Assembly: GCA_002256025.1 (NCBI GenBank)
Contig: NKIB01012722.1
Span: 1-64,000, forward strand
DNA: 64,000 nucleotides
From: Asterionella formosa
Lineage: Eukaryota
Direction of reading: 5' to 3'
The number at the start of each line of letters is the position of its first letter. Within the stretch, counting starts at the first letter, position 1. The notes below the pieces were generated by a model, which searched no databases, was not told the origin of the DNA, and saw only the letters and a program-made list of their open reading frames with translations. Made by a program: the position numbers and the translations under genes. This document shows, piece after piece, positions 1 through 64,000 of the stretch.

Positions 1-919
1 CATTTCGACGTGCATGTGTTGATGGGTACTTCCGAAGGCTGTGTGTGCCAATCAAACCATTGTTCATTCGTTTGAACTCACTACTTTCCCATACATCATC
101 ACGCAGAATTGTATAGGCCTTTCTTTTAGCATTTGATGGATTGTTGGTTTGTAGCGAAAACACCCATGGATTTTCAGGTGATGCGCCTTGTTCCATACAT
201 TCTGTCTCAAGATGAACAGCCAAGGCAAGGAGAACGCAATAGTCTTGCGACATGGATGCAATGAGTACCTGGTTTGGTGCCTCCCTCTCTTCTTTAGCGT
301 TTTTTGTCCAACACAGCTTGGCCATCAGAGTGAAAGGAAATCGAAGATTCGCAGTTAGGTTTATTTTTGTTAATTGCACACAATCGTCAATTCGGCCGAC
401 CATGTGGAATTGAAAGACACATAGTGCAGGCAACTGATACCGATGAATACTGTCCTTGAATGAATGAAGGATATGCATTGTACTGGAGAACTCTTGGGAT
501 TCTAGGGGTCGCCTTGCTTGTGATGGTTTCCCTTGTCTGCGCACTTCCTTCTTTTTTACTGCCTTGATGAGATTATTGACAGGCACAGACCTTGTTGGAT
601 TGCCACTGTGCATAATAGCATTCCAAGTGGAGAGTCGATTTGGCATAAAATACGACAATGCCTTTTTGTAGTATTCCAGGGAAGAAGACCGGCCATGTGT
701 TGGATTGTCATCATTGTTTGGATCAGGACGGCCATAGACTTTCATAGCCATCCATTTGTAGACATCCTCAGGTGTAACTTCCCCAAGTTCCTCTGGACTA
801 AACTCGTAGCTTTTAGAATATTCTATGCCATCTCTGTATGACATCATAGCAATTAGGACACTCTTGTAAACAGGGGATTGTGTAGGTTCATTTACTCTTC
901 TTGTTGGCATTGTCGCCAT
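1..919 (-). mobile_element. Tyrosine-recombinase ORF of a Crypton-like DNA transposon (306 codons, no stop, runs off the window edge)
   Basis: Manual translation from the ATG at 919: MATMPTRRVNEPTQSPVYKSVL...GRSSSLEYYKKALSYFMPNRLSTWN...GNPTRSVPVNNLIKAVKKKEVRRQG...FQFHMVGRIDD...LCWTKN...GLIGTHSLRKYPSTHARRN. It contains the box-I Arg (GRIDD) and the H-x-x-R box (HSLRK) of tyrosine recombinases. The ORF track omits it, probably because its stop lies outside the window. Confidence 0.85.
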
Positions 920-975
920 GTTGATATTTAGTTTAATTTTTTACTTCAATCCCATTTCATACCATGTTGTATCGT

Positions 976-1215
976 GGTAGAATTTCTTGGAAAATACCAT
1001 GGCATACTGCAGGGTTCCATTGGTCCGTTGGTAGAATATTCTACCAAAATGTGAAAAAAAATTCTACCCCCAGTACTACTGGGTAGAATTTTTGCCTTTG
1101 TCTATACCATATTTTCACCACGGTCAAGCAAGGGAGGGGTACCGGACAGTATTGACCTGTCCAGAGTAGAACACTACCGGAGCCCTGCAGAAAAATACTA
1201 CTTTGGTAGAATTTC
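976..1215. repeat. Cluster of GGTAGAAT/ATTCTACC motifs and palindromes upstream of the recombinase ORF
   Basis: GGTAGAATTT at 976. Perfect 20-bp palindrome TTGGTAGAATATTCTACCAA at 1028-1047. AAAAATTCTACCC-N11-GGGTAGAATTTTT at about 1057-1093. TTGGTAGAATTT at about 1203. Confidence 0.85.
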
Positions 1216-1706
1216 GTCAATAATGTATGAGTTATGAGTGACTATCAGCACCCGGATCTACGCTTTTTTATATAACGCTAGTATAGTACCGGTATCTGAT
1301 ACCTCCTATGTACCTGGTACCAGGGTACCTGGTACCCCTGGTACCAGCAGTCTACTCCGTACCAGTTAACCATGCTAGGAATCAAATGATTGAGCTGGTT
1401 CCGCTTGGCTGACCAGAAGTCATCATCAGTGAGTCCTGTGGATTTGCTTGCGCTTTTTCTTGCCAATAAATTGCAGTTCACAAGGAAACGGAACCTATGG
1501 GTTACATTTCCATCAGCTTGAAATCGACAGTAGAAACAATCCGCCTATACAAGTCTATTTATTGGGAAAAGGAAGGGTGAAAAAACAGCAAGAAGAAGTC
1601 AAGCCTCACATACTCCTCAATCCGACTCACGCCTTGAAGGTTCCTTTAGATTGGATCTTGATGATATTGGTTTCTTGACGAAACTTTGATAGAAAGGAAT
1701 CAAACA

Positions 1707-3049
1707 ATGCTGGATAGAGTAGTGTCGATTTTGGCAGCGGTGACATACGCAATTGCATTTACGTGTGCGCCAGGAATACGGCAATCCCCGAAATGGACGA
1801 CAACGTCCCTCAATATTGCTGATGTACTGGCGCCGAAGTATGACAAGCAATTGGCTGGCAGATGGGAAGAAGTGCACGGTAACTACATTCTCCCGCCGCC
1901 GATCGATCAAGGAGCCCCGCGAGCACTGTTACATTTTCTCGGAGGGGCTATTGTGGGAGCTGTTCCTCATCTTAGCTACCGATACATGCTAGAACGCCTT
2001 GCTGAGAAAGGTTTCCTAGTGGTGGCAACACCTTACAATCTCTCCTTTGATCATTTAGAAACCTGTGATGCTATAATTCAGAGATTTGAAAGAATTGCAC
2101 CCATGCTGGCGCAGCAGTATGGAGCAGTGCCTGTTGTTGGAGTTGGGCACTCGTGTGGAGCGCTATTACACCTATTGATTACGAGTCTATTCCCAGACAC
2201 ACCACGAGCAGCTAATGCCTTGATGAGTTTCAACAACAAACCTGTGAAAGAAGCTGTTCCTTTTTTCGAGGAGGTGAGTAACGTTTCAGAAAGCAAAGCT
2301 TGCAAACGATCCATTGAAATAATCGTGCTCAATCGATATGCAAGTTCTTCGCTCCTGCCTTTACAGCCCTTGCGGCAAAGAATGGAACTTTTCCCAGCAG
2401 TAATGAAGCTCTTAGGCTGAGCTTACGACTGGCCCGAGCAGCGTCAGAAGGGAATTTACCTTCAGATGATCTATTGACTGAAATTTCTAGCCTGCTGACA
2501 CCTAAACCTTTGGCTTCCTTCGCTCCTACCAACGTAATGATCCCATCTGCTTTGAGGGAGGCGCTTAAGACTATTATTTTTCCGGCTAGTGAAGCCTTGA
2601 CTGGTACTGGCATACTTCCTTTGATGAATGATTTTGTTGATACCCTTGATCAAATACCACTACTCATTGAAGAAGTTGCAAACGGGGCTCGTGATTTTGT
2701 TCCTCCTCCAGAGTTAGTGCGAGGAGCTGCAAGAAGGGCATACAGAGCAAGGAGAACACTAATTTTGGGGTATGATAATGATCCACTAGACGAATCGGAA
2801 GAGATTGAAGGACTACTGAAAGAAGCAGAGAGTGTTACTCGCATGAAACGGCCAATGATTCAGATTGATGTACAACGCAAAATCTTGGAGGGAAACCATG
2901 CCACTCCCTTACTGGCTCCACCATTGGATCTTGCATTACAAGCCGAAAATATTCTTGGTGCTGACTCAGCGAAGGAACGGCTAAATTATTCACAGGCTGA
3001 TGCTACGGTAGCTGAATTGATATGTTGGCTTGAAGAAGGCGGTGTTTAA
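1707..3049 (+). CDS. DUF1350-like alpha/beta-hydrolase, probably plastid-targeted; one intron at 2274-2344
   Basis: Motifs HFLGGA, GFLVVATPY, nucleophile elbow GVGHSCG and C-terminal GNHATP. Removing the GT..AG intron joins ORFs 1686 and 2474 in frame. The N-terminus is hydrophobic and ends in AIAF. Confidence 0.75.
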
Positions 3050-3117
3050 CAAAACAGTAACACATCTAAAAATATTTCAGGAAATTTCTGAAAACTCTTG
3101 TACTAAATAAATTTTCT

Positions 3118-5412
3118 TTATGGCTTGGAAAAAAATGGAGGAGGCGGCATCCCAATAGAACCAAATAGGGCTGCTGCACTATTTGTGGTAGCTGGATCTA
3201 CCGCCGCTTGCTGAGGGCAAGGCGCTAAGAGTTGAGTCTGGCCCTTTGGAGACAGAGGAACATCCATCATTCCATCGTCAGAATCCAGGGCATAGGGACT
3301 CTCCCCGACTCCGTTTGGTGATCCAAAGACACTGGCTGCGCTCACTGCAGCTGGATGAGTTCTACTAGAGCTTGCGATTTCCGAACTCGGCTTTTCGTGT
3401 TTTGATGTTTTAAGGATTTGCTCCGGGAGAGGATCGTGGATTCCATTGCGATTTGCGTTTGAAGTCAGCGTCGTATCTTGAGTGATTGTCTTAACCAAAG
3501 GTTCTTCTTCGGCATAGCTTATGGGCGTGACAAACACGCTAGCTTTTTCTACGTTCAGTTCGGGGGCTTCAAACTCATGAGCAATGGACGTGGAATGATC
3601 TGTTGGTGCTTCCGTAGTGACCGAAGGAGCATAGGCTGACGATGAGCTTCCCAACAGGTTGTCTGCGCGCTTTTCAGTTGCAATGCATGCAGATTCCTTG
3701 ATCAGCTGAGAATGTGGCGCTAATTTTTGCTCATTACTTGAAATGCCGCTTTCCGGGGTAGGGCCACACACAAAAACTGCCGCATTGTCGGAGACTGGCG
3801 TCGCCGGGGTCGAAAATAGTTGATGGGCATCTCCCGAGACTGGGGAGGGCTGAGAAAGAAAAAATTGCTGTGCGTTTCCAGAGGCCGGAGCGGGCTGAGA
3901 TGAAAAACGTTGCTGAGCATTTCCAGATGCAGGCGATTGTTGAGGAAGAACAGTATCAACATAAGGTGAAGCATTTCCCAGTTGTTGCTGAGGATGTCCC
4001 AACAAAACTCCTCGAGATCCGTTGCTGTTGTAAGGCGATGCGATGTTAAGTTGATTCTGCTCTTGCTGCTTGGATGCACTTTGTGGATACGTGGGTTGCT
4101 GGTGATTTGGTGGGGACATTGATGACAATGGTGGAGGCGGGAAGAATGTCGTTGAAGGTGTAGCGGGGGCAGAGTTTGTTTGAGGATATCCGGGTTGAGT
4201 ATATGGCACTGTCTGAGGCTGCTGGTGTCCTGATTGCTGTTGAGTCCCTACTTGTTGCTGAAAGTTTATACCAGTTTGAGCAGCAGCACCAACTGGATTA
4301 AACATGGTATAGATACCAGGCGCAGGAGGAGCAACTGCAAAGTTATATCCACCTGACATTGGTACTGCAGCTATGGGTATCCCCGGATTGTTATTGTAGA
4401 CGGGATATCTAGCCTTCATTGCTCCACCACCAAAGGCAGCATAGGGGTTGGCGGCACCAGCATATCCGCTAGACGAAGGAGCAGATACTGAAGTGCTATT
4501 TCCCGATGACGGTGGAGGTGGGACCGCAGCAGCTAAGTTTCCCGAGCTGGAGTGTCCATATTTAATCTGTAGATTGACATCCGAGGACGAAGAATGGAAG
4601 CCATCCGACTTATATTTGTTGCTGAAAATAGCTGCCGACGAGTGGCCGGTTCGCGAGTAGGAATGCTGTCCCGATGTTGGTGCTGGTGGTGGCACAGCAG
4701 GGCTACTTGTCGCACTTTGAACAGGGTTGATGTCGGATACATTTTGAACAGCGTATTTGGCTGGGACATTTGGACTGGGAGTTGTCATCATGCCGTAGTA
4801 GTTTGCATCAGGAGTTGGTCCAGGAGTGGATGGAGGAGGCGCAGACAAGCCACCAATGGGTGGAGGTGGCAAGGCCGAATTCCGAATCTGCAAACCGCCC
4901 ATATCAATCCCTGGAGGCAAGCCTATGCCTCCATTATCCAATGCATCCCGTGTCTCTTGCTGAAGCTGAAGCGGTAAAAGGTACTGACGGACACTGTTGA
5001 CAGAGGCCAAGTCATATGGAGTTTGACCTTCTGAGTTCTTGGCAACAACCGACGCGCCAAACTGTGTTACTAGGAGACGCACCGTATCCATGCTGACTTT
5101 GTTCTCTGACAAGCAAGCGTAATGTAGCGGCGTATTTCCAGCATAGTCCACGATATTTGTATTGGCACCAGGAATGTTCATAATCTGACGAATAATGTTG
5201 TTCATACTGTACTGGCAAGCTAAATGCAAGGGATATGCTCCCTTAGTAGGCTGTACAACCTCCATGAGAGGATCAATTTCGGCAAGGCATGATTGTGCGG
5301 CAACCTCGTCATTTCGTTGGATGCAGTAAGCAAAGCGGCTCAGCGCGTCGGTCGGCGGGGGAGCTACTGTTTGAGCCAAGTTTTCAAGTTGTTGCGTGGC
5401 CCACGAAAACAT
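3118..5412 (-). CDS. Ankyrin-repeat protein with a long Pro/Gln/Ser-rich disordered tail
   Basis: 764-aa ORF with ankyrin motifs GAYPLHLAC, GNTPLHYAC and GQTPYDLA. Confidence 0.85.
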   Translation of the reverse strand: MFSWATQQLENLAQTVAPPPTDALSRFAYCIQRNDEVAAQSCLAEIDPLMEVVQPTKGAYPLHLACQYSMNNIIRQIMNIPGANTNIVDYAGNTPLHYACLSENKVSMDTVRLLVTQFGASVVAKNSEGQTPYDLASVNSVRQYLLPLQLQQETRDALDNGGIGLPPGIDMGGLQIRNSALPPPPIGGLSAPPPSTPGPTPDANYYGMMTTPSPNVPAKYAVQNVSDINPVQSATSSPAVPPPAPTSGQHSYSRTGHSSAAIFSNKYKSDGFHSSSSDVNLQIKYGHSSSGNLAAAVPPPPSSGNSTSVSAPSSSGYAGAANPYAAFGGGAMKARYPVYNNNPGIPIAAVPMSGGYNFAVAPPAPGIYTMFNPVGAAAQTGINFQQQVGTQQQSGHQQPQTVPYTQPGYPQTNSAPATPSTTFFPPPPLSSMSPPNHQQPTYPQSASKQQEQNQLNIASPYNSNGSRGVLLGHPQQQLGNASPYVDTVLPQQSPASGNAQQRFSSQPAPASGNAQQFFLSQPSPVSGDAHQLFSTPATPVSDNAAVFVCGPTPESGISSNEQKLAPHSQLIKESACIATEKRADNLLGSSSSAYAPSVTTEAPTDHSTSIAHEFEAPELNVEKASVFVTPISYAEEEPLVKTITQDTTLTSNANRNGIHDPLPEQILKTSKHEKPSSEIASSSRTHPAAVSAASVFGSPNGVGESPYALDSDDGMMDVPLSPKGQTQLLAPCPQQAAVDPATTNSAAALFGSIGMPPPPFFSKP

Positions 5413-6802
5413 TGTTGGAATCTAGTTTCTGCTGTTTGTTCTGTTCAGAAGAGAGTAGGTCTAGGCAGCTAGGCTTACCGTCGATATTAATTGGATTATT
5501 AGACCAGACTTTCTAGTTTCTGACACTGTTGGAATGGAATGATGCGGTTCAGCACCTTTGTGGCTGCCGTAAAAGGTTATATCCGTCAAAAAGCAATACG
5601 ACCTGGAGACTAACGGTATACCTATATCATAGCCAACATACCGGTACTGGTCTCTTGACTGCGAGTATACGGTACATGTGTTCGAGCCTGGGTGGCGCGA
5701 GTAGGTTGACAGTACGAGTGGCGCCCCCGGCGCTGAGAGAAGGTCACCCTACGAGTGCCTTCCCAGCAGGGTACCTGGTACCGGTACCGGTAGACATGTA
5801 TACGAGAAGCCAAGTAGCCGCCGAGAAGGGTATTGTTGAGGCAATTCACAAACTAGCTATCATGCCGTCATTCGCTTACATATTGCCTACGAATAAAGCA
5901 TAAATGTTAATTTTTGGTTACTATTTATTGCCCATCATATAAAGTACATTTCGTTTATTTCCTATATCCACATCCAAAATTGCCAAAGGTCCGATATTGC
6001 CCATCATGTAAATATATTTTTTATATTTCATATGTTAGCATTTTGGCAAGACATCAGACACCAAAATTGCCCCTCGGTTTTCCAGCCCTGGGATTGCCGA
6101 AATTGGCAAGGGGTTTACTTAAGGACACCATTTTACATACTCTAAAGATTTTGATAATTTATATCTAGAATTCACCTCATTTTTGCTTTTCTCCTGAAAA
6201 GTGGACTCCGGCAAGTCACCTTTCACCATGCCAATCGTTGTCCACCATGACTGTTTTGAAGCGAAATCAGTTCAGTGATGATGCCACCAGTAGCGATTCG
6301 TTGTCTAACGGATGCGGTTGGTTGTTGGATTGCTTGTCATCTCGAGGGATTCATGTAGTCACATCATCCATATTTCGTCAGACAAACGATGACAGCGATA
6401 CATCTGATGTTGGTGGCAAGTTTTTGCTCTGGTCATGATGCATGTGATGATGCTTAACGGATATTCTACCAGTAGTCATCTAGCCAACATATGTACATGG
6501 TATTGAAAACAACCATGCATGGTTTAAACTAAACTTTAGCGCTTACTTTGAACTCGGCCGTTATAATATTATCTCTGTAGACTCAGTAATATTTTTACGA
6601 GACCAGAATGTTAAATTATATCGTTCACATACTGATTGATTTTACTTACCGTATGCCCAATTTCGTCCTCATAATTAGAATTCTTACTCTATCCTGCCTG
6701 CCATTTCTCAATTCGGACTTGCAACAGGAACTTTTGACTTTCTTACATCTGCAAATAAAAACTATCATGCATATAGGATCAAGGGTATTGTACACTAAGT
6801 GG

Positions 6803-7038
6803 GGGAATGGCTTAGTGGTTAGCACACCCACTGTGGTGGAGGGTTTGATTCCTGCATTCTCCACCTGTCTTTTTCATGTAGTCCCTAGGGTTCTGGGGGG
6901 TGCGGCTGACGAAACGACAGGTCCCGTTGTACTGTATGGACGAATAAAACTGGTACTAATTGTGTCCATCTATTTGGTGGCTGGGCCCGAGTGCAATTAT
7001 TGGTTAGCTTTAATGCAATATAAAATTTCATTTACATT
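6803..7038 (+). mobile_element. tRNA-derived SINE, apparently full-length copy
   Basis: A-box TGGCTTAGTGG and B-box-like GGTTTGATTCC in the head. The tail is made of ATTT/CATTT units. It is flanked by the exact 17-bp direct repeat TATTGTACACTAAGTGG (6786-6802 and 7039-7055). Confidence 0.8.
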
Positions 7039-7202
7039 TATTGTACACTAAGTGGCACAGGATATTTACATAACAAATGATAACAGCTTTTGGATCAAAA
7101 ATCTGATTAATGTATCATAATAATGATCATCTAGTAAACTTTTACCAAGCTTGAAGCATGATGATATTATCATGGTTAAAATACCATTGCGCCATATAAT
7201 TA

Positions 7203-7426
7203 AAATGTCGATTAAATTATATAGTACATTAAAGCTATCCAATGATTGCACTTCTTGGGCCCACCAAACAGATGGACACAATTAGTACCGGTTTTATTCG
7301 TCCTTACGGTATAACGGGAACTGTCTTTTTTGTCAGCCGCATCCCCCGGAACCCTAGGGACTACACGAAAAAGACAGGTGGAGAATTCAGGAATCGAACC
7401 CGCCACCACAGTGGGTGTGCTAACCA
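7203..7426 (-). mobile_element. Second, 5'-truncated copy of the same SINE in the opposite orientation
   Basis: Reverse complement of 6815-7030 with a canonical B-box GGTTCGATTCC. Flanked by CCATATAATTA (7192-7202) and CCACATAATTA (7427-7437). Confidence 0.75.
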
Positions 7427-7802
7427 CCACATAATTAGCTAAACATGGGCCTATGATGTGTATACTTTTGTCATACATCTATCTTAACATGATCGTAATT
7501 CTCATCGAAATCACTGTTCAAAATAGGATAAAATGGATCGAAATTTAGAACTATATTTAAAAATGATTCTATGTTTCTATATCTTAAGTGGCTATTGAAT
7601 GTTCTACAGTTCTCTCATCGCAATGATTGGTGCTTTCACTTCCACTTTCCCTCCAATCCAATTTTGAAGGTTGTTTTGCTGGTTGCCTTGCCCTTGTTCC
7701 CCTGCTTTCCTTTTACTCCTGACGGTTCTGAGTTTGCATTCATTTAATCTGTTTCGTTGTCCCAATCATACTAACAAAGAAAAGTAATTCATTGTTAGCT
7801 GT

Positions 7803-8075
7803 TCAACGGAGGAGGGGTGGGAACCCCAGGGTGGGAAACCAAAATCCGCCCATTCCTGTGGCAGAGGCATCAGAGGCGCCAAGGGCGGTGGGGGAAGATG
7901 GGACAAGTTCCCAAAGGCGGGTCAGTTGAGAACCACCACTGTTGGCTAGGAGGTGGAAATCTGCTAGAAAGTCGCAGATGGCCTGAGCGGTACAAACACG
8001 ATTACCAGATGCGGTGGTGAAGGCATGTTGAAGGAGGCTGAAGAGTCCACAACTCACAGGGAGGGCGGAGATCAT
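7803..8075 (-). mobile_element. Fragment of a DIRS/Ngaro-like retrotransposon RT-RNase H junction
   Basis: GC-rich island translating GLFSLLQHAF...DFLADF...TRLWELVP...SDASATGMGGFWFP, which matches the (T/S)DASxxGxGG start of RNase H in YR retrotransposons. Confidence 0.55.
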
Positions 8076-9278
8076 GCTGGCGAGTGAAATTATTGTTTGC
8101 AAAAACGTCTTCAATTGTTGGTTGAGTGATCATAATACGACTATCTTTGAGTATTCATCATGTGTGTGCAGTGCACCTATGTTCATAATCATTCAATTAA
8201 GAGAATTAGAGAAGAAATCATTCGAACTTGTAATGGTTCAGCACACAGCGCACAAAGTAAATCTGTTCCATCAACCAGCATTACAATCTTGCCAATCAAC
8301 TTGTAAACAAACACATTCTACTTGTTCTTGTTGACATTTTAAATTCTCACATACTACATCTACAATTGAGATTCAGCATAGAAGGAGATACGAAAATGTA
8401 ACAGACTGCTGTCCACATAGTTCTAGTTATAGAATGATTCTGATTACGAATTTTTTCACATTGCTTGTTTCCGCATTTGGGATGTTGTTCTTGTAGTCAC
8501 TGTTGAACTTGTCTGCATCTTTGTTGTTACCATCAATTGAGGGACAAGTGGCTCTCTTCATTGTTGTTTGTTCCTGGAAAACTCGGTATCTGTATGATCA
8601 TCAATAGAGGGACAGGACAAGTGTCCTACATCATTATGGTTTGCCACTTGAAAAATTGGAACCTGGTGTATCATCATTCGCTCATTGGAACTGGCTGTTG
8701 CTTCAAACCTGTGCGTACATACACCACTGTCAACTTGTGTACATTACATGTAGTATGATACTGCAGACGTATGTACAGCAGTGACTTTCAGTCATGTTAT
8801 AATTTACTATAGTATGATGCAGTCAGTATACAGTTCCAAATCAACAACATTGAATGTTTGACAAGATTATAATATGATATTACAAATTGTACCTGAATAT
8901 GGGATTTCAAATATGTCGGTCGTTGAGGGAGTTTTTTTGCTGGCACCAGGGGCGGTAGTGCCGCCTCCTTCCTTGTTGTACTCCGGCAGTGGTACAAAAA
9001 ATACGAAAATAATTTTTGCCGTGAGATCAATTACCACCAGGGGTAGCTACGGCTGATTTTCAGTCTCGTCCCGTGACGAAAGAAACGCCCCGGTCACGAA
9101 CTGACAAATACCAATCCAATTTTCAAACCCACAGGGACCGGTCAAACGAAACACACAGGACTGCATCACTTGCTTGATTTTGAAATTCCATTGTCATAAA
9201 ACCATCCTCATCTCTCCATTATTTCTCGCCACTCTAATGTTACCAGGGATTGCCAACTTTAGTAAATTCCAAATCAAC

Positions 9279-11593
9279 ATGACAGACCGCAGAGATCGTC
9301 GAACAACAATGCACACAATACCTAATTCGGCTTTGACAACCAGAGCTGTTGTTTTGTTCCTCGGGACAGCGACTGTCGCATTGCTCGTCGTTGTAACATG
9401 GAGCGGACAAAGTAATGAAGCTGTATCAGGAATTCGAGGTCTAAGAACCAAAGTATTCACCGCTGATATTGATACAGCCGTGGCCCGAAAGACACGACGA
9501 GACTTGGCAAACCGTAAAGACTTGGTGGAGCATGTTACATTAAATCCGGAAAGACAAGAAGAATTTTTGAAACAGAGTCAGTGTAGAATTGGGGCCTTGC
9601 AAAGATACAGAGATTTCATGGGTGCTAACCAAGCTCATTTGGCACAAGAGCTGTGGAAATACTGTGCACTATATCAATATGGAGGGATTTATCTGGACGC
9701 AGAGAGTCCCTTGTTGTTGGCTGTTGAAGACCTTGTCTACCACCACGGGAGCCAGAATTTAGCTGTCTTGTCGTCGGGGGAATATTTTCCAAATTCAATT
9801 CATGGGTCTCTACTTTCCTTGAAGGCACCACAATCCACGATTGCCAAGGAAATGGTTTCTGTGTTAGTAGAAACACCGATTGAAACCTTATCCACTTCTG
9901 CACTGTTGATACCCAACAAGCTGCACCGTTTGATTTCGGACGATAAAAGTGTTTGGCATTTACTTGAAACGTGGTGCAGCGTCGATCCCTTGCGAAAGGG
10001 AAAGAACTCTCACTCTCATTTGGATCTAGGCAGTAGTCGTTTGTCACATCATTGCCCTGCTGAAACAGGATACTGCTGTCAAGTTTTCGATCCCCAATCC
10101 TATGCCGTTATTCTTATGACGAAACATCCCTTGTTACCTTATCAAATTTTGCCTTCGTTACTTCATCTTCCAGAGCCTTATAACGCAAGAGGTGTTCACA
10201 ATCCAGAGGAACTCCCTTTCATAGCAACCGTTCGTGAAACGTTGTACACACGTCCCGAGGAAGGTCTTATCACTCCAAATTTTTTTGAAACTCTTATGAA
10301 GAATAATTGTCTTCCATCGGACCTCCTTTGCGCTACATGTCTTCGAAACAAAGAGGGAGCGGATTGTAATAAATGCCTCAAGGCTTGCCCTTGCTATTGC
10401 AAGACGTTGTGTCATGTCTCAGTCGAACAAAAGTTTGTGTCCAAGCAGTTGACAGTGTCGCCTCCCCTATTTGCACGAGATCCATCTCGCCTGATCCCTC
10501 GTATCATTCACCAAACGTGGTTTGAAGATGTGACGAAAGAAAAATACCCAAACATGAGTCGTCTCATTGAATCCTTCAAGCAATCTGGGTGGGAATATAA
10601 ATTTTATACGGATGAGGTTGCTGGAGAATTTCTTTCAACTCATTTTCCTCCTGAGGTGCGACAAGCCTACAATGCATTGCGACCGGGAGCCTTCAAGGCT
10701 GATCTCTTTCGATACTGCGCCTTGCTGATTTATGGAGGTGTTTACTCGGATATGGATGTCATGTTGGAGTCGAACCTAGATGCCGCAGTTGGTCCAGACG
10801 TTGGTTTCATGGTTCCTATCGATGAACCCGGCAAACCTGTGGGGCATCGTATGTGCTTGTGGAACGGTCTTATTGCTGCAGCACCAGGTCATCCCTTTCT
10901 TGCCAAGGTTATTGAGACGGTGGTCAACAATATACGTAACCGATTCACTTCAGTCGACATTGACGCTATGTTCTGTCCAAATCCAGAGTTGTCCGTCTTG
11001 CACGCGTTCGACACTCTTTTCACTGCTGGACCCTGCATATTGGGATCCACAGTCAACAAGGTCTTAGGGCGCCATGGACAAACTCAGTTTGAATCTGGTG
11101 AGATTCATCCTTGGTCGGAAGCTAGCAGGCAAGGTGCTTTCCAAAGTACCAGATTTGTGTCGGGGATGGATGATACTAAAGATCAAAGAATTCCTGGCCG
11201 GACAATTATTCTGCACCAAGACAAATGGGATGTAAGTCAATATTGTACCCGCCTGGATGGAATGCAGTTGTTTGTTTCTAATTCTATCCTTTTCAGATGG
11301 GGGCCCACCGTTTCACTAATTTGGAACAGAACTTAGTGGTTGCTGCTACGGACATGCCTGACTACGATGATAGAGAAAAACTGGAGGATATGGAGCACTA
11401 CAGCAAGACACATGTAAAGACGGGAATCTACGGCTTGGAGAAACTCTACACTGATAAAAACACCGCTAATGAAGATATCCACATCGTCGTCGCTGCCACC
11501 AGCAATCGGCCCAAAGCAGTTGCTGCAGCAAGTATGCTGCAATCAGAATCAATAGTTCACAAAACAATGATGCAAAACGCAAACACCAGCTGA
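9279..11593 (+). CDS. Type II membrane glycosyltransferase with two GT32/DxD sugar-binding domains; intron at 11232-11296
   Basis: N-terminal TM helix. Motifs YCALYQYGGIYLD and IPRIIHQTW...KADLFRYCALLIYGGVYSDMD...AAPGHPFL. A GTAAGT..TTTCAG intron joins it to ORF 11297. Confidence 0.85.
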
Positions 11594-11769
11594 AGAATTT
11601 TATAAACAAATAAATATCACTTAATTGTATGTCTCTAATGCCTCTAACAATTAAGGATAGGCTGTACGGACTCAGCAATTCACCATTAATGCGTCACGAG
11701 CGATGCATGACTGCATTTTTTAAGTGTCTACTCGCTGTTTTGTGTGCGTTGTCGTCCTATATATAGTTT

Positions 11770-13878
11770 TCACATAATCGAGCATGGTTCCCCTGGTGCT
11801 CTTTGTGGTGGTGTATGGTTGTCGAGGTAATCCAAATGTGGTACCTCTATTTCTTCATTTTCAAAAGCTGGTCTGCTGGATGACCGCATTTGCACAATAG
11901 ACTCTCCATTGACAGCGAAGCTCGTGGGGAGTTCTGATTTCATTATGCCACTATTGCCAAAGGTCGCGACAAGCCATTTTCCCGAAAGAGCTAAACATTC
12001 TGGCCCACCAGAATCGTCCCCGAACCAATCACTATTCTCGTTGTCGTCTGAAGTTTCGTTTGAATCGGCACCACATTCTGTTGCCTTTCGTTTCTTGACT
12101 TTGGTCCTGCATTTTAATGGAAATGATATAATGCCAGCAGCCATAGATCTTGCTTTGAGAGCTTGCAAGCGCATGTCAGATTCGTTCAATTTTTCAGCGG
12201 AAAAAGCCTTGTTCATTACTCGATTTAGATTAGGATTGGACGAAGCAGTGTCAATTAAGAAAAGGTAGACGTCAGTTGAGCTTTCGTTGGCAATTGCAGC
12301 TAAATTCCCACTACCAGCCATGCAACCGAGAAAGGAGGACTCCTCGTTGAATCTTTGGCCAAGATTTGCAAAGCCGCAAGTGCTCAGCCTTGGACTGCTA
12401 TCTGCATCCACAACATCAATGGGCACAATTACATCGCCAAATTCGCAACCAAGCAAACAGTTGTTCCCATAAACGGCGATTCCACCTTTAACGCAGCTGA
12501 ATGGTGGATAATTGCACCTTCCTTGGGAGGGGTAGAAATCAATACGATGAAGTGGGATCCCTCGGTGCTTCAAATCCCACAGGATAGCACTTTCTGGGAA
12601 CATAGTTCTTGGGCATTCCGAAACACTTACGACATACTTTTGCGTTACCACTGCAAGTGATCGAATAGAACCTTGGTGGCCTCGCCATGTTTCCAGCAGT
12701 TGCCTGGTGGTGATATCGATTGGTAAAATGTTACCTTCCGCAATATCTTGTGCATACTCAAGGTCGTAGTCTTCGAAGTTCGTTTCGTAGTTGTCGACGA
12801 GGGCTGAAGCTTCTAGTCCCACAAACAAAGTTTCTTTCCAGTTGTTACCTTCTGCACAGAGGCCATAAGTGATGCAACTTATAAGTGGATGAGAATCATC
12901 CTCGCCAAGCTTGCAAGACAAGATGTGCGATAGGGTGCCATCCGCGTTCACGACTTTGATTTTTGCTGGTTTACGCTCCTTCCATGTGTCGTCTTCGATA
13001 TAATGAGACCAAGTGTATAGTGTGTGCAAGCCTCCTTCTCCTTCATGTATTGTGATGCCTCTTATCCCAGTGACCATTTCCGTAAATTTCGGTTCCGTTG
13101 GGGTCCAATCTCGGAAAACTTTGACTCGCCAAAGAACTGAGTTTGTTTCTAAATCCCACTTCCTAAGGGAAGAATCGTGGTGTCCAGTGTACAAAATGCT
13201 TCCAGTCAAAGCAACCGCTGTAACTCTTGGTAGGTCATTTGGAGGTGACACCATAATAGCTTCTTCAGATATCCGCAACGCAGGAGCCTTGGGTGGTAGT
13301 GCATCTGACTGACCAATGCCGGAATCATAGAGTCGAAGGGCACTTTTGGTATCGATGGTTGTCACAGATAGCACAGATAGAAAAATATTCGTTGTGGCGC
13401 TCACACCTACATCGTAGGCAAAGTGAATTATACTACCAATCTGCAACGCCTTCAACTCACCCACTTTGGTATTAACTTTCACAGCGATAGCCCCATCTTT
13501 TTCTTCACATTTACGATACTCAAGAGACGCTTCCTCATTTGGACCGATACATTTTTCTTGTTGAGGGCTGCTCTCATCTTGGGTAAGCTGCTGTATCAGC
13601 CTCTCAGCGGGCGAGTTACTTAGAAGTTTTGTCCCAGCTGGGTAAAAAGTGAGCACCCACACGTGGTCCCTTACCCCATAGTCAGACTCGCGACGCTGCT
13701 TGACAAGTCCATTACAAAGGACATTGGTTAATTCAAAGAGAGTATCGCTGTCGGTCACTTCCACGCGAACATCGTAAGCGGCATGTTTCGTGTGTTCCGT
13801 GTCGATGCAACATTCAGTCCTTGCCTTTGAAAGTCCCAGAGTCCAAAGGCGACCAGGTTCCGGTTGCAACTGAGACAT
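11770..13878 (-). CDS. WD40-repeat-containing protein of unknown function
   Basis: Long single ORF with WD-like segments LYTGHHDSSLRKWDL and WRGHQGSIRSL...AILWDL. Confidence 0.7.
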   Translation of the reverse strand: MSQLQPEPGRLWTLGLSKARTECCIDTEHTKHAAYDVRVEVTDSDTLFELTNVLCNGLVKQRRESDYGVRDHVWVLTFYPAGTKLLSNSPAERLIQQLTQDESSPQQEKCIGPNEEASLEYRKCEEKDGAIAVKVNTKVGELKALQIGSIIHFAYDVGVSATTNIFLSVLSVTTIDTKSALRLYDSGIGQSDALPPKAPALRISEEAIMVSPPNDLPRVTAVALTGSILYTGHHDSSLRKWDLETNSVLWRVKVFRDWTPTEPKFTEMVTGIRGITIHEGEGGLHTLYTWSHYIEDDTWKERKPAKIKVVNADGTLSHILSCKLGEDDSHPLISCITYGLCAEGNNWKETLFVGLEASALVDNYETNFEDYDLEYAQDIAEGNILPIDITTRQLLETWRGHQGSIRSLAVVTQKYVVSVSECPRTMFPESAILWDLKHRGIPLHRIDFYPSQGRCNYPPFSCVKGGIAVYGNNCLLGCEFGDVIVPIDVVDADSSPRLSTCGFANLGQRFNEESSFLGCMAGSGNLAAIANESSTDVYLFLIDTASSNPNLNRVMNKAFSAEKLNESDMRLQALKARSMAAGIISFPLKCRTKVKKRKATECGADSNETSDDNENSDWFGDDSGGPECLALSGKWLVATFGNSGIMKSELPTSFAVNGESIVQMRSSSRPAFENEEIEVPHLDYLDNHTPPQRAPGEPCSIM

Positions 13879-14508
13879 AGCGGAACTCAAAATTAGAAAA
13901 GTGTTGATAGCTCAGGGGTGTACCTTACTCTACTTCTACATATGAAATGGTCCAGCTGATGCACCAGTAGTGTATTACTGTTATAGAAGATGTCGGTTTG
14001 TACATACATTTTTATCCTGCATTGTGACTCACAAATACGTTTTTGCCACCGCATATATTGTGAGGAATGAATGACGGTGCCACGTGAGCACAAGGATGTG
14101 AACACACCAAATTCTGATGCTTACTACATATAATATAATACAACAATCACCAGACACCTTTAATCATCTGCTGGTTGATGAATGGATCATCCCATTTTTT
14201 CTTGAATGGTTGCCTGGTCATTCAACCAAACAACAGACAATACTGATCAGGCAGCACACAAGCAAGCTCTCCAGTGGTACAGTGCAGCTCCAAGCAACCC
14301 CCAGTGCATTCCTTGACACAATCGCAGGACCCTCTTCTCTTTCCATAAACACCCATCCTTAACCCACACTCAAAATTCGCAATTCAGCAAATGTAGGGTT
14401 AACGATTCTCTGGTTCCCTAGTAAACAGCCATTATCACCGACACACTTCAGTGACATGAAAATGTGTGACTACTACTACCAGTGGTAGTCTAGGTGGTGA
14501 TGAGGGTG

Positions 14509-15182
14509 TCTGCAAATAAAAATTATCATGCACATAGGATCAAGGGTATCATACACTAAGTGGCACAGGATTTTCATGTATATGATAATTTTTGGATCAA
14601 AACTATGATCAAGGTATCCTATAACTATGATGATTTATTTATATTTTACCAACCTTGAAGTATAATGAAAATAAGAACATTATCATCACACAATGTATAT
14701 CAACTGATCAACAACATTTCTCATCAATATCATAAATCTTCTCATATTATTTTCACTTCTCATGATCACCAAATGTAAATTATTACTACAATGCATCCTA
14801 AAATCAGCTCAACTCTATGCTATCATGTGAATTGTTTCATCTTAAATCTTTCTTAAACATGATCATAATTCTAATAACAAGCATTGTTCCAAAAGGATTG
14901 GAATGGATCGTATTTTAATTATCAAATTTAGCAATGATATTTCTGTTTCGACAGTTACCCAAGGAATGTTTCTCTCCTCTCCACTCGTCTCAATGTACTA
15001 TATTGTTCCTGTCTCGCCCTTTTCTTCCTCTATTCTGAATCTTGTGCCAAGCAGTGCCTTACTAATGTTGCATCTCTTTCCCTGCTGTTAGTGTCATTCT
15101 GAACTTGCCGACTATTCCGTTTGATCGGTTTTATTGTCCTCTGCAGTTACAGTAACAATGAGAAGGAACGACTTGTTAGCTA
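14509..15182. repeat. Dispersed AT-rich repeat, copy B (empty site for the SINE at 6803)
   Basis: Reads CAAGGGTATCATACACTAAGTGGCACAGGA without interruption at the position where copy A carries the SINE and its TSD. Confidence 0.7.
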
Positions 15183-15214
15183 GACATGTTACACTGACAC
15201 AACATCACGCCATT

Positions 15215-15990
15215 CCATATGCACTTGTCGATTTCCTTGTATCTGGATTGTCCCCAAATGAGCTGTCTACCACGTCTTGAACTCATAATTCATGTGGTGG
15301 TCTCATTTTTAATTTTCTGTTCCTTTCATCATTTGCAATGAAACCTAACAAACGTTCAACAGCACTCCAATGGGCATCACCTGGATTCTCTAAATGTTGA
15401 GAAAGTTGGTCCAACTTTCTTCACAAAATACAACAATTTTCCAACCATTGAATGATATTCTTTATGGAGAATCACTTTGTCTGGATTCGTTCTGAGAACC
15501 ATTCCTGGAAATGCTGGGGTTGATGCATCTCTTGGATACTTTCCAAAAATATCATGATAATCTTGGAGCATAACATGCACAAAATCCTCCATGCTCGACT
15601 CCAAGTAGCGTCCCACTTTATCTTGGCCCCAATTGTACCACACTCCCAAATGCTTCTTCAAAGGGCCAAGCTCCTTAATTGTGAAGTGTTTCTTGATTTC
15701 ATTTTTGAACCATTTTATATCATTTGGCTTTCCAGCAATTGCACAATCATTGACATTTGTGGCAATTATTAGGATTAGTGCATTGTTTTCCTTGATGAAG
15801 AATACACATGGATCGACCTCGCTTTGCCTCAATCCAACTTTGGTTAAGTTTTGAACCATCTTCTTGAAGAATTGTAGCGCTGCTTGAACTGTACCATACA
15901 TGGCCTTCTCCAACTTAATGCATTTGTTTTTCATTGTTTCTTGTGTTTCGAAACCAAAGTCTAAAACCCCATCCTCCTCCTCCAACCTAT
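15215..15990 (-). mobile_element. Ty1/Copia reverse transcriptase to RNase H remnant
   Basis: KLEKAMYGTVQAA, DPCVF, degenerate YVDD (TNVND), KELGPLKKHLG and SMVGKLLY. After a frameshift: HWSAVERLLGFI...VDSSFGDNPDTRKSTSAY. Confidence 0.9.
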
Positions 15991-16892
15991 TCCTCCTATC
16001 ATCACCCACCCTCTTACTAGGCAACACCAAGCCACAATCCTCATCAGCCTGAATATATGTTGAGCCATCCTCCTCCTCCTGCCAGATACTACCAGCACCA
16101 CCAATCAGCACCAGCACCAAGCATATACTATCAAGCCATTGCTCCACAGCAACCTCTACCACAAGTCATCATCACTCCAGCACCCACTCCTTGCAAAACT
16201 ATTTATGCATCAGTTGCCAACTCCTCCAGGCCCAATTTGAACATTCTTACTGACATTTCGATTCGACAACAACAAAAAATGTGAGTTGACAAGAATTCTT
16301 AATGAACATGCCTTGACAATTTTTCGCATGATTTTTCTGCTGACCCATTATCTTTTTCAATATTTATTCTTCTCCCTCTCCTTCATTGTCACGTCTTACC
16401 TGTCGTTTTCCGGTTCATACTTTGGTTGCTGAAAAACAATACATCGAATTTTTCGACATTTGTTACAATCATTTTTGTGTGACTTTTCATGCATATTCCT
16501 TCATTTTTGGTGCTGCATGCATTTTCGATGTGGCATCGATTTTTGACTCTGATTCAATACATTCAACCCCATTCAAATTTCAAACGTTCCTATGAAAATT
16601 CTACTCCTGACTTGTTTTTAACCATCCCTGGTCAAACCTAAAATTGGACTGCCGAAAAATCCAATGTGCCCCATATTGCCCCTATATGAAAAAATTACTC
16701 AGAGATACCAAAAACTACTTAGACACACACAGTTCTCATCGAAAAGCCAAGACGATAGCTAGGGTGGGTAGATCCAGTATTCCCTGTATAGTGTTTGTGT
16801 TCGACCATACTGTACATAGTTTAAAATCACTGCAGAGCTCATGATCACATCCTAAGGTTAGAGCGATATCATGATTTCAATCTTATAGTGCC

Positions 16893-17603
16893 TTAACGCA
16901 TTCGTTTCAATTGAACCTCGAGGTAAATATACTCGCCTGGTACATCCTTTCGGACAGTTTGAACTCGTCTCATTTGTTGACGTGGACCAAACCCAGTGGG
17001 CAATGGTCCTGGCATACCGTCATCCAGACCTTGCACATAAGCCAAACTCGGTGGTATCAATAATCGTCGCACTCCGCCTACTTTCATACCCTGTACGCCT
17101 TCATTGACTCCAGCAATTGCCTTTCCATCACCAACAATAAATATGAAGGGTACGCTATCATTGACTTCACTGCTGTCCACAAAGTACCCGTTCGACTTGC
17201 GCAACACCCATTGAAGGTTAACACGAGAGCCCGTGGTCACCGTTTCTCCAGTACCTTCTCTTAAATCAGCATAAACAACGCCTGAAGCAAGCTTTTTGTA
17301 GGCCTCTTTTGGAACAGGACCATCTGAATCCAAGCCGGCCAACGCAGACGTCCCTTGACGGTAATCTTCGCTGAGCTGTTTTTTGGGAGGAGCATATCCT
17401 TCCACTTTGGCATTGGATACAAAAGGTTGAATGGTGAATCCAGCAATTCCAAAGGTTGCAGCAACGAATGATCTCCTTGCCGTGGCCACGCCCGGTGATG
17501 CTTGAAGTTTCGAAATGGCATTTCTCGATGATGCACCTTGTGACAAGGCTGATGTTACCAACACAACAGATGACAAGACAATCAAACTTGAAATGCACTT
17601 CAT
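16893..17603 (-). CDS. FKBP-type peptidyl-prolyl isomerase, probably plastid or thylakoid-lumen
   Basis: Signal peptide and an RR/hydrophobic transit segment. FKBP motifs DLREGTG, PFIFIVGDG, GMKVGGVRRLLIPPSLAY and LEVQL. Confidence 0.9.
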   Translation of the reverse strand: MKCISSLIVLSSVVLVTSALSQGASSRNAISKLQASPGVATARRSFVAATFGIAGFTIQPFVSNAKVEGYAPPKKQLSEDYRQGTSALAGLDSDGPVPKEAYKKLASGVVYADLREGTGETVTTGSRVNLQWVLRKSNGYFVDSSEVNDSVPFIFIVGDGKAIAGVNEGVQGMKVGGVRRLLIPPSLAYVQGLDDGMPGPLPTGFGPRQQMRRVQTVRKDVPGEYIYLEVQLKRMR

Positions 17604-19129
17604 TTTAGACTATGCGGCTACCGTGATTCTACAGAATTCCAACTTGCTTCTCTTTGATGATTGTTTTTCGTCTTGCTCTTTGCATTTTTGATTTGTTTAT
17701 TTTCCTTCACGCTAATTGCTCTATACGGCCATGAACTACCAGGTACTGTGCCGGTACAGATAAGCGTTTGCTGGTAGTTGAATAGTATATTCATCACGAT
17801 CACATCTGCAGCGACAAACGCACTTGCAAATGGATAACCACAACGCGACCAACGATGAGCCGAGCGTGAGTGAGGGTGCGTCGCTCATTACGCGTACCAG
17901 GGTATACAGTTATGTTATGTGCACGTGTCGTACTAATTTTGACCCGGTGATTCTTCTGTATACGTGGGTGGGCGCGTGTCTCAATCATAGCTGTAGCTTT
18001 TATGTATGGTGCTGTACTGCGGCTTTTATTGGTTGAAAAATCAACCCTGATTTGTCCTAGAATGATTGGTGGTATAAACAACGTAGCATAAACAGTACAC
18101 ATTTTAATTTCCTTTCACTAGTACTAGCAGTACAGGTTCTCTATAAACTAGGTCCTAAAGTCTTGGTAGACAAGTCAAATGTACTAAATGGCAACAATGG
18201 TTTGCTTGTTCCTAACTCGCTTCATTGTATGCATATTAACTAGAAACCAATCTACTCTATGGATTCAGCTCTACTTATTTCAGATCTAGTTCAATCTTGG
18301 ACATTGCCTAGCTAGCTAAACTTTAATTTACCTAGAAAACCAAGTAATGCTCCTTAAGTCTCTATTTCCAGCCAATTTTTTGGGTGGCTTCTACACTTTG
18401 CCAGACTTTCGGCTGTCTTCCACATTCCCATGATTGCAGCTGCTGTTTATACCTGATTATACAGGCATATTTGTCGACAAGACAATAAAATTGATGCAGT
18501 GGATTATTGAAGCACAAATCCATCAGCAGAAAGTTCTCCAAAAGGCAAAGGGCAACATGCAAACTGCGCAGCATAACTCTCTATAAATCATGGCCCAACT
18601 TTTGCTGCATTGCCAAGAGTGGTCATGAATCTTCACTCAAAAGGAATTGTGAGCGCATCGAAAAAATCATCACTCTCATTGGAGTCAATTTGAACCTTCC
18701 TTGAAAAACCTGAAGTGAAGTCTTATGCAACTATTCGAGCTCATTTCAAGTTGCCCACCATGCGCCTGTGGGTTGGCAAGAGCATACATATCAACAAGGG
18801 AACCATGGCCAGATCGGTATACATTCATCCTAGTATGATGGCGAGAAATTGATGATTCCAGTTTTAGGTATATAAATATATCCATTTTGTATGTACCTGC
18901 ATGTACGCACAATTATTTGGGTCTATCAATATTTTTCTGGACCATACCAGCACTGTGTAGTAGAGTCTACGGAATACCAGGCTTTGACTAGTAAACCAGC
19001 TGTGCTCCGGAGTACTCCGTAACTACTATGATCATGGTACCAGTGTAAAATCATGTACAGACTAAATTTATACAATAGTTAGTAATTACCGGTATTTCAA
19101 ATGATCCCAACGACTTTTAAATTGTATTG

Positions 19130-19375
19130 TAGCCTAGAATAGGTGGTTTTGATCACTTTGGCCAGAAAAGCCCAATTTTGGAGACTTGAACAAGGAAAAT
19201 GGCACGCATTTCCTGAAATTTGCTGACATTTCTTTACGCATTTCCTTATGTTTCCTTCCGTTTCCTGAAATTTCCTGAAATTCAATGGAATTTCCATACT
19301 GGTAAGAATTTCCTGAAAGTATTAATCTTTTCCTGAAAGTCTTAGTCATATGCTGTTCTCCCGTTTTCGCCACTG
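19130..19375 (+). repeat. Partial copy of the foldback/MITE family at 29505-30075
   Basis: Shares CACTTTGGCCAGAAAAGCCCAATTTTGGAGACTT, AAATTTGCTGACATTTC and AGTCATATGCTGT with 29800-29960. Confidence 0.8.
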
Positions 19376-19411
19376 TAGATGGGTACAACTTGTTGTTTTT
19401 TGGTGCACATC

Positions 19412-19645
19412 CCAAAAAGCTATGAGTTTAGTTTTAGAGGGCCTTGATGAAAATAATGATAACAAGCAAACAATACTTGGCCAGTGTTCTTCCCTTGTTG
19501 AATAGGAGTGCAAAAAGGCAATGTAGTTTTCTTGTGCCAAATTGACTTTCCACTTGGAATAATATTACCCACAGCGGAAATCCAACAAGCTATGTGTCTG
19601 TCAACAAACTGGTCATCAACAAGGCCATAAAAGAAAAAGCTTACC
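19412..19645 (+). pseudogene. Decayed fragment of the Crypton tyrosine-recombinase gene
   Basis: Collinear with the reverse complement of about 545-815: AAAAGCTA.GAGTTTAGT, TCTTCCCT, AAAAAGGCA.TGT, GCCAAAT.GACT.TCCACTTGGAAT, AATCCAACAAG and CTGTCAA. It has indels and stops. Confidence 0.8.
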
Positions 19646-20027
19646 AAATTTGGTCAACATAAAAACACCTAATTTTTGGGTTATGGGTACAACTTGTTGT
19701 TTTGTACCGTAGGCTAATACGAATGATGTCGTCATATTTTTTCATCATCAGAGCCCGCTCAGCACCTCAATACGACTGTCAAATTATTTCCTGTGCTCGT
19801 AATGAAGTGTCATTTTCGAATGTCTGTATCATATATACATGCAAAATACATAGCAAACAACAACTGGTGCTTCCTTGCCGCTTGCTTCTTTTATTCTGCA
19901 TTATTACCCGGTTTTTCTTGACATTGCTAGTACTCGAAAGAAGTATTTCATCTGTCAGCCAATCCTACCACCAGTGTACCCAGTTCTATTCTCCTAGCAC
20001 CATTGTTCGCCGAGAGAAGTGACCATC

Positions 20028-21966
20028 ATGGACGAAGACTTGGAGAGCGCTGGGCCGCGAGTAGCAGTAGCCAACAACAGTCGCGTCGATCGAGACAAGC
20101 AATCCATGACGTGGTCGAGAGTCTCGCTGAGTCCCATGAGTAGTGTGCCGCCTCCGCGCTCAGGCGCTGCCTCTGTTGTTGTCAAAGGACGTTTGTACAT
20201 GTTTGGAGTAAGTTGAGCTAGGTTCGGCGTTCGATTCATCTGACAGCTCGGTGTGATTTCAGAAGTGTGACAATAGATATGGCTAATCTCCCTCCCCATG
20301 GACAGGGATACGGCGGAGGAACTGGGCGCCTCGACGACTTTTATTCCTTCTCGTTTGATACTGGCACTTGGTAAGTTCATCAGACACACAAACGGACCCG
20401 GGCATGGACAAACTATGCTCTCACCGCGCCATCCACCGGCCACCGGCCACTGCCCACTGCCCACTTGCGCGTAGGGAAGAAGTCAAGGTCTTGAGCAACG
20501 AAAAACCTGGCTGTCGGGAAAACAATGGAGTCGTTATTGGCGACTCCTCTAGAGTGTACCTCTTTGGGGGATATAACGGAACTAGCTGGTTGAATGATTT
20601 GTGGAGCTTTGATATTGATTCACAAAGATGGACCTGCGTCCAGGAATCAAGTGATCCCAGACCACCAGATGATGGAAATGGCGCCCTGGGAGATGCGCCT
20701 CCTAGATTCGGAAACATCGTCAACGTGAGAGGGCGGGTTCCTTCTCGCAGATTTGGTTATGTGTCGGTCGTGCACAACAATAAGTTTGTGCTATTTGGAG
20801 GGTTTGATGGATCACGTTGGTTGAATGACATGTTTGAGTTTGATTTCAATACGCGCACTTGGCGAGAAATTGAATCCAGAGGGACTTTGCCGAGTGTGAG
20901 GTCGTGTCCAGCATGGGCAAAAGACGATACTCACGTTTACATTCAAGGTGGATACGACGGAGTAGAGCGCAAATCGGATTTCTTTGCTTGTGATTTGGCG
21001 ACGTACACGTGGACTGAAATGCCTTGTCTGGGAACGCCTCCGTCGCCAAGATACTTTCATTCATGTTGCTTGTATGGAAATAAAATGTATTTGTATGGCG
21101 GATACTCGGGCAATGAAAGACTGGCAGACATGTACGCCTATGATTTCGAAACAAATATTTGGAAAGCAGTAGATTGCACCAGTGGTGATGCTCCAAGTGG
21201 AAGATCGTCGCTAATTGCACAGGTATATGAGAATTGCCTTTATGTCTTTGGGGGTTACAATGGCGTCACCGTCTTGAATGATTTCTACAAATTCCGGTTG
21301 AAGCCGGTCTCTGTGCCACCTCCTGCTTTGGTGAGTGATTTATATCGATTAATCAATCATCCAGAGTTTTCGGATGTTACGTTTTTGGTAGAAGGGCACG
21401 AAGTACATGCCAATTGTGCGATCCTGGCTGTTCGAAGTGAATACTTCAAAGTTATGCTGTATAATGGAGGAATGCGAGAGTCACTGCAACTATCATCCCC
21501 GGGTGCTGAAGATGTTGACAAGCGAATTGAAATCAAGGATGTCTCCCACAGTGTATTTCTCAAAGTCTTAGAGTATCTCTACACTGACACAGTGCAAGAC
21601 ATTTCATTAGAGGCTGGTATTCATCTGCTTATTGTTAGTGAGCTATTTATGCTGGATCGCTTAAAAGCCCTTTGTGAGGATATTATAAGAAGGGACGTCA
21701 ATGTCGACAATGCGATCGGAATTTTAGTGGCCAGTCACCGACACAATGCATCTGGACTCAAAGACATTGCATTGGAGTTCATCATGCAAAACCTGAATGA
21801 GCCCAGCATTATGATTGGACTCTCTGACTTGAAGGGTGAACCTGATTTACTTGTCGAGATTATCAAGCGAAATTCAACAACAGTACAAGCGTCGCCAACC
21901 TCACGCGAGCTAGTTCACCCTCCCGGTCCTTTTGGCAACGGATCGGAGTGGGGTGCTCGGCGTTAG
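20028..21966 (+). CDS. Kelch-repeat plus BTB/POZ(-BACK) protein (LZTR1-like Cullin-3 adaptor); two short 5' introns
   Basis: Repeated LFGGY/GG Kelch motifs and the BTB segment FSDVTFLVEGHEVHANCAILAVRSEYFK. GTAAGT introns start at about 20208 and 20370. Confidence 0.9.
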
Positions 21967-22374
21967 ATAGGAGCACGCTCCTTGAAATTACGGTGTAAAT
22001 CGATTATATTTCATTTTTGAGCTGAATGATCGTTGGCATAGTTCAAGGGAAGTCTCTTCTAGTAGCCAAACTATACAGCGTTTTGGTATAGTTGTAACGA
22101 GTGTACTAGGGCAGAATTAACTAACTAAGGGGTTATCAAGGCATGTATGCGTGACATTGAGTTCAACAACTATGATTCGTTCTCACCGATGGCCCTTCTG
22201 CCCTCGGCAGTGGCTCCTTTCCTAGGTATTTGCCTTGCGTCTGCAGAAATTATCAAAATGACATCAACAACTCATCCATGCAGTTACCCATTTCGGTCCG
22301 ATAATGAGGTGGATGCAGGGACTCTACTTTGATAACTTGTAGCCCTAATTGCTTACCTACATGATCGGCAAATT

Positions 22375-25300
22375 TCACTCGCATTGGTTGTCAATGTCAA
22401 TGCCTAACTCGTCCGCAAGCTCCTCAAGTTCCATTTTCATATGTGCGATCTGCCGCAAACTTGCGATGGCATTTGCTTTGGTGGCCAGTGCTTTTGTTTC
22501 ACTTACAAGCACCAAGGCTACACGGATGAGCTTTTCCTTGTCACGCCCTCGATCAAGGCGCTTTGCCAGAAGGAGGCAGCTTTCAGCGCAAATAGCATCT
22601 GCCATTCTTCCATAGCATGCAGTTGCATTGTTTAAAACAAGCCCTAATCTGAGGTTTTCTTCTTCCAGTGCCCATTTCAGGTATTCATCGAATTCAGGAA
22701 TATCTGCATTCTGTTTTATGAAAAGATTGAAACATATCATAATGGGCTTGTAAATAGGAAGACTGAACGTATGGCCTCGATTTCCATAGTACTTTTCAAA
22801 TGGCAAACCAAAGTACTTCTCGTAAAGAGCTCGCCCCTCTGCAGCTAGTTCAAGTCCGTTGTCTTTCAAGATGAATATGACAGGGTAAAGCATGACAAAA
22901 GCGTTGTGGACATTTTGCAAATCCATATGTGGCATCAATTCATCAATGACATAGCGGCAAGTTTGCATCGCCTCTTCCGTTCTACCCAGGATAACAAGCC
23001 AAACTGCACTGCAACCGAAGCTTTGAGCACCGCGATCACTTCCGTACGATTGACACATCAGGGCGTGATGTTCTGCTGCCACATAAACTTCAGAAAGTCT
23101 ACTATGTGCCGCCAGCGCTTTGCTGAAGTCACCTAAACGCGCATACATCTCGCCCTGCATGGCTAGAGCTCGAGCAAAATGCACAGGATCGCCGTTGAGA
23201 TTAGTCTCTTCGACGAAACGAGCCACAAGTGTTCGTTCGTATGTGCATTCGTCGTCTTGTTTGATATGACCAAACTTTAGGGCAATATAAAGACCGCTGA
23301 AAATCGGAAATCCAACGGACCGATCCTTCAAGTCGAGGCTTGCTTTAGATTCTTTTAACACCTAAACATGTGCACATGAGTGAGCGCTGTAATATGATGT
23401 GAAATAACGAAAATGCGTAAAAACATACCTTGAGAGCAGCGTGATATGCCTGCACACTACCAGAAACATCGTAAATAGTTGCGAGACTCTTCCCCAGAGC
23501 AATGTACAATTTTATCAACCATTCGACGTCCTCGACACTGAGAATGTCAAACATACTTGGGCATGAATCTGCAACAACGTGAGGAAATAATCATTGAATA
23601 ACAATCTAGTCCCATCCATGATGCGTACCTTCATCGTTTTCCTCAAAAGAAGAAGGAAACGACCACATTCCGATCGCATCCCGCAATACCTGAATACTAT
23701 CATCGTATAAACCTAGATTAACAAAATCTTTCCAGGCGAGCAAGGCAACGAATGCTGTCTTCGGGAAGTTTCCGCATGCCCTCCAGTGATTAAAAAGCTT
23801 CGCTTTTGATAGAAAGTCGGTCGGTTCGGTACCTTGCCGCGATTCTAGAGTCAATGCTATCATCCGGTGTGTATCCCGTATTCGTGAATCAAGCATAACC
23901 TGCAATATTGATGATCGCCAACCTTTGTGACTGAAGGTATAGCATACATCAACATATTGCAAATTACCTTCCGAAAATGCTAAATCTGGCGATGGAGTTG
24001 TACTTTCTTGGTTGGGTTCGTCGAAGGTATCCTTGCCACCTCCCGTGTATTCCACGAATAGCACGCCTTCTTTTACTGCTATCGACAAAGCCTCGTGGAC
24101 TGTCGCGTGTAAGGAAAAATCGGTGCCCTTACTGTCATGAAAACGAAACAAAATTTCCGAGACGTCGATGAGAGTAAACGATTCTCCAAGGACTGCCCCC
24201 AGGTTGAGAGCATTGCGGACAGTGGCATCAAAAGAATCGAGGCGGTGTAGCAGAATATCTCCAAGCGAAGCATACTGGGCAGTCTGTACATGTGATTTGA
24301 CCATGATGTCAGATTCGTGGCCGCAGAAAGATTGAATGCGCACACAAAAAATGACTCACCTCTCTAAACATATAAAGACTGCTTCGCCTACCAATATCAA
24401 GATATCTTGCCACGCTCTGAATTATCTCGTTCGCGTACTGCGGTATCCCACCAGATTGAGTATATACTGCATGTAGCAGCCGATCGCCTTCTTTTCCTGG
24501 TTGCTTTCCCAGGGTTCTGACTATCATTGAATTGACATCATTCTCAGATAAGAGGCCGATTCGTATCGGGATAAAGCGACGGTCGTCAATATGGGTACTT
24601 TGCAAGATGGTCCAGAATTCTTTGTTGACGGCTCGACTAGTGATAGACCGCTCTCGTGATGTACAAATTATTAAGATGTTGGGTACTGTTTCAAAGAGCC
24701 GCCGGAGCACCTCCCAAGACATTTTGTCGGTTAAGTGTGCGTCGTCGAGGGCGACGATTGTCACGTCTGCATCACGAGTACACCTCTCAAAAGTCAAGGT
24801 CATTAAGGTCACCAGGTCCTGCACTGCACATGTTCCGCCCCTTGAGGCAAGCCTGCTATTGAGCCCGGATATTTGCGTGGGATTCAATCGTAAGAGATGA
24901 TTTCCAACTAGCTCGACAAACTCTTTTGGGGCGTTCAACTCTGAACAGATTCCATCAAAAGTTTCTACAATTTCACTCTTGGTTTCGCAGGTTTCAGAAG
25001 AAACAATAGAGCAACCATCTTTCCGAGTTGCATTTGACATGAAAGCGGAGCTGCTGCCACAAAACGAATTATCAGACTTGCCCATGGAACTTGTACTACT
25101 GACATTTTTGAGAGCATCAACCATGATCGATCGAAACGCACTGGATAAAATGTGATGATGAATTTTCCGTTTAGAAATGTAACCACCTTTTTCCAGTACA
25201 ATACACCTCTAAACCTACCTGAAAGGCATCGCTGCATCGCCACTTTTGCTCATGTGTGTGGTCAGCATCATGCGTTTTCTTGAAAAGATAGCCTCCTTTC

Positions 25301-27676
25301 TAATTTGATCGATTGCGCGAAAAACTAAAGTGGTTTTCCCTGTGCCATTTTGGCCCGACAAAAAAACAATTTTTGACTTAACGTTTGGCGCATTCCATAA
25401 TTCCTCTCCCAATTTTCCCAAAATAATTAATTCTTTCTCGCGACCTGTAAAGTTTGATGGCACACGAGCCAAACCTCTCGTAATTGCATCGAGCGGTTCA
25501 AAAATTGGAATAGGGTATGTATATCCTTTGGCATGCACTGACGGGAGCACAGCAAAGGTGTACTCCCGACCAGCGAGTGAACGAACCTTATCGTCGACAA
25601 GGATTCCTGAAAAGCAAACCAATACAAGAGTTTAGGGAGGTTAGCATTTATCTTCGTCAGACAAACAAGTTTTCTGCGTCAGACTCTCACCTGGGTTTAC
25701 AGGTGATGCCATCAAACGAGCCGCCAAATTCACTGAAGGTCCTATTGCGGCATACTCGTGTCTCGTTTTGCTGCCAACAATTCCGCAGTATACTTTACCG
25801 ATCGTGATTCCAATACGATTTTCAACCCCAAGTTCCTCGCGAATCGCATTGTGGATTATATTGGCTACTGGTAATGCGCGGTTTCCTACCATGTTCGGAA
25901 ATGTGCAGCCTCGTAATCCGAACGTAGCTATTAGAACTAAACCTGTGTTGGTGGAAGACCCGCATACAAACTGTGTCAAGAAGTCAAATATTTTCAGGCT
26001 TGTTCTGGTAAACTTGTCTGCTTACCTTTGTCGTCTACAATGTACTGACGCAAGTGACCCAGGAAGCGGTCAAGCTCCCTTACTGTTACCTTGAGAATAT
26101 CGTTGAGAAGTGCAAAAAGGATCGAATTTTTTTCTTCGTCGTCCGTCACCTTAATTGGAACCATAGGTTTTATGAACAGGACACATACATTCCGTAACTC
26201 GGCATCTTCCCATGTACGTGCTTGAGCCAACGAATTGACAAGCAGTCGCTCTTTCTCAACCGAGACGGGGTGAACGTATAGTGATAGCAACTGCAGGTAA
26301 CTTTCTAGTCTCCTATTATCCATCCATTCTATTTGGCGTGCTACTTCTGCGTTAAGAACATCGGCTCCTGTTTGATTTGCACACTGAAAACGGAAGCTCG
26401 CAGTGGGGGTGAACAATGCTGTGCCACGGGTAGCAATCACTCCAGGTTTTTTTTCCCGGAGACTTTGAGCAAGACTTTCGGTAAGCGCGCTTGAGCGGGA
26501 AAGCAGAACAAGACTTTCTATGGACGCTACTACTTCACCATGCACTGCGCAGCATTGTGCCTCTACCGCTTGATTAACCGGCTCACCTAGGACAATATGC
26601 TCTCGTCGTAGATCATTTCCAACTTGCAAAGCAAACAGCTTCCCGGTGCCAATCCCGCACCGTATGTTGAGCAGGGCAACCTGCGATCGTGGGGTAGACA
26701 TCCCAGCCACTGTGTTTTTTAACACAGGATAATCTGAGCATACAGCAACCACCTTTGCTCCGCAAATCGCAGCTACGGTCACGCAATCCTCTACAGTTCG
26801 AAGCGAATTTTCGACGTGATCAGACAATGAAACACTCCATTTGGCAAACACGGCGTCTCCAGCAAATTTCAACACGTCGCCGCCATGACTAGATATCTCT
26901 CCAACAATAAGGTGAAAGTACTCGTTGATAGCCTATGAGCAAAGTGTGAGTATACCATGTTTGTCACCTGCACAGGGCAATTAATCGCAAGAATTCGTTA
27001 CCTTAGAAAAGGACTCAGTATCCAGTTGAGTCGCCAGCTTTGTAAATCCAGATATGTCGACGAACAACATAGCGCATTGGTGGCTTGACGTGTACGGCAA
27101 ATTGGGTTCATTATCGAATTTATGAGAGGAATTCCCAGTATCTCCTCTGTTAACGAGCATAAATGAGGCACCGTGGTTTGCACCTACTCTATCCCTCTGG
27201 TTGCCAGCATTGTCGAGTGTCCCCACATTTTCGAAACTTGTGACATCGACCATACAGATTTCATTTTCTTGAGCTCCTGTTTTCAATTCTCTATTTTTGA
27301 TTGACATCCATTGGTCATCTCCCGGCCACCCTTCCGAAATATTGCTAACAGAAGAATGTGAACAATTGTCCTCCTCTACTTCAACGCTTTTCGATAATTC
27401 AAATAATTTGCTCGGTCTTCGTCTTCTGACTCCGGCACTGGTGAATGAAGAGGACTCCTCGACCAATGATTTGAGGACCCACAGCGGCACTTGTCGAGCG
27501 AGATTCTTGATGGAAGCGACAAGTAGGCCTCGCGCTTCCGAGTTCTCTATGCAGGAATGTAATGCTCCGTGTGAATGTGGAACGCTGGAAAGGCTCTTCC
27601 GTCTAGTAGCAACAACATGATCCAAAGGATCATTCCCGTAAGAAGTCCGATCTTTGGATGCCATGGTCGACGACAT
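22375..27676 (-). CDS. ADCY10/sAC-like soluble nucleotidyl cyclase with two class III domains, an AAA/STAND P-loop domain and a helical TPR-like C-terminus; multi-exon
   Basis: LFVDISGFTKL, GGDVLKFAGDA, YIVDDKG, GPSVNLAARLM, Walker A GQNGTGKT, Walker B VALDDAH and SGGIP. The ORF pieces are separated by GT-AG introns. Confidence 0.85.
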
Positions 27677-28406
27677 ATTACGGATATTTTATACAGCAGT
27701 AAGGCCAAGAACTTCTGATTTGCAGTTTTGCTATAGCTAGCTATTGAGTACAAACCATCAGGGCGGGGTTTCACACCAGTTTCCCCTTGGTGGTTGACGA
27801 TGATGGTTTATTTTTAAGAGGTTGTTTGTATTCTCGTGTCGAACGACATCCATACTGACGGCAACAAATATACGCGTGCGCTGTTAGACAGTGGTTTCAC
27901 CGTTTAATTCCTACGCGTATGAGTATTTTCATCAGAACGGCATGATACCAGTATTTGTTTCAAGTCCTACAGATATGCACATAAATACAATATCATAGGC
28001 CCTTCTACAAAGATTACATGTGGTGATTCTTATTCTTACTCTCAACGTAGAGACTTACTCCTCGATATACAGCCAGTGTGGTATGTAAATGTCAACAGGC
28101 AGTCATTAGACGAAACGTCCCTTCCCATTCAGGTTGCTTCACTTGACAACCTGGTACCAGGTACCAGTCCCATGGTAACGGTACGGGTACGTTGGGGTTA
28201 GGGGAAACGAAAGAATTCGGTAATACATGGCGCTCCATACTGAAACAAGTTAAAACGTGTGGAGACGGAACCTCCGAAGTACGAAACGACCAAACGTACC
28301 AGTAGTACAAAAATTGTATTTGATCTAAAATCGACCTCGCATCATCTTTTTCAAAAAGTACGCGAAGTTCGCTGACGCAAAAGACCCCCCCTCAAAAGAT
28401 CATGAA

Positions 28407-28489
28407 AAACCCGGAGACGAACGCAGAAAAAGACCGCATCCGGGATTTTATTGTTCTTCTGCGGTCTTTTCGCGTTCTTCTCCGGGTTT
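28407..28489. repeat. GC-rich hairpin with arms of about 30 bp and a 21-nt loop
   Basis: AAACCCGGAGACGAACGCAGAAAAAGACCGCA pairs with TGCGGTCTTTTCGCGTTCTTCTCCGGGTTT. Confidence 0.8.
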
Positions 28490-29504
28490 GGAGGTCCTTA
28501 AAAGGTCTTGGGTTATCTCTATGTACAGACAATCGAAGTATCGTCGACACAATTCACGTCTCGTCCGTTTCGTCTTTCTCAATGTTAGTCCGTGTAGTTG
28601 GTTTGTAGGTAACATGGTAAGATGCTGGAATATACTAAATCGGTCAATAGAATTAGTAAGCAAAATATAAAACACCTGTTGACACAATCACGACGACACC
28701 ATATGCCGCCGGACACAGAGAAACTATTTACCAAATAATATTCTACTATTGTGTGCTATATAATTTATTTCATTCCCTGTTGGTTTTACTGTTGTCTGGT
28801 ACCAGGTACCAGATACCAGCCAGGTAGCTGTTGGCTGCCCGGTATAAATCCATGCATGGGTTGTTCAACATACATACGTATTGGTCATACATATTTCCAC
28901 CATATTGTGCCTGTTCACTATTGAATGACTTTGCTTAACTGGGGCACGTTGTAATATTTCTCTGCTAAGAATTAAAGGATGGCGAGCCAGCAAAACTGCT
29001 AAATAGAAATAGTATAAATGGATTTTGAATTCGGTACTATTAAGTGAATGTGTCCAGTTCCCGAAATCCGGGTTCAAATCCGGATCCCATATCCGGTGTC
29101 TGCGCTTGGCAATGCTTTAGACTGCTTCTCTGGTGAACAGTATTCAAAGAATCATGTGCTTAACCCCAGCACTCAGCATTCACTGATGATAACCTTGCAT
29201 GGTTGCTATCTTTCTCATCCCTTGCCTTAGCAGCCCATTCTTGGTTTTTCGATTCAACTCTAAAGCTAAACTTAGTAAAAGTCGCATTGTTGCTATTTTA
29301 ATATCTCATTTGATTCATGTCGCACAGTTTGTTTAGTCTGGTGCTCGCCTGGTTTAACAACTCAATCGCCTCCATCCACCATGTCCATAAAATAAGATCA
29401 TATCATAGGTACCACAGAGTACATGGACTACTGGCAACAAACCCATTCAGGTATCACCTTTGACCCACTTTTTAGATTGTGTACCAATATAATTGAGAGT
29501 TGCT

Positions 29505-30075
29505 GCGAGTTGCGGTTATTTTCCTGAAATGAACAATTTGTTGCCAGACAGGGGTTTATTTAATCTTTTATTTAAAAAGTCTTTTATTCATAGCACGATT
29601 CAGCGAAAAAATAGCAGAACTATTCTAATTGCGAAAACGAGAGCACACACAGCATATGACTATGACTTTCAGGAAGTTCCTGTGACTTAGCTACAGGAAA
29701 TGCCTATGATAATCACAAAACGTAAGGAAATGTCAGCAAATTTCAGGAAATATAGTGATGGTACCAGTACTTTTAATCCAGAACGAAGGATGGGTGGTTT
29801 TTCACTTTGGCCAGAAAAGCCCAATTTTGGAGACTTCAGGAAATTGCATGCATTTCATAAAATTTGCTGACATTTCCTTACGTTTCCTAAAATCTCCTGA
29901 AATTCTAGTGATTTCCTCAAAGTCAAAGTCATATGCTGTGCATTCTCTCGTCTTTGCAACTAGAATAGTTCTGTTATTTATTTCGCTGAATCGTGCTATG
30001 AATAGAAGAGGTTCTTTATACAACCACCTGTTGGGTGACACATTGTCCATTTCAGAAAATTTACCGCAACTTGCT
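29505..30075. mobile_element. Foldback/MITE-like element with degenerate inverted arms of about 240 bp
   Basis: 29505-29752 is the reverse complement of about 29850-30075, for example TATTCATAGCACGATTCAGCGAAA / TTTCGCTGAATCGTGCTATGAATA and AAACGTAAGGAAATGTCAGCAAATTT / AAATTTGCTGACATTTCCTTACGTTT. Confidence 0.75.
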
Positions 30076-30433
30076 GGTACTGCTGGCCAATTCTCAAAAG
30101 CTCGAAATCGTTTTTATCACAAAATGAGTAACACATCTAAGACGCTGTATACACCACATTTTCGATTTTATTTATAAAGTGACTTATCTTTTTTAGTTTT
30201 AAAAAATAAAAGGGCACTTCTTTAGGAATGTTTTTGGTTCCAACAATAATTTTAGTGTTCTGAAACAAAATTTATTTCAATTATCGAATTACTACGTGCG
30301 TTTGAAACATTTTTTGACCAACTAACCATCGTGACAGTGTAATGGCGAAATTTTGATGCTCAGTTGCCACATTATGCTTGTCTTAACACATAATTATATT
30401 AAAAATACCTACTTTCTATTCAATTTTTTTGCT

Positions 30434-30790
30434 GGGGAATGACTCAGTTGGTTGGGCACATTGCCTTTGATTCGAAGTTGTGTGGTTCCATTCCCGCAAT
30501 ATGTTTTAAGAAGGAATTGTTGAGTTCGACTCCCACATTCCTCACCATCCGCGTGGTCTTGCCTGCTAAGCAGGAAAAAGTGGGTAGCCCCCTACAAGCA
30601 GTGTTCCTACTTTCTAGGCAGTCGGAGTTTCACCTAACTCTGTGGCTAAGATGATCACCTTTTGCGAAAGATGGTTCTGACTCACCTACTACGCTAACAA
30701 AAATTGGGAAGCACAGGTCTTGTCGGCAGGCAGCACGATGATTACTTGCCTTGAAAAAGGGGAGTAGGAATGAGCCAGCTTTATAACAGA
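30434..30790 (+). other. Possible second tRNA-headed (Pol III) SINE or ncRNA
   Basis: Starts GGGGAATGACTCAGTTGGTT, like the SINE head GGGGAATGGCTTAGTGGTT. B-box-like GGTTCCATTCC and GAGTTCGACTCCC follow. No second copy or TSD was seen. Confidence 0.35.
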
Positions 30791-31129
30791 TTGTCATTTT
30801 ATCTATGTTGTGTTGGACATATTTACCAGATAGCATAGCGTCGTTTTCATTTTCCATGGAAAAATTTCGTTATTTTTGACATGGTCAAGGTAGAGACGGC
30901 ATGATGCAGGATTCTCCAGCAGTGCACAAGAACTACACTCTAGCGTTTTAGTATGTGCTGAAAAAAATCGCAACATCTAAGCTAATTATATACTGGCTTC
31001 TATAAAGGCTACCTCGGGTACCAGTTACCCTGAAAATATATACCGGTATGTGATATATTATATATTTATACATTGCAAATAGTAGACAAAATTGAAGTGT
31101 TTGGGATTGGTGTTCTTGCTGGCAAAGAA

Positions 31130-31567
31130 GCTTGTTACTATTGGGGGGGGGGCACTTATCAGTTGACAGTCGAAGGGACAACAAATGGTTACGCTGTCCA
31201 GCACGGAAGCCGAGTATGTGGCGATGTCCCAGTGTGGACAAGAGATCAAGTTCATAGCAATGCTACTGAATGAGGTTACTGTTGGTAAGGTCATGTTACC
31301 AAGTATCCTACGAGAAGACAATATAGGAGCTATTTTTATCGCGAAGAATCAGCAAATCGGAACCAGGACAAAACACATTGATATTAAGAATCATCATGTA
31401 AAGGAAATGATTGAGGATTAAGAATTGGAAGTCATTTTTATAAGGTTGGAAGATAATTTTGCGGACATATTGACTAAGAATGTGAAGGAACAGATTCATA
31501 CGAGATTGTCCGAACCAGTTCAGAGTGGAACAATGTTACAGCCTCTTGAGCATGACAATGGGGAGGA
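31130..31567 (+). mobile_element. 3' end of a Ty1/Copia element: decayed RNase H plus polypurine tract
   Basis: GALIS*QSKGQQMVTLSSTEAEY...EDNIGAI...RTKHIDIK...ADILTK, with internal stops. The PPT GGGGAGGA lies immediately before the LTR. Confidence 0.9.
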
Positions 31568-31968
31568 TGTCAAGAATATTAGCTTGAGTCACAAGGATTG
31601 TGGATAATCGAACGAGTCGAATAATGCATTGCCACGTCAATCAGCTGTCTAACAAGATCAAAGATTGAACATTTCTATGGAAATGTTAAGTGGAAACTCG
31701 AAGAGAGTCTTAGAACGACTTTGCAGGAAGCAAAGATGCATGGAAAGGAAACATTTAGTTAAGCTTATAATTTAATTTGAGTTTTAGATTATCAACCAAG
31801 GAAACAGTGTGTTAATTGACAGGAAGGTCAATTAGTCTATCTAGCTGGAACAAGGCTAGAAGCAGAGACAAGAGATAAAGTAAGTGGTACTAGGTAGTAC
31901 TACGATCACGTAAGAGTCTACGTGAAGAGAGACCCAGCCCGCGGGAAGGAGTACGGACCATTTCAACA
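31568..31968 (+). mobile_element. Copia 3' LTR (about 400 bp)
   Basis: Runs TGTCAAGAAT...ATTTCAACA directly after the PPT. A near-identical inverted copy lies at 36155-36560. Confidence 0.9.
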
Positions 31969-32055
31969 TACGTGGTACTAATACCAGTCTACTACGCACG
32001 TAATCCCCAAAGCTGGTCTCTCTCGAGAACAACAATTTTTATTGTCAATGGAATA

Positions 32056-32565
32056 ATGACGAAACGAACCATCTTTGTTACCGTGGGAACAACTCGCTTC
32101 GACAAGTTGATCAAATGTGTGACTCGCCCGACAGCATTAAGCTGGATGAGGGCGAACGGGTACACCGATCTGGTAATCCAGTACGGTAAAGGAATTAAAC
32201 CAGAAATACCGAACGCCAGTCCTATCGCCATTCGTAGCTACAGCTTTCAGTCGTCCCTTGACGACGATATGAAGGCGGCTGATTTAATCATCAGTCATGC
32301 TGGAGCTGGGACTGTTATGGAAGCTCTGAGAATGCGAAAGAGACTTGTGGTTGTCATAAACACTCTTCTAATGGATAATCACCAAGCCGAGCTTGCGCAT
32401 GCCATGGCGAAACGCGGAAACTTATCCGTGGTCGAAGAGCCTGTCGATTTGGAACACATCGAGACATGGAACGACTTTGATGCCTTTGTCCCTATTCCGC
32501 ATGAAGGAGGTAACGCTGGAGACTTTAGCTCATTGCTCAATGCACATATGGGGATAATAGTGTAA
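32056..32565 (+). CDS. ALG13: UDP-GlcNAc transferase subunit ALG13
   Basis: IFVTVGTTRFD, LVIQYG, ADLIISHAGAGT and LMDNHQAELA. Confidence 0.93.
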   Translation: MTKRTIFVTVGTTRFDKLIKCVTRPTALSWMRANGYTDLVIQYGKGIKPEIPNASPIAIRSYSFQSSLDDDMKAADLIISHAGAGTVMEALRMRKRLVVVINTLLMDNHQAELAHAMAKRGNLSVVEEPVDLEHIETWNDFDAFVPIPHEGGNAGDFSSLLNAHMGIIV

Positions 32566-32594
32566 TTATTTCATTGTTAAAAAAATAACTCCAA

Positions 32595-33263
32595 TTACTC
32601 AGCCTTCTTCTTGGTTTTAGAAGCACGAGCAGCTACACGCTTCGACTCGACTTCCCAGCGATCTCGTCTCTTCTGCCCCAAGGTCTTCTTTTGGATTTGT
32701 GGACGCTCAATCACCTTTTGGAGCCTTTCCACGACTTCCATCATTCTGGCCAAGTCTTCGTCGTACTCGGTGTGGAACTTGTTATAGGCCGCGAGCCACT
32801 CTGGTTCAAGGTTTGCAGCCTCAACTTCCTCTCTACTCAAATGGCGGATCGATGCCCACTTGTTGGAAATGTCATTAATCTCGAGCTGTGTCGCGCTCAT
32901 CTCCTCTTCCGCCATCTTGGGGTGCAGGCGGGTGTTGAATCGGGAATTCACATTGGTATTGACTCCTAAAATTGAAAAAAGCAAGGATAGATTAGTTCAA
33001 AGCGTTCCCGCAGATGACCAAGATTATGCAATCCTTTCAACTACCCGATCAATGCTGAGAAGTTGGCACCAGAAATCGGAAAGCTCGGTTTTCGTTGCTG
33101 TTCTTCGCTAGAGGTGGAAGAACGAACACGTGCCCATTGACCTTTGATCAGGAGAGTTTCCTCCTCGTTCCTTCACTCTACCTCGCTGCGACATCGATTG
33201 GGCTCACTTACCGAAGGCAGAGACTCCGACGAGCAAGGAGGTGAAGACGACGGCGACCTTCAT
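32595..33263 (-). CDS. Small plastid-targeted hypothetical protein; exon 1 at 33212-33263, intron at 32966-33211
   Basis: Exon 1 (MKVAVVFTSLLVGVSAF) splices GTAAG..TTTAG in frame to GVNTNVNSRFNTRLH...; the C-terminus is basic. Confidence 0.75.
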
Positions 33264-33781
33264 GTTGAAATTGAATGATGGCAGAGTGATGCGATGGTGT
33301 TGGGTACCAGGGGGGTATCAGGTGGTACGGAACTACCATCACTTGGTCATGGTAGACTGTAGGTGAGGACAATAACAGTTTGCTTTTCCAACGGATCCGA
33401 TTCCCAAATGGGTAGATCGTATGCATACGCGTGGTAGGACTTGTGGAATCCACCTTATTGATGTCTCCACCACCGCACAGGGTATGTGGAAGTCGAAAAT
33501 CGGGTTCCGGTCGGACTGACGTTCTCCTCCACGTGCATCACGAACGAGCGAGCCAAATACCGGTGGTACGTATTCTTGTATGTACGGACTGACGGGTATA
33601 CCGGTATGTATTGTCCCTTTCTCGGTGTATACCGTTTACTACGGGTAGCTACGTAACTGCTCACCTCCCATGGACCACACACATGATTTATTTCTTTACA
33701 TCACGCACATGTGCTCTTCCCTACTGGTACGGTACTTGCATCGCCTCGCCGCATCACTCAACCCATAACAAGGCTTCCACC

Positions 33782-34605
33782 ATGCGTGTCGTTTTCCTCA
33801 TTTGCGCCCTTGTTGCTGGGGCTTCCGCATTTGGTATGTAGCAGTGAATGTATTTATCTTATAGGTCGATCATTGAGCGTGGTGTGACATATAGAACTGC
33901 GGCTGCTGCTGACAAACATGGTCTGAACGACATCAACGAAGGTTGATGTTGTGCGAGGGGACGACGGACGTACTACCCCCAGCCATCAACGTTTTTTCAT
34001 TCCTTCCCTTCATTGGCTCTTGCGACGGGCCGCGGTCTTGGCCAACCATCACGCCACAGTTGATGAGACCTGTCTGCGGATACATCTATCCAATCCTCCG
34101 GAGGCCCTGTCAACCGTAATCTCACTCTCGCACTTCTTCGTTCTGTATTCCACCTCATGCAGTCACCAGCGGCCCAGGCGCCTTTGTTGGAAAGCCCATG
34201 ACTACATTTGAACCCGCGTCCCGGAGTGTCACCACTGGGTCGTCCCTTATGATGTCCAGCCACCGCCACGGATTCAACAAGCTGTCCAAGCCTGCTGATC
34301 AGCGCAAGGCGTTATTGCGCGCCCTCACCACGGAAGTCATCAGACACGGACGTATCAAGACAACTCTTATCCGTGCCAGAGCCGTCCGAAAGCACGTGGA
34401 TCATATGATTGAACTTGGAAAGAGAGGGGATTTGCACGCACGTCGTCAGGCTATTGCGTGGATCTATGATAAGCAATTGGTTCACTCTCTCTTTGACGCC
34501 GCCCCTGATCGATATGCCGACCGCAAGGGGGGATATACTCGTGTTTTGAGAACTGTGGCTCGTCAAGGTGATAATGCAAAGATGGCTATTATTGAGCTAG
34601 TTTAA
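33782..34605 (+). CDS. rpl17: Nucleus-encoded plastid 50S ribosomal protein L17; intron at 33834-34162
   Basis: Exon 1 is [17 protein letters not shown]. The mature part reads [20 protein letters not shown]...GRIKTT...GGYTRV...[14 protein letters not shown]. Confidence 0.93.
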
Positions 34606-34898
34606 GCCCTCCAAATTACACGAAGAAATCATTTAATTTTATGCATTTACTTCCGCTTGGAGTGGTCATGTTTTATTCTCGTTCGTGTTCGGAAAGTTCC
34701 ATGGGTTAGTCAATGCAGTTGGATAGGCGCCGCTTTGTTTATAGTGTGGCGCTGCCAGAGATTCACGCTGTGTTAACTTGCTATCTGCATACCCCGTTGG
34801 CCCATGCTGGCTGCTTAATGGAAAGCGTGGCCCCCAGGTACACTTCGTTCTCCTGGGCTAGCAATAAGCGCTAAGCACCATATTATGCTTTCTTGGGC

Positions 34899-35923
34899 TT
34901 AGAGGTAGTCCCTCAACAACGAGAAACTACCCTGAGAAGGTGACAACTGGGTGGGGGCTTTCTTCGTAGGTGCGGGCTTGACTAATACTGCTGAATTCAA
35001 CGTCTCGACAGGAGTGCTTGGGTTGCTGCTGCCACCCAACAAGGATGAAAACGCGGAGTATGCGATGACCAACGCTAGTCCTGCGCCAATAATCTTCATG
35101 GAGTTCTCACCAAGCTCGAATTCAGATTCCGATGCAGCTGAATTTGGAGGAGTCAAAAAACGTTACTAGGCTCGCCGCGGACGTGAATGAACAGTCCTCC
35201 ATCCCTTCATCCATTGCAAGATGTGTCACAGTCCCAGCTTCTGCGATTAGGGCAAATCTGTTTGATCTGACTCCCACTCCAAAGCCCATGTCCTCAGCCA
35301 ATCCCAAGGATTTCACAAAATCACCGTCACCGTCAGAAATCAAAGTCACGGCATGGTCCAATTCCTCACCTCCTTCGGGATCGTTGCGAATCAACCCCAC
35401 TTTCCTGGCCCATTCTTCATTGACGAACTTGTCATTTGTTGTGATCACTGCAATTTTTTCGACCCCCAGATCACGGAGTTTCGGAGCGGCAACGATGTAG
35501 CCCGGGAGGTGATCAGATGTGCAAGTAGGAGTAAATGCACCTTGTGTGTTTCAATGAAGTGAGAGCTTCTCATGCTAGGACAAGTGGTGATAAACGAGAT
35601 CGAGCCACATCGAAACACTTACCTGGCATACCAATGAGAATAGAAGTTCCGTTTCCCAATACTTCGGATATGGTTGTTGGAACCGTCAGAACTTTCCCTT
35701 CGTTGTTACTAATCAGCACCTCAACGTCGCCATCGGGAATCTTGGATCCCACTGTGATCCGAGTCGGAATCTCGACAGCCTTTTTCTTTCGGAAACGGCC
35801 TATAAAAGGGATTCCAAACAGAGGCGTCACTCTCTGGATAGAGGCCCATTTAGTGGTGGAAAAACCAGCAGAATGCTCCAAAAGCAGCAAAGATAGAAAT
35901 ATTTTCAACATTGTCTTGGCCAT
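34899..35923 (-). CDS. Type II (Prx5/redoxin) peroxiredoxin with a targeting peptide and a probable C-terminal TM segment; intron at 35541-35622, apparent frameshift near 35155
   Basis: The spliced motif reads GMPGAFTPTCTSDHLPGY; also NDKFV, SDGDGDF and RSNRFAL. The hydrophobic tail IIGAGLALVIAYSAF is in a shifted frame. Confidence 0.85.
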
Positions 35924-36154
35924 GATCAACTGCAAGATCTTTGTTTGGGTAAATAGAAACTCTGCTGTAGTCGTGCATACAGGAGCGAAGGGAAGGGCAC
36001 CCGGTAATCTATCACGGGTAGAATCAAGTACCACTTACCACTATTGGTACGGTACAAGGTAGTCTACCCATTACCAGGAACCGGTAGAGTGATATGCCAA
36101 CATGTACCGGTACACGGGTAGAGCGGTTTTCGGTGCTGGTAACACTATCACATT

Positions 36155-36560
36155 TGTTGAAATGGTCCGTACTCCTTCCCGCGGGCTGGGTCTCTCTTCA
36201 CGTAGACTCTTACGTGATCGTAGTACTACTGAGTACCACTTACTTTATCTCTTGTCTCTGCTTCTAGCCTTTCTGCTAGATAGACTAATTGACCTTGCTG
36301 TCAATTAACACACTGTTTCCTCGGTTGATAATCTAAAACTCAAATTAAATTATAAGCTTAACTAAATGTTTCCTTTCCATGCATCTTTGCTTCCTGCAAA
36401 GTCGTTCTAAGACTCTCTTCGAGTTTCCACTTAACCTTTCCATAGAAATGTTCAATCTTTGATCTCGTTAGACAGCTGATTGACGTGGCAATGGATTATT
36501 CGACTTGTTCGATTACAATCGAGTCCACAATCCTTGTGACTTGGGCTAATATTCTTGACT
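36155..36560 (-). mobile_element. Solo Copia LTR with target-site duplication
   Basis: Reverse complement of 31568-31968, flanked by CACATT on both sides (36149-36154 and 36561-36566). Confidence 0.88.
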
Positions 36561-36599
36561 CACATTACCGGTAGCAAGGTGTGATATTCCAACCTTCTC

Positions 36600-37370
36600 T
36601 TCTTCAAACAAAACCCGACTCAATTAGAATTTAATTTTTATTTATCTGTCAGTCAACCCAAATATATTTTCACTTTCGATATGCATTGCAATTACTTGTC
36701 TTTGCTATGACTTGAGATTTATCCAACAACTCAATACTTGCTATCTTGGTCCTCGTTTTAAAAAGTGGACGAAGATCAAATCATATTAAGTTTTTCGAGT
36801 TGAAGTGGCTGTTAGTGGACCCAATCTGAATTTCGTTTTTAATTTATAAATTAATACACTTTGTCATGATAGTGGAATTATCCAACAAATCAAAACAGCA
36901 TACAGTGTTTTATGAATTATTTGATGTAAATTGAATTGTTTCTTTGAGTTGAACTCTCAGCAGACCCAAACCAAGTCTCGCTTTCAATTTGAATCATTAG
37001 CCTTCATCATGCATATGGCTGATCTTTGATTGTCCAACACACCAAAGCAGTTTTCAACCTAGTCAAGAATGCAAATCTAATTATTTTATATGGTTCAACT
37101 CTCAGCAGACCCAAATCAAATTTTCTTTCCATATGAATCACAAATCTTCATTGTATAAAAACTAACAGTATGTATGCACTTTTCAAACTAGTTGACACAA
37201 ACCTGACCAAATTGTTTGTTCTCGATTGAATGCTCAGTGGATCCAAATCAAGTTTCTCTTTCCAGGTGAATTCTTCTTCTTAGTCATGACGATACTTGCT
37301 TTGTCAAACAAAACTCAACACATCTAGAATTGATTTTTACATAATCTGTCAGCAAATCCCAAATCAATCA
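36600..37370. repeat. Degenerate tandem array with units of about 135-150 bp
   Basis: A core resembling TT(G/C)AA...T(C/T)AG(C/T)(A/G)GA(C/T)CCAA recurs at about 36800, 36948, 37093 and 37227. CAAACAAAAC...TAGAATT.ATTTTTA...ATCTGTCAG occurs at about 36605 and 37305. Confidence 0.6.
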
Positions 37371-37940
37371 TCGCTAACTCAAAATTCTATTCACATGGTG
37401 CATTGAGTGTACTATGCATAATGGGTGAACCATACGCACAAATCCATGCACAATTTCATACATACATGTTTGTATATTTATAATGTGTTGCCCCATTTCG
37501 ACATCAAGCAAGTATGGCAGATTCTGGATTCCGTCCTGTGGTACACTCGTGTGTGGATTTCATTGTATGTAACTTGTTCATATCTTACCGACGTAAATAT
37601 CAATTTGTCCTGTAAGAAAACTGAAATGCAGCTCATCATGACGACCATATCCATGATGGTTGACAGTTGGTGACAGTGTTGGTGATGTATCATGCATGCA
37701 TGATTGAACGCACTGATCTGATGGGAAATGAAGATTTTATGGTGATGTGTACTTGCAATCGAGAAACAAAAGGACGTGGTAGCTGGCGTTTTTCTGGCAC
37801 AATATTATTCATATTCAAATTCATTGATTCGTTGTGAAGCCTATTGCTGGAGTTGATTTGTATGATTATTCCAATCCGGACAGACTTCTTATTTCGTGGT
37901 TAACAAGACCTTTGTTGGAAGAATCACATTTACCATTCAT

Positions 37941-40739
37941 ATGAGGTCAAGCTATGGCGCAACAGACGAGGAGCTCGGATTGGTCTCCAACTCTTTCCTC
38001 CGCGACGGCAAGCCTCCAACCGACACTTCTCCAATGACCAAGAAATCAGATCTGCTCAATGGACGAGATCATTTGGAAACGATCGCAACAGCTCCGTCGA
38101 GCAACGAGATTGCCCCCCGTTTCAAGTCCAAGGGCGGGTTTGTTTCATACCTGATATATGCCGCTGTAAACTCTATCATGTGCATTCCCTGCCTGTATGG
38201 ATACACTGCAGTGATCTTTAATAACCAAGCATTTGGACCTCATATTAATGCTCTGTCTAAGCTCGTTCTCTGGTCGTCGACGATCCACCAATTCTCGTTC
38301 ACTATTTTCTCATCGTTACCATTTGCGATCGGGCAAGTCCAAGATGCGGGTCTCATCTTTCTATCGGCAATGAGCAATATTATCGCTAATAACATTCTGC
38401 AAAATGGAGGAACCACGGAAGAGGTTGTTTCGACTACGTTGGTAATTCTGAGTTTATCCACAGCTGCATTGGGAGCGCTGTTGGTGCTTATGGGACGCTT
38501 CAAGTTAGCGGATGTCGTCTCCTACTTGCCCTTTTCGGTGGTTGGCGGCTACCTCGCTTTCATAGGATATTTTTGCCTTGAAGCGGGTGTAGCACTTTGT
38601 ATCTCGAAATCTATGATGGGAATCGCCGGATGGGCTCAGCTTTGGGACCAACAGGCGCTTATCCTGGCCGCTCCAGGAGTGGCTTGTGGTCTTGCTCTCA
38701 CTTTGGTATCTCGCAATACCGAGAATGATGTTGCGCTCCCTCTTGCCATGGTTGTTATACCCTGTGCGTTCTATCTCATTTTGTGGTTTCTTGACATTGA
38801 GCTAGCAGACGCTCGTGAGCATGGCTGGGTTGGAGAAGTAACCCCACCGGTGCCAGTCACTGACTTGTTCAACTTGGTTGACCTCAGCAAGGTGCACTGG
38901 AACTTGGTTGCTCCGTGCTTCTCGACTTGGATCGGCATGGTATTCGTGGTTTCATTTAGCTCGTGCCTCGATGTTGCAGCAATTAGTATGGATTTAGGCG
39001 AAGCGCTCGATGTCAACAAAGAACTAACAACGGTCGGAATTTCAAATTGTAAGTAATTTCATCATACCATGCTCTGATGAGAGAATAGCACTCTTACGGT
39101 TCTCGTCGTATCTACAGTTGCTTCTGGCATGACTTTAGGATTTACCGGGAGCTACATTTTCTCTCAAACTATTTTCACTTGTCGTACTGGCACAAATTCA
39201 AGGTGGGTGGGATTGCTTGTCGCCTTTTCCTTCATTGGCATCATTCTGTCCACAGTAAACATTATGGAAGTTACACCACTCTTCTTCCTTGGATCCACTC
39301 TTATCTTCATTGGTGTGGATCTAATGTACGAATGGCTTATCGAAATCAGGCACAAGCTGCTGCTCACAGAATATTGTGTGCTACTGGTCACTTTTGTTTC
39401 TATTCAAGTAATTGGTATTGATGCTGGTATCATCCTTGGGATCTGTATCTCCATAGTGGATTACGTGTTTACCACTGCGAGAGTTTCTTCGATGACACGA
39501 GTTGTCAAGCAATCTCGAGCTGTTTGGAGACATGAACAACGGCAGCTTCTAAACAAGCATGGCTATCACATCCAGCACCCAAAGATTGTGACACTCGAGA
39601 TCAAGGGCACGGTCTTCTTTGGTTCAGGCTTACAGCTTCTAAGCCAAATCACAGATGAAATTTCAATTAATGTTTCACAGGAGGATATAGATGAGATTTG
39701 TTTAAACAGTCCGAGACACATTCGCTCAAACTCAACACCAAGCCCCCTTGGAAACCTAAGAAAGTTGAAAGAGGAGCGTATGGTGTCAAATTCTCAACGC
39801 CCATACTTCAAATCTCCCCCAAAGAAGACCAGACCTCGTTTCGTAATCTTAGATTTGGCTCAAGTTCCAAACATGGACTCAGCTGCAGCTCGTGGTTGCT
39901 TTTTGCAACTTGCGCGAATGTGCTCTCGCCATCGCGTGGTTGTATGTGCCTCCGGAGCGACACCTCGAGTCGATTGGATTCTCAGGGCTCACTCATGCGC
40001 ATACGCAGCAGACGAGGAAGAAGTAGCCAAAAAGAAGTTGGAGCATCAACTTGCTAACTCAATTGATGATGGCCCTAACAAGATATTTCTTTTTGAGACA
40101 CTTTATGAAGCCCTGGAGTATTGTGAATCCAAGTTGATTTTAGAGTTGCAGCCATCCACTTTGAACTCTGGTAGCATATCTCCTGGTCGGCTCTTTGCGC
40201 CTCTTGCGATCCGTCAAGAAACAATTTCACTATCTACTGCCTTTGTAAATCTTCTTGGTCTGAATCGTGATGACACAACAATGCTGGAAGCCTTTGAAAG
40301 GAAGGAAGCACCCTTCCATGACGAGACTGAATACCATTCTGGGGAAGCCATTTTTCAGCAGGGCTCAGCATCTGATGCATTTTTTGTCGTCTTATCTGGA
40401 TCTGTTGCTGTTTTTCGAGGCGAACGAATCAGTACTGTTACTAACATCATGTCTGGGGCCGGCAATGTTCAATCTACGAGAGCTCGAAAGGAGGGCTCCG
40501 ACCTTGGCGAAGTCAATGCTTTTCTTCCTCCAGGGAGTGTATTTGGCTTTGTTGATTTCATTCTTGATCGTCAATGGGGTTTTAGTGCTGTTGCAGCAAA
40601 AGACAACACGTTGGTGGCTAGACTTCATCGAAGTGGATTAGAACGGCTCCAAGCAGAAACGCCAGAACTGAAGAATATTGTGGACACATTCTTGCTACAA
40701 GCCTCCATCTTGGAATTGTCCAATGTACACCAGCCATAA
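37941..40739 (+). CDS. SulP/SLC26 family transporter with STAS and cyclic-nucleotide-binding-like domains, paralog A; intron at 39049-39117
   Basis: Many TM segments. Motifs AIGQVQD, LPFSVVGGYLAFIG, DVNKEL and GFTGSYIFSQT. STAS region GTVFFGS...ILDLAQVPNMDSAA. cNMP region GEAIFQQGSASDAFFVVLSG...PGSVFG. Confidence 0.9.
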
Positions 40740-43700
40740 TTTTACAGGCAATTAGCTGCTATAGACATTTGATACAATAATACAAATCTTAAACTTAATA
40801 CGCAATTTTTAGGCTTACAAGACACTCTCCTTGGTCCCTATTGGGGACAATACTATCAGCTAAGCAATATATTCACTTGATTTTCTATCCTGACACAACT
40901 CACTTCTTTGACTCGTTTTACAATACACTTCCATCCGCACTCAATTCTACAACGAAGTACCAGTTTTCATTTCAAATTATTACCATAAGCAATGGACATG
41001 ATGCAGGTCTCCAAGAAACCCAAGTCGATGCTGAATTTTGGCACACCTGCAAATCCAAAAAGTTTGGGCCTTACTAGCAATCACCACAACTCCTCTTAAG
41101 TATTTTGAAAGGGAACATCGACGATTTGGTAGCGATCTCTACAGTGACGGTGAACAAGCGAAGGACATCCTAGGTAAACACAGCCTCATTGGAGATTGTT
41201 TTGATGTATTTCAGGACCATATGCTTATGTTTAATCGATGTTATCATGTCAATTCAGCACCCAGCTTCCCAGAACACACTGCAGAAGCTCCACAAAAATA
41301 CACCGTGACTGGAATCCAGACAACATTGGATGGCGTCAACAAATTAACCAGACAATACCATTGCTGGTTAGAGCTTCAACATCTGTATCCAGAGCATTAC
41401 ATAATTTTTACTGGATATTGCATGTATTACTTCAAGGCAAAGGGACTGGCACTAATGCTCATTTCCTACAAGAAGGACTCTTGCATTACCTATTCCGAAA
41501 ATAAATGACCTCCGATTAGACTCTGAACATCTTCCAGCTACAGAAATTGGATTGAAAAAAAAGTGAAGGTACATGAAACAAAGTCAAGTCCCTTCTTCAA
41601 TATTTCCCTAGCCCCAGGCAACTCATCGTTCACTCAGAGAAAAAAGTCATCTGGAACACGACAATGCCGCCATTGATTCCAATCATCGGCAACATCTCAT
41701 TCATGCATCCATGATATCTGCCATCAAGCATACTTGGGTTCAAAAACCACACAATATCTGTGGTTTCTCATGGTGCAGCATTTAATGTAATCCATTATGT
41801 TGTATTGGATTTGGGAGTAATCATAAGATAAATGACTGTTGGCATTTGAATGAATTTCTGATAACAAGAAGAAATTATCTGCTTCCTAAGCAAAATCTGC
41901 TCAATCAGCAATTCTCCCTACTGTTTTTTTCCTTCAGCATGCCCACTTTGATCTCTGCTCGTAGTCCTAAATAACCTCCTCCTGCCATACTTTCATAATG
42001 CCCACTTCGTTTCTGCGTATCAACATGCAATTTTCAGAGCCTTATCACGTTCAATCTTTTCTTGAAGAAGTACATTTATGATCAGGTGCTGACAACCAAT
42101 ATGACATTGAACCAATGCCTCACAATTTCAGCATCGACCATTAAAGCTCATCTGATTGGTGAAGAAATCACTTTTTTCCATGCCAACATTATCAAAGATT
42201 TTTGATCGATTGAACATCTGATATGCATATGTACATTGGCAAACTACCTGGAGTACTTTAGTTGAATGCTTTCAACAACCAAGTTGAATTGCCCTGTCTG
42301 GAATTACGGCCTGTTCATTGAAACTTGGAATGTGTCATTTTAAGCCTAGAGACAAGCTCTAGGAAATACTAGTTACCTCTCAAAAATTCAGGACACAACC
42401 TCTACTCCAATCTATCAATTGGACACACAGCTGCTGATGTTCTTAACAAGTACAACTTCCTTCAATGAATCACTTCCTCCTATGCAAGCTAAAAATTGGA
42501 ACATTTTCTGCCGAAGACAGCTTCGAAATTTCAGTGTACTATTGAAACCATGACTTATTTCGAACGAAAATACTAAAAAAATCAACTCAAAAGAGTTTTC
42601 TGTGCACAGACACTTTCTCCCTAAAGTTGGACATGCACAGCATCAATCCTTTTTATTGTTGAAGAAATTTATACTGCAGAGTAATTACTATGCCTTCGCT
42701 TACTAATTACACAGGGGATGATACCAAATGGGGCTAAACCCTCAGGGATCAATTCAGAAACTCTACCTTTCGATAGTCTCGCATATGCTGACACCCGAAA
42801 AGGCAACCAGTTCAAAACCATCATCCAACGATAAAACTCACTGCTTCTTGCTTGGCTCATGGACAATGGTTTTGAATGTATCCCATTTACATGGCAGTGC
42901 ATCCTAACACTTATCCCATGCAATCCAAGTACCTTGTCATTGGATTCTGAAACATGGGGAGCGGCAAGTGAAGGTCCAACTCGCATTTATTTTTGAGGCA
43001 AGCCACAAGGTCCCCCAGGATGTGTGGATATATTTACTCATAACTCTTGAGAACATGATGTGCACCAATTGCTAGTAGGTGGACTACAAAATCTTTATTC
43101 AAAGCCTGCGAAGTCCTAAAGGAATCTTGTATCTAGAGATCAATTCGAAAACCAACAAAAGAAAACAAACTGGCAGGCTCTGTGAGTACGGTCACCTATT
43201 GCCGCCACCCCCCGACATGTTCTAAATGACAATTTTTTTCCGCTTCGAACTAGTTCTGTACTCAGCACATCATAGCTTCAGATTCGCACCGCATGCGGAG
43301 GAACTTCGGGTAAAAGTGGGATTGTAATATTACCTGATTGTCCCAACAAATTATGAACAAAGCAGAGCTATACTGCTATGAAATATTCTATGTAGGTGTC
43401 TCAATTAAAGGAGCTGTCTTACAGTCATGAATACACATACCAAAGTATTGTTCACAGAATAATAGCAATACATTTGTTCACATTGCCGATACTATACCCC
43501 TATTTAGTATAGTAATTACATTATTATACTTTTTTGTGATGCATCATTACAAAAATTTGTCAATGACATTATCAAGTTGGTATTAATCAATTGCGACTTG
43601 CGTGCTCCAGTAGAGTACAGAATCTTGTGTATACCAAGCTATACTTCATTCATATTCTATTGGTGCAAAAGAGTGGCTGCTATACCTTGTTCTCACAGAA

Positions 43701-44360
43701 TCAGACTTAGTATGATGATTGTAATATATAGTCTAGTTGCATTGATCTTTCAGGGAAACTGACAAATATCCAAATGAATAAAGGTAGTTTCTAGAAAAAT
43801 GATAAGACAATAATCAGTGAGTGGATTTTTATAGCTTTAATTATATGATTTTTAAATATATTCTAGTAGATTCTAATGGACAGACTAGCCATTCAAAACA
43901 TTCTTGCCAATAAGAAATACCAAAATGAGAAGACCTAGAGCATAACAGATATACACCACAACACACAATGTTTGCTCAATAACATTCGCAAAGTAATTGC
44001 CGTATCATTGACATCACATGAGAGCCAAAAATATTCTACACCCACTGGCCCAACAACCAAATGTAGGCTCGGAAGCAAGTTTCAAATCAAATCCAAATGT
44101 AAAATAGAACCCGGAGCACCCGTCACATACATACTGCATATACCGGTACCCGGTACCTGGTACCCTGGTACCTATAATTATTACGGATCATTTATGTGTC
44201 TGATGTGTCCGGTCGTAATACATAACCAAAATGAGTCACATACTGCATGAAAGATTTTATTCGTATACCAGTATTCTCACAATCTTGGCCGGGCAGAAGT
44301 ATATTCTGTATGGACCTGGCACTTTGTTACTCGAGTTAGCATTCGCTATATTCGAAGCAA

Positions 44361-47162
44361 ATGAAGTCAAGCTATGGCGCAACAGACGAGGAGCTCGGAT
44401 TGGTCTCCAACTCTTTCCTCCGCGACGGAAAGTCTCCAACCGACACCTCTCCAATGACCAAGAAATTAGATCTGCTTAATGGACGAGATCATTTGGAAAC
44501 GATCGCAACAGCTCCGTCGAGCAACGAGATTGCCCCCCGTTTCAAGTCTGAGGGCGGGTTTGTTTCATACCTGATATATGCCGCTGTGAACTCTATCATG
44601 TGCGTTCCAGGTCTGTATGGATACACTGCAGTGATCTTTAATAACCAAGCATTTGGACCTCATATTAATGCTCTGTCTAAGCTCGTTCTCTGGTCGTCGA
44701 CGATCCACCAATTCTCGTTCACTATTTTCTCATCGTTACCATTTGCGATCGGGCAAGTCCAAGATGCGGGTCTCATCTTTCTATCGGCAATGAGCAATAT
44801 TATCGCTAATAACATTCTGCAAAATGGAGGAACCACGGAAGAGGTTGTTTCGACTACGTTGGTAATTCTGAGTTTATCCACAGCTGCATTGGGAGCGCTG
44901 TTGGTGCTTATGGGACGCTTCAAGTTAGCGGATGTCGTCTCCTACTTGCCCTTTTCGGTGGTTGGCGGCTACCTCGCTTTCATAGGATATTTTTGCCTTG
45001 AAGCGGGTGTAGCACTTTGTATCTCGAAATCTATGATGGGAATCGCCGGATGGGCTCAGCTTTGGGACCAACAGGCGCTTATCCTGGCCGCTCCAGGAGT
45101 GGCTTGTGGTCTTGCTCTCACTTTGGTATCTCGCAACATAGAAAATAATGTTGCGCTCCCACTTGCCATGGTTGTTGTACCTTGTGCCTTCTATTGTATT
45201 TTGTGGGTGCTTGGCCTTGAATTGGCGGACGCTCGCAAATACGGCTGGATCGGGGAAGTGACTGAACCGGTACCAGTCACTGACTTGTTCAACTTGGTTG
45301 ACCTCAGCAAGGTGCACTGGAACTTGGTTGCTCCATGCATCTCAACATGGGTCAGTATGGTGTTTGTCGTCTCATTCAGTTCGTGCCTCGACGTCGCTGC
45401 AATTAGTATGGATTTAGGCGAAGCGCTCGATGTCAACAAAGAACTAACAACGGTCGGAATTTCAAATTGTAAGTAATTTCATCATACCATGCTCTGATGA
45501 GAGAATAGCACTCTTACGGTTCTCGTCGTATCTACAGTTGCTTCTGGCATGACTTTAGGATTTACCGGGAGCTACATTTTCTCTCAAACTATTTTCACTT
45601 GTCGTACTGGCACAAATTCAAGGTGGGTGGGGATCCTTTGTGCCTTTTCCTTTATTGCAATCATTCTGTCAACAATAAATGTGTTGGAAGTAGCACCACT
45701 CTTCTTCCTAGGATCCACACTTATCTTTGTGGGCGCTGATCTAATGTACGAATGGCTTATCGAAATCAGACACAAGCTGCTACTCACGGAATATTGTGTC
45801 CTTCTAGCCACCTTCTTTACTATCCAAGTAGTTGGCATTGATGCTGGCATCATCCTTGGCGTATGTATCTCCATAGTGGACTATGTCTTCACGACGGCAC
45901 GCTTCTCTTCAGTCACACGAGTCATGAAGCGATCTCGAGCCGTTTGGGAACGAGACAAACGACAGCTTCTAAACAAGCATGGCTATCACATCCAGCACCC
46001 GAAAATCGTGACACTCGAGATCAAGGGCACAGTTTTCTTTGGATCAAGCCTTCAACTTCTGAGTCAAATCACAGAAGAAATTTCAATTAATGTTTCACAA
46101 GAGGATATAGACGAGATTAGCTTGAATAGCCCTTGGCACGCCCGCCCAAACCCGACCGCAAGCCCCTTTTCCAGCCTTAAAAACTTGAAAGAGGAACGTA
46201 TGTTCTCAAATTCGCAGCGGTCACTCTTCAAAATCCCCCCTACGAAGACAATACCCCGTTTTGTTGTTTTAGATTTGGCTCAAGTTCCAAACATGGACTC
46301 AGCTGCAGCTCGTGGTTGCTTTTTGCAACTTGCGCGAATGTGCTCTCGCCATCGCGTGGTTGTATGTGCCTCCGGAGCGACACCTCGAGTGGATTGGATT
46401 CTTCGGGCTCACTTATGCGCATTCGCAGCATACGAGGAAGAGGAAGCAAAACTGAAGTTGGAGCATCAACTTGCAGACTCTGCAAGTGGCAATGGACCCA
46501 ATAAGATATTCTTGTTCGAGACACTATACGAAGCTCTGGAGTATTGTGAATCCAAGCTGATTTTAGAATTGTTTCCATCCAGTCCTGATTCCCGCAGCAT
46601 ATCTCCCAGTCGACTTGTTGCTCCTCGTACGATCCGTCAGGAAACAATTTCCTTATCTACCGCCTTTGTGAATCTCCTCGGGCTCAACCAAGTCGACACA
46701 ACGATGCTAGAAGCCTTTGAAAGGAAGGAAGCACCCTTCCACGACGAGACTGAATATCACTCTGGAGAAGCCATTTTTCAGCAAGGCTCATTATCTGATG
46801 CATTTTTTGTTGTTTTATCTGGTTCCGTCGCTGTTTTTCGAGGCGAACGAATCAGTACTGTTACTAATATATTGTCTGGGGCTGGCAACGTGCAATCTGT
46901 GAGAGCGCGAAGGGAGGGATCTGAGCTTGGCGAAGTCAGTGCTTTTCTTCCTCCAGGGAGTGTCTTTGGCTTTGTTGATTTTATACTCATCCGTCAATGG
47001 GAGTTTAGTGCTGTTGCGGCAAAAGACAACACGTTGGTGGCTAGGCTTCATCGAGGAGGATTAGAACGGCTCCAAGCTGAATCACCGGAGCTGAATCATA
47101 TCATGGACAAAGTTTTGCTTCAAGCCGCCATCTTGGAGTTGGTCAACGTGGTTGAACCTTAG
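44361..47162 (+). CDS. SulP/SLC26-STAS-cNMP transporter, paralog B; intron at 45469-45537
   Basis: Collinear with paralog A at an offset of 6420, with the same motifs. Confidence 0.9.
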
Positions 47163-47430
47163 TTTCGTAGATTAACTAACTACACAAGGTGGAAAAAACG
47201 CGTTCAACCTTTCAAATCTTATGCTACCTAAACAGTGCTCTCAACCAATCAATGTTTTGCCATACTTCATTTATATGTTGGAGGTCTGCATTTCCATAGC
47301 GAAGGGACAATCATACTTACGCTTATTATTAGTTTCCTGTGCTTTATTTCAATCCAACGGCAGAATAAACGGAAACATTCTAGTTTTGACAAGGTTCAAA
47401 AGATCGCTGATCCTTGACGCTATAAATGCC

Positions 47431-48471
47431 TCATGGCAATAGCGTTGGCTCACATGTTGGCGTTGACGGTGATTGCTTGGTGGTACTATGGACACTTCCA
47501 CTCTTTTTTCCTTTTCGTGGTCCTCGACCTCCCCTGCCACCCCGTGAGGGTCTTGTTGGCGTAGTCGTCGTAGGACTGCTTTTCTCCTCCGTATGAGCTA
47601 CCGATAGTGCAGCTTGATTACTATTGTTGAGTTGATCTTCATGCCACTTTTCCAAAATTGCAACTGCCGCTTGAATTTGTTCTTTGTCAGTACCGGATAC
47701 GATCAACTGCCACTTGTCGCCATCCTTCTTCTTTTTGACCAAACAATCTGTCTTACGACCTACATTTCGCAACTTTGTTTGTGACGGAAGTACCGTGACA
47801 ATAATGACCATGGTATCGTCCACCGGATCTACCGATTTAGTGGGTGCCTGCTTTTTCGCAGACGAAGGCGTCTTGTCAGTACTAGACAGAACCAATATTT
47901 TGTCTAAGCACGCTCTGACGTTTTCCAACTCTCCCTCTAACTGCACAACATCGTGTCTTAGTTCCCGCCGGGGTACCATGATTCGCACTTGTGTATCTGC
48001 ACTAAGATTAGCAAGGACCAATCCACGCTTGCCAATTAGGGCCGCATGTTTTGTTCTCGACAGGGGCACATCCAAGACAACCTCATCCAGTTCCAGGACA
48101 ATTTTTTTCAAGAACTGACCCGCCGCCAAAGCCCCGCACGGATCCCCTCGAATGACTACTGGCGTCCAGTGGGGACTACTCCAATCTAGTTCTGAGTAAG
48201 TGTATGGCACCGGCGTCTCGTCTTCCTCCTCGTGGCCCACGACGGAAACTCGAATGCTTCCCGTCCCGACAGTTTGCGCATGCCTTTGAATCTGGCCGAT
48301 TGTCGACCCGCGGCGACCAATGACGGCACCCACCGTATTCGTGGGAATGTAGCAAGTAAGGGTCACTTGGGGGTGCAGGAGGGCGCCTGAGCGTGCGGCG
48401 ATGGACGAAAAGATAGAGTCTGAATTATCTGTCGATTTTGAGCGCGGTTTCTTGTCGGAGTAGCCAGTCAT
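47431..48471 (-). CDS. KH-domain RNA-binding protein
   Basis: GxxG loops VGAVIGRRGSTI and HAALIGKRGLVL, plus an RGG-containing tail. Confidence 0.85.
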   Translation of the reverse strand: MTGYSDKKPRSKSTDNSDSIFSSIAARSGALLHPQVTLTCYIPTNTVGAVIGRRGSTIGQIQRHAQTVGTGSIRVSVVGHEEEDETPVPYTYSELDWSSPHWTPVVIRGDPCGALAAGQFLKKIVLELDEVVLDVPLSRTKHAALIGKRGLVLANLSADTQVRIMVPRRELRHDVVQLEGELENVRACLDKILVLSSTDKTPSSAKKQAPTKSVDPVDDTMVIIVTVLPSQTKLRNVGRKTDCLVKKKKDGDKWQLIVSGTDKEQIQAAVAILEKWHEDQLNNSNQAALSVAHTEEKSSPTTTTPTRPSRGGRGGRGPRKGKKSGSVHSTTKQSPSTPTCEPTLLP

Positions 48472-49194
48472 TTGCAGCGCCTTGAATGGGTCTTAGTTTC
48501 AATCGATGGTTTGGATGGACAATGACTGTGATTTGGCAACACAATAAACTCAAGTAACACCGAGGAGAGAGTGATAAGTACATCTACGGTAGTATAATAA
48601 TACCAAAAATCAACTGAAGATCGAGTCGGGGACCCCCGCTGCCCGCTATGGGGACCAAATATAACGTGACTGAAGCAATTTGGAGTCTTTTGAACTTGTT
48701 TCAGGGCGGTTCCAGGAATTCGAGAATTTTTCACGATAATAGTACCCGGTAATATAGTATGTACCATATATACCATAGACGTGTAAGTGCGTAGTAGATC
48801 TAAAAGCCATGTTCAACAGTTCCAGTTCCAATATAATAGAGCACAAAATTTTGCTCTGCCTAGTTTTTGACTACAACTACTGGTACCTTCTTTTCGTCGA
48901 AATGGGGATATATCGGAGATCCAAGTTCATTTAATTACAATTGTGACATGACCAAGAGATTGATACTTACAAGACATTCTTACATTCTTGTGAGATTCCA
49001 GGATCCCAGAGGAATAATCTGGCACAGAACAGTATCAGGCATTAGAGTTGGTATGAAATCACTCAATGAAAAAGGCACTTCCTTGTTGGAAGAAACAATG
49101 GTAACATATTCTATGTTACTTGACTTATGGTACAATATGTACTTTCCTGGACCTACATAAAATAGATGGTACAAGTCCTTTGCATATTATTCAA

Positions 49195-49645
49195 TATCAT
49201 AGCAGGCCCTTCAACAAAGACTACCAGTATACTGATTCATACTCTCAACATAGCGACTTACTTAATATACACAGGTATTTTCTATGTCACCTGTGAAACG
49301 TGTGTTCCCATTCCCATTCACATGTACATCATTATGTAAATGAGATTGAGCATGACTATGGTATGTAACAAGTAATATCGAGTAGTACATAGTATGTAGC
49401 TACACTACACAAATTTGACATAGCATCACTGACCTGCTATTATGGAGTACAACAGTTAGCACATTGCTAGACTTACCAAGAGATGATATAAGCCCTATAT
49501 GACTTTAACCTTATAGGCTCTTCTACAGAGACTATACTGGTTCTTACTCTCACTCTAGAGACTTGAACAATACACACAGTGTACTACTTGTATGTATACA
49601 TCACACCTAAAAAGTGAAATGTGTTCCCTTTCTTTCACATTCAGC
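49195..49645 (+). repeat. Two decayed copies of a repeat of about 130 bp, with a third at about 27990-28130
   Basis: The pattern AGGC.CTTC.ACA.AGA.TA...TTC.TACTCTCA...TAG.GACTT...GAAA(C/T)GT...TTCCC appears at about 49200, 49515 and 27995. Confidence 0.6.
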
Positions 49646-51338
49646 ACATGACCAACATGGTGCCCATATGTATTAGAACATGTATATGTACACAGGATTG
49701 ATCATGAATATTATGCGATGTCATGCATAGTTACAGCTACTAGCGTGTAGCGCACAGGACACATTTCATTATGTAGCCAAGACCTCCTTATGCATATGAT
49801 GACGTCATACCTATTGGTACATATCTACCTCTAGACTGGATGTAGCAATGCTAGGATAAATTCTAATTCTAAGTATAGAGTACAATCAGAGCTCATATGT
49901 AATAAAACCTTTGGATTATGGCCTTTGTGAGTCCCCATGATTCCCACGACTACTAACCTTGAGCTGCCTAATATAGATGAACTAATCTTGAAGCTCATAA
50001 ATTAACATTTCACAATATCAAAAGAACACCTACCTTAACCCTGACAATAATAGGGCAGTACTTGACCTATGGTACATAGGATTACCTATAGATCAGACTA
50101 TGCAAATAGCTATAATTAACCAAAACCACATAGCAACATTAACTGATCCACGAGCTCTACTAAAGTAGATACCAAATAACTGGATGGTTCTAATATATAA
50201 AGATAGTGCAACAATACACACTAATCCAGAGTCATGATTCAGTATAGACATCTAGGATTAATAGTTAGCCTAGTGAGAGCGAGAAATTACCTCTTGAGAC
50301 CACTCACTACAACGTCTGATCTCGACGTAGAGTCTCATACATTGATTCCCTAATGGTTAAAGGGTCATCTAGACTAAACTAAGACTTATACTCTGCCAAG
50401 CGGTATCCCATAAGTAATCTTTACTTAGTAATATCAAAGCTAGGATTAAACCTAGTAAAGATTAGTGAATGAACAATATTATCCTTACTAGGTCTAAACC
50501 AAGGGTACTACTAGCAAGTCACAATGGTCAATGCAGTCTCAAGGATTCCCAAATGCCCCCTTTCCAAGATTAGATCTACCCAGCGAGCAAATATTTTTTA
50601 ATAACATTTAGCTCACTCTTTTTATATTCCCTGAACACGCTTGGACTTGATCCAATAGGGATGTAGAAAAAATTCATTAGGGGAGCAACCCTGCCCACTT
50701 ATTTTATATTTCACATTAACAAGAGGAATTGAAAAGCCCACAACAAGCACATGTAAGCCACTGCTACATCCTTACAAGAAAATAATACTAGTGGCAGCTA
50801 ATACATAGGTGTGAATAAATGGATGGTAGATGGGTACCAGGTACTAGGATGACGCATGATCAACTTGACCATTGTCATCGTCCTTTAGTACTGGGTACCT
50901 GGTACCGGTATTCGTTTAACCACTCGTCAAAAACCTCGTTGGGCGCGCCAAAATCCAGAGGTCGTTGGTATCTATATTTATTATTATAGCTTGATAAATG
51001 TTGAGGTATCGATTCAGATGTGCCATGAAAACCACATACAGTATTTTACAGTGAAGTGAGAATGTTTCGGTGTACGTAGAGTACCAGTTACCACGGTACC
51101 AGTTCCCGCATCAGCATGCCTACAACATGCTGGCGTTTCCTGAAGCAACTATAGGCGCGAATTGTATGTAAATCACAATATTATTGCCGGGCAGTCAGTC
51201 TAGTGTACCAACCACCGGCAGATATAAACCGGTTTACATGTCTTCTTGACAACAAGCATTGCTTCAACTTCATTATTGATATTTCACTTTGCTAGTTGTA
51301 TCCGTTGTTTGCTGCTATTGTTTCGTCTAACCACCATC

Positions 51339-54300
51339 ATGGCGAGCAAGAAGGAAAGCACCAAGTGTAAGGCCTTTGGAACGTCAGCATCAGTAATGAA
51401 GCAAGGGTCGCTCTTTTCCTTCTTCAGCAAGAAGCCGGCTTCCATCACTGATCTCAATGGAGCGAGTGCCGGCACTACGGAATTAGCCACACGCGATAGC
51501 AAACCTGCTGCTGCTGATCTCACTTTGACTGATACGAAGAAAGAAGCTCCTCACAAGATCACTCCTTCGCCCACGATTCCATCAGATGCGACCAAGCAGA
51601 AAGTCCTACCTTCTATCAAAACCGCAGCCAAATGGCAGGACGTCACGGTCGGAGCTCGTTTACTCGTATACTGGCCCGACGACGACAAACACTATAAGGC
51701 AACAGTGTCCGCCAAGAAGAACAAAGATGCATCCATCTTCACCCTGACGTACGATGACGGGGAGATCGAACGCGTTGATTTACGGACAGAATCCTTTCGA
51801 ATTATTGACAATGATGATTTGGATCCCAACTCTGATGCGCAAACACCGGCGAAGAAGAAACGGAAAATTAAAGAAGAATCGGATGAAGAAGAATTCGAAT
51901 TCGATGCTGACGAAATGTCTGTTCAAAGTGAAGAATCCAACTTTGAAGACGATGAACAAGAGGAGGAGGAGGAAATGGAACAGTGGATGGTGACAGACGA
52001 CGAAATCGACGATGTTGTCAATACGCCGAAAAACAAAAAGAAATTTACCGTTACAAAAATTCATCCAAGAACGCCAATCTCCAAAAAGAGTCCGTCGACG
52101 TCCTCTCGCACTCCGTCAAATGCAACAACGCCTGGATCTGCTCGCTCCAGCGCTGGCAGCACGGCTGTGACGCCAACCACTCAGCGACCCACACCTGTAT
52201 CTAACAAGCCGGGATCTCCCCTGCCTTTTGTTGCTGGTGCAGTGAATCCTTCTGGATCTCACATACACAACCACCTCGCCTTTCTACGCGAACCCCGAGA
52301 CAAACAGGGCCGCGTCATGTCCTCACCGGACTACGACCCGCACACCCTTAAGGTCGATTTCAATGAACTTACACGACTCGACGGTAAGATTTCACCAGCC
52401 CAGCAACAATGGTGGGACATTAAGTCACAGTACTTTGATACGGTCCTCTTGTTCAAGACCGGAAAATTTTACGAAATGTTTCATATGGACGCAGACATTG
52501 GCGTCAAAGTCTTGGGCTTCGCGTACATGAAGGGAGCCCAAGCACATGCAGGGTTCCCAGAAGTGGGATATGGAAAGTTCTCTGCCATGCTAGTGCAGGC
52601 AGGATACAAGGTGGCGCGCGTAGAGCAGACAGAAACACCCGACATGCTGAAGGAGCGCAAAAAGTCAAAGAAAGCGGGAACCAAGGCCCCGCAAGTAATG
52701 AACCGGGAAGTCTGTTCCATCTTAACTGCAGGAACTAGGACCTTTTGTTATATGGATGACGTGGATGGACTCATGGATGGAAGCAATTATTCCAGTTCTG
52801 TTGGGCCATTGTTGGCAATTAAAGAGATTCCCGTGGAAATTAGCTCTCCGCAGGAGGATACCAACGTGCAGCCAGTGTGTGAATATGGCGTGACTATTAT
52901 TGATGCAGTCCGAGCCACCGTGACCATTGGGCAGTTTGCAGATGATATCCTGCGCTCTCGCATGAATACGCTGCTGGTTCGCTTTCAACCATCCGAGGCG
53001 AGTAGTCATATGCGACCTTTCCCCTCGTTTCCCCTTCATTGTCATTCTCACATTTTCCTTTATTTGTTTTTACAGATTTTGGTCGAGGGTGGAGAGAATG
53101 GAGCTTCTCTCACCTTGTTATCTTTGATTCAGTCAGCACAAGTCAGTTCCACTTGCAATGCTCAGGTTGAACGCATTCAGCCTACTTCGACCTTTCCCCA
53201 GTCCAACGCAATTGACGCGGCACACCGACAAAAACTTGAACGCAAACGCTCAACAATTCATCCCTGGGATGTGCAAGAAACAATCGAAGAGATTCACCGT
53301 CGAGGCTACTATCCACGTGCATCTCGTCAACAAGAGGGTCAATTCAGCACGTCGCGCTGGCCCAGAATCCTTCACATGTGCGTGGAAGGAGAAGCGCAGT
53401 TGGCTCTAGCAAGTTTTGGGGCTGCTTTATTTTATTTGCAGCGAAACCTTATCGACCAAGAAATTCTGGGAATGGGTGCTGTCCAAGCCTACATTCCTCC
53501 TGTCGCTTCGGGGACCGCTCTTGGTCCAAACGGAAGCTTAGATCATATGGCTTATCAGCAAGAGCAAGGTCTGGACTTTGAACAAGTACCTCCTATGATA
53601 CCTCATGCACGCGGGCAGGGTGAACCAGACTTTCAGTGTCAATTGAAATTTTCAGAAGAATGCAACACCAGCCACATGGCTCTGGATGGCACTACGCTTC
53701 AAAATCTAGAAATCTTGGCCAACGCAAAAACACATACATCAGCCGGAAGTCTTTGGTCCAAGATTAATTTCACAAAGACGCCTCACGGGAGTCGAATGTT
53801 ACGAGCCTGGTTATTGCGTCCTCTCTTTCGAAAAGCGGACATCGAGAGACGCGCTGATGCCGTTGAGGAGCTGGTATCTGGGGGAGCAGCTGTTGCCATC
53901 TCCGAAGCGCGCAATATATTGGCCAAGGTCGGAGATATTGAGCGTCTATTGTCTCGTGTTCATAGCATGGGTGGACGAGCAGAAGATTGTGAGCAAGGTC
54001 GCGCTCATCCCAATGAACGAGCTGTCTTGTACGAAGGAAAAACTCATACAAAGAGAAAGGTTGGTGACTTTTCAAAGGTGCTAAACGGGCTCAAGCAAGC
54101 ATGTCGCATTCCCGAATTGTTCGAAGGAGTAGATGTTCAGAGTGGACTTCTCAAGAAAATTGTTCGCCCCGTGGATAAAACAGGATGCTTCCCTGATATG
54201 GGGAGCGAACTTGATTTCTTCTTCCTGCATTTTGATCTCAAGGCCGCAGCCGAAGGAAGCTTTGAACCAAGCCGAGGATTCGACGAGTCATACGACGATG

Positions 54301-55849
54301 CATGTGATGACATCGAGCGCATCGAACGCGAGTTCGACGAGTACAAGAATGAAATGTGTGACAATCATCTTAGAAATGGGCATGCCGCGAAGTCAAAATG
54401 GAAATACATAAACACCCAACCTGAATCCAAAGACAAGTATTTCATTGAGCTTCCTGCGACAATCAGTGTTCCTGATGACTTCATTGTAAAAGGAAAACGG
54501 TAAGTACAACGGCTCACCTTTTGGTGGCATGTGCATGCTTTCCTTTCTCACCGCTATGTACTTCGTACACATTTTATGTAGTGGAAATGGGAATAACCAA
54601 GTGAACAAGTATCGTACTCGAGTCACTGAAGAAGTAAGTAATTGTAGAATGACCGCGATTCTGTCATATCTGTGACGCGACAACCTGCTCATCAAATTTC
54701 TTAGTTGGTTCAGGAGCTCGAGCATGCCCTCGATGTCCGCAAGGAAGGGAAACAAAGGGGACTGCAAATGATCTTTGCAAAGTTCGACTCCAAGCGTGAC
54801 CTATGGGCTGCCGCTGCACAATGTACCGCAATTCTTGATGCACTTGGCTCATTGGCGCATGCCGCCTCCAAGCCAGGCTTTACTCGACCGACCATTTTGG
54901 AGTGCCTCCCAGACGCGAGACCCTGTATTCATATTTCCCAAGGACGCCACCCTTGCGTCGATATCACACACAGCGGCGGACAATTCATTCCTAACAACTT
55001 GACTCTCGGCTCGCTTAGCAAGGGCGACTTTCAGAATCCACGAGTTCTTCTTTTGAGTGGTCCAAATATGGTACGTTTGGTTAACAGATATCGCGGCCCT
55101 TCCTGCAGAATTATTTTCTAATTTTCACTGCCCTAAAGGGAGGAAAAAGTACACTTCTTCGTCAAACTTGCTTAATTTCTATTCTTGCTCAGATTGGTTG
55201 CTTTGTTCCCGCCGAAGAGTGCGTATTGACCCCTGTAGATCGAATCTTTACACGACTCGGAGCCAGCGATCGCATTCTTCTCGGCCAATCCACATTCTTT
55301 GTTGAACTGGCTGAGACAGCAAGTGCCCTGCGTGGTGCGACTCGGCGATCGTTGGTGATAATGGATGAACTTGGTCGAGGAACTTCCACATTTGACGGAA
55401 CCGCAATCGCCAGTGCATGTGTTCAGCATCTGGTTCACAACAACAAATGCTTGACTCTCTTTGCTACTCATTATCACTCCCTACTCGAGGAATGGATGGA
55501 TGACCCTTCTGTTCGACTTGGCCACATGGAATGCTATGTCGAAGGGGGCGTGGACGACGACGAGGACCCCAACGATGAAGGCAAAGAGCACAATATTACT
55601 TTTTTGTACACGCTTGCCGAGGGAGCTTGTCCAAAGAGTTTTGGAATAAACGTAGCTAAGCTCGCAGGCCTTCCCGACGAAATTCTCTCCAAAGCAAAGC
55701 AAAAGAGTGCTGCCTTCGAACGTCAGATGGTGGCTGGCAAAGTAAACAGTGGTGCAAGAACCCAGGATGGCTCCCTTGAGACCCAGGTTAAAACCTTGCT
55801 TGAGAGAAACGATATGGATGCCCTTAACAAGCTATGGCTGTCGTTGTAG
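51339..55849 (+). CDS. MSH6: DNA mismatch repair protein MSH6 (N-terminal PIP box and Tudor-like domain); several introns
   Basis: PIP box QGSLFSFF, Tudor-like [10 protein letters not shown]...[38 protein letters not shown] (spliced), [12 protein letters not shown] and FATHYH. Confidence 0.95.
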
Positions 55850-55903
55850 GCGTAGAACAACTAGAATATGTACGCTGACAAGATACGTAAATGAAGTTAG
55901 CAA

Positions 55904-58900
55904 TTAATAATATTGTAAAGCGGCCAGCATACTATTCTTGAACTCTATCTTGGCCTCTGGTGACATGGACTCGTAAGCCTTCTTGATACCATCGACGATT
56001 CCTTGCGTACCGATTCTGGCAGTATTACCTCCAGCAGTCATCACCTGGAACACTTCTTGAACCACGCAAGACCTCGTGTACTCAACTACCTTTTGCTCAA
56101 GGCATTCGTTGTTTTGAGCCATCCAAGATAAGACAATTTTATCGTTATCCCAGAGGGCCTCAGTCGACCGTGGGTTCTCAAGGAACCACTCTTTAATTAG
56201 AGCGCTTGCTTCAATGGGAGTCAATGCTTTTACTCCTCGGCCCACATCAGCAGCATCAATTATCTTGCGTCGTAAATCGAACTCTGCGAGCTTTCGTCGA
56301 AGTCGCCAAAAGAAGAAGGAGCGAGCGCGACTCCATTCAACTTCTCTCTCGATAACTCCGACAGCCTTCATGCGGCCAGGAGTATCGTGGAGCTCACAGA
56401 ACTGGACAGACAGTTGCTCGTACACAGGAAGAAGAGATCGCTCTCGCTTTGCAATACGCTCATTGATCACACCACGCTCCGCCTCATCAGTTTGCTCCTG
56501 GAGCTTGGCATCCAATGCAACTAGCTGATCATCTAGTCGATGCATCGTGATGATCAAATCGCTTCTTCGGTATTTTACACTTGCTGCACCGTTGGCTTCT
56601 AGGACTCCCCCTCTTGCCGTTCCCTTGGAGGCATACATTCCCATTACACCAGCATTGATGGACGCATCCAAGACAACCCATGCTCCGCCACGAATCTCAC
56701 CAAATGGAGGAATGACTACAAAGACGGGCTGTTGATAAGCAACAAAGGCATCAACAATCAAGGCACCATACTTAAGGACCTCATCAAACATATCTCTTTG
56801 GCCTCCGCTAAACCCTCGCCAATTGGCAAACACAATCAATGGAAGATCCTCAGTTCGAAAGTCGTTGATTGCCTGTGCTGTCTTGTAGGCACTATTTGGG
56901 AACCATACACATCCGGCTTGTTGGATGACCGCCTCAGACGCCTTGACATCAGCAGGATCAGCAGGCTTTATTGCTTCAGCAGTTCGGTTCTCAGTAATAA
57001 TAACACCCATAGGAATTCCACCAAGTCGAGCCCGTCCAACGACGACAGTTTTGGCCCACCCCGACAAGCTCTCCGTAAAACTTCCTTTGTCGAAGAAACC
57101 ACTTTGCCAGACTCCGCGGTCATCATCCCCTCCCGCAATGAGAAATCGAGGGTCATAGGGCACACCTGCCACTGGCATAAAATCAATCGCTCTCTCTATT
57201 TCATCAATGCCACGGATATCTGATATTGGCAACATACCCCTCCTTGTAGAAGGCACGTAAGACAACCAGTCGATAGCTGCCTTCACTGCTCCAAGATGAT
57301 CATATGCAACTAAGTGTGAAATTCCGTTTGGATACATAATTTGTGGACCACCAAGCTGATCATTGGTTGAGTAAACATCGACTCCCATCAGCTTATTCAG
57401 CGCTTGATAGCCCGTCAAAATGATAGGCGAAGCAGTAGTCCTCTGGATTGTTCGTTGACCAAGGCGAACAAGATAGGCTCCGATACCTACAGTTCTGCCA
57501 AGAACAATAGTCAGAGTGAATATTTCTTGATACGCAGAACTCGTTTCTCCTGCAATGAGACCTGACCCCTTCAAGTTCTCAACACCAAGGTCAGGCTCGG
57601 AACCAATGATATCAGTAAGTCTGTAAACCTCTTCTCCCTTGTATGTGACCTTTTCGGCAATAACTTCTTGCTTGTTCATGGTAAGCATTTCGTATATGTC
57701 TTTTGTCAAATAGAGAAAATCAAACCCATTCTCAGGCTTCGAGTGGTCTTTGAAAGCCACTTTGAACGACTTTTTAACTCGTTCAGCAAGCCCAATTCTG
57801 GCGCCTGAATTTGCCGCCACGTAAAGGCGGGGGATCTTGTGCTCTCTTGCATATTCCGACGCAAGCTTGAACACTACATCTTCTCTGGTTCCGAAGCTAC
57901 CAGCCTTATGAGTGATATCATTCGCGATCAATACAACTTGTCGTCCCTCAGGATACTCCCGGGTTTTGAGCACCATCAACCAAGCAACCATCCCAACATC
58001 GTTTGCACCAGCTCCACGATTGGTTTGCACCAACTCAAGTTTACCATCAAGATAGTCTTGCATGGTCCATGGTCCATCTGCACGCTTAAGCTGGACCACT
58101 AACTCGGAAGTGTACATAACCATCAAGGGGCGACCAGCCGCACGAATACCACCTTCAATGCCACCCTTTGTAGCAGTCTCGGTCCATTGCTGTTCGATTG
58201 CTGCTTCGAACAAAGCAGGCAAATCGTAACAGTATAGAGTATCTGACGAACTCAGTGCGTTCATTCGCTGGGCATCAAACGGACGAGTCAAAGGATAAGG
58301 TGTATCTACAGGTTGTCCCTCCCATGAGCTGTCACTGCTACTTGCGAGACTTGCTTTCGTTCCTCCGATCAACTTGAAGACTCTCTCGCCTCCAACAACA
58401 CTAATAGCTTCGACGTACGTACTCATCACATGGACATAACCCGTCGGATTGCTCGCAACAAGGCGTAGCGCGATGGGGGGAGAATCCCGGCTCAAACAGC
58501 AAACGATTCGAGCTTCCACTTCAGCTATTCCAAGACTGGTGATTCTCTCGCCGTGACGCTTCAGAATGTCAACAACAACTTGCTCTACCACCACTGGGTC
58601 GAGAACCAATTTGTCGTAATCACTGATCATATTGACGAACAGATGATTATCAGCTTTGCATTTCAATGCGACGACATCCATGGCATTCAGCGAGTCAACA
58701 AGAACTCGTTCAAAACTCGACGACGAGAACTCTAACACATAGCTCAAAGCTCGCACGAAGATCCGTGGAGATCTATTGGCTTTCTTATCTTTGCTTAGTG
58801 CAGCAGGCTTTGGGGTGGCTTCATACATATGAGCAAAGCATGTAATCGTATGTCTTGATCCGACATTTTTAACTCGAAAGTTGGTGGCAATTCTACTGAG

Positions 58901-61900
58901 GTCAAGATGAAAGACATGACTAGGCTCAATGTGTCGATATAAACTCTCTTCCTTGAACTCTGGAGAGCGGTAAGTAAAGAGCGCAGGAGGCGGGAGCTCG
59001 TTGATTCCATCTTCAAGGACCTGGTCAAGAGCAAAAGTGACCCTTCGAACGTCCGCTTGAGAGAGCAAATCATGGTACGGAGTCAAAAGTTTCTGACATC
59101 TATCGGCCATTTCGTCCATCATGTTTGCTTCAAGACGAGTACATGCGACCACGATGTAGAGAACATTGATCGGTCCTGTCCCACATGTTTCTTGAGGGAA
59201 GTTCTTCAACACAGTTTCGACTTTCGAAGCGTCGTTCAGATCCTCAATTTTGTCCACCAGACAACACACACCTGTTCGCAATGTCATGTGGGGTATATTT
59301 TCCTTGTTCGCCGTTTGTAGGAGATTATTTTCAGAATCACTATCTGCTAGGTCGGCAAGATTACTCAACGAAGCAGAGCTACTAATAATTCGTGTCAAAT
59401 CAGATGTACTCACAACGGAGGTCCCGCTGCTGAGGGCACTCTCGGAAGGCTTATTCAAAAAAGAAAACCTTAGAGACCGTGTATCAGGATGCCGTTCGAA
59501 ATCTTTCAAGGTGTAGGGTCTATAGAGGTTTCGGGTGACAAGTTCCATCCAGGCAATTTCCTCTCCAGGCGATGACGCACATTTCAAGAGTGGAAAGATG
59601 ATGTCTTGCATGGGCAAATGTTCATCCAACAAGCATGCGATGTCACGGTCGGGATGAGCGTTCGAATCACTGACAAGCTTTAAGGCCGCATCCCAAAACT
59701 TAAGTTTTCTATCCTCTATGCTTGGCATGCTGGCTTGAAGAAGTAACTTGCGTGCTTTTAGAGCAACATTTGAGTAGGCTTCAGTACCCTTCATCGCCCC
59801 AATTTCGGAAAGACACGGAAGGGCAGCGGAAAGACTTTCCGCTCCGGTGAGAATAGATACCCTTTTCCCAATTGGTGAAGCTGCACTCGTCTTCGAATCA
59901 ACTCGCGAGCCGTCGCTGACCATGGAAATTACCGTCGCAACAATTGAGGCCGTGATTTTTAGGCTGACATGGGCGCGACATATGGCCAGGATGGTTTCGT
60001 AGTCACTAGGATGGGACTTCCTGAGATTGTCAACTGCATCAGCGTATGACTTTCCATCACAAAACCAACGCTCTACAGCGATCCACCTACGGAGCACACC
60101 CAGAAATTCAACCATCGCACGCTCGGACCCAGGTACCCCACTTGCGTGGCTCTTAGCGTAAGGTATCGTTGCTTCACGGAGAGGCGTTGTAAGAACCTCG
60201 AACGCGGTCTGCTCTGCAACACTTGGGAACGACTTGGCACAATCTGCTACAAGTTGAATGATCTTGTCTGCTGGAAATCTGACGATTTCAATCGAAGAAC
60301 GAGTTAGATTTGGTCAAAATAAAAATCGCATAGCTCGGGGCAGCTCTAATTGCAATAGATCTCACCTAAGTTGAATACCACTTCCAGCGGCACTTTCGCA
60401 TTCTAATCTGAACTCCTTCAAAATTGCGGTTAGTTGGTCAAACAGACCAGCGGGAATTCGGCCGCTGAGAACAGAAAGTTGCTCATCAACTTCATGTATA
60501 GGAAGAGTTGGGTTGGTGACAGCAAGCTCTAAATCATGCAATGCTCTGCTGAGCGATGCATCGGAAAGGACGAAACCAGCCATTCCGCCTTGTATCTTTT
60601 GGATGGCCCCACGAAGCATGAGATGGGGTCGTTTAGGGCTTGACGAGTCAAATTCTGCACCCCATCCCAATACTTGAAGATCACCACTGAAAACGGTGGC
60701 AGGCGAAACATTTTCTGGGTTGTCAAGATCGAGCAAGGCTAGGATGTCACCAGGAGCAAGAGCAGCACCCTCGTTGACAATCCACGAGACAACTCCAGCC
60801 TCCTCGACCTTCAATGGCATGAACATTTTCATCACTTCAATTTCTCCGTAAGGTTCTCCTTTCTTCACTCTAGCTCCGTCGGCGACAAGCCTCTTGACCA
60901 ATTTCCCAGCTACGTCTGTTCGAAGGGAGGTTGGATCGTAATCTGGCGAGAACGCGACATTTGCACCGCCAACATTTATGCGCATGCCTGTTGCCACATC
61001 TCCCTTGCTTGTCAAGTATGCAACGTGACTTTTGCCTCCGATATCAATCAAATAACCACCATCACTCAAAAGTCTGACATTAGCGACAATACATTTACTA
61101 TCTGTTTCCGTTAGTGAGATCGAGAAAATGTTTTTACCGATACGAGTAGCGAACATCTTGTACTTAACACCAGAAAGAATGAGCTCCACTTCATTGGTCA
61201 TTGCCAGCAATGATGGAGGAGGGAGTTGTCCCTTTTCGAGCATAGAAAAGAAGTTTTTTTCGCCAGCAGCACATTTGTCAAACGCCATTATAGTTGCCCC
61301 AATAACAACATACGTGTGATTGTTCAGGGTGTTTATTTTCACGTTGGTGGGTCGGCTGAGGCGACTCTCGGCGGCTCCGATTCCATCAACATTTTCTTGA
61401 ATCAAAGCATCCAACCAGGCCGTGTCAATGTCATTGTTCACGAAATCATTCAATTCGATAAGCTTGGAGATGTAATCAACAGTGGTACTAATGTCACCAC
61501 GAATAGACAGCTCTTTGAGAGCAAGGACCATATTTCTTCTTGCCTGCTCTCTGTCGGCACCATTCGCAAAGAGATGCCCGAATTGTGAATCCGCAAATTC
61601 GTGGATAGACCCAGAGCTGTCCATACTGAAGTATCCCCAAACATTTGGTGTCGAGCGGAAATTGATCTCTTGAATACCGCCACTTGTAGGCTTAAAACCA
61701 GCTTCAGCATTCTCCGCTGTAATTCTGACCGCAATGCAGTGTCCATGTGGGGGTACCCGTTTTGCAGTATCAAAATCAATCAGTGATTTAGGTGAATGGG
61801 GTTCTTCTTCAAACCGGTTACGCCCATATAGTTCACGTATTTCAGGAATGCAGTAGAGTGGGATGCCCATTGCAACCTGCAGTTGAGCAGCGGGCAAATT

Positions 61901-63120
61901 TACTTTGGTGATCATTTCGGTCACTGGATGTTCCACTTGCAAACGAGGGTTCAACTCCAAGAAGTAGAACTTGTGATCTACCGCAGAGTATAGGTATTCG
62001 ACAGTTCCAGCGTTCGTATATCCCACAGCCTTTGCGAGGGATACAGCGGCCTGCTCCATCTGGGTCCAGACTTCAGGGTCTGCAGCAATCGGTGGCCCTT
62101 CCTCGATGATCTTTTGGTGTCGACGCTGCACGGAGCAATCACGACCATTCAGAGCAACTGCGTTGCCGTATTCATCTGCCAGGAGCTGTACTTCAAGATG
62201 TCTTGACTTTTTCGATAGTTTCATGATGAAGATTGGACTCCCGGGCACTTCTCCACAGACTTGACGATAAGCGGTGAGAACGTTGTCCGGACCATCCACC
62301 ATTCGGATCCCCTTTCCTCCACCTCCCTCAGATGCTTTAATCATGACAGGGAACCCAACTCGGGAAGCCGCTTCGACAGCATCAGTCGCATTTGCTATGC
62401 TTGCCGCTTCATATGCCTCCGCTGGTAGCGATCCAGTTTCACGGCTGTAGACCGCCTTGACATGAGCTCCGTTCCAACTAATACATGGCACTCCTGCTGT
62501 TTGAGCAATAATCGTACTTCCGATCTTATCGCCAAGGGCTTGCATAGGGGGACCGGCCGGTCCGACAAACTTGATTGGTGGATTGCTCTGTGCCAGGGTA
62601 TTGGGCAGCAACGGGTTCTCGCTAGCGTGCCCCCAACCGGCCCAAACGGCATGGACACCGTGCAGTCGCGCAAGTTCGACAATCAACGTGACATTGGCAT
62701 AGTTATGATTATTTGATCCTCCAGGTACGTCCACAATGACGTCTCCCATTCGGATGTATTCCGCATTGGCTCTGTTGTTATTATTGTTGGTTAGTTCCAT
62801 GAAACCCAATTTCAGTCGCATTCTATCCGCCAAAATACTTACCGAAGATCTTCAGGGGTAGCCATGACTACGAAAGATATAGCGCGTTCATCGCCAAATA
62901 CTTCATACGCCCACCGACGGATCGACCGAATGCATTTCACCGCTGCAACGCCATTATTTGCAATCAAGATTTTCTCGATGACAAAGCCTTGGTCGCCCCC
63001 AAGCTCGGAAACGTACGCCGTAACGTCAGCGAATCTACGATGAAACGTAGAGGAGACACTGTGCGACATGCGATGCACCTTGTCGCCTTCTTCTGGCAGT
63101 CTAGCGTCGACCTCCGCCAT
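55904..63120 (-). CDS. ACC: Multidomain acetyl-CoA carboxylase, probably cytosolic (no signal peptide); introns at about 62772-62841 and 60280-60364
   Basis: [40 protein letters not shown], biotin site EVMKM, and CT motifs [17 protein letters not shown] and [12 protein letters not shown]. Confidence 0.97.
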
Positions 63121-64000
63121 GTTCACTGCTAGAAGGGACAAACGGAGAGAAATTGAGCGATTATGAAACACGATGACAAACTAGAAAACGAGAAACACGT
63201 ACATACGAAGAGGCACGCACGAGGTACGTAGCAGAGTTCCCGCCGACCCACATCAGGGTTTCTTTGGATTGTGCTCCTTAATTAATCTTATGTTGTCCTG
63301 GGAATTATCAACCTGGACAGAAGAAGAGAGCCCACGCACTTACCAGGATTGCTATCTCTCTAAACGAATAAATGATGCAGCTTCTATTGAAGTCTCGTTT
63401 TCTTTGCACCTCCTGTCCCTGTCTCGTCAGAAACGAGGCAAAGCTGTGCGTTACTCAACAGGAGTTACCAGTTGATTATTACCTTGCCCAGCAATAGTGA
63501 GCCCATATTAGTAATTAATACCGGTTTTTCATAATATTCATAAATGAATGATGCTCATATCACTTCATAAATATATGACACACAACATTGTATGTACCCG
63601 GTAGCTGACGGTGGAGTTTACCAAGTTAATGTTCAAACACTTTTACGATATTATCTACCTGGTATCCAACAATACATATTTATTCATATCCTAAGATATA
63701 TATATGCATGATGTTTGAAAGGGGAACGTGGGGTTCAAAATTTAGGATGTCAAAGACCGCATCATGCAAACAATGACGTAAGCAAGTGCGAACAATGAAT
63801 TTTGAAACTGTCAATTAAAACTGATTGTTTTCATCAAATTTGGACGGAAAAAGAGAACGATTTTGAGTTTGGAGAATATAAAGCAAAGGAGCAGCGCTAC
63901 ACCTGGAAAGCAAAATTTGCTTACTCTAGTACTCTTCTTCCTCTTGCTCACTGGTCGTTGGGATATGCTTTTTAAGCCATTTGCCCACAATTTGGTATTT

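Follow-up and report, generated by a model that had tools for sequence, protein, structure and literature searches.

A probable autonomous Crypton DNA transposon, cut by the edge of a contig window from the diatom Asterionella formosa

The window analysed here, a stretch of 64,000 nucleotides from Asterionella formosa (contig NKIB01012722.1), raises a question at its very left end: what is encoded by a long minus-strand frame that has a start and, inside the window, no finish? The frame emerged when open reading frames were listed with open ends and translated; it begins with an ATG at 919-917, runs for 306 codons without a stop and is still open at the left window end. The initial annotation had taken it for an uninterrupted Crypton-type tyrosine recombinase, from an element that may be young and possibly active, and with its catalytic tyrosine just outside the window. 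The length of the frame and its freedom from stops were borne out, and the two motifs that had been picked out in it, GRIDD and GTHSLRK, are both present. Its absence from the ORF track is likely a matter of listing, as open-ended frames are left out unless open ends are requested. With 109 database relatives at E ≤ 0.001 (best E 1.5e-132) and 2128 related representative clusters at the same threshold, it is no chance frame. The best explanation, with a probability of roughly 0.88, is that an autonomous Crypton DNA transposon of the diatom genome is represented on the minus strand at positions 1-1226, which hold the 5' 45% of a single copy (Table 1). This copy is interrupted by the window edge and by no mutation within the window, and it may be whole past that edge.

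Table 1. Positions of the Crypton copy, its catalytic residues and associated features in the window
Feature	Position	Strand	Basis or remark
Recombinase gene, first 306 codons (706 in intact sister copy L001)	2..919	-	frame, relatives, conserved residues, fold, full-length sister
R296 in GTHSLRK (residues 291-297)	34-32	-	
H293 in GTHSLRK (residues 291-297)	43-41	-	
K206	304-302	-	
R176 in GRIDD (residues 175-179)	394-392	-	
5' untranslated and terminal region, 307 nt	920..1226	-	8-mer repeats, depth, L001 match
5' terminus ACATTATTGAC	1216..1226	-	similarity to L001, L003, L004 and L005 begins exactly at 1226
Insertion flank outside the window copy	1227..1347	.	of low complexity and rich in GGTACC at 1307-1347
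Degraded remnant of a related Crypton	19445..19638	+	matches recombinase residues ~85-124

Sequence searches did not name the enzyme. Pfam returned only noise for the window frame (Vein_beta-barrel, E 0.068; DUF6538, E 0.18), and Phage_integrase (PF00589) matched neither this frame nor the 706-residue protein of a near-identical copy; among the relatives, it appeared in one of 18 full-length proteins, below threshold (18.2 bits against a cut-off of 27.1), and in none of 15 shorter ones. A phmmer search of the frame against the PDB gave no matches, and a 21-sequence profile gave 12 at E ≤ 10 with no recombinase among them, the best being a GDP-mannose dehydratase (E 0.048) that was taken as a chance match. 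Eukaryotic recombinases of the Crypton kind are very divergent in sequence, and the missing PF00589 match is put down to the limits of that model with divergent sequences, not to the fold. As no recombinase was seen by sequence searches, the assignment rests on predicted structure and motif order, and a recombinase missed so completely by Pfam would be annotated as "hypothetical".

The structure predicted for the window fragment (pLDDT 84.6) was matched by Foldseek to Cre with an E-value of 1.3e-6 over 311 columns, among 34 matches at E ≤ 0.001, as well as to XerA, XerH and lambda Int. For a full-length relative (pLDDT 83.4), the best alignments obtained with VIA-align were to Flp (Z 15.8, rmsd 3.7, 231 aligned) and Cre (Z 15.2, rmsd 3.5, 265 aligned, covering model residues 6-318), followed by lambda Int (Z 13.9), Ndc10 (Z 13.3-13.6) and the Tn1549 integrase (Z 12.6); all 50 of the structure matches listed are recombinases or integrases of the tyrosine-recombinase fold, or proteins known to share it. 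The predicted models have the two-domain arrangement of an N-terminal core-binding helical domain and a C-terminal catalytic domain, and the window frame encodes the former DNA-binding part and most of the latter. The catalytic residues follow in the order R, K, H-x-x-R, W, Y, with R176, K206, H293 and R296 inside the window. The last two, W319 and Y329, were read from copies 96-99% identical to the window copy and fall 13 and 23 codons past the window edge, where the 99% identical copy L001 reads RGRW(319)KRRTEQVDTY(329). Across 40 aligned relatives, K206, W319 and Y329 never vary, and R176, H293 and R296 are kept in 90% or more. The tyrosine expected just outside the window was, in near-identical copies, found there together with the preceding tryptophan, and the fold match to Cre agrees with the enzyme class first proposed. 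Predicted structure and residue order together support the view that the window frame encodes part of a Cre/Flp-like tyrosine recombinase.

The remainder of the element can be read from near-identical copies. L001, a metagenome copy that differs from the window copy at 10 positions over 1226 nt, has an intact frame of 706 amino acids, and the element as a whole spans about 2.74 kb, in which the 706 codons form a single gene with no intron. Behind the recombinase, this protein carries a Flp/Ndc10-like extension (residues ~346-450), a coiled coil (~482-547) and a GCR1_C DNA-binding domain (~609-675). The GCR1_C match of the L001 protein lies just below the 23-bit cut-off (21.7 bits, E 2.4e-4); the domain was found at E ≤ 0.01 in 17 of the 18 full-length relatives, nine of which reach the Pfam cut-off. 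Upstream of the gene, the 8-mer ATTCTACC/GGTAGAAT occurs in six copies at 976-1212, and six of the eight window matches of ATTCTACC fall in the 5' untranslated and terminal region (1.78 expected per 64 kb; none of 100 shuffles reached eight). Positions 975-1226 are common to other Crypton subfamilies and have a summed depth two to three times that of the gene; positions 1-52 of L001 match window 1026-975.

Tyrosine recombinases are also found in DIRS/Ngaro and virus-like elements, MarCry-1_FO is a Crypton fused with a Mariner (Kojima and Jurka 2011, PMC3212892, in the sections drawn on here), and one element end only lies inside the window. The recombinase might then belong to something larger: a DIRS-type retrotransposon, a Polinton-like or giant-virus insertion, or a DDE composite such as MarCry. 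This is highly improbable, as the repeated unit of about 2.74 kb that runs from 5' to 3' end in L001, L002 and L004 has a single long frame with GCR1_C as its sole Pfam match and no reverse transcriptase or DDE domain. Moreover, the DNA upstream of the L001 copy belongs to a second Crypton of like kind with 71% similarity, and the GCR1_C tail is itself given as a Crypton feature in those sections (PMC3212892). A search of viral contigs with the 706-residue protein, limited to close relatives, gave 24 pattern matches and no relatives, which says little about more distant ones carried by viruses; no part of the 40-sequence alignment was conserved enough to serve as a query. The recombinase as the only enzyme, the variety of flanks and the lack of reverse transcriptase and DDE domains in near-identical copies all support a Crypton-type element, as had been suggested at the outset.

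The 5' boundary of this element is sharp. Contigs diverge at 1226/1227 in all four runs compared, at least three unrelated kinds of 5' flank meet the element at the same end point, and the five nucleotides to the left of it vary among copies (CTCAT, CTGGC, CCGTG). Cryptons are recognized by short (4-6 bp) terminal direct repeats and by the lack of LTRs and long TIRs; neither an LTR nor a long TIR was found in the element, and its ends are imperfect inverted repeats of about 23 nt. The 5' end reads ACATTATTGAC-GA-AATTCTACC, with the inner half-site TATTGAC at 1222-1216 and the next outer half-site, AATTCTACC, at 1213-1205, and the 3' end reads GGTAGAATT-AATT-GTCAATACTGGC. The latter is placed to within 11 nt, and all 3' ends seen adjoin another Crypton and none ordinary host DNA: three of three readable ones are followed by a Crypton 5' end. 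One head-to-head Crypton junction was also seen. Where copies stand head to tail, their ends form a composite palindrome of 47 nt, with one pair of 10-nt arms (GTCAATACTG/CATTATTGAC) that are 90% complementary and 3 nt apart, and another of 9 nt (GGTAGAATT/AATTCTACC) that are 100% complementary. To judge from its sequence, this junction palindrome looks like a recombination site.

Directly outside the window copy, the GGTACC-rich stretch of the flank is itself repeated, and like stretches occur in untranslated parts of other Crypton subfamilies; depth is 18212 in the bin 1285-1391 versus about 750 further out. The idea that 1227-1700 is the 3' end of another Crypton was dropped, the matches being confined to the GGTACC-rich part. 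An empty site at this locus would be expected to run from ...CATAACTCAT straight into the DNA on the left of the 3' end.

A mechanism can be proposed by drawing on current views of tyrosine recombinase and Crypton action. The recombinase would bind the imperfect inverted repeats at both element ends, and the element would be excised as a circle in which the joined ends make up the composite palindrome, that is, the recombination site. The circle would then integrate, without DNA synthesis, into palindrome-like sites. Resident Crypton ends could be among these target sites, and the head-to-tail and head-to-head arrangements would then be accounted for. The circular intermediate and the site preference are what we infer by analogy with these systems, the palindrome at head-to-tail junctions being indirect evidence for such a route.

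Multiple copies, and the state they are in, bear on what has become of the family. Five copies are 95.7-99.2% identical to one another, in agreement with the "young" element of the initial annotation, and 165 proteins fall into one cluster at 90% identity. Four sister copies can be read past codon 306: L001 is intact, L003 is open to the contig end and has lost its start codon (M1I), and L002 (2 nt deleted near codon 566, plus a stop) and L004 (truncated at the 5' side, 1 nt deleted, plus a stop) are frameshifted. The copies make up a young, multi-copy Crypton family, new in itself though not in kind, whose domain layout resembles that of CryptonF. The number of copies is uncertain. In run X1 there are 3831 contig pieces, and the summed depth over the gene is 177k-290k versus about 734-768 on the unique flank (240-390x), a quantity that is not the same as copy number, and in run X10 the gene has only about 4-10 times the flank depth, with several flank bins uncovered, which shows low coverage only.

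Domestication is documented for Crypton recombinases (Kojima and Jurka 2011, PMC3212892, same sections), the predicted model resembles Ndc10 with the Z-scores given above, and synonymous changes are in excess in the window copy, all of which would suit a Crypton-derived host gene with a cellular DNA-binding role, like Ndc10/Cbf2 and Gcr1 in yeasts or the DUF3504 genes of animals. Such a gene is nevertheless extremely improbable here. The initial annotation had named a single-copy syntenic gene as the sign of domestication, and what was found is a multi-copy sequence with unrelated 5' flanks at a fixed end point, a large protein cluster and sister copies that are frameshifted or truncated. The inverted-repeat ends and the copies that adjoin one another also speak against a host gene, as do the six catalytic residues kept in the family, most of which are lost from domesticated forms according to the sections cited (PMC3212892).

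A more serious alternative is that the window holds a dead copy of a recently extinct family, unbroken in the window and damaged beyond its edge, with no member still moving. Broken sisters are indeed common, since the relatives P0002 and P0007 are frameshifted like L002 and L004, and L003 lacks its start; nine of the 15 cluster members listed are shorter than 500 amino acids, run X1 has contigs with internal deletions of 41-545 nt, and a transposition event was not observed. Against this stand the intact 706-residue frame of L001 at 99% identity, no fewer than four other distinct frames, 703-705 residues long, in the 90% cluster (six of the 15 listed members are 682-706 amino acids long), and differences between copies as low as 0.8%. 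In addition, the private changes of the window copy are three non-synonymous to seven synonymous (binomial P 0.0019 against a neutral share of 0.773), which is unexpected under neutral decay; the corresponding ratios of 9:3 in L003 and 17:6 in L004 look neutral. Extinction is rather unlikely on this evidence.

The intact frames elsewhere and the 3:7 private changes of the window copy are in keeping with a "possibly active" element, and its activity in the present day is an inference from sequence. In the data examined, no circle, empty site, insertion polymorphism or transposition event was seen. RNA runs X15 and X16 have contigs over the Crypton gene, which are not taken as evidence of expression, since contigs of a gene with no intron and many copies could come from carried-over DNA: the contig of a neighbouring gene in X15 also spans intergenic DNA and its intron, and in X16, where the neighbour is spliced, a trace of DNA could account for the Crypton depth of 10.2 versus 5-8. 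It is possible, if doubtful, that the family is exceptionally prolific, an autonomous Crypton still moving in natural diatom populations, where its near-identical copies would number from tens to hundreds versus the 1-30 of published autonomous families. Such an element would be spreading into its own palindromic end-joint site, building head-to-tail and head-to-head clusters and leaving deletion derivatives that retain nothing of the protein but its two DNA-binding ends.

CryptonF elements were reportedly treated by Goodwin et al. in 2003. In the sections of Kojima and Jurka 2011 (PMC3212892) on which the following comparison is based, CryptonF is defined by the layout of recombinase plus GCR1_C, and CryptonS is the stramenopile group, described as being without GCR1_C. 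The family studied here shares with CryptonF a single gene in which a tyrosine recombinase is followed by GCR1_C, a comparable size (2.5-5 kb for CryptonF, about 2.74 kb here) with no LTRs in either, short specific termini taken as recombination substrates, stramenopile hosts (oomycetes in the case of CryptonF) and a predicted model resembling Ndc10, which itself is derived from CryptonF. It differs in its diatom host, CryptonF being listed in those sections only from fungi and oomycetes, in its inverted repeats of about 23 nt versus 6-bp direct repeats, and in a summed depth that, as an uncertain estimate, suggests far more copies than the 2-24 listed. CryptonS, which includes CryptonS-1_PTri of Phaeodactylum tricornutum, is alike in having stramenopile hosts with a diatom among them, a length of about 2.5-4.7 kb and a recombinase with a conserved C-terminal region (PMC3212892, same sections). 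It lacks GCR1_C, whereas the family here has a match to it, and its termini are mostly TATGG, also TTACTG, TAATG and CTGTAAG, in contrast to ACATTATTGAC... and ...GTCAATACTGGC here. The conserved C-terminal region of CryptonS could possibly be a GCR1_C domain missed by the models of 2011. Telling the two groups apart by eye from the alignment in PMC3212892 was dropped, since the motifs of both are about equally similar. By domain layout, as compared with the published descriptions, the family is CryptonF-like and not CryptonS.

Likenesses extend to better-known recombinases. Flp of the yeast 2-micron plasmid and Cre of phage P1, the best structural matches, share the residue order with tryptophan in fifth place and a palindromic site with inverted binding arms (binding being predicted in the present case). 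They have only 10-13% sequence identity to the Crypton protein, which has the extra coiled coil and GCR1_C domain, and they serve a plasmid or a phage with one site, whereas the transposon has many genomic sites. Tn916/Tn1549-type integrases are likewise tyrosine recombinases that act via a circular intermediate (presumed here), with imperfect inverted repeats at the element ends and variable bases beside them; those elements are, in contrast, bacterial, large and conjugative, and their heteroduplex joint is not in evidence here. Ndc10/Cbf2 and Gcr1 of budding yeasts resemble the family in the fold of the recombinase and the C-terminal extension behind it (model residues 141-470 against Ndc10 182-537, Z 13.3) and in the GCR1_C domain, but are single-copy host genes without catalytic residues, unlike the multi-copy family here, which keeps all six.

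Elsewhere in the window, the Crypton remnant listed in Table 1 was recognized by tblastn (E 1.3e-8, 57% identity over 42 residues) and by blastn (76% over 175 nt to window 564-725), and a partial Copia-type reverse transcriptase lies at 15377-16162. Both are fragments, and the claim that every other transposable element coding remnant is degraded holds for these two pieces, having been checked in part only. The best-preserved transposable element gene of a region can, as seen here, be hidden by a window edge.

Of all classes of eukaryotic DNA transposons, Cryptons are the least well understood, with boundaries that are hard to find and copy numbers that are usually tiny. To our knowledge, no bench experiment has yet demonstrated the proposed circle-and-integrate mechanism. 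The basic picture is unchanged by the present family, as Cryptons in diatoms and other stramenopiles have been published since 2011. Nevertheless, an intact gene, a sharp 5' end, a palindromic junction and many young copies make a biochemical or genetic test of a Crypton feasible. If the reading of a prolific and active element were true, it would provide the first practical system for direct study of Crypton excision and integration, consisting of a 47-nt site and a 706-residue enzyme. Among the diatoms themselves, strains could come to differ through a DNA transposon that has multiplied recently.

The left edge of the window lies inside a gene, the minus-strand frame of which starts with an ATG at 919-917 and runs stop-free for 306 codons, still open past position 1. 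An uninterrupted frame with the motifs GRIDD and GTHSLRK had been described in the initial annotation, and this was borne out by the open-ended frame listing and its translation, with the motifs at residues 175-179 and 291-297. It had also been claimed that the ORF track missed the frame; the handling of open ends in ORF listing indicates that this is probably due only to the frame leaving the window. Relatives at E<=0.001 numbered 109 among 501 candidates from a word-indexed database (best E 1.5e-132), and an exhaustive HMMER search found 2128 representative clusters at the same threshold, 326 of them at E<=1e-30. On the evidence of sequence, this is a real coding sequence.

Pfam gave no match on the 306-residue fragment, nor did phmmer against the PDB, and a 21-sequence profile searched against the PDB had no recombinase among its matches. 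An AlphaFold model of the 306 residues (from alignment A1, pLDDT 84.6) matched Cre recombinase over ~311 columns with a Foldseek E of 1.3e-6, followed by XerA, XerH and lambda integrase, with 34 structures at E<=0.001. In a 40-sequence alignment, K206, R316, W319 and Y329 are invariant, and at least 90% of the sequences retain R176, H293 and R296. As aligned, the series is the canonical tyrosine recombinase order, R..K..HxxR..W..Y; Cre and Flp have Trp at the fifth catalytic position. R176, K206, H293 and R296 lie inside the window, with W319 expected 13 codons beyond its edge and Y329, as read from the sister copies, 23 codons beyond, where the catalytic Tyr had been anticipated. The modelled fold and the conserved residue order together support the original interpretation of a Crypton-type tyrosine recombinase.

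Full-length relatives are 610-710 aa long, and 17 of the 18 have Pfam GCR1_C at the C-terminus at E<=0.01 (nine reaching the gathering cut-off), with a sub-threshold Phage_integrase match in one. The protein of the sister copy L001 matches GCR1_C with 21.7 bits (E 2.4e-4), and its full-length model (m7dba38a57e86, pLDDT 83.4) was compared by VIA-align and also by Foldseek. Given the structural matches to Flp, Cre and Ndc10 and the GCR1_C match, the enzyme as modelled is a eukaryotic tyrosine recombinase that resembles Flp and Ndc10 and carries a GCR1_C tail. The extension past the catalytic Tyr corresponds in the structural alignment to C-terminal portions of both Flp and Ndc10. Three database relatives (P0085, P0100 and P0054) have the N-terminal ~145 residues joined straight to a coiled coil and GCR1_C, without the catalytic domain, and contigs of the sequencing run X1 have internal gene deletions of 41-545 nt within window 60-673; these may be deleted derivatives keeping only the DNA-binding parts.

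A scan of metagenome contigs gave 129 pattern matches and from these 11 loci, of which four (L001-L004) hold the window's family. Pairwise identity of the five copies is 95.7-99.2%, and the protein cluster of the family has 165 members at 90% identity; among the 15 members listed, six are 682-706 aa long and nine are shorter. Two of the window's 306 residues are different in the cluster representative, which is therefore another copy and not the window locus. The family is multi-copy, with near-identical copies. When the private changes of each copy were scored against the majority of five, a weak test with so few copies, the result fitted a window copy from a lineage still selected as a working gene. 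The metagenome loci also contain at least three further Crypton subfamilies, which adjoin the window's family in head-to-tail or head-to-head order and share either ~100 nt at the 3' terminus or a 5' end of the TATTGA type.

Similarity to L001, L003, L004 and L005 starts exactly at window 1226, with ACATTATTGACGAAATTCTACC..., and the flanks to the left of it are unlike: in L001/L003 and L004 the sequence there is the 3' end of a Crypton that precedes, and the flanks of L005 and the window match neither this nor each other. Contigs of all four runs compared with window 1-3200 also depart at 1226/1227 into different sequences, and with this common start the 5' end is well fixed at 1226. The 3' end, outside the window and read in the sister copies, is ...GGGGGTAGAATTAATTGTCAATACTGGC; in all three readable junctions ACATTATTGAC, a Crypton 5' end, follows directly. 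Since L002 is unlike the window's family past the 11 nt ACATTATTGAC, the 3' end is placed only to within 11 nt, in a unit of ~2.74 kb (2749 alignment columns).

Joined head to tail, the two ends make up a composite palindrome centred on the element boundary. The arms GTCAATACTG/CATTATTGAC are 10 nt long, 90% complementary and 3 nt apart, and the arms GGTAGAATT/AATTCTACC are 9 nt and 100% complementary. At the head-to-head junction of L005, the reversed 5' end of the window's family adjoins the 5' end of another subfamily (CACGGTATTGATC...), again with TCAATA and TATTGA 9 nt apart. Six copies of the 8-mer ATTCTACC fall in window 976-1212. Over all 64 kb there are eight matches against 1.78 expected, a count attained in none of 100 shuffles. 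The inner and outer arms may be binding sites of the recombinase, perhaps also of the GCR1_C domain, and the joined ends would then serve a circular form as its recombination site, with resident Crypton ends as preferred targets. No circular form was seen in the sequence data examined.

Contigs of the deep run X1 fit the unique flank without any difference, and 3831 contig pieces fit window 1-1300 (1896 at >=99%, 1496 at 95-99% and 439 at 90-95%). X10 is a low-coverage run of a named organism with the same flank as the window. Summed contig depth does not equal copy number, and X1 and X10 disagree, so the family can be called only multi-copy, with between several and a few hundred copies. The segment 964-1177 is common to other subfamilies, with L001 1-52 matching window 1026-975. 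For comparison, Kojima and Jurka (PMC3212892) list 1-30 copies for autonomous Cryptons, and four for the one diatom family.

At least part of window 1-1400 is contained in 20 of the 24 runs listed, six of the 20 being RNA libraries with 28-49% of sampled words. Contigs cover most of the Crypton gene in both RNA runs compared, as one 789-nt contig at 107-892 in X16 and four contigs at 52-1201 in X15. An X16 contig has the GT..AG intron of the neighbouring DUF1350 gene spliced out, which shows that X16 contains real RNA of the source organism. With a multi-copy gene free of introns, such as that of the Crypton, trace DNA could look alike, and the RNA contigs were therefore not counted as proof of transcription.

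Ordinary eukaryotic genes of the window encode an acetyl-CoA carboxylase, a MutS homologue, SulP-STAS-cNMP transporters, a Kelch-BTB protein and a DUF1350 protein. In its carboxyltransferase part, the carboxylase most resembles that of named diatoms, with Cylindrotheca closterium and Seminavis robusta at 81% and Nitzschia, Thalassiosira and Cyclotella at 78-80%, which identifies the host as a diatom with no closely related annotated reference.

Features of the window, of related loci and of the full-length L001 model (window positions unless stated)
Feature	Location	Observation
Window copy	306 codons	3 non-synonymous, 7 synonymous private changes; binomial P 0.0019 against neutral share 0.773
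L001	1226 nt aligned	99.2% to window; intact 706-codon frame containing ...FRGRWKRRTEQVDTYID..., ending in GCR1_C region; 1 non-synonymous, 2 synonymous
L002		98.2% to window; 2-nt deletion near codon 566
L003		98.0% to window; frame open as far as contig end; start codon altered (M1I); 9 non-synonymous, 3 synonymous (near-neutral ratio; one disabling change)
L004		95.7% to window; 5'-truncated; 1-nt deletion and stop; 17 non-synonymous, 6 synonymous (near-neutral ratio; disabling changes)
Further subfamilies	L001 300-2439 and 2724-2827; L005-L008	66-78% similar (nucleotide)
Degraded remnant of related Crypton	19445-19638 (+)	76% over 175 nt to window 564-725; matches recombinase residues ~85-124
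GGTACC-rich low complexity	1307-1347	flank of window copy
GGTACC-rich low complexity	L001 48-150 and 2576-2681; L005 2497-2830; L006 598-787; L007 1812-1993	untranslated parts of other subfamilies
X1 depth	1-963 (gene)	177k-290k, 240-390x flank
X1 depth	964-1177	505k-712k
X1 depth	1285-1391	~24x flank
X1 depth	unique flank	734-768
X10 depth	1-963 (gene)	19-20, one bin 52.5
X10 depth	964-1177	38-76
X10 depth	unique flank	2-4.8
Recombinase part	L001 model, to ~residue 345
Alpha/beta extension	L001 model 346-450	confident; past catalytic Tyr
Long single helix	L001 model 482-547	~65 residues, ahead of GCR1_C domain
Helical C-terminal domain	L001 model ~610-700
Flp	L001 model 136-393	VIA-align Z 15.8
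Cre	L001 model 6-318	VIA-align Z 15.2
Lambda Int		VIA-align Z 13.9
Ndc10	L001 model 141-470	VIA-align Z 13.3-13.6
Tn1549 Int		VIA-align Z 12.6
DUF1350 gene	1686-3049 (+)	71-nt intron at 2272-2342
Copia-type reverse transcriptase, partial	15377-16162 (-)	261-codon frame; RVT_2, E 6.9e-16, profile 103-229 of 244; LTR retrotransposon fragment
Sulfate-permease/STAS/cyclic-nucleotide-binding transporter genes	37896-40739 and 44361-47162 (+)	tandem paralogues; each in two long frames, presumably split by an intron
MutS-family gene	51246-55849 (+)	domains I, III, V; two long frames
Acetyl-CoA carboxylase	55904-62833 (-)	full multi-domain; two long frames

In the parts of Kojima and Jurka (2011, PMC3212892) that were consulted, a recombinase with GCR1_C defines CryptonF, from which Ndc10/Cbf2 and Gcr1 derived, and stramenopile Cryptons, one diatom included, have been published since that year. 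The window's family has the same domain layout as CryptonF and differs in layout from CryptonS as defined there. The sections seen of other reports list Crypton among the repeat classes of the Cyclotella cryptica (PMC7466962) and Fragilariopsis cylindrus (preprint) genomes, and mention Cryptons in a survey of introner elements (PMC12130899); the portions of the diatom literature examined give no copy numbers or termini for the window's family. The kind of element is already known and the family is new; within its class the window element is a sound and well-preserved representative. It merits the attention of specialists for its sharp terminus, for ends that join into a palindrome, for insertions that abut its own kind and for a copy number that may be high.

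What the first reader, a model, noticed from the sequence alone, without database searches (positions are those of the whole stretch)
976..1215. loxP/FRT-like palindromic sites next to the eukaryotic tyrosine recombinase
Seen: six GGTAGAAT half-sites within about 300 bp upstream of the start codon. They include a perfect 20-bp palindrome (1028-1047) and 13-bp inverted arms AAAAATTCTACCC / GGGTAGAATTTTT around an 11-bp spacer. Known: Cre and Flp act on 13-8-13 sites, and Cryptons are described as lacking terminal inverted repeats. Inference: these could be the binding or crossover sites of this recombinase, giving a compact enzyme-plus-site system, or an autoregulatory operator. The spacer is longer than the usual 6-8 bp.
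Basis: partly seen in the sequence, partly recalled or inferred. Interest (0 to 1): 0.75.

Follow-up and report, generated by a model that had tools for sequence, protein, structure and literature searches.

The report
Recombinase docking array at transposon end
These repeats are most likely docking sites for a jumping gene's own Cre-like enzyme, while the place where it cuts and rejoins DNA lies a few bases further out at the element's tip; five related families in the same alga use this layout with different letters, which makes the poorly understood way such elements move testable.

Summary
The motif cluster is real (6 GGTAGAAT in 237 bp; 20-bp palindrome; 13-11-13 dyad). It lies in the left end of a young ~2.7-kb CryptonF-like transposon (Cre-fold recombinase plus a GCR1_C-like domain). 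The palindromes are not loxP-like crossover sites. Copies, empty sites and end-to-end junctions put the crossover at the tip (window 1216-1234): arm–7 bp–arm, target TAC-NNNN-ACA-GTA. Only ACA is shared with the target. The host's four bases stay on the left and the element's TGGC stays on the right. The GGTAGAAT array looks like accessory (arm-type) binding sites: it recurs at the right end, a dead-ORF lineage keeps exactly 975-1226, and five sister families keep the layout while all copies change together to a family-specific motif, each family with its own 3-bp core. The one-sided inheritance (72 of 74 right ends keep the family's 4-mer or a one-base variant) suggests a single strand exchange resolved by replication or repair (inferred). 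Binding is untested. The scan earlier reported a 7-base Crypton junction in this genome, probably this family (e1-7577446, e1-7564517). Verdict: new variant of a known kind.

The parts
2..919 (-). N-terminal 306 aa of the tyrosine recombinase ORF, cut off by the contig start. The intact version is 705 aa (P0001): recombinase, coiled coil, GCR1_C-like C-terminal domain.
975..1226 (-). Left-end cis region (element 1-252). A non-autonomous lineage keeps it at 90-98% identity, against about 70% inside; the break falls 1 nt past the last motif.
976..983 (+). Innermost accessory motif copy (GGTAGAAT)
1028..1047 (.). Perfect 20-bp palindrome made of two tail-to-tail accessory motifs. Intact in 24 of 29 family-A left ends; the spacing differs between sister families.
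1057..1093 (.). 13-11-13 head-to-head dyad of accessory motifs. It contains the 20-bp module GTAGTAYTGGGGGTAGAATT (1060-1079, minus strand) that recurs at the element's right end.
1140..1156 (+). Internal core-like site TAC-CGGACA-GTATTGAC: a perfect copy of the right-end arm with a 6-bp spacer. Families B-E have TAC-N7-GTA at the same position, with a spacer that does not end in their own core.
1192..1214 (-). Terminal imperfect dyad AAATTCTACCAAAGTAGTATTTT holding the outermost motif (1205-1212). Its degenerate five-family form has 199 exact matches in the genome (control 0).
1216..1223 (-). Left core arm TTATTGAC, the inverted counterpart of the right-end arm GTCAATAC
1224..1226 (-). ACA: the 3-bp core shared by both element ends and the target; the first bases of the element
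1227..1234 (-). Host side of the crossover site: host 4-mer TCAT (1227-1230) and host arm TAAC (1231-1234; the consensus is NTAC, so one mismatch here)

Best explanation
The cluster is the subterminal accessory-site array of a CryptonF-like transposon, not its crossover site. SHOWN by sequence: the element is bounded by host TAC-NNNN-[ACA-TTATTGAC...element...GTCAATAC-TGGC-ACA]-GTA. It inserts into TAC-NNNN-ACA-GTA, and joining its ends gives arm-TGGCACA-arm. INFERRED: the recombinase domain binds the core arms (and the minimal TAC/GTA mimics in the target) around a 7-bp overlap, of which only the 3 bp at one edge need to match. The C-terminal GCR1_C-like domain, tethered by a coiled coil, binds the GGTAGAAT copies inside both ends and holds them in a synaptic complex, as lambda or CTnDOT integrase does with arm-type sites. 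Strand exchange occurs at the ACA edge, and the junction is usually resolved without exchanging the mismatched four bases (replication or strand-biased repair), so the host 4-mer stays left and TGGC stays right. Because the array also lies in the promoter region, the same binding may repress the gene.
For: Ends: sharp boundary with TAC at -7..-5 in 19 of 26 independent left flanks (background 0.046) and GTA after ACA in 26 of 31 right flanks (background 0.032). Two sets of empty sites, and a family-B element inserted in reverse orientation at the same 7-mer, as its CCG core predicts (L157). Contigs from other runs break at the same two points. Array: exact motif counts in the first 300 nt are A 6, B 7, C 6, D 4, E 4 for the family's own motif, with only 2 off-family hits; the five families (63-71% aa identity to the window's protein) share one host, so a host factor would not explain family-specific motifs. 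A dead-ORF lineage keeps element 1-252 and the last ~106 nt. The 20-bp module occurs at both ends. Protein: Cre/Flp/Ndc10 fold, conserved R176, K206, H293, R296, W319, Y329, GCR1_C hit; GCR1_C is described as the DNA-binding domain of CryptonF (PMC3212892 section 6). Asymmetry: right ends keep the family 4-mer or a one-base variant in 29 of 31 (A), 22 of 22 (B) and 21 of 21 (D); host-flanked left ends carry it in 0 of 26, 1 of 16 and 0 of 16.
Against: No binding or recombination data; which domain reads the motif is inferred. The GCR1_C hit on P0001 (21.2 bits) is under Pfam's cut-off of 23, although the sister protein passes (23.8). The break at 252 could simply be where a chimera recombined at a shared motif, so the needed region may be shorter; L106/L114 lack element 33-188 and their mobility is unknown. 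Exceptions to the asymmetry exist: 2 of 31 A right ends have unrelated 4-mers (CTGC, AGGG), L181 has B's GTTC on a host-flanked left end, and 2 of 35 distinct A right ends have the 7-mer inverted. Cleavage positions are inferred from symmetry. Free circles are not shown: L144 is a non-autonomous right end joined to an autonomous left end, that is, a tandem insertion. All five families come from one genome.
Confidence: 0.7

Rival explanations
1. The array is only an autoregulatory operator (or enhancer) bound by the element's own protein. Recombination needs just the terminal core arms.
For: The array lies 57-293 bp upstream of the ATG. GCR1_C domains occur in yeast transcription factors derived from CryptonF. 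Family-specific co-variation fits an operator equally well. The internal core-like site with a non-matching spacer looks like a bind-only site.
Against: The same module sits at the right end, downstream of the gene, in families A and B. A lineage with a dead ORF keeps the whole array at 90-98% but has replaced the DNA between the last motif and the ATG.
Confidence: 0.17
2. Same sites, but a complete two-step exchange as in CTnDOT gives a 4-bp heteroduplex, and strongly strand-biased repair or selection produces the observed asymmetry. This rivals only the resolution step.
For: IntDOT uses a 7-bp overlap with 2 bp of identity plus a 5-bp variable coupling sequence and completes both exchanges (PMC2817482 passages). 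The few replaced 4-mers (CTGC, AGGG, L181) show that swapping can occur.
Against: Unbiased resolution would erase the family 4-mer within a few rounds. Instead 72 of 74 right ends keep it, and families B and D share the same GTTC.
Confidence: 0.25
3. The palindrome or the 13-11-13 dyad is itself a loxP/FRT-like crossover site, used for inversion or dimer resolution.
For: Perfect inverted repeats beside a Cre-fold enzyme. 3 of 9 internal breaks fall in these two features.
Against: Spacers of 0 and 11 bp lie outside the 6-8 bp cited for these enzymes (PMC3212892). Half-site orientation is opposite in the two features, and palindrome spacing differs among families. The internal breaks are scattered and look like one-off deletions or truncations, about 1.6 being expected by length. 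All host junctions map to the terminus.
Confidence: 0.03
4. The repeats are binding sites of a host transcription factor, or neutral products of slippage and gene conversion.
For: The intergenic DNA of this genome is rich in short GTAC/TACC repeats.
Against: Position-conserved copies change together to a different motif in each family within one host. Only 2 other GGTAGAAT occur in the remaining 63.7 kb of the window.
Confidence: 0.07

Closest known systems
CryptonF transposons (Kojima & Jurka 2011, PMC3212892: passages, section 6, supplement 1 whole and part 4 of supplement 4 read; CryptonF-1_cRei, PMC9977147 and its preprint: passages read)
   Same: Single ORF with tyrosine recombinase plus GCR1_C; no long terminal inverted repeats; short direct repeat matching the target; length in the 1.8-6.0 kb range listed; non-autonomous derivatives.
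   Different: The shared repeat is only 3 bp (papers list mostly 5-6 bp, or state 4-6 bp) and sits inside a 7-bp spacer between TAC/GTA arms. The passages read describe no subterminal motif arrays, no internal core-like site and no fixed element-borne 4-mer. The only diatom Crypton in that paper is a CryptonS.
CryptonS (oomycetes, Phaeodactylum; PMC3212892)
   Same: Recombinase-only DNA transposon of similar size; the host is probably also a stramenopile (not tested here).
   Different: CryptonS is defined as lacking GCR1_C and mostly ends in TATGG (CTGTAAG for the diatom one); neither holds here.
CTnDOT/IntDOT and lambda-type heterobivalent integrases (PMC2817482, passages read)
   Same: 7-bp overlap with identity needed only at one edge; imperfect core arms; separate arm-type sites read by a separate domain (inferred here).
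   Different: Here 3+4 rather than 2+5; the extra domain is C-terminal GCR1_C-like; the variable bases do not vary at the element's right end; eukaryotic; no host bending factor known.
Integron IntI replicative resolution (PMC3458562, abstract read) and strand-biased circularizing SE elements (PMC9345347, passages read)
   Same: Tyrosine recombinase reactions with one strand exchange completed by replication, which would give the one-sided inheritance seen here.
   Different: No folded single-stranded site is evident here. In SEs the 6 bp taken from attL move to attR, whereas here the right-end 4-mer is kept; SEs encode two recombinases.
Cre-loxP / Flp-FRT
   Same: Fold (Foldseek best hits Cre, E 1e-5; VIA Z 15.3 Flp, rmsd 3.7, 226 aligned); arm-spacer-arm crossover site at the joined ends.
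   Different: They need full spacer identity and 13-bp arms and use no accessory sites (spacer identity; the rest recalled).

Membership tests
Crypton (general) | [quoted passage not shown] | tested here: met
   One 705-aa ORF (2118 nt) in elements of 2.65-2.73 kb; Cre-like fold; conserved R-K-H-R-W-Y (assignment of roles from general knowledge of the family).
Crypton (general) | Dispersed copies with discrete ends and empty sites | tested here: met
   33 exact left-end and 40 exact right-end matches; empty sites.
Crypton (general) | No long terminal inverted or direct repeats; short direct repeat reflecting target microhomology | tested here: met
   ACA at both ends and once in the empty site; only short imperfect inverted arms.
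Crypton (general) | Direct repeat of 4-6 bp | tested here: not met
   The shared repeat is 3 bp in families A, B and D, where both ends were examined.
Crypton (general) | Moves through an extrachromosomal circle (proposed model) | tested here: inconclusive
   End-to-end junctions in L004, L005, L029, L091, L144, L146 and in families B and D, but L144 is a tandem of two different elements; only contigs were available.
CryptonF | C-terminal GCR1_C domain | tested here: met
   P0001 608-674, E 3.6e-4, 21.2 bits (just under the cut-off of 23); sister L056 23.8 and P0003 25.7 pass.
CryptonF | Recombinase clusters with CryptonF in a phylogeny | not tested
Ndc10, a CryptonF-derived protein, scores Z 13.6 but ties with Xer, Cre and lambda Int.
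CryptonS | No GCR1_C domain; TATGG-type termini | tested here: not met
   GCR1_C-like domain present; termini are ACA; definitions.
loxP/FRT-type site (for the flagged palindromes) | Inverted 11-13 bp arms around a 6-8 bp spacer | tested here: not met
   Spacers are 0 and 11 bp.
loxP/FRT-type site (for the flagged palindromes) | Crossovers map to the site | tested here: not met
   37 boundaries at the terminus, 9 scattered internal breaks.
Heterobivalent (lambda/IntDOT-like) system | Separate domain binds arm-type sites distinct from core sites | not testable with these tools
   Two motif classes and a second DNA-binding domain are present, but binding needs an experiment.

The most novel reading that the evidence does not exclude
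This is a eukaryotic heterobivalent tyrosine-recombinase system: one protein reads arm-type arrays with its GCR1_C domain, needs only TAC-N4-xyz-GTA as a target, and transposes by a single strand exchange finished by replication. At least five co-resident families form a natural orthogonal set, each with its own 3-bp core (ACA, CCG, CTG, GTA, ATA) and mostly its own arm motif, and each carries an internal decoy core site that regulates itself and is used as a target by sister families. It would explain how Cryptons can excise cleanly yet gain copies.
Probability: 0.35. Interest if true: 0.78.

Novelty: new variant of a known kind. Interest (0 to 1): 0.55.

Why it matters
Crypton transposition has a proposed circle model but, in the papers found here, no biochemical mechanism; the 2011 survey states that it could find no conserved nucleotide sequences among Cryptons, and the Chlamydomonas study saw clean excision together with rising copy number without explaining it. 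This element supplies an intact enzyme sequence, exact donor and target sites, a candidate function for the GCR1_C domain in its ancestral setting, and five families whose sites differ in defined letters, so domain-swap and site-swap tests can be designed directly. A recombinase that integrates a circle at a 9-bp-information target in a eukaryote could also interest genome engineers, although such a short target would occur very often.

Tried and rejected
Pfam on the window's 306-aa piece found no recombinase family; the assignment rests on the full-length relative and the fold. No empty allele of this window's own site was found: the flank search returned only the window itself and short matches to a simple repeat. 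Viral contigs gave no relative. The metagenome scan gave only 3 loci, all of this same family, so conservation of the layout in other species could not be tested. The C-terminal domain folded alone gave a weak model (pLDDT 63) and no informative fold match (best Z 6.2). Laying four runs (contigs only) showed the breakpoints but nothing about junction 4-mers or free circles, and the RNA run does not prove transcription. Right ends of families C and E were not determined. Only part of the matches were examined: 58 of 199 five-family left ends fetched, 30 of 58 B and 30 of 46 D right ends, 30 of 40 and 30 of 33 exact A ends plus loci. Counts are over clusters of flanks (75% identity), junction-type ends dropped. 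Rejected: CryptonS (my first guess), unrelated MITE, Tn916-like free coupling sequences, crossover at the palindromes. Literature: six searches found no description of subterminal arrays or a 4+3 spacer in Cryptons; Goodwin 2003 and Repbase entries are not in the library and were not seen, and the bioRxiv supplements (Chlamydomonas preprint, Starship circle preprint) are closed and may bear on this. The host's identity (diatom) comes from earlier scan notes and was not tested here. Earlier-finding look-ups by sequence, words and nearness returned nothing.

Full report
OBSERVATION. The six GGTAGAAT copies, the 20-bp palindrome (1028-1047) and the 13-bp arms (1057-1069, 1081-1093) with an 11-bp gap are as described. 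Eight copies occur in the window against 1.52 expected, and six lie within 237 bp.

CONTEXT. The window is the start of contig C12722 of a 68-Mb, 15,436-contig eukaryotic assembly; earlier scan notes call the host a diatom, which I did not test. Bases 1-1226 are the left half of a multi-copy element: identical over 1226 nt to three other contigs and 99.6-99.9% to four more of the nine compared (these contigs break at one point, so assembly collapse may flatter the identity). Exact searches find 33 left ends and 40 right ends. Four loci hold both ends, 2288-2734 bp apart.

PROTEIN. The ORF is cut at residue 306 by the contig start. P0001, 99% identical, is 705 aa, and a metagenome contig encodes it intact (L144). 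In a 104-sequence alignment R176, K206, W319 and Y329 are invariant and H293 and R296 are at least 90% conserved, the pattern expected of a tyrosine recombinase (general knowledge). The model (pLDDT 85.6) has a long helix at 486-547 and a folded C-terminal domain. Foldseek's best hits are Cre (E 1.1e-5); VIA ranks Flp Z 15.3, then Ndc10, Xer, Cre and lambda Int at about 13.5. Residues 608-674 match GCR1_C just under the cut-off, and sister proteins pass it. Recombinase plus GCR1_C is the CryptonF architecture (PMC3212892 section 6); CryptonS lacks GCR1_C.

WHERE THE CROSSOVER IS. Read in gene direction, left ends are host-NTAC-NNNN-ACA-TTATTGAC and right ends GTCAATAC-TGGC-ACA-GTA-host. TAC stands at -7..-5 in 19 of 26 independent left flanks, with 22 different 4-mers and never TGGC or TAGC. 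Of 31 independent right ends, 25 read TGGCACA, 4 TAGCACA, 1 CTGCACA and 1 AGGGACA, and GTA follows in 26. Empty sites confirm this. L052 reads GTAC-CTTG-ACA-GTATTGAC where filled copies read GTAC-CTTG-ACA-TTATT on the left and TAGC-ACA-GTATTGAC on the right. In a second repeat, of 25 loci fetched 2 hold family A, 1 holds family B, 12 are empty and read ACA-GT, 9 are empty variants and 1 diverges. Contigs from runs X1, X8 and X15 have loose ends just before ACA, and X1 and X15 just after it, beginning GTAC. The target is therefore TAC-N4-ACA-GTA: two minimal arms around 7 bp, of which 3 match the element. Among alignments to the left end, 37 begin at base 1 and 9 break internally at scattered places, 3 of them in the dyad or palindrome.

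WHAT THE ARRAY IS. First, it recurs at the right end: the module GTAGTAYTGGGGGTAGAATT lies at element 148-167 and again just inside the right arm, and family B has the equivalent. So the '11-bp spacer' contains a degenerate motif copy. Second, a non-autonomous lineage whose ORF has decayed to about 70% identity keeps element 1-252 at 90-98% (13 of 17 loci tested reach 252; the others stop at 241, 184 or 84 or have an internal deletion) and the last ~106 nt; the break lies one base past the last motif. Third, four sister families (B-E) keep the same layout: terminal dyad, internal core-like site near base 75, head-to-head dyad, palindrome, last copy. All copies change together: TTCTACC in A (6 copies) and E (4), TTAAACC in B (7), TTCAACY in C (6), ATCAACY in D (4), with two off-family hits in all (one representative per family). 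Each family has its own core: ACA 17 of 17, CCG 16 of 17, CTG 19 of 20, GTA 18 of 19, ATA 10 of 10. Family B entered the reverse strand of the same 7-mer that A uses, as its CCG core predicts. A family-specific motif within one host points to an element-encoded reader, and the GCR1_C-like domain is the obvious candidate (inference). As a lead only: A and a decayed E copy have YY where B, C and D have YC or a stop then C in that domain.

INTERNAL CORE-LIKE SITE. Window 1140-1156 holds a perfect copy of the right arm with a 6-bp spacer; B-E have TAC-N7-GTA at that position with spacers that do not end in their own core. It looks like a site that can be bound but not recombined by its own family. 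C's copy ends in ACA and is where family A has inserted.

MECHANISM. Shown: site structure, target rule, one-sided inheritance. Right ends keep the family 4-mer or a one-base variant in 29 of 31 (A), 22 of 22 (B) and 21 of 21 (D); host-flanked left ends carry it in 0 of 26, 1 of 16 and 0 of 16. Inferred: cleavage at the edges of the 7 bp, with the first exchange at the matching edge, as for IntDOT's 2+5 overlap (PMC2817482). IntDOT goes on to a second, mismatch-tolerant exchange, which would scramble the 4-mer; here it is almost never scrambled. The simplest reading is one exchange resolved by replication or repair, as shown for integrons (PMC3458562 abstract) and related to SE elements (PMC9345347). 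That would yield an intact donor, an empty site and a circle from one event, matching the clean excisions with rising copy number reported for CryptonF-1_cRei (PMC9977147). Biased repair of a heteroduplex gives the same genomic pattern, and the exceptions show that swapping is possible. End-to-end junctions occur in A, B and D, but the right end is itself a perfect target, and L144 joins two different elements, so junctions do not prove circles.

COMPARISON AND NOVELTY. It works like a Crypton and has the CryptonF domain layout; the 3-bp repeat falls short of the published 4-6 bp, and the phylogeny was not tested. Papers seen: PMC3212892 (abstract, passages, section 6, supplement 1, part 4 of supplement 4), PMC9977147 and its preprint, PMC2817482, PMC13465315, PMC9345347 and the Starship circle preprint (passages), PMC3458562 (abstract). 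None of these passages describes such arrays or a 4+3 spacer in Cryptons; six searches found nothing closer. Earlier scan notes already report arm-spacer-arm junctions of Crypton-type elements in this genome, one with a 7-base crossover on an 1800-letter piece that is probably contig C1160 (L004) of this family. What this analysis adds is the role of the array, the five-family co-variation, the internal site and the asymmetry.

VERDICT. Observation confirmed; interpretation partly supported; new variant of a known kind; interest 0.55.

Noticed in passing
L093/L104 (C4514, C12564) and L102 right ends: The 7-bp spacer is inverted (TGTGCCA) exactly where the host arm makes a perfect 8-bp inverted repeat with the element arm; micro-inversion by hairpin or by the recombinase.
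   Followed up: partly
L003, L007, L026, L027, L111, L123 and others: Family A sits in the internal core-like site of family C's left end, and the composite has different outer flanks, so it appears to have moved on C's ends. Family B likewise sits directly before family E left ends (L044, L231, L234).
   Followed up: partly
L147-L171, L016, L107, L121: One site in a dispersed repeat was hit several times by family A and once by family B in reverse orientation: an insertion hot spot.
   Followed up: partly
left flanks of families A, B, E: The last base of the host 4-mer is biased (T in 18 of 26 for A, A in 13 of 17 for B, T in 8 of 10 for E) although the element's own base there is C in A and B; possibly a result of GTAC-rich repeats. 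Unexplained.
   Followed up: no
L123: The left end (1-84) is joined to an inverted 3' segment exactly at the edge of the internal core-like spacer; a single case.
   Followed up: partly
L145 right end: Reads TGGC-ACA-TTATTGAC and then family C sequence, a hybrid of the junction and the target arm; may be an assembly chimera.
   Followed up: no
window 1686-3049: DUF1350 gene, probably with an intron, starting about 460 bp beyond the element's left end and transcribed away from it.
   Followed up: no
window 3118-5412 (-): 764-aa ankyrin-repeat, proline-rich protein with a 45-bp periodic repeat at 3816-3926.
   Followed up: no
window 19417-19632 and 50147-50623: Decayed fragments similar to this Crypton group (68-78% to L028, L124, L086).
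   Followed up: no
window 6799-7006 and 7236-7330: Two copies of another dispersed repeat, also found in the flank of L086, in opposite orientations.
   Followed up: no
P0001 residue 318: Cys where at least 90% of relatives, and the assembly copy L061, have Arg next to the conserved Trp; check which allele is active before expression.
   Followed up: no
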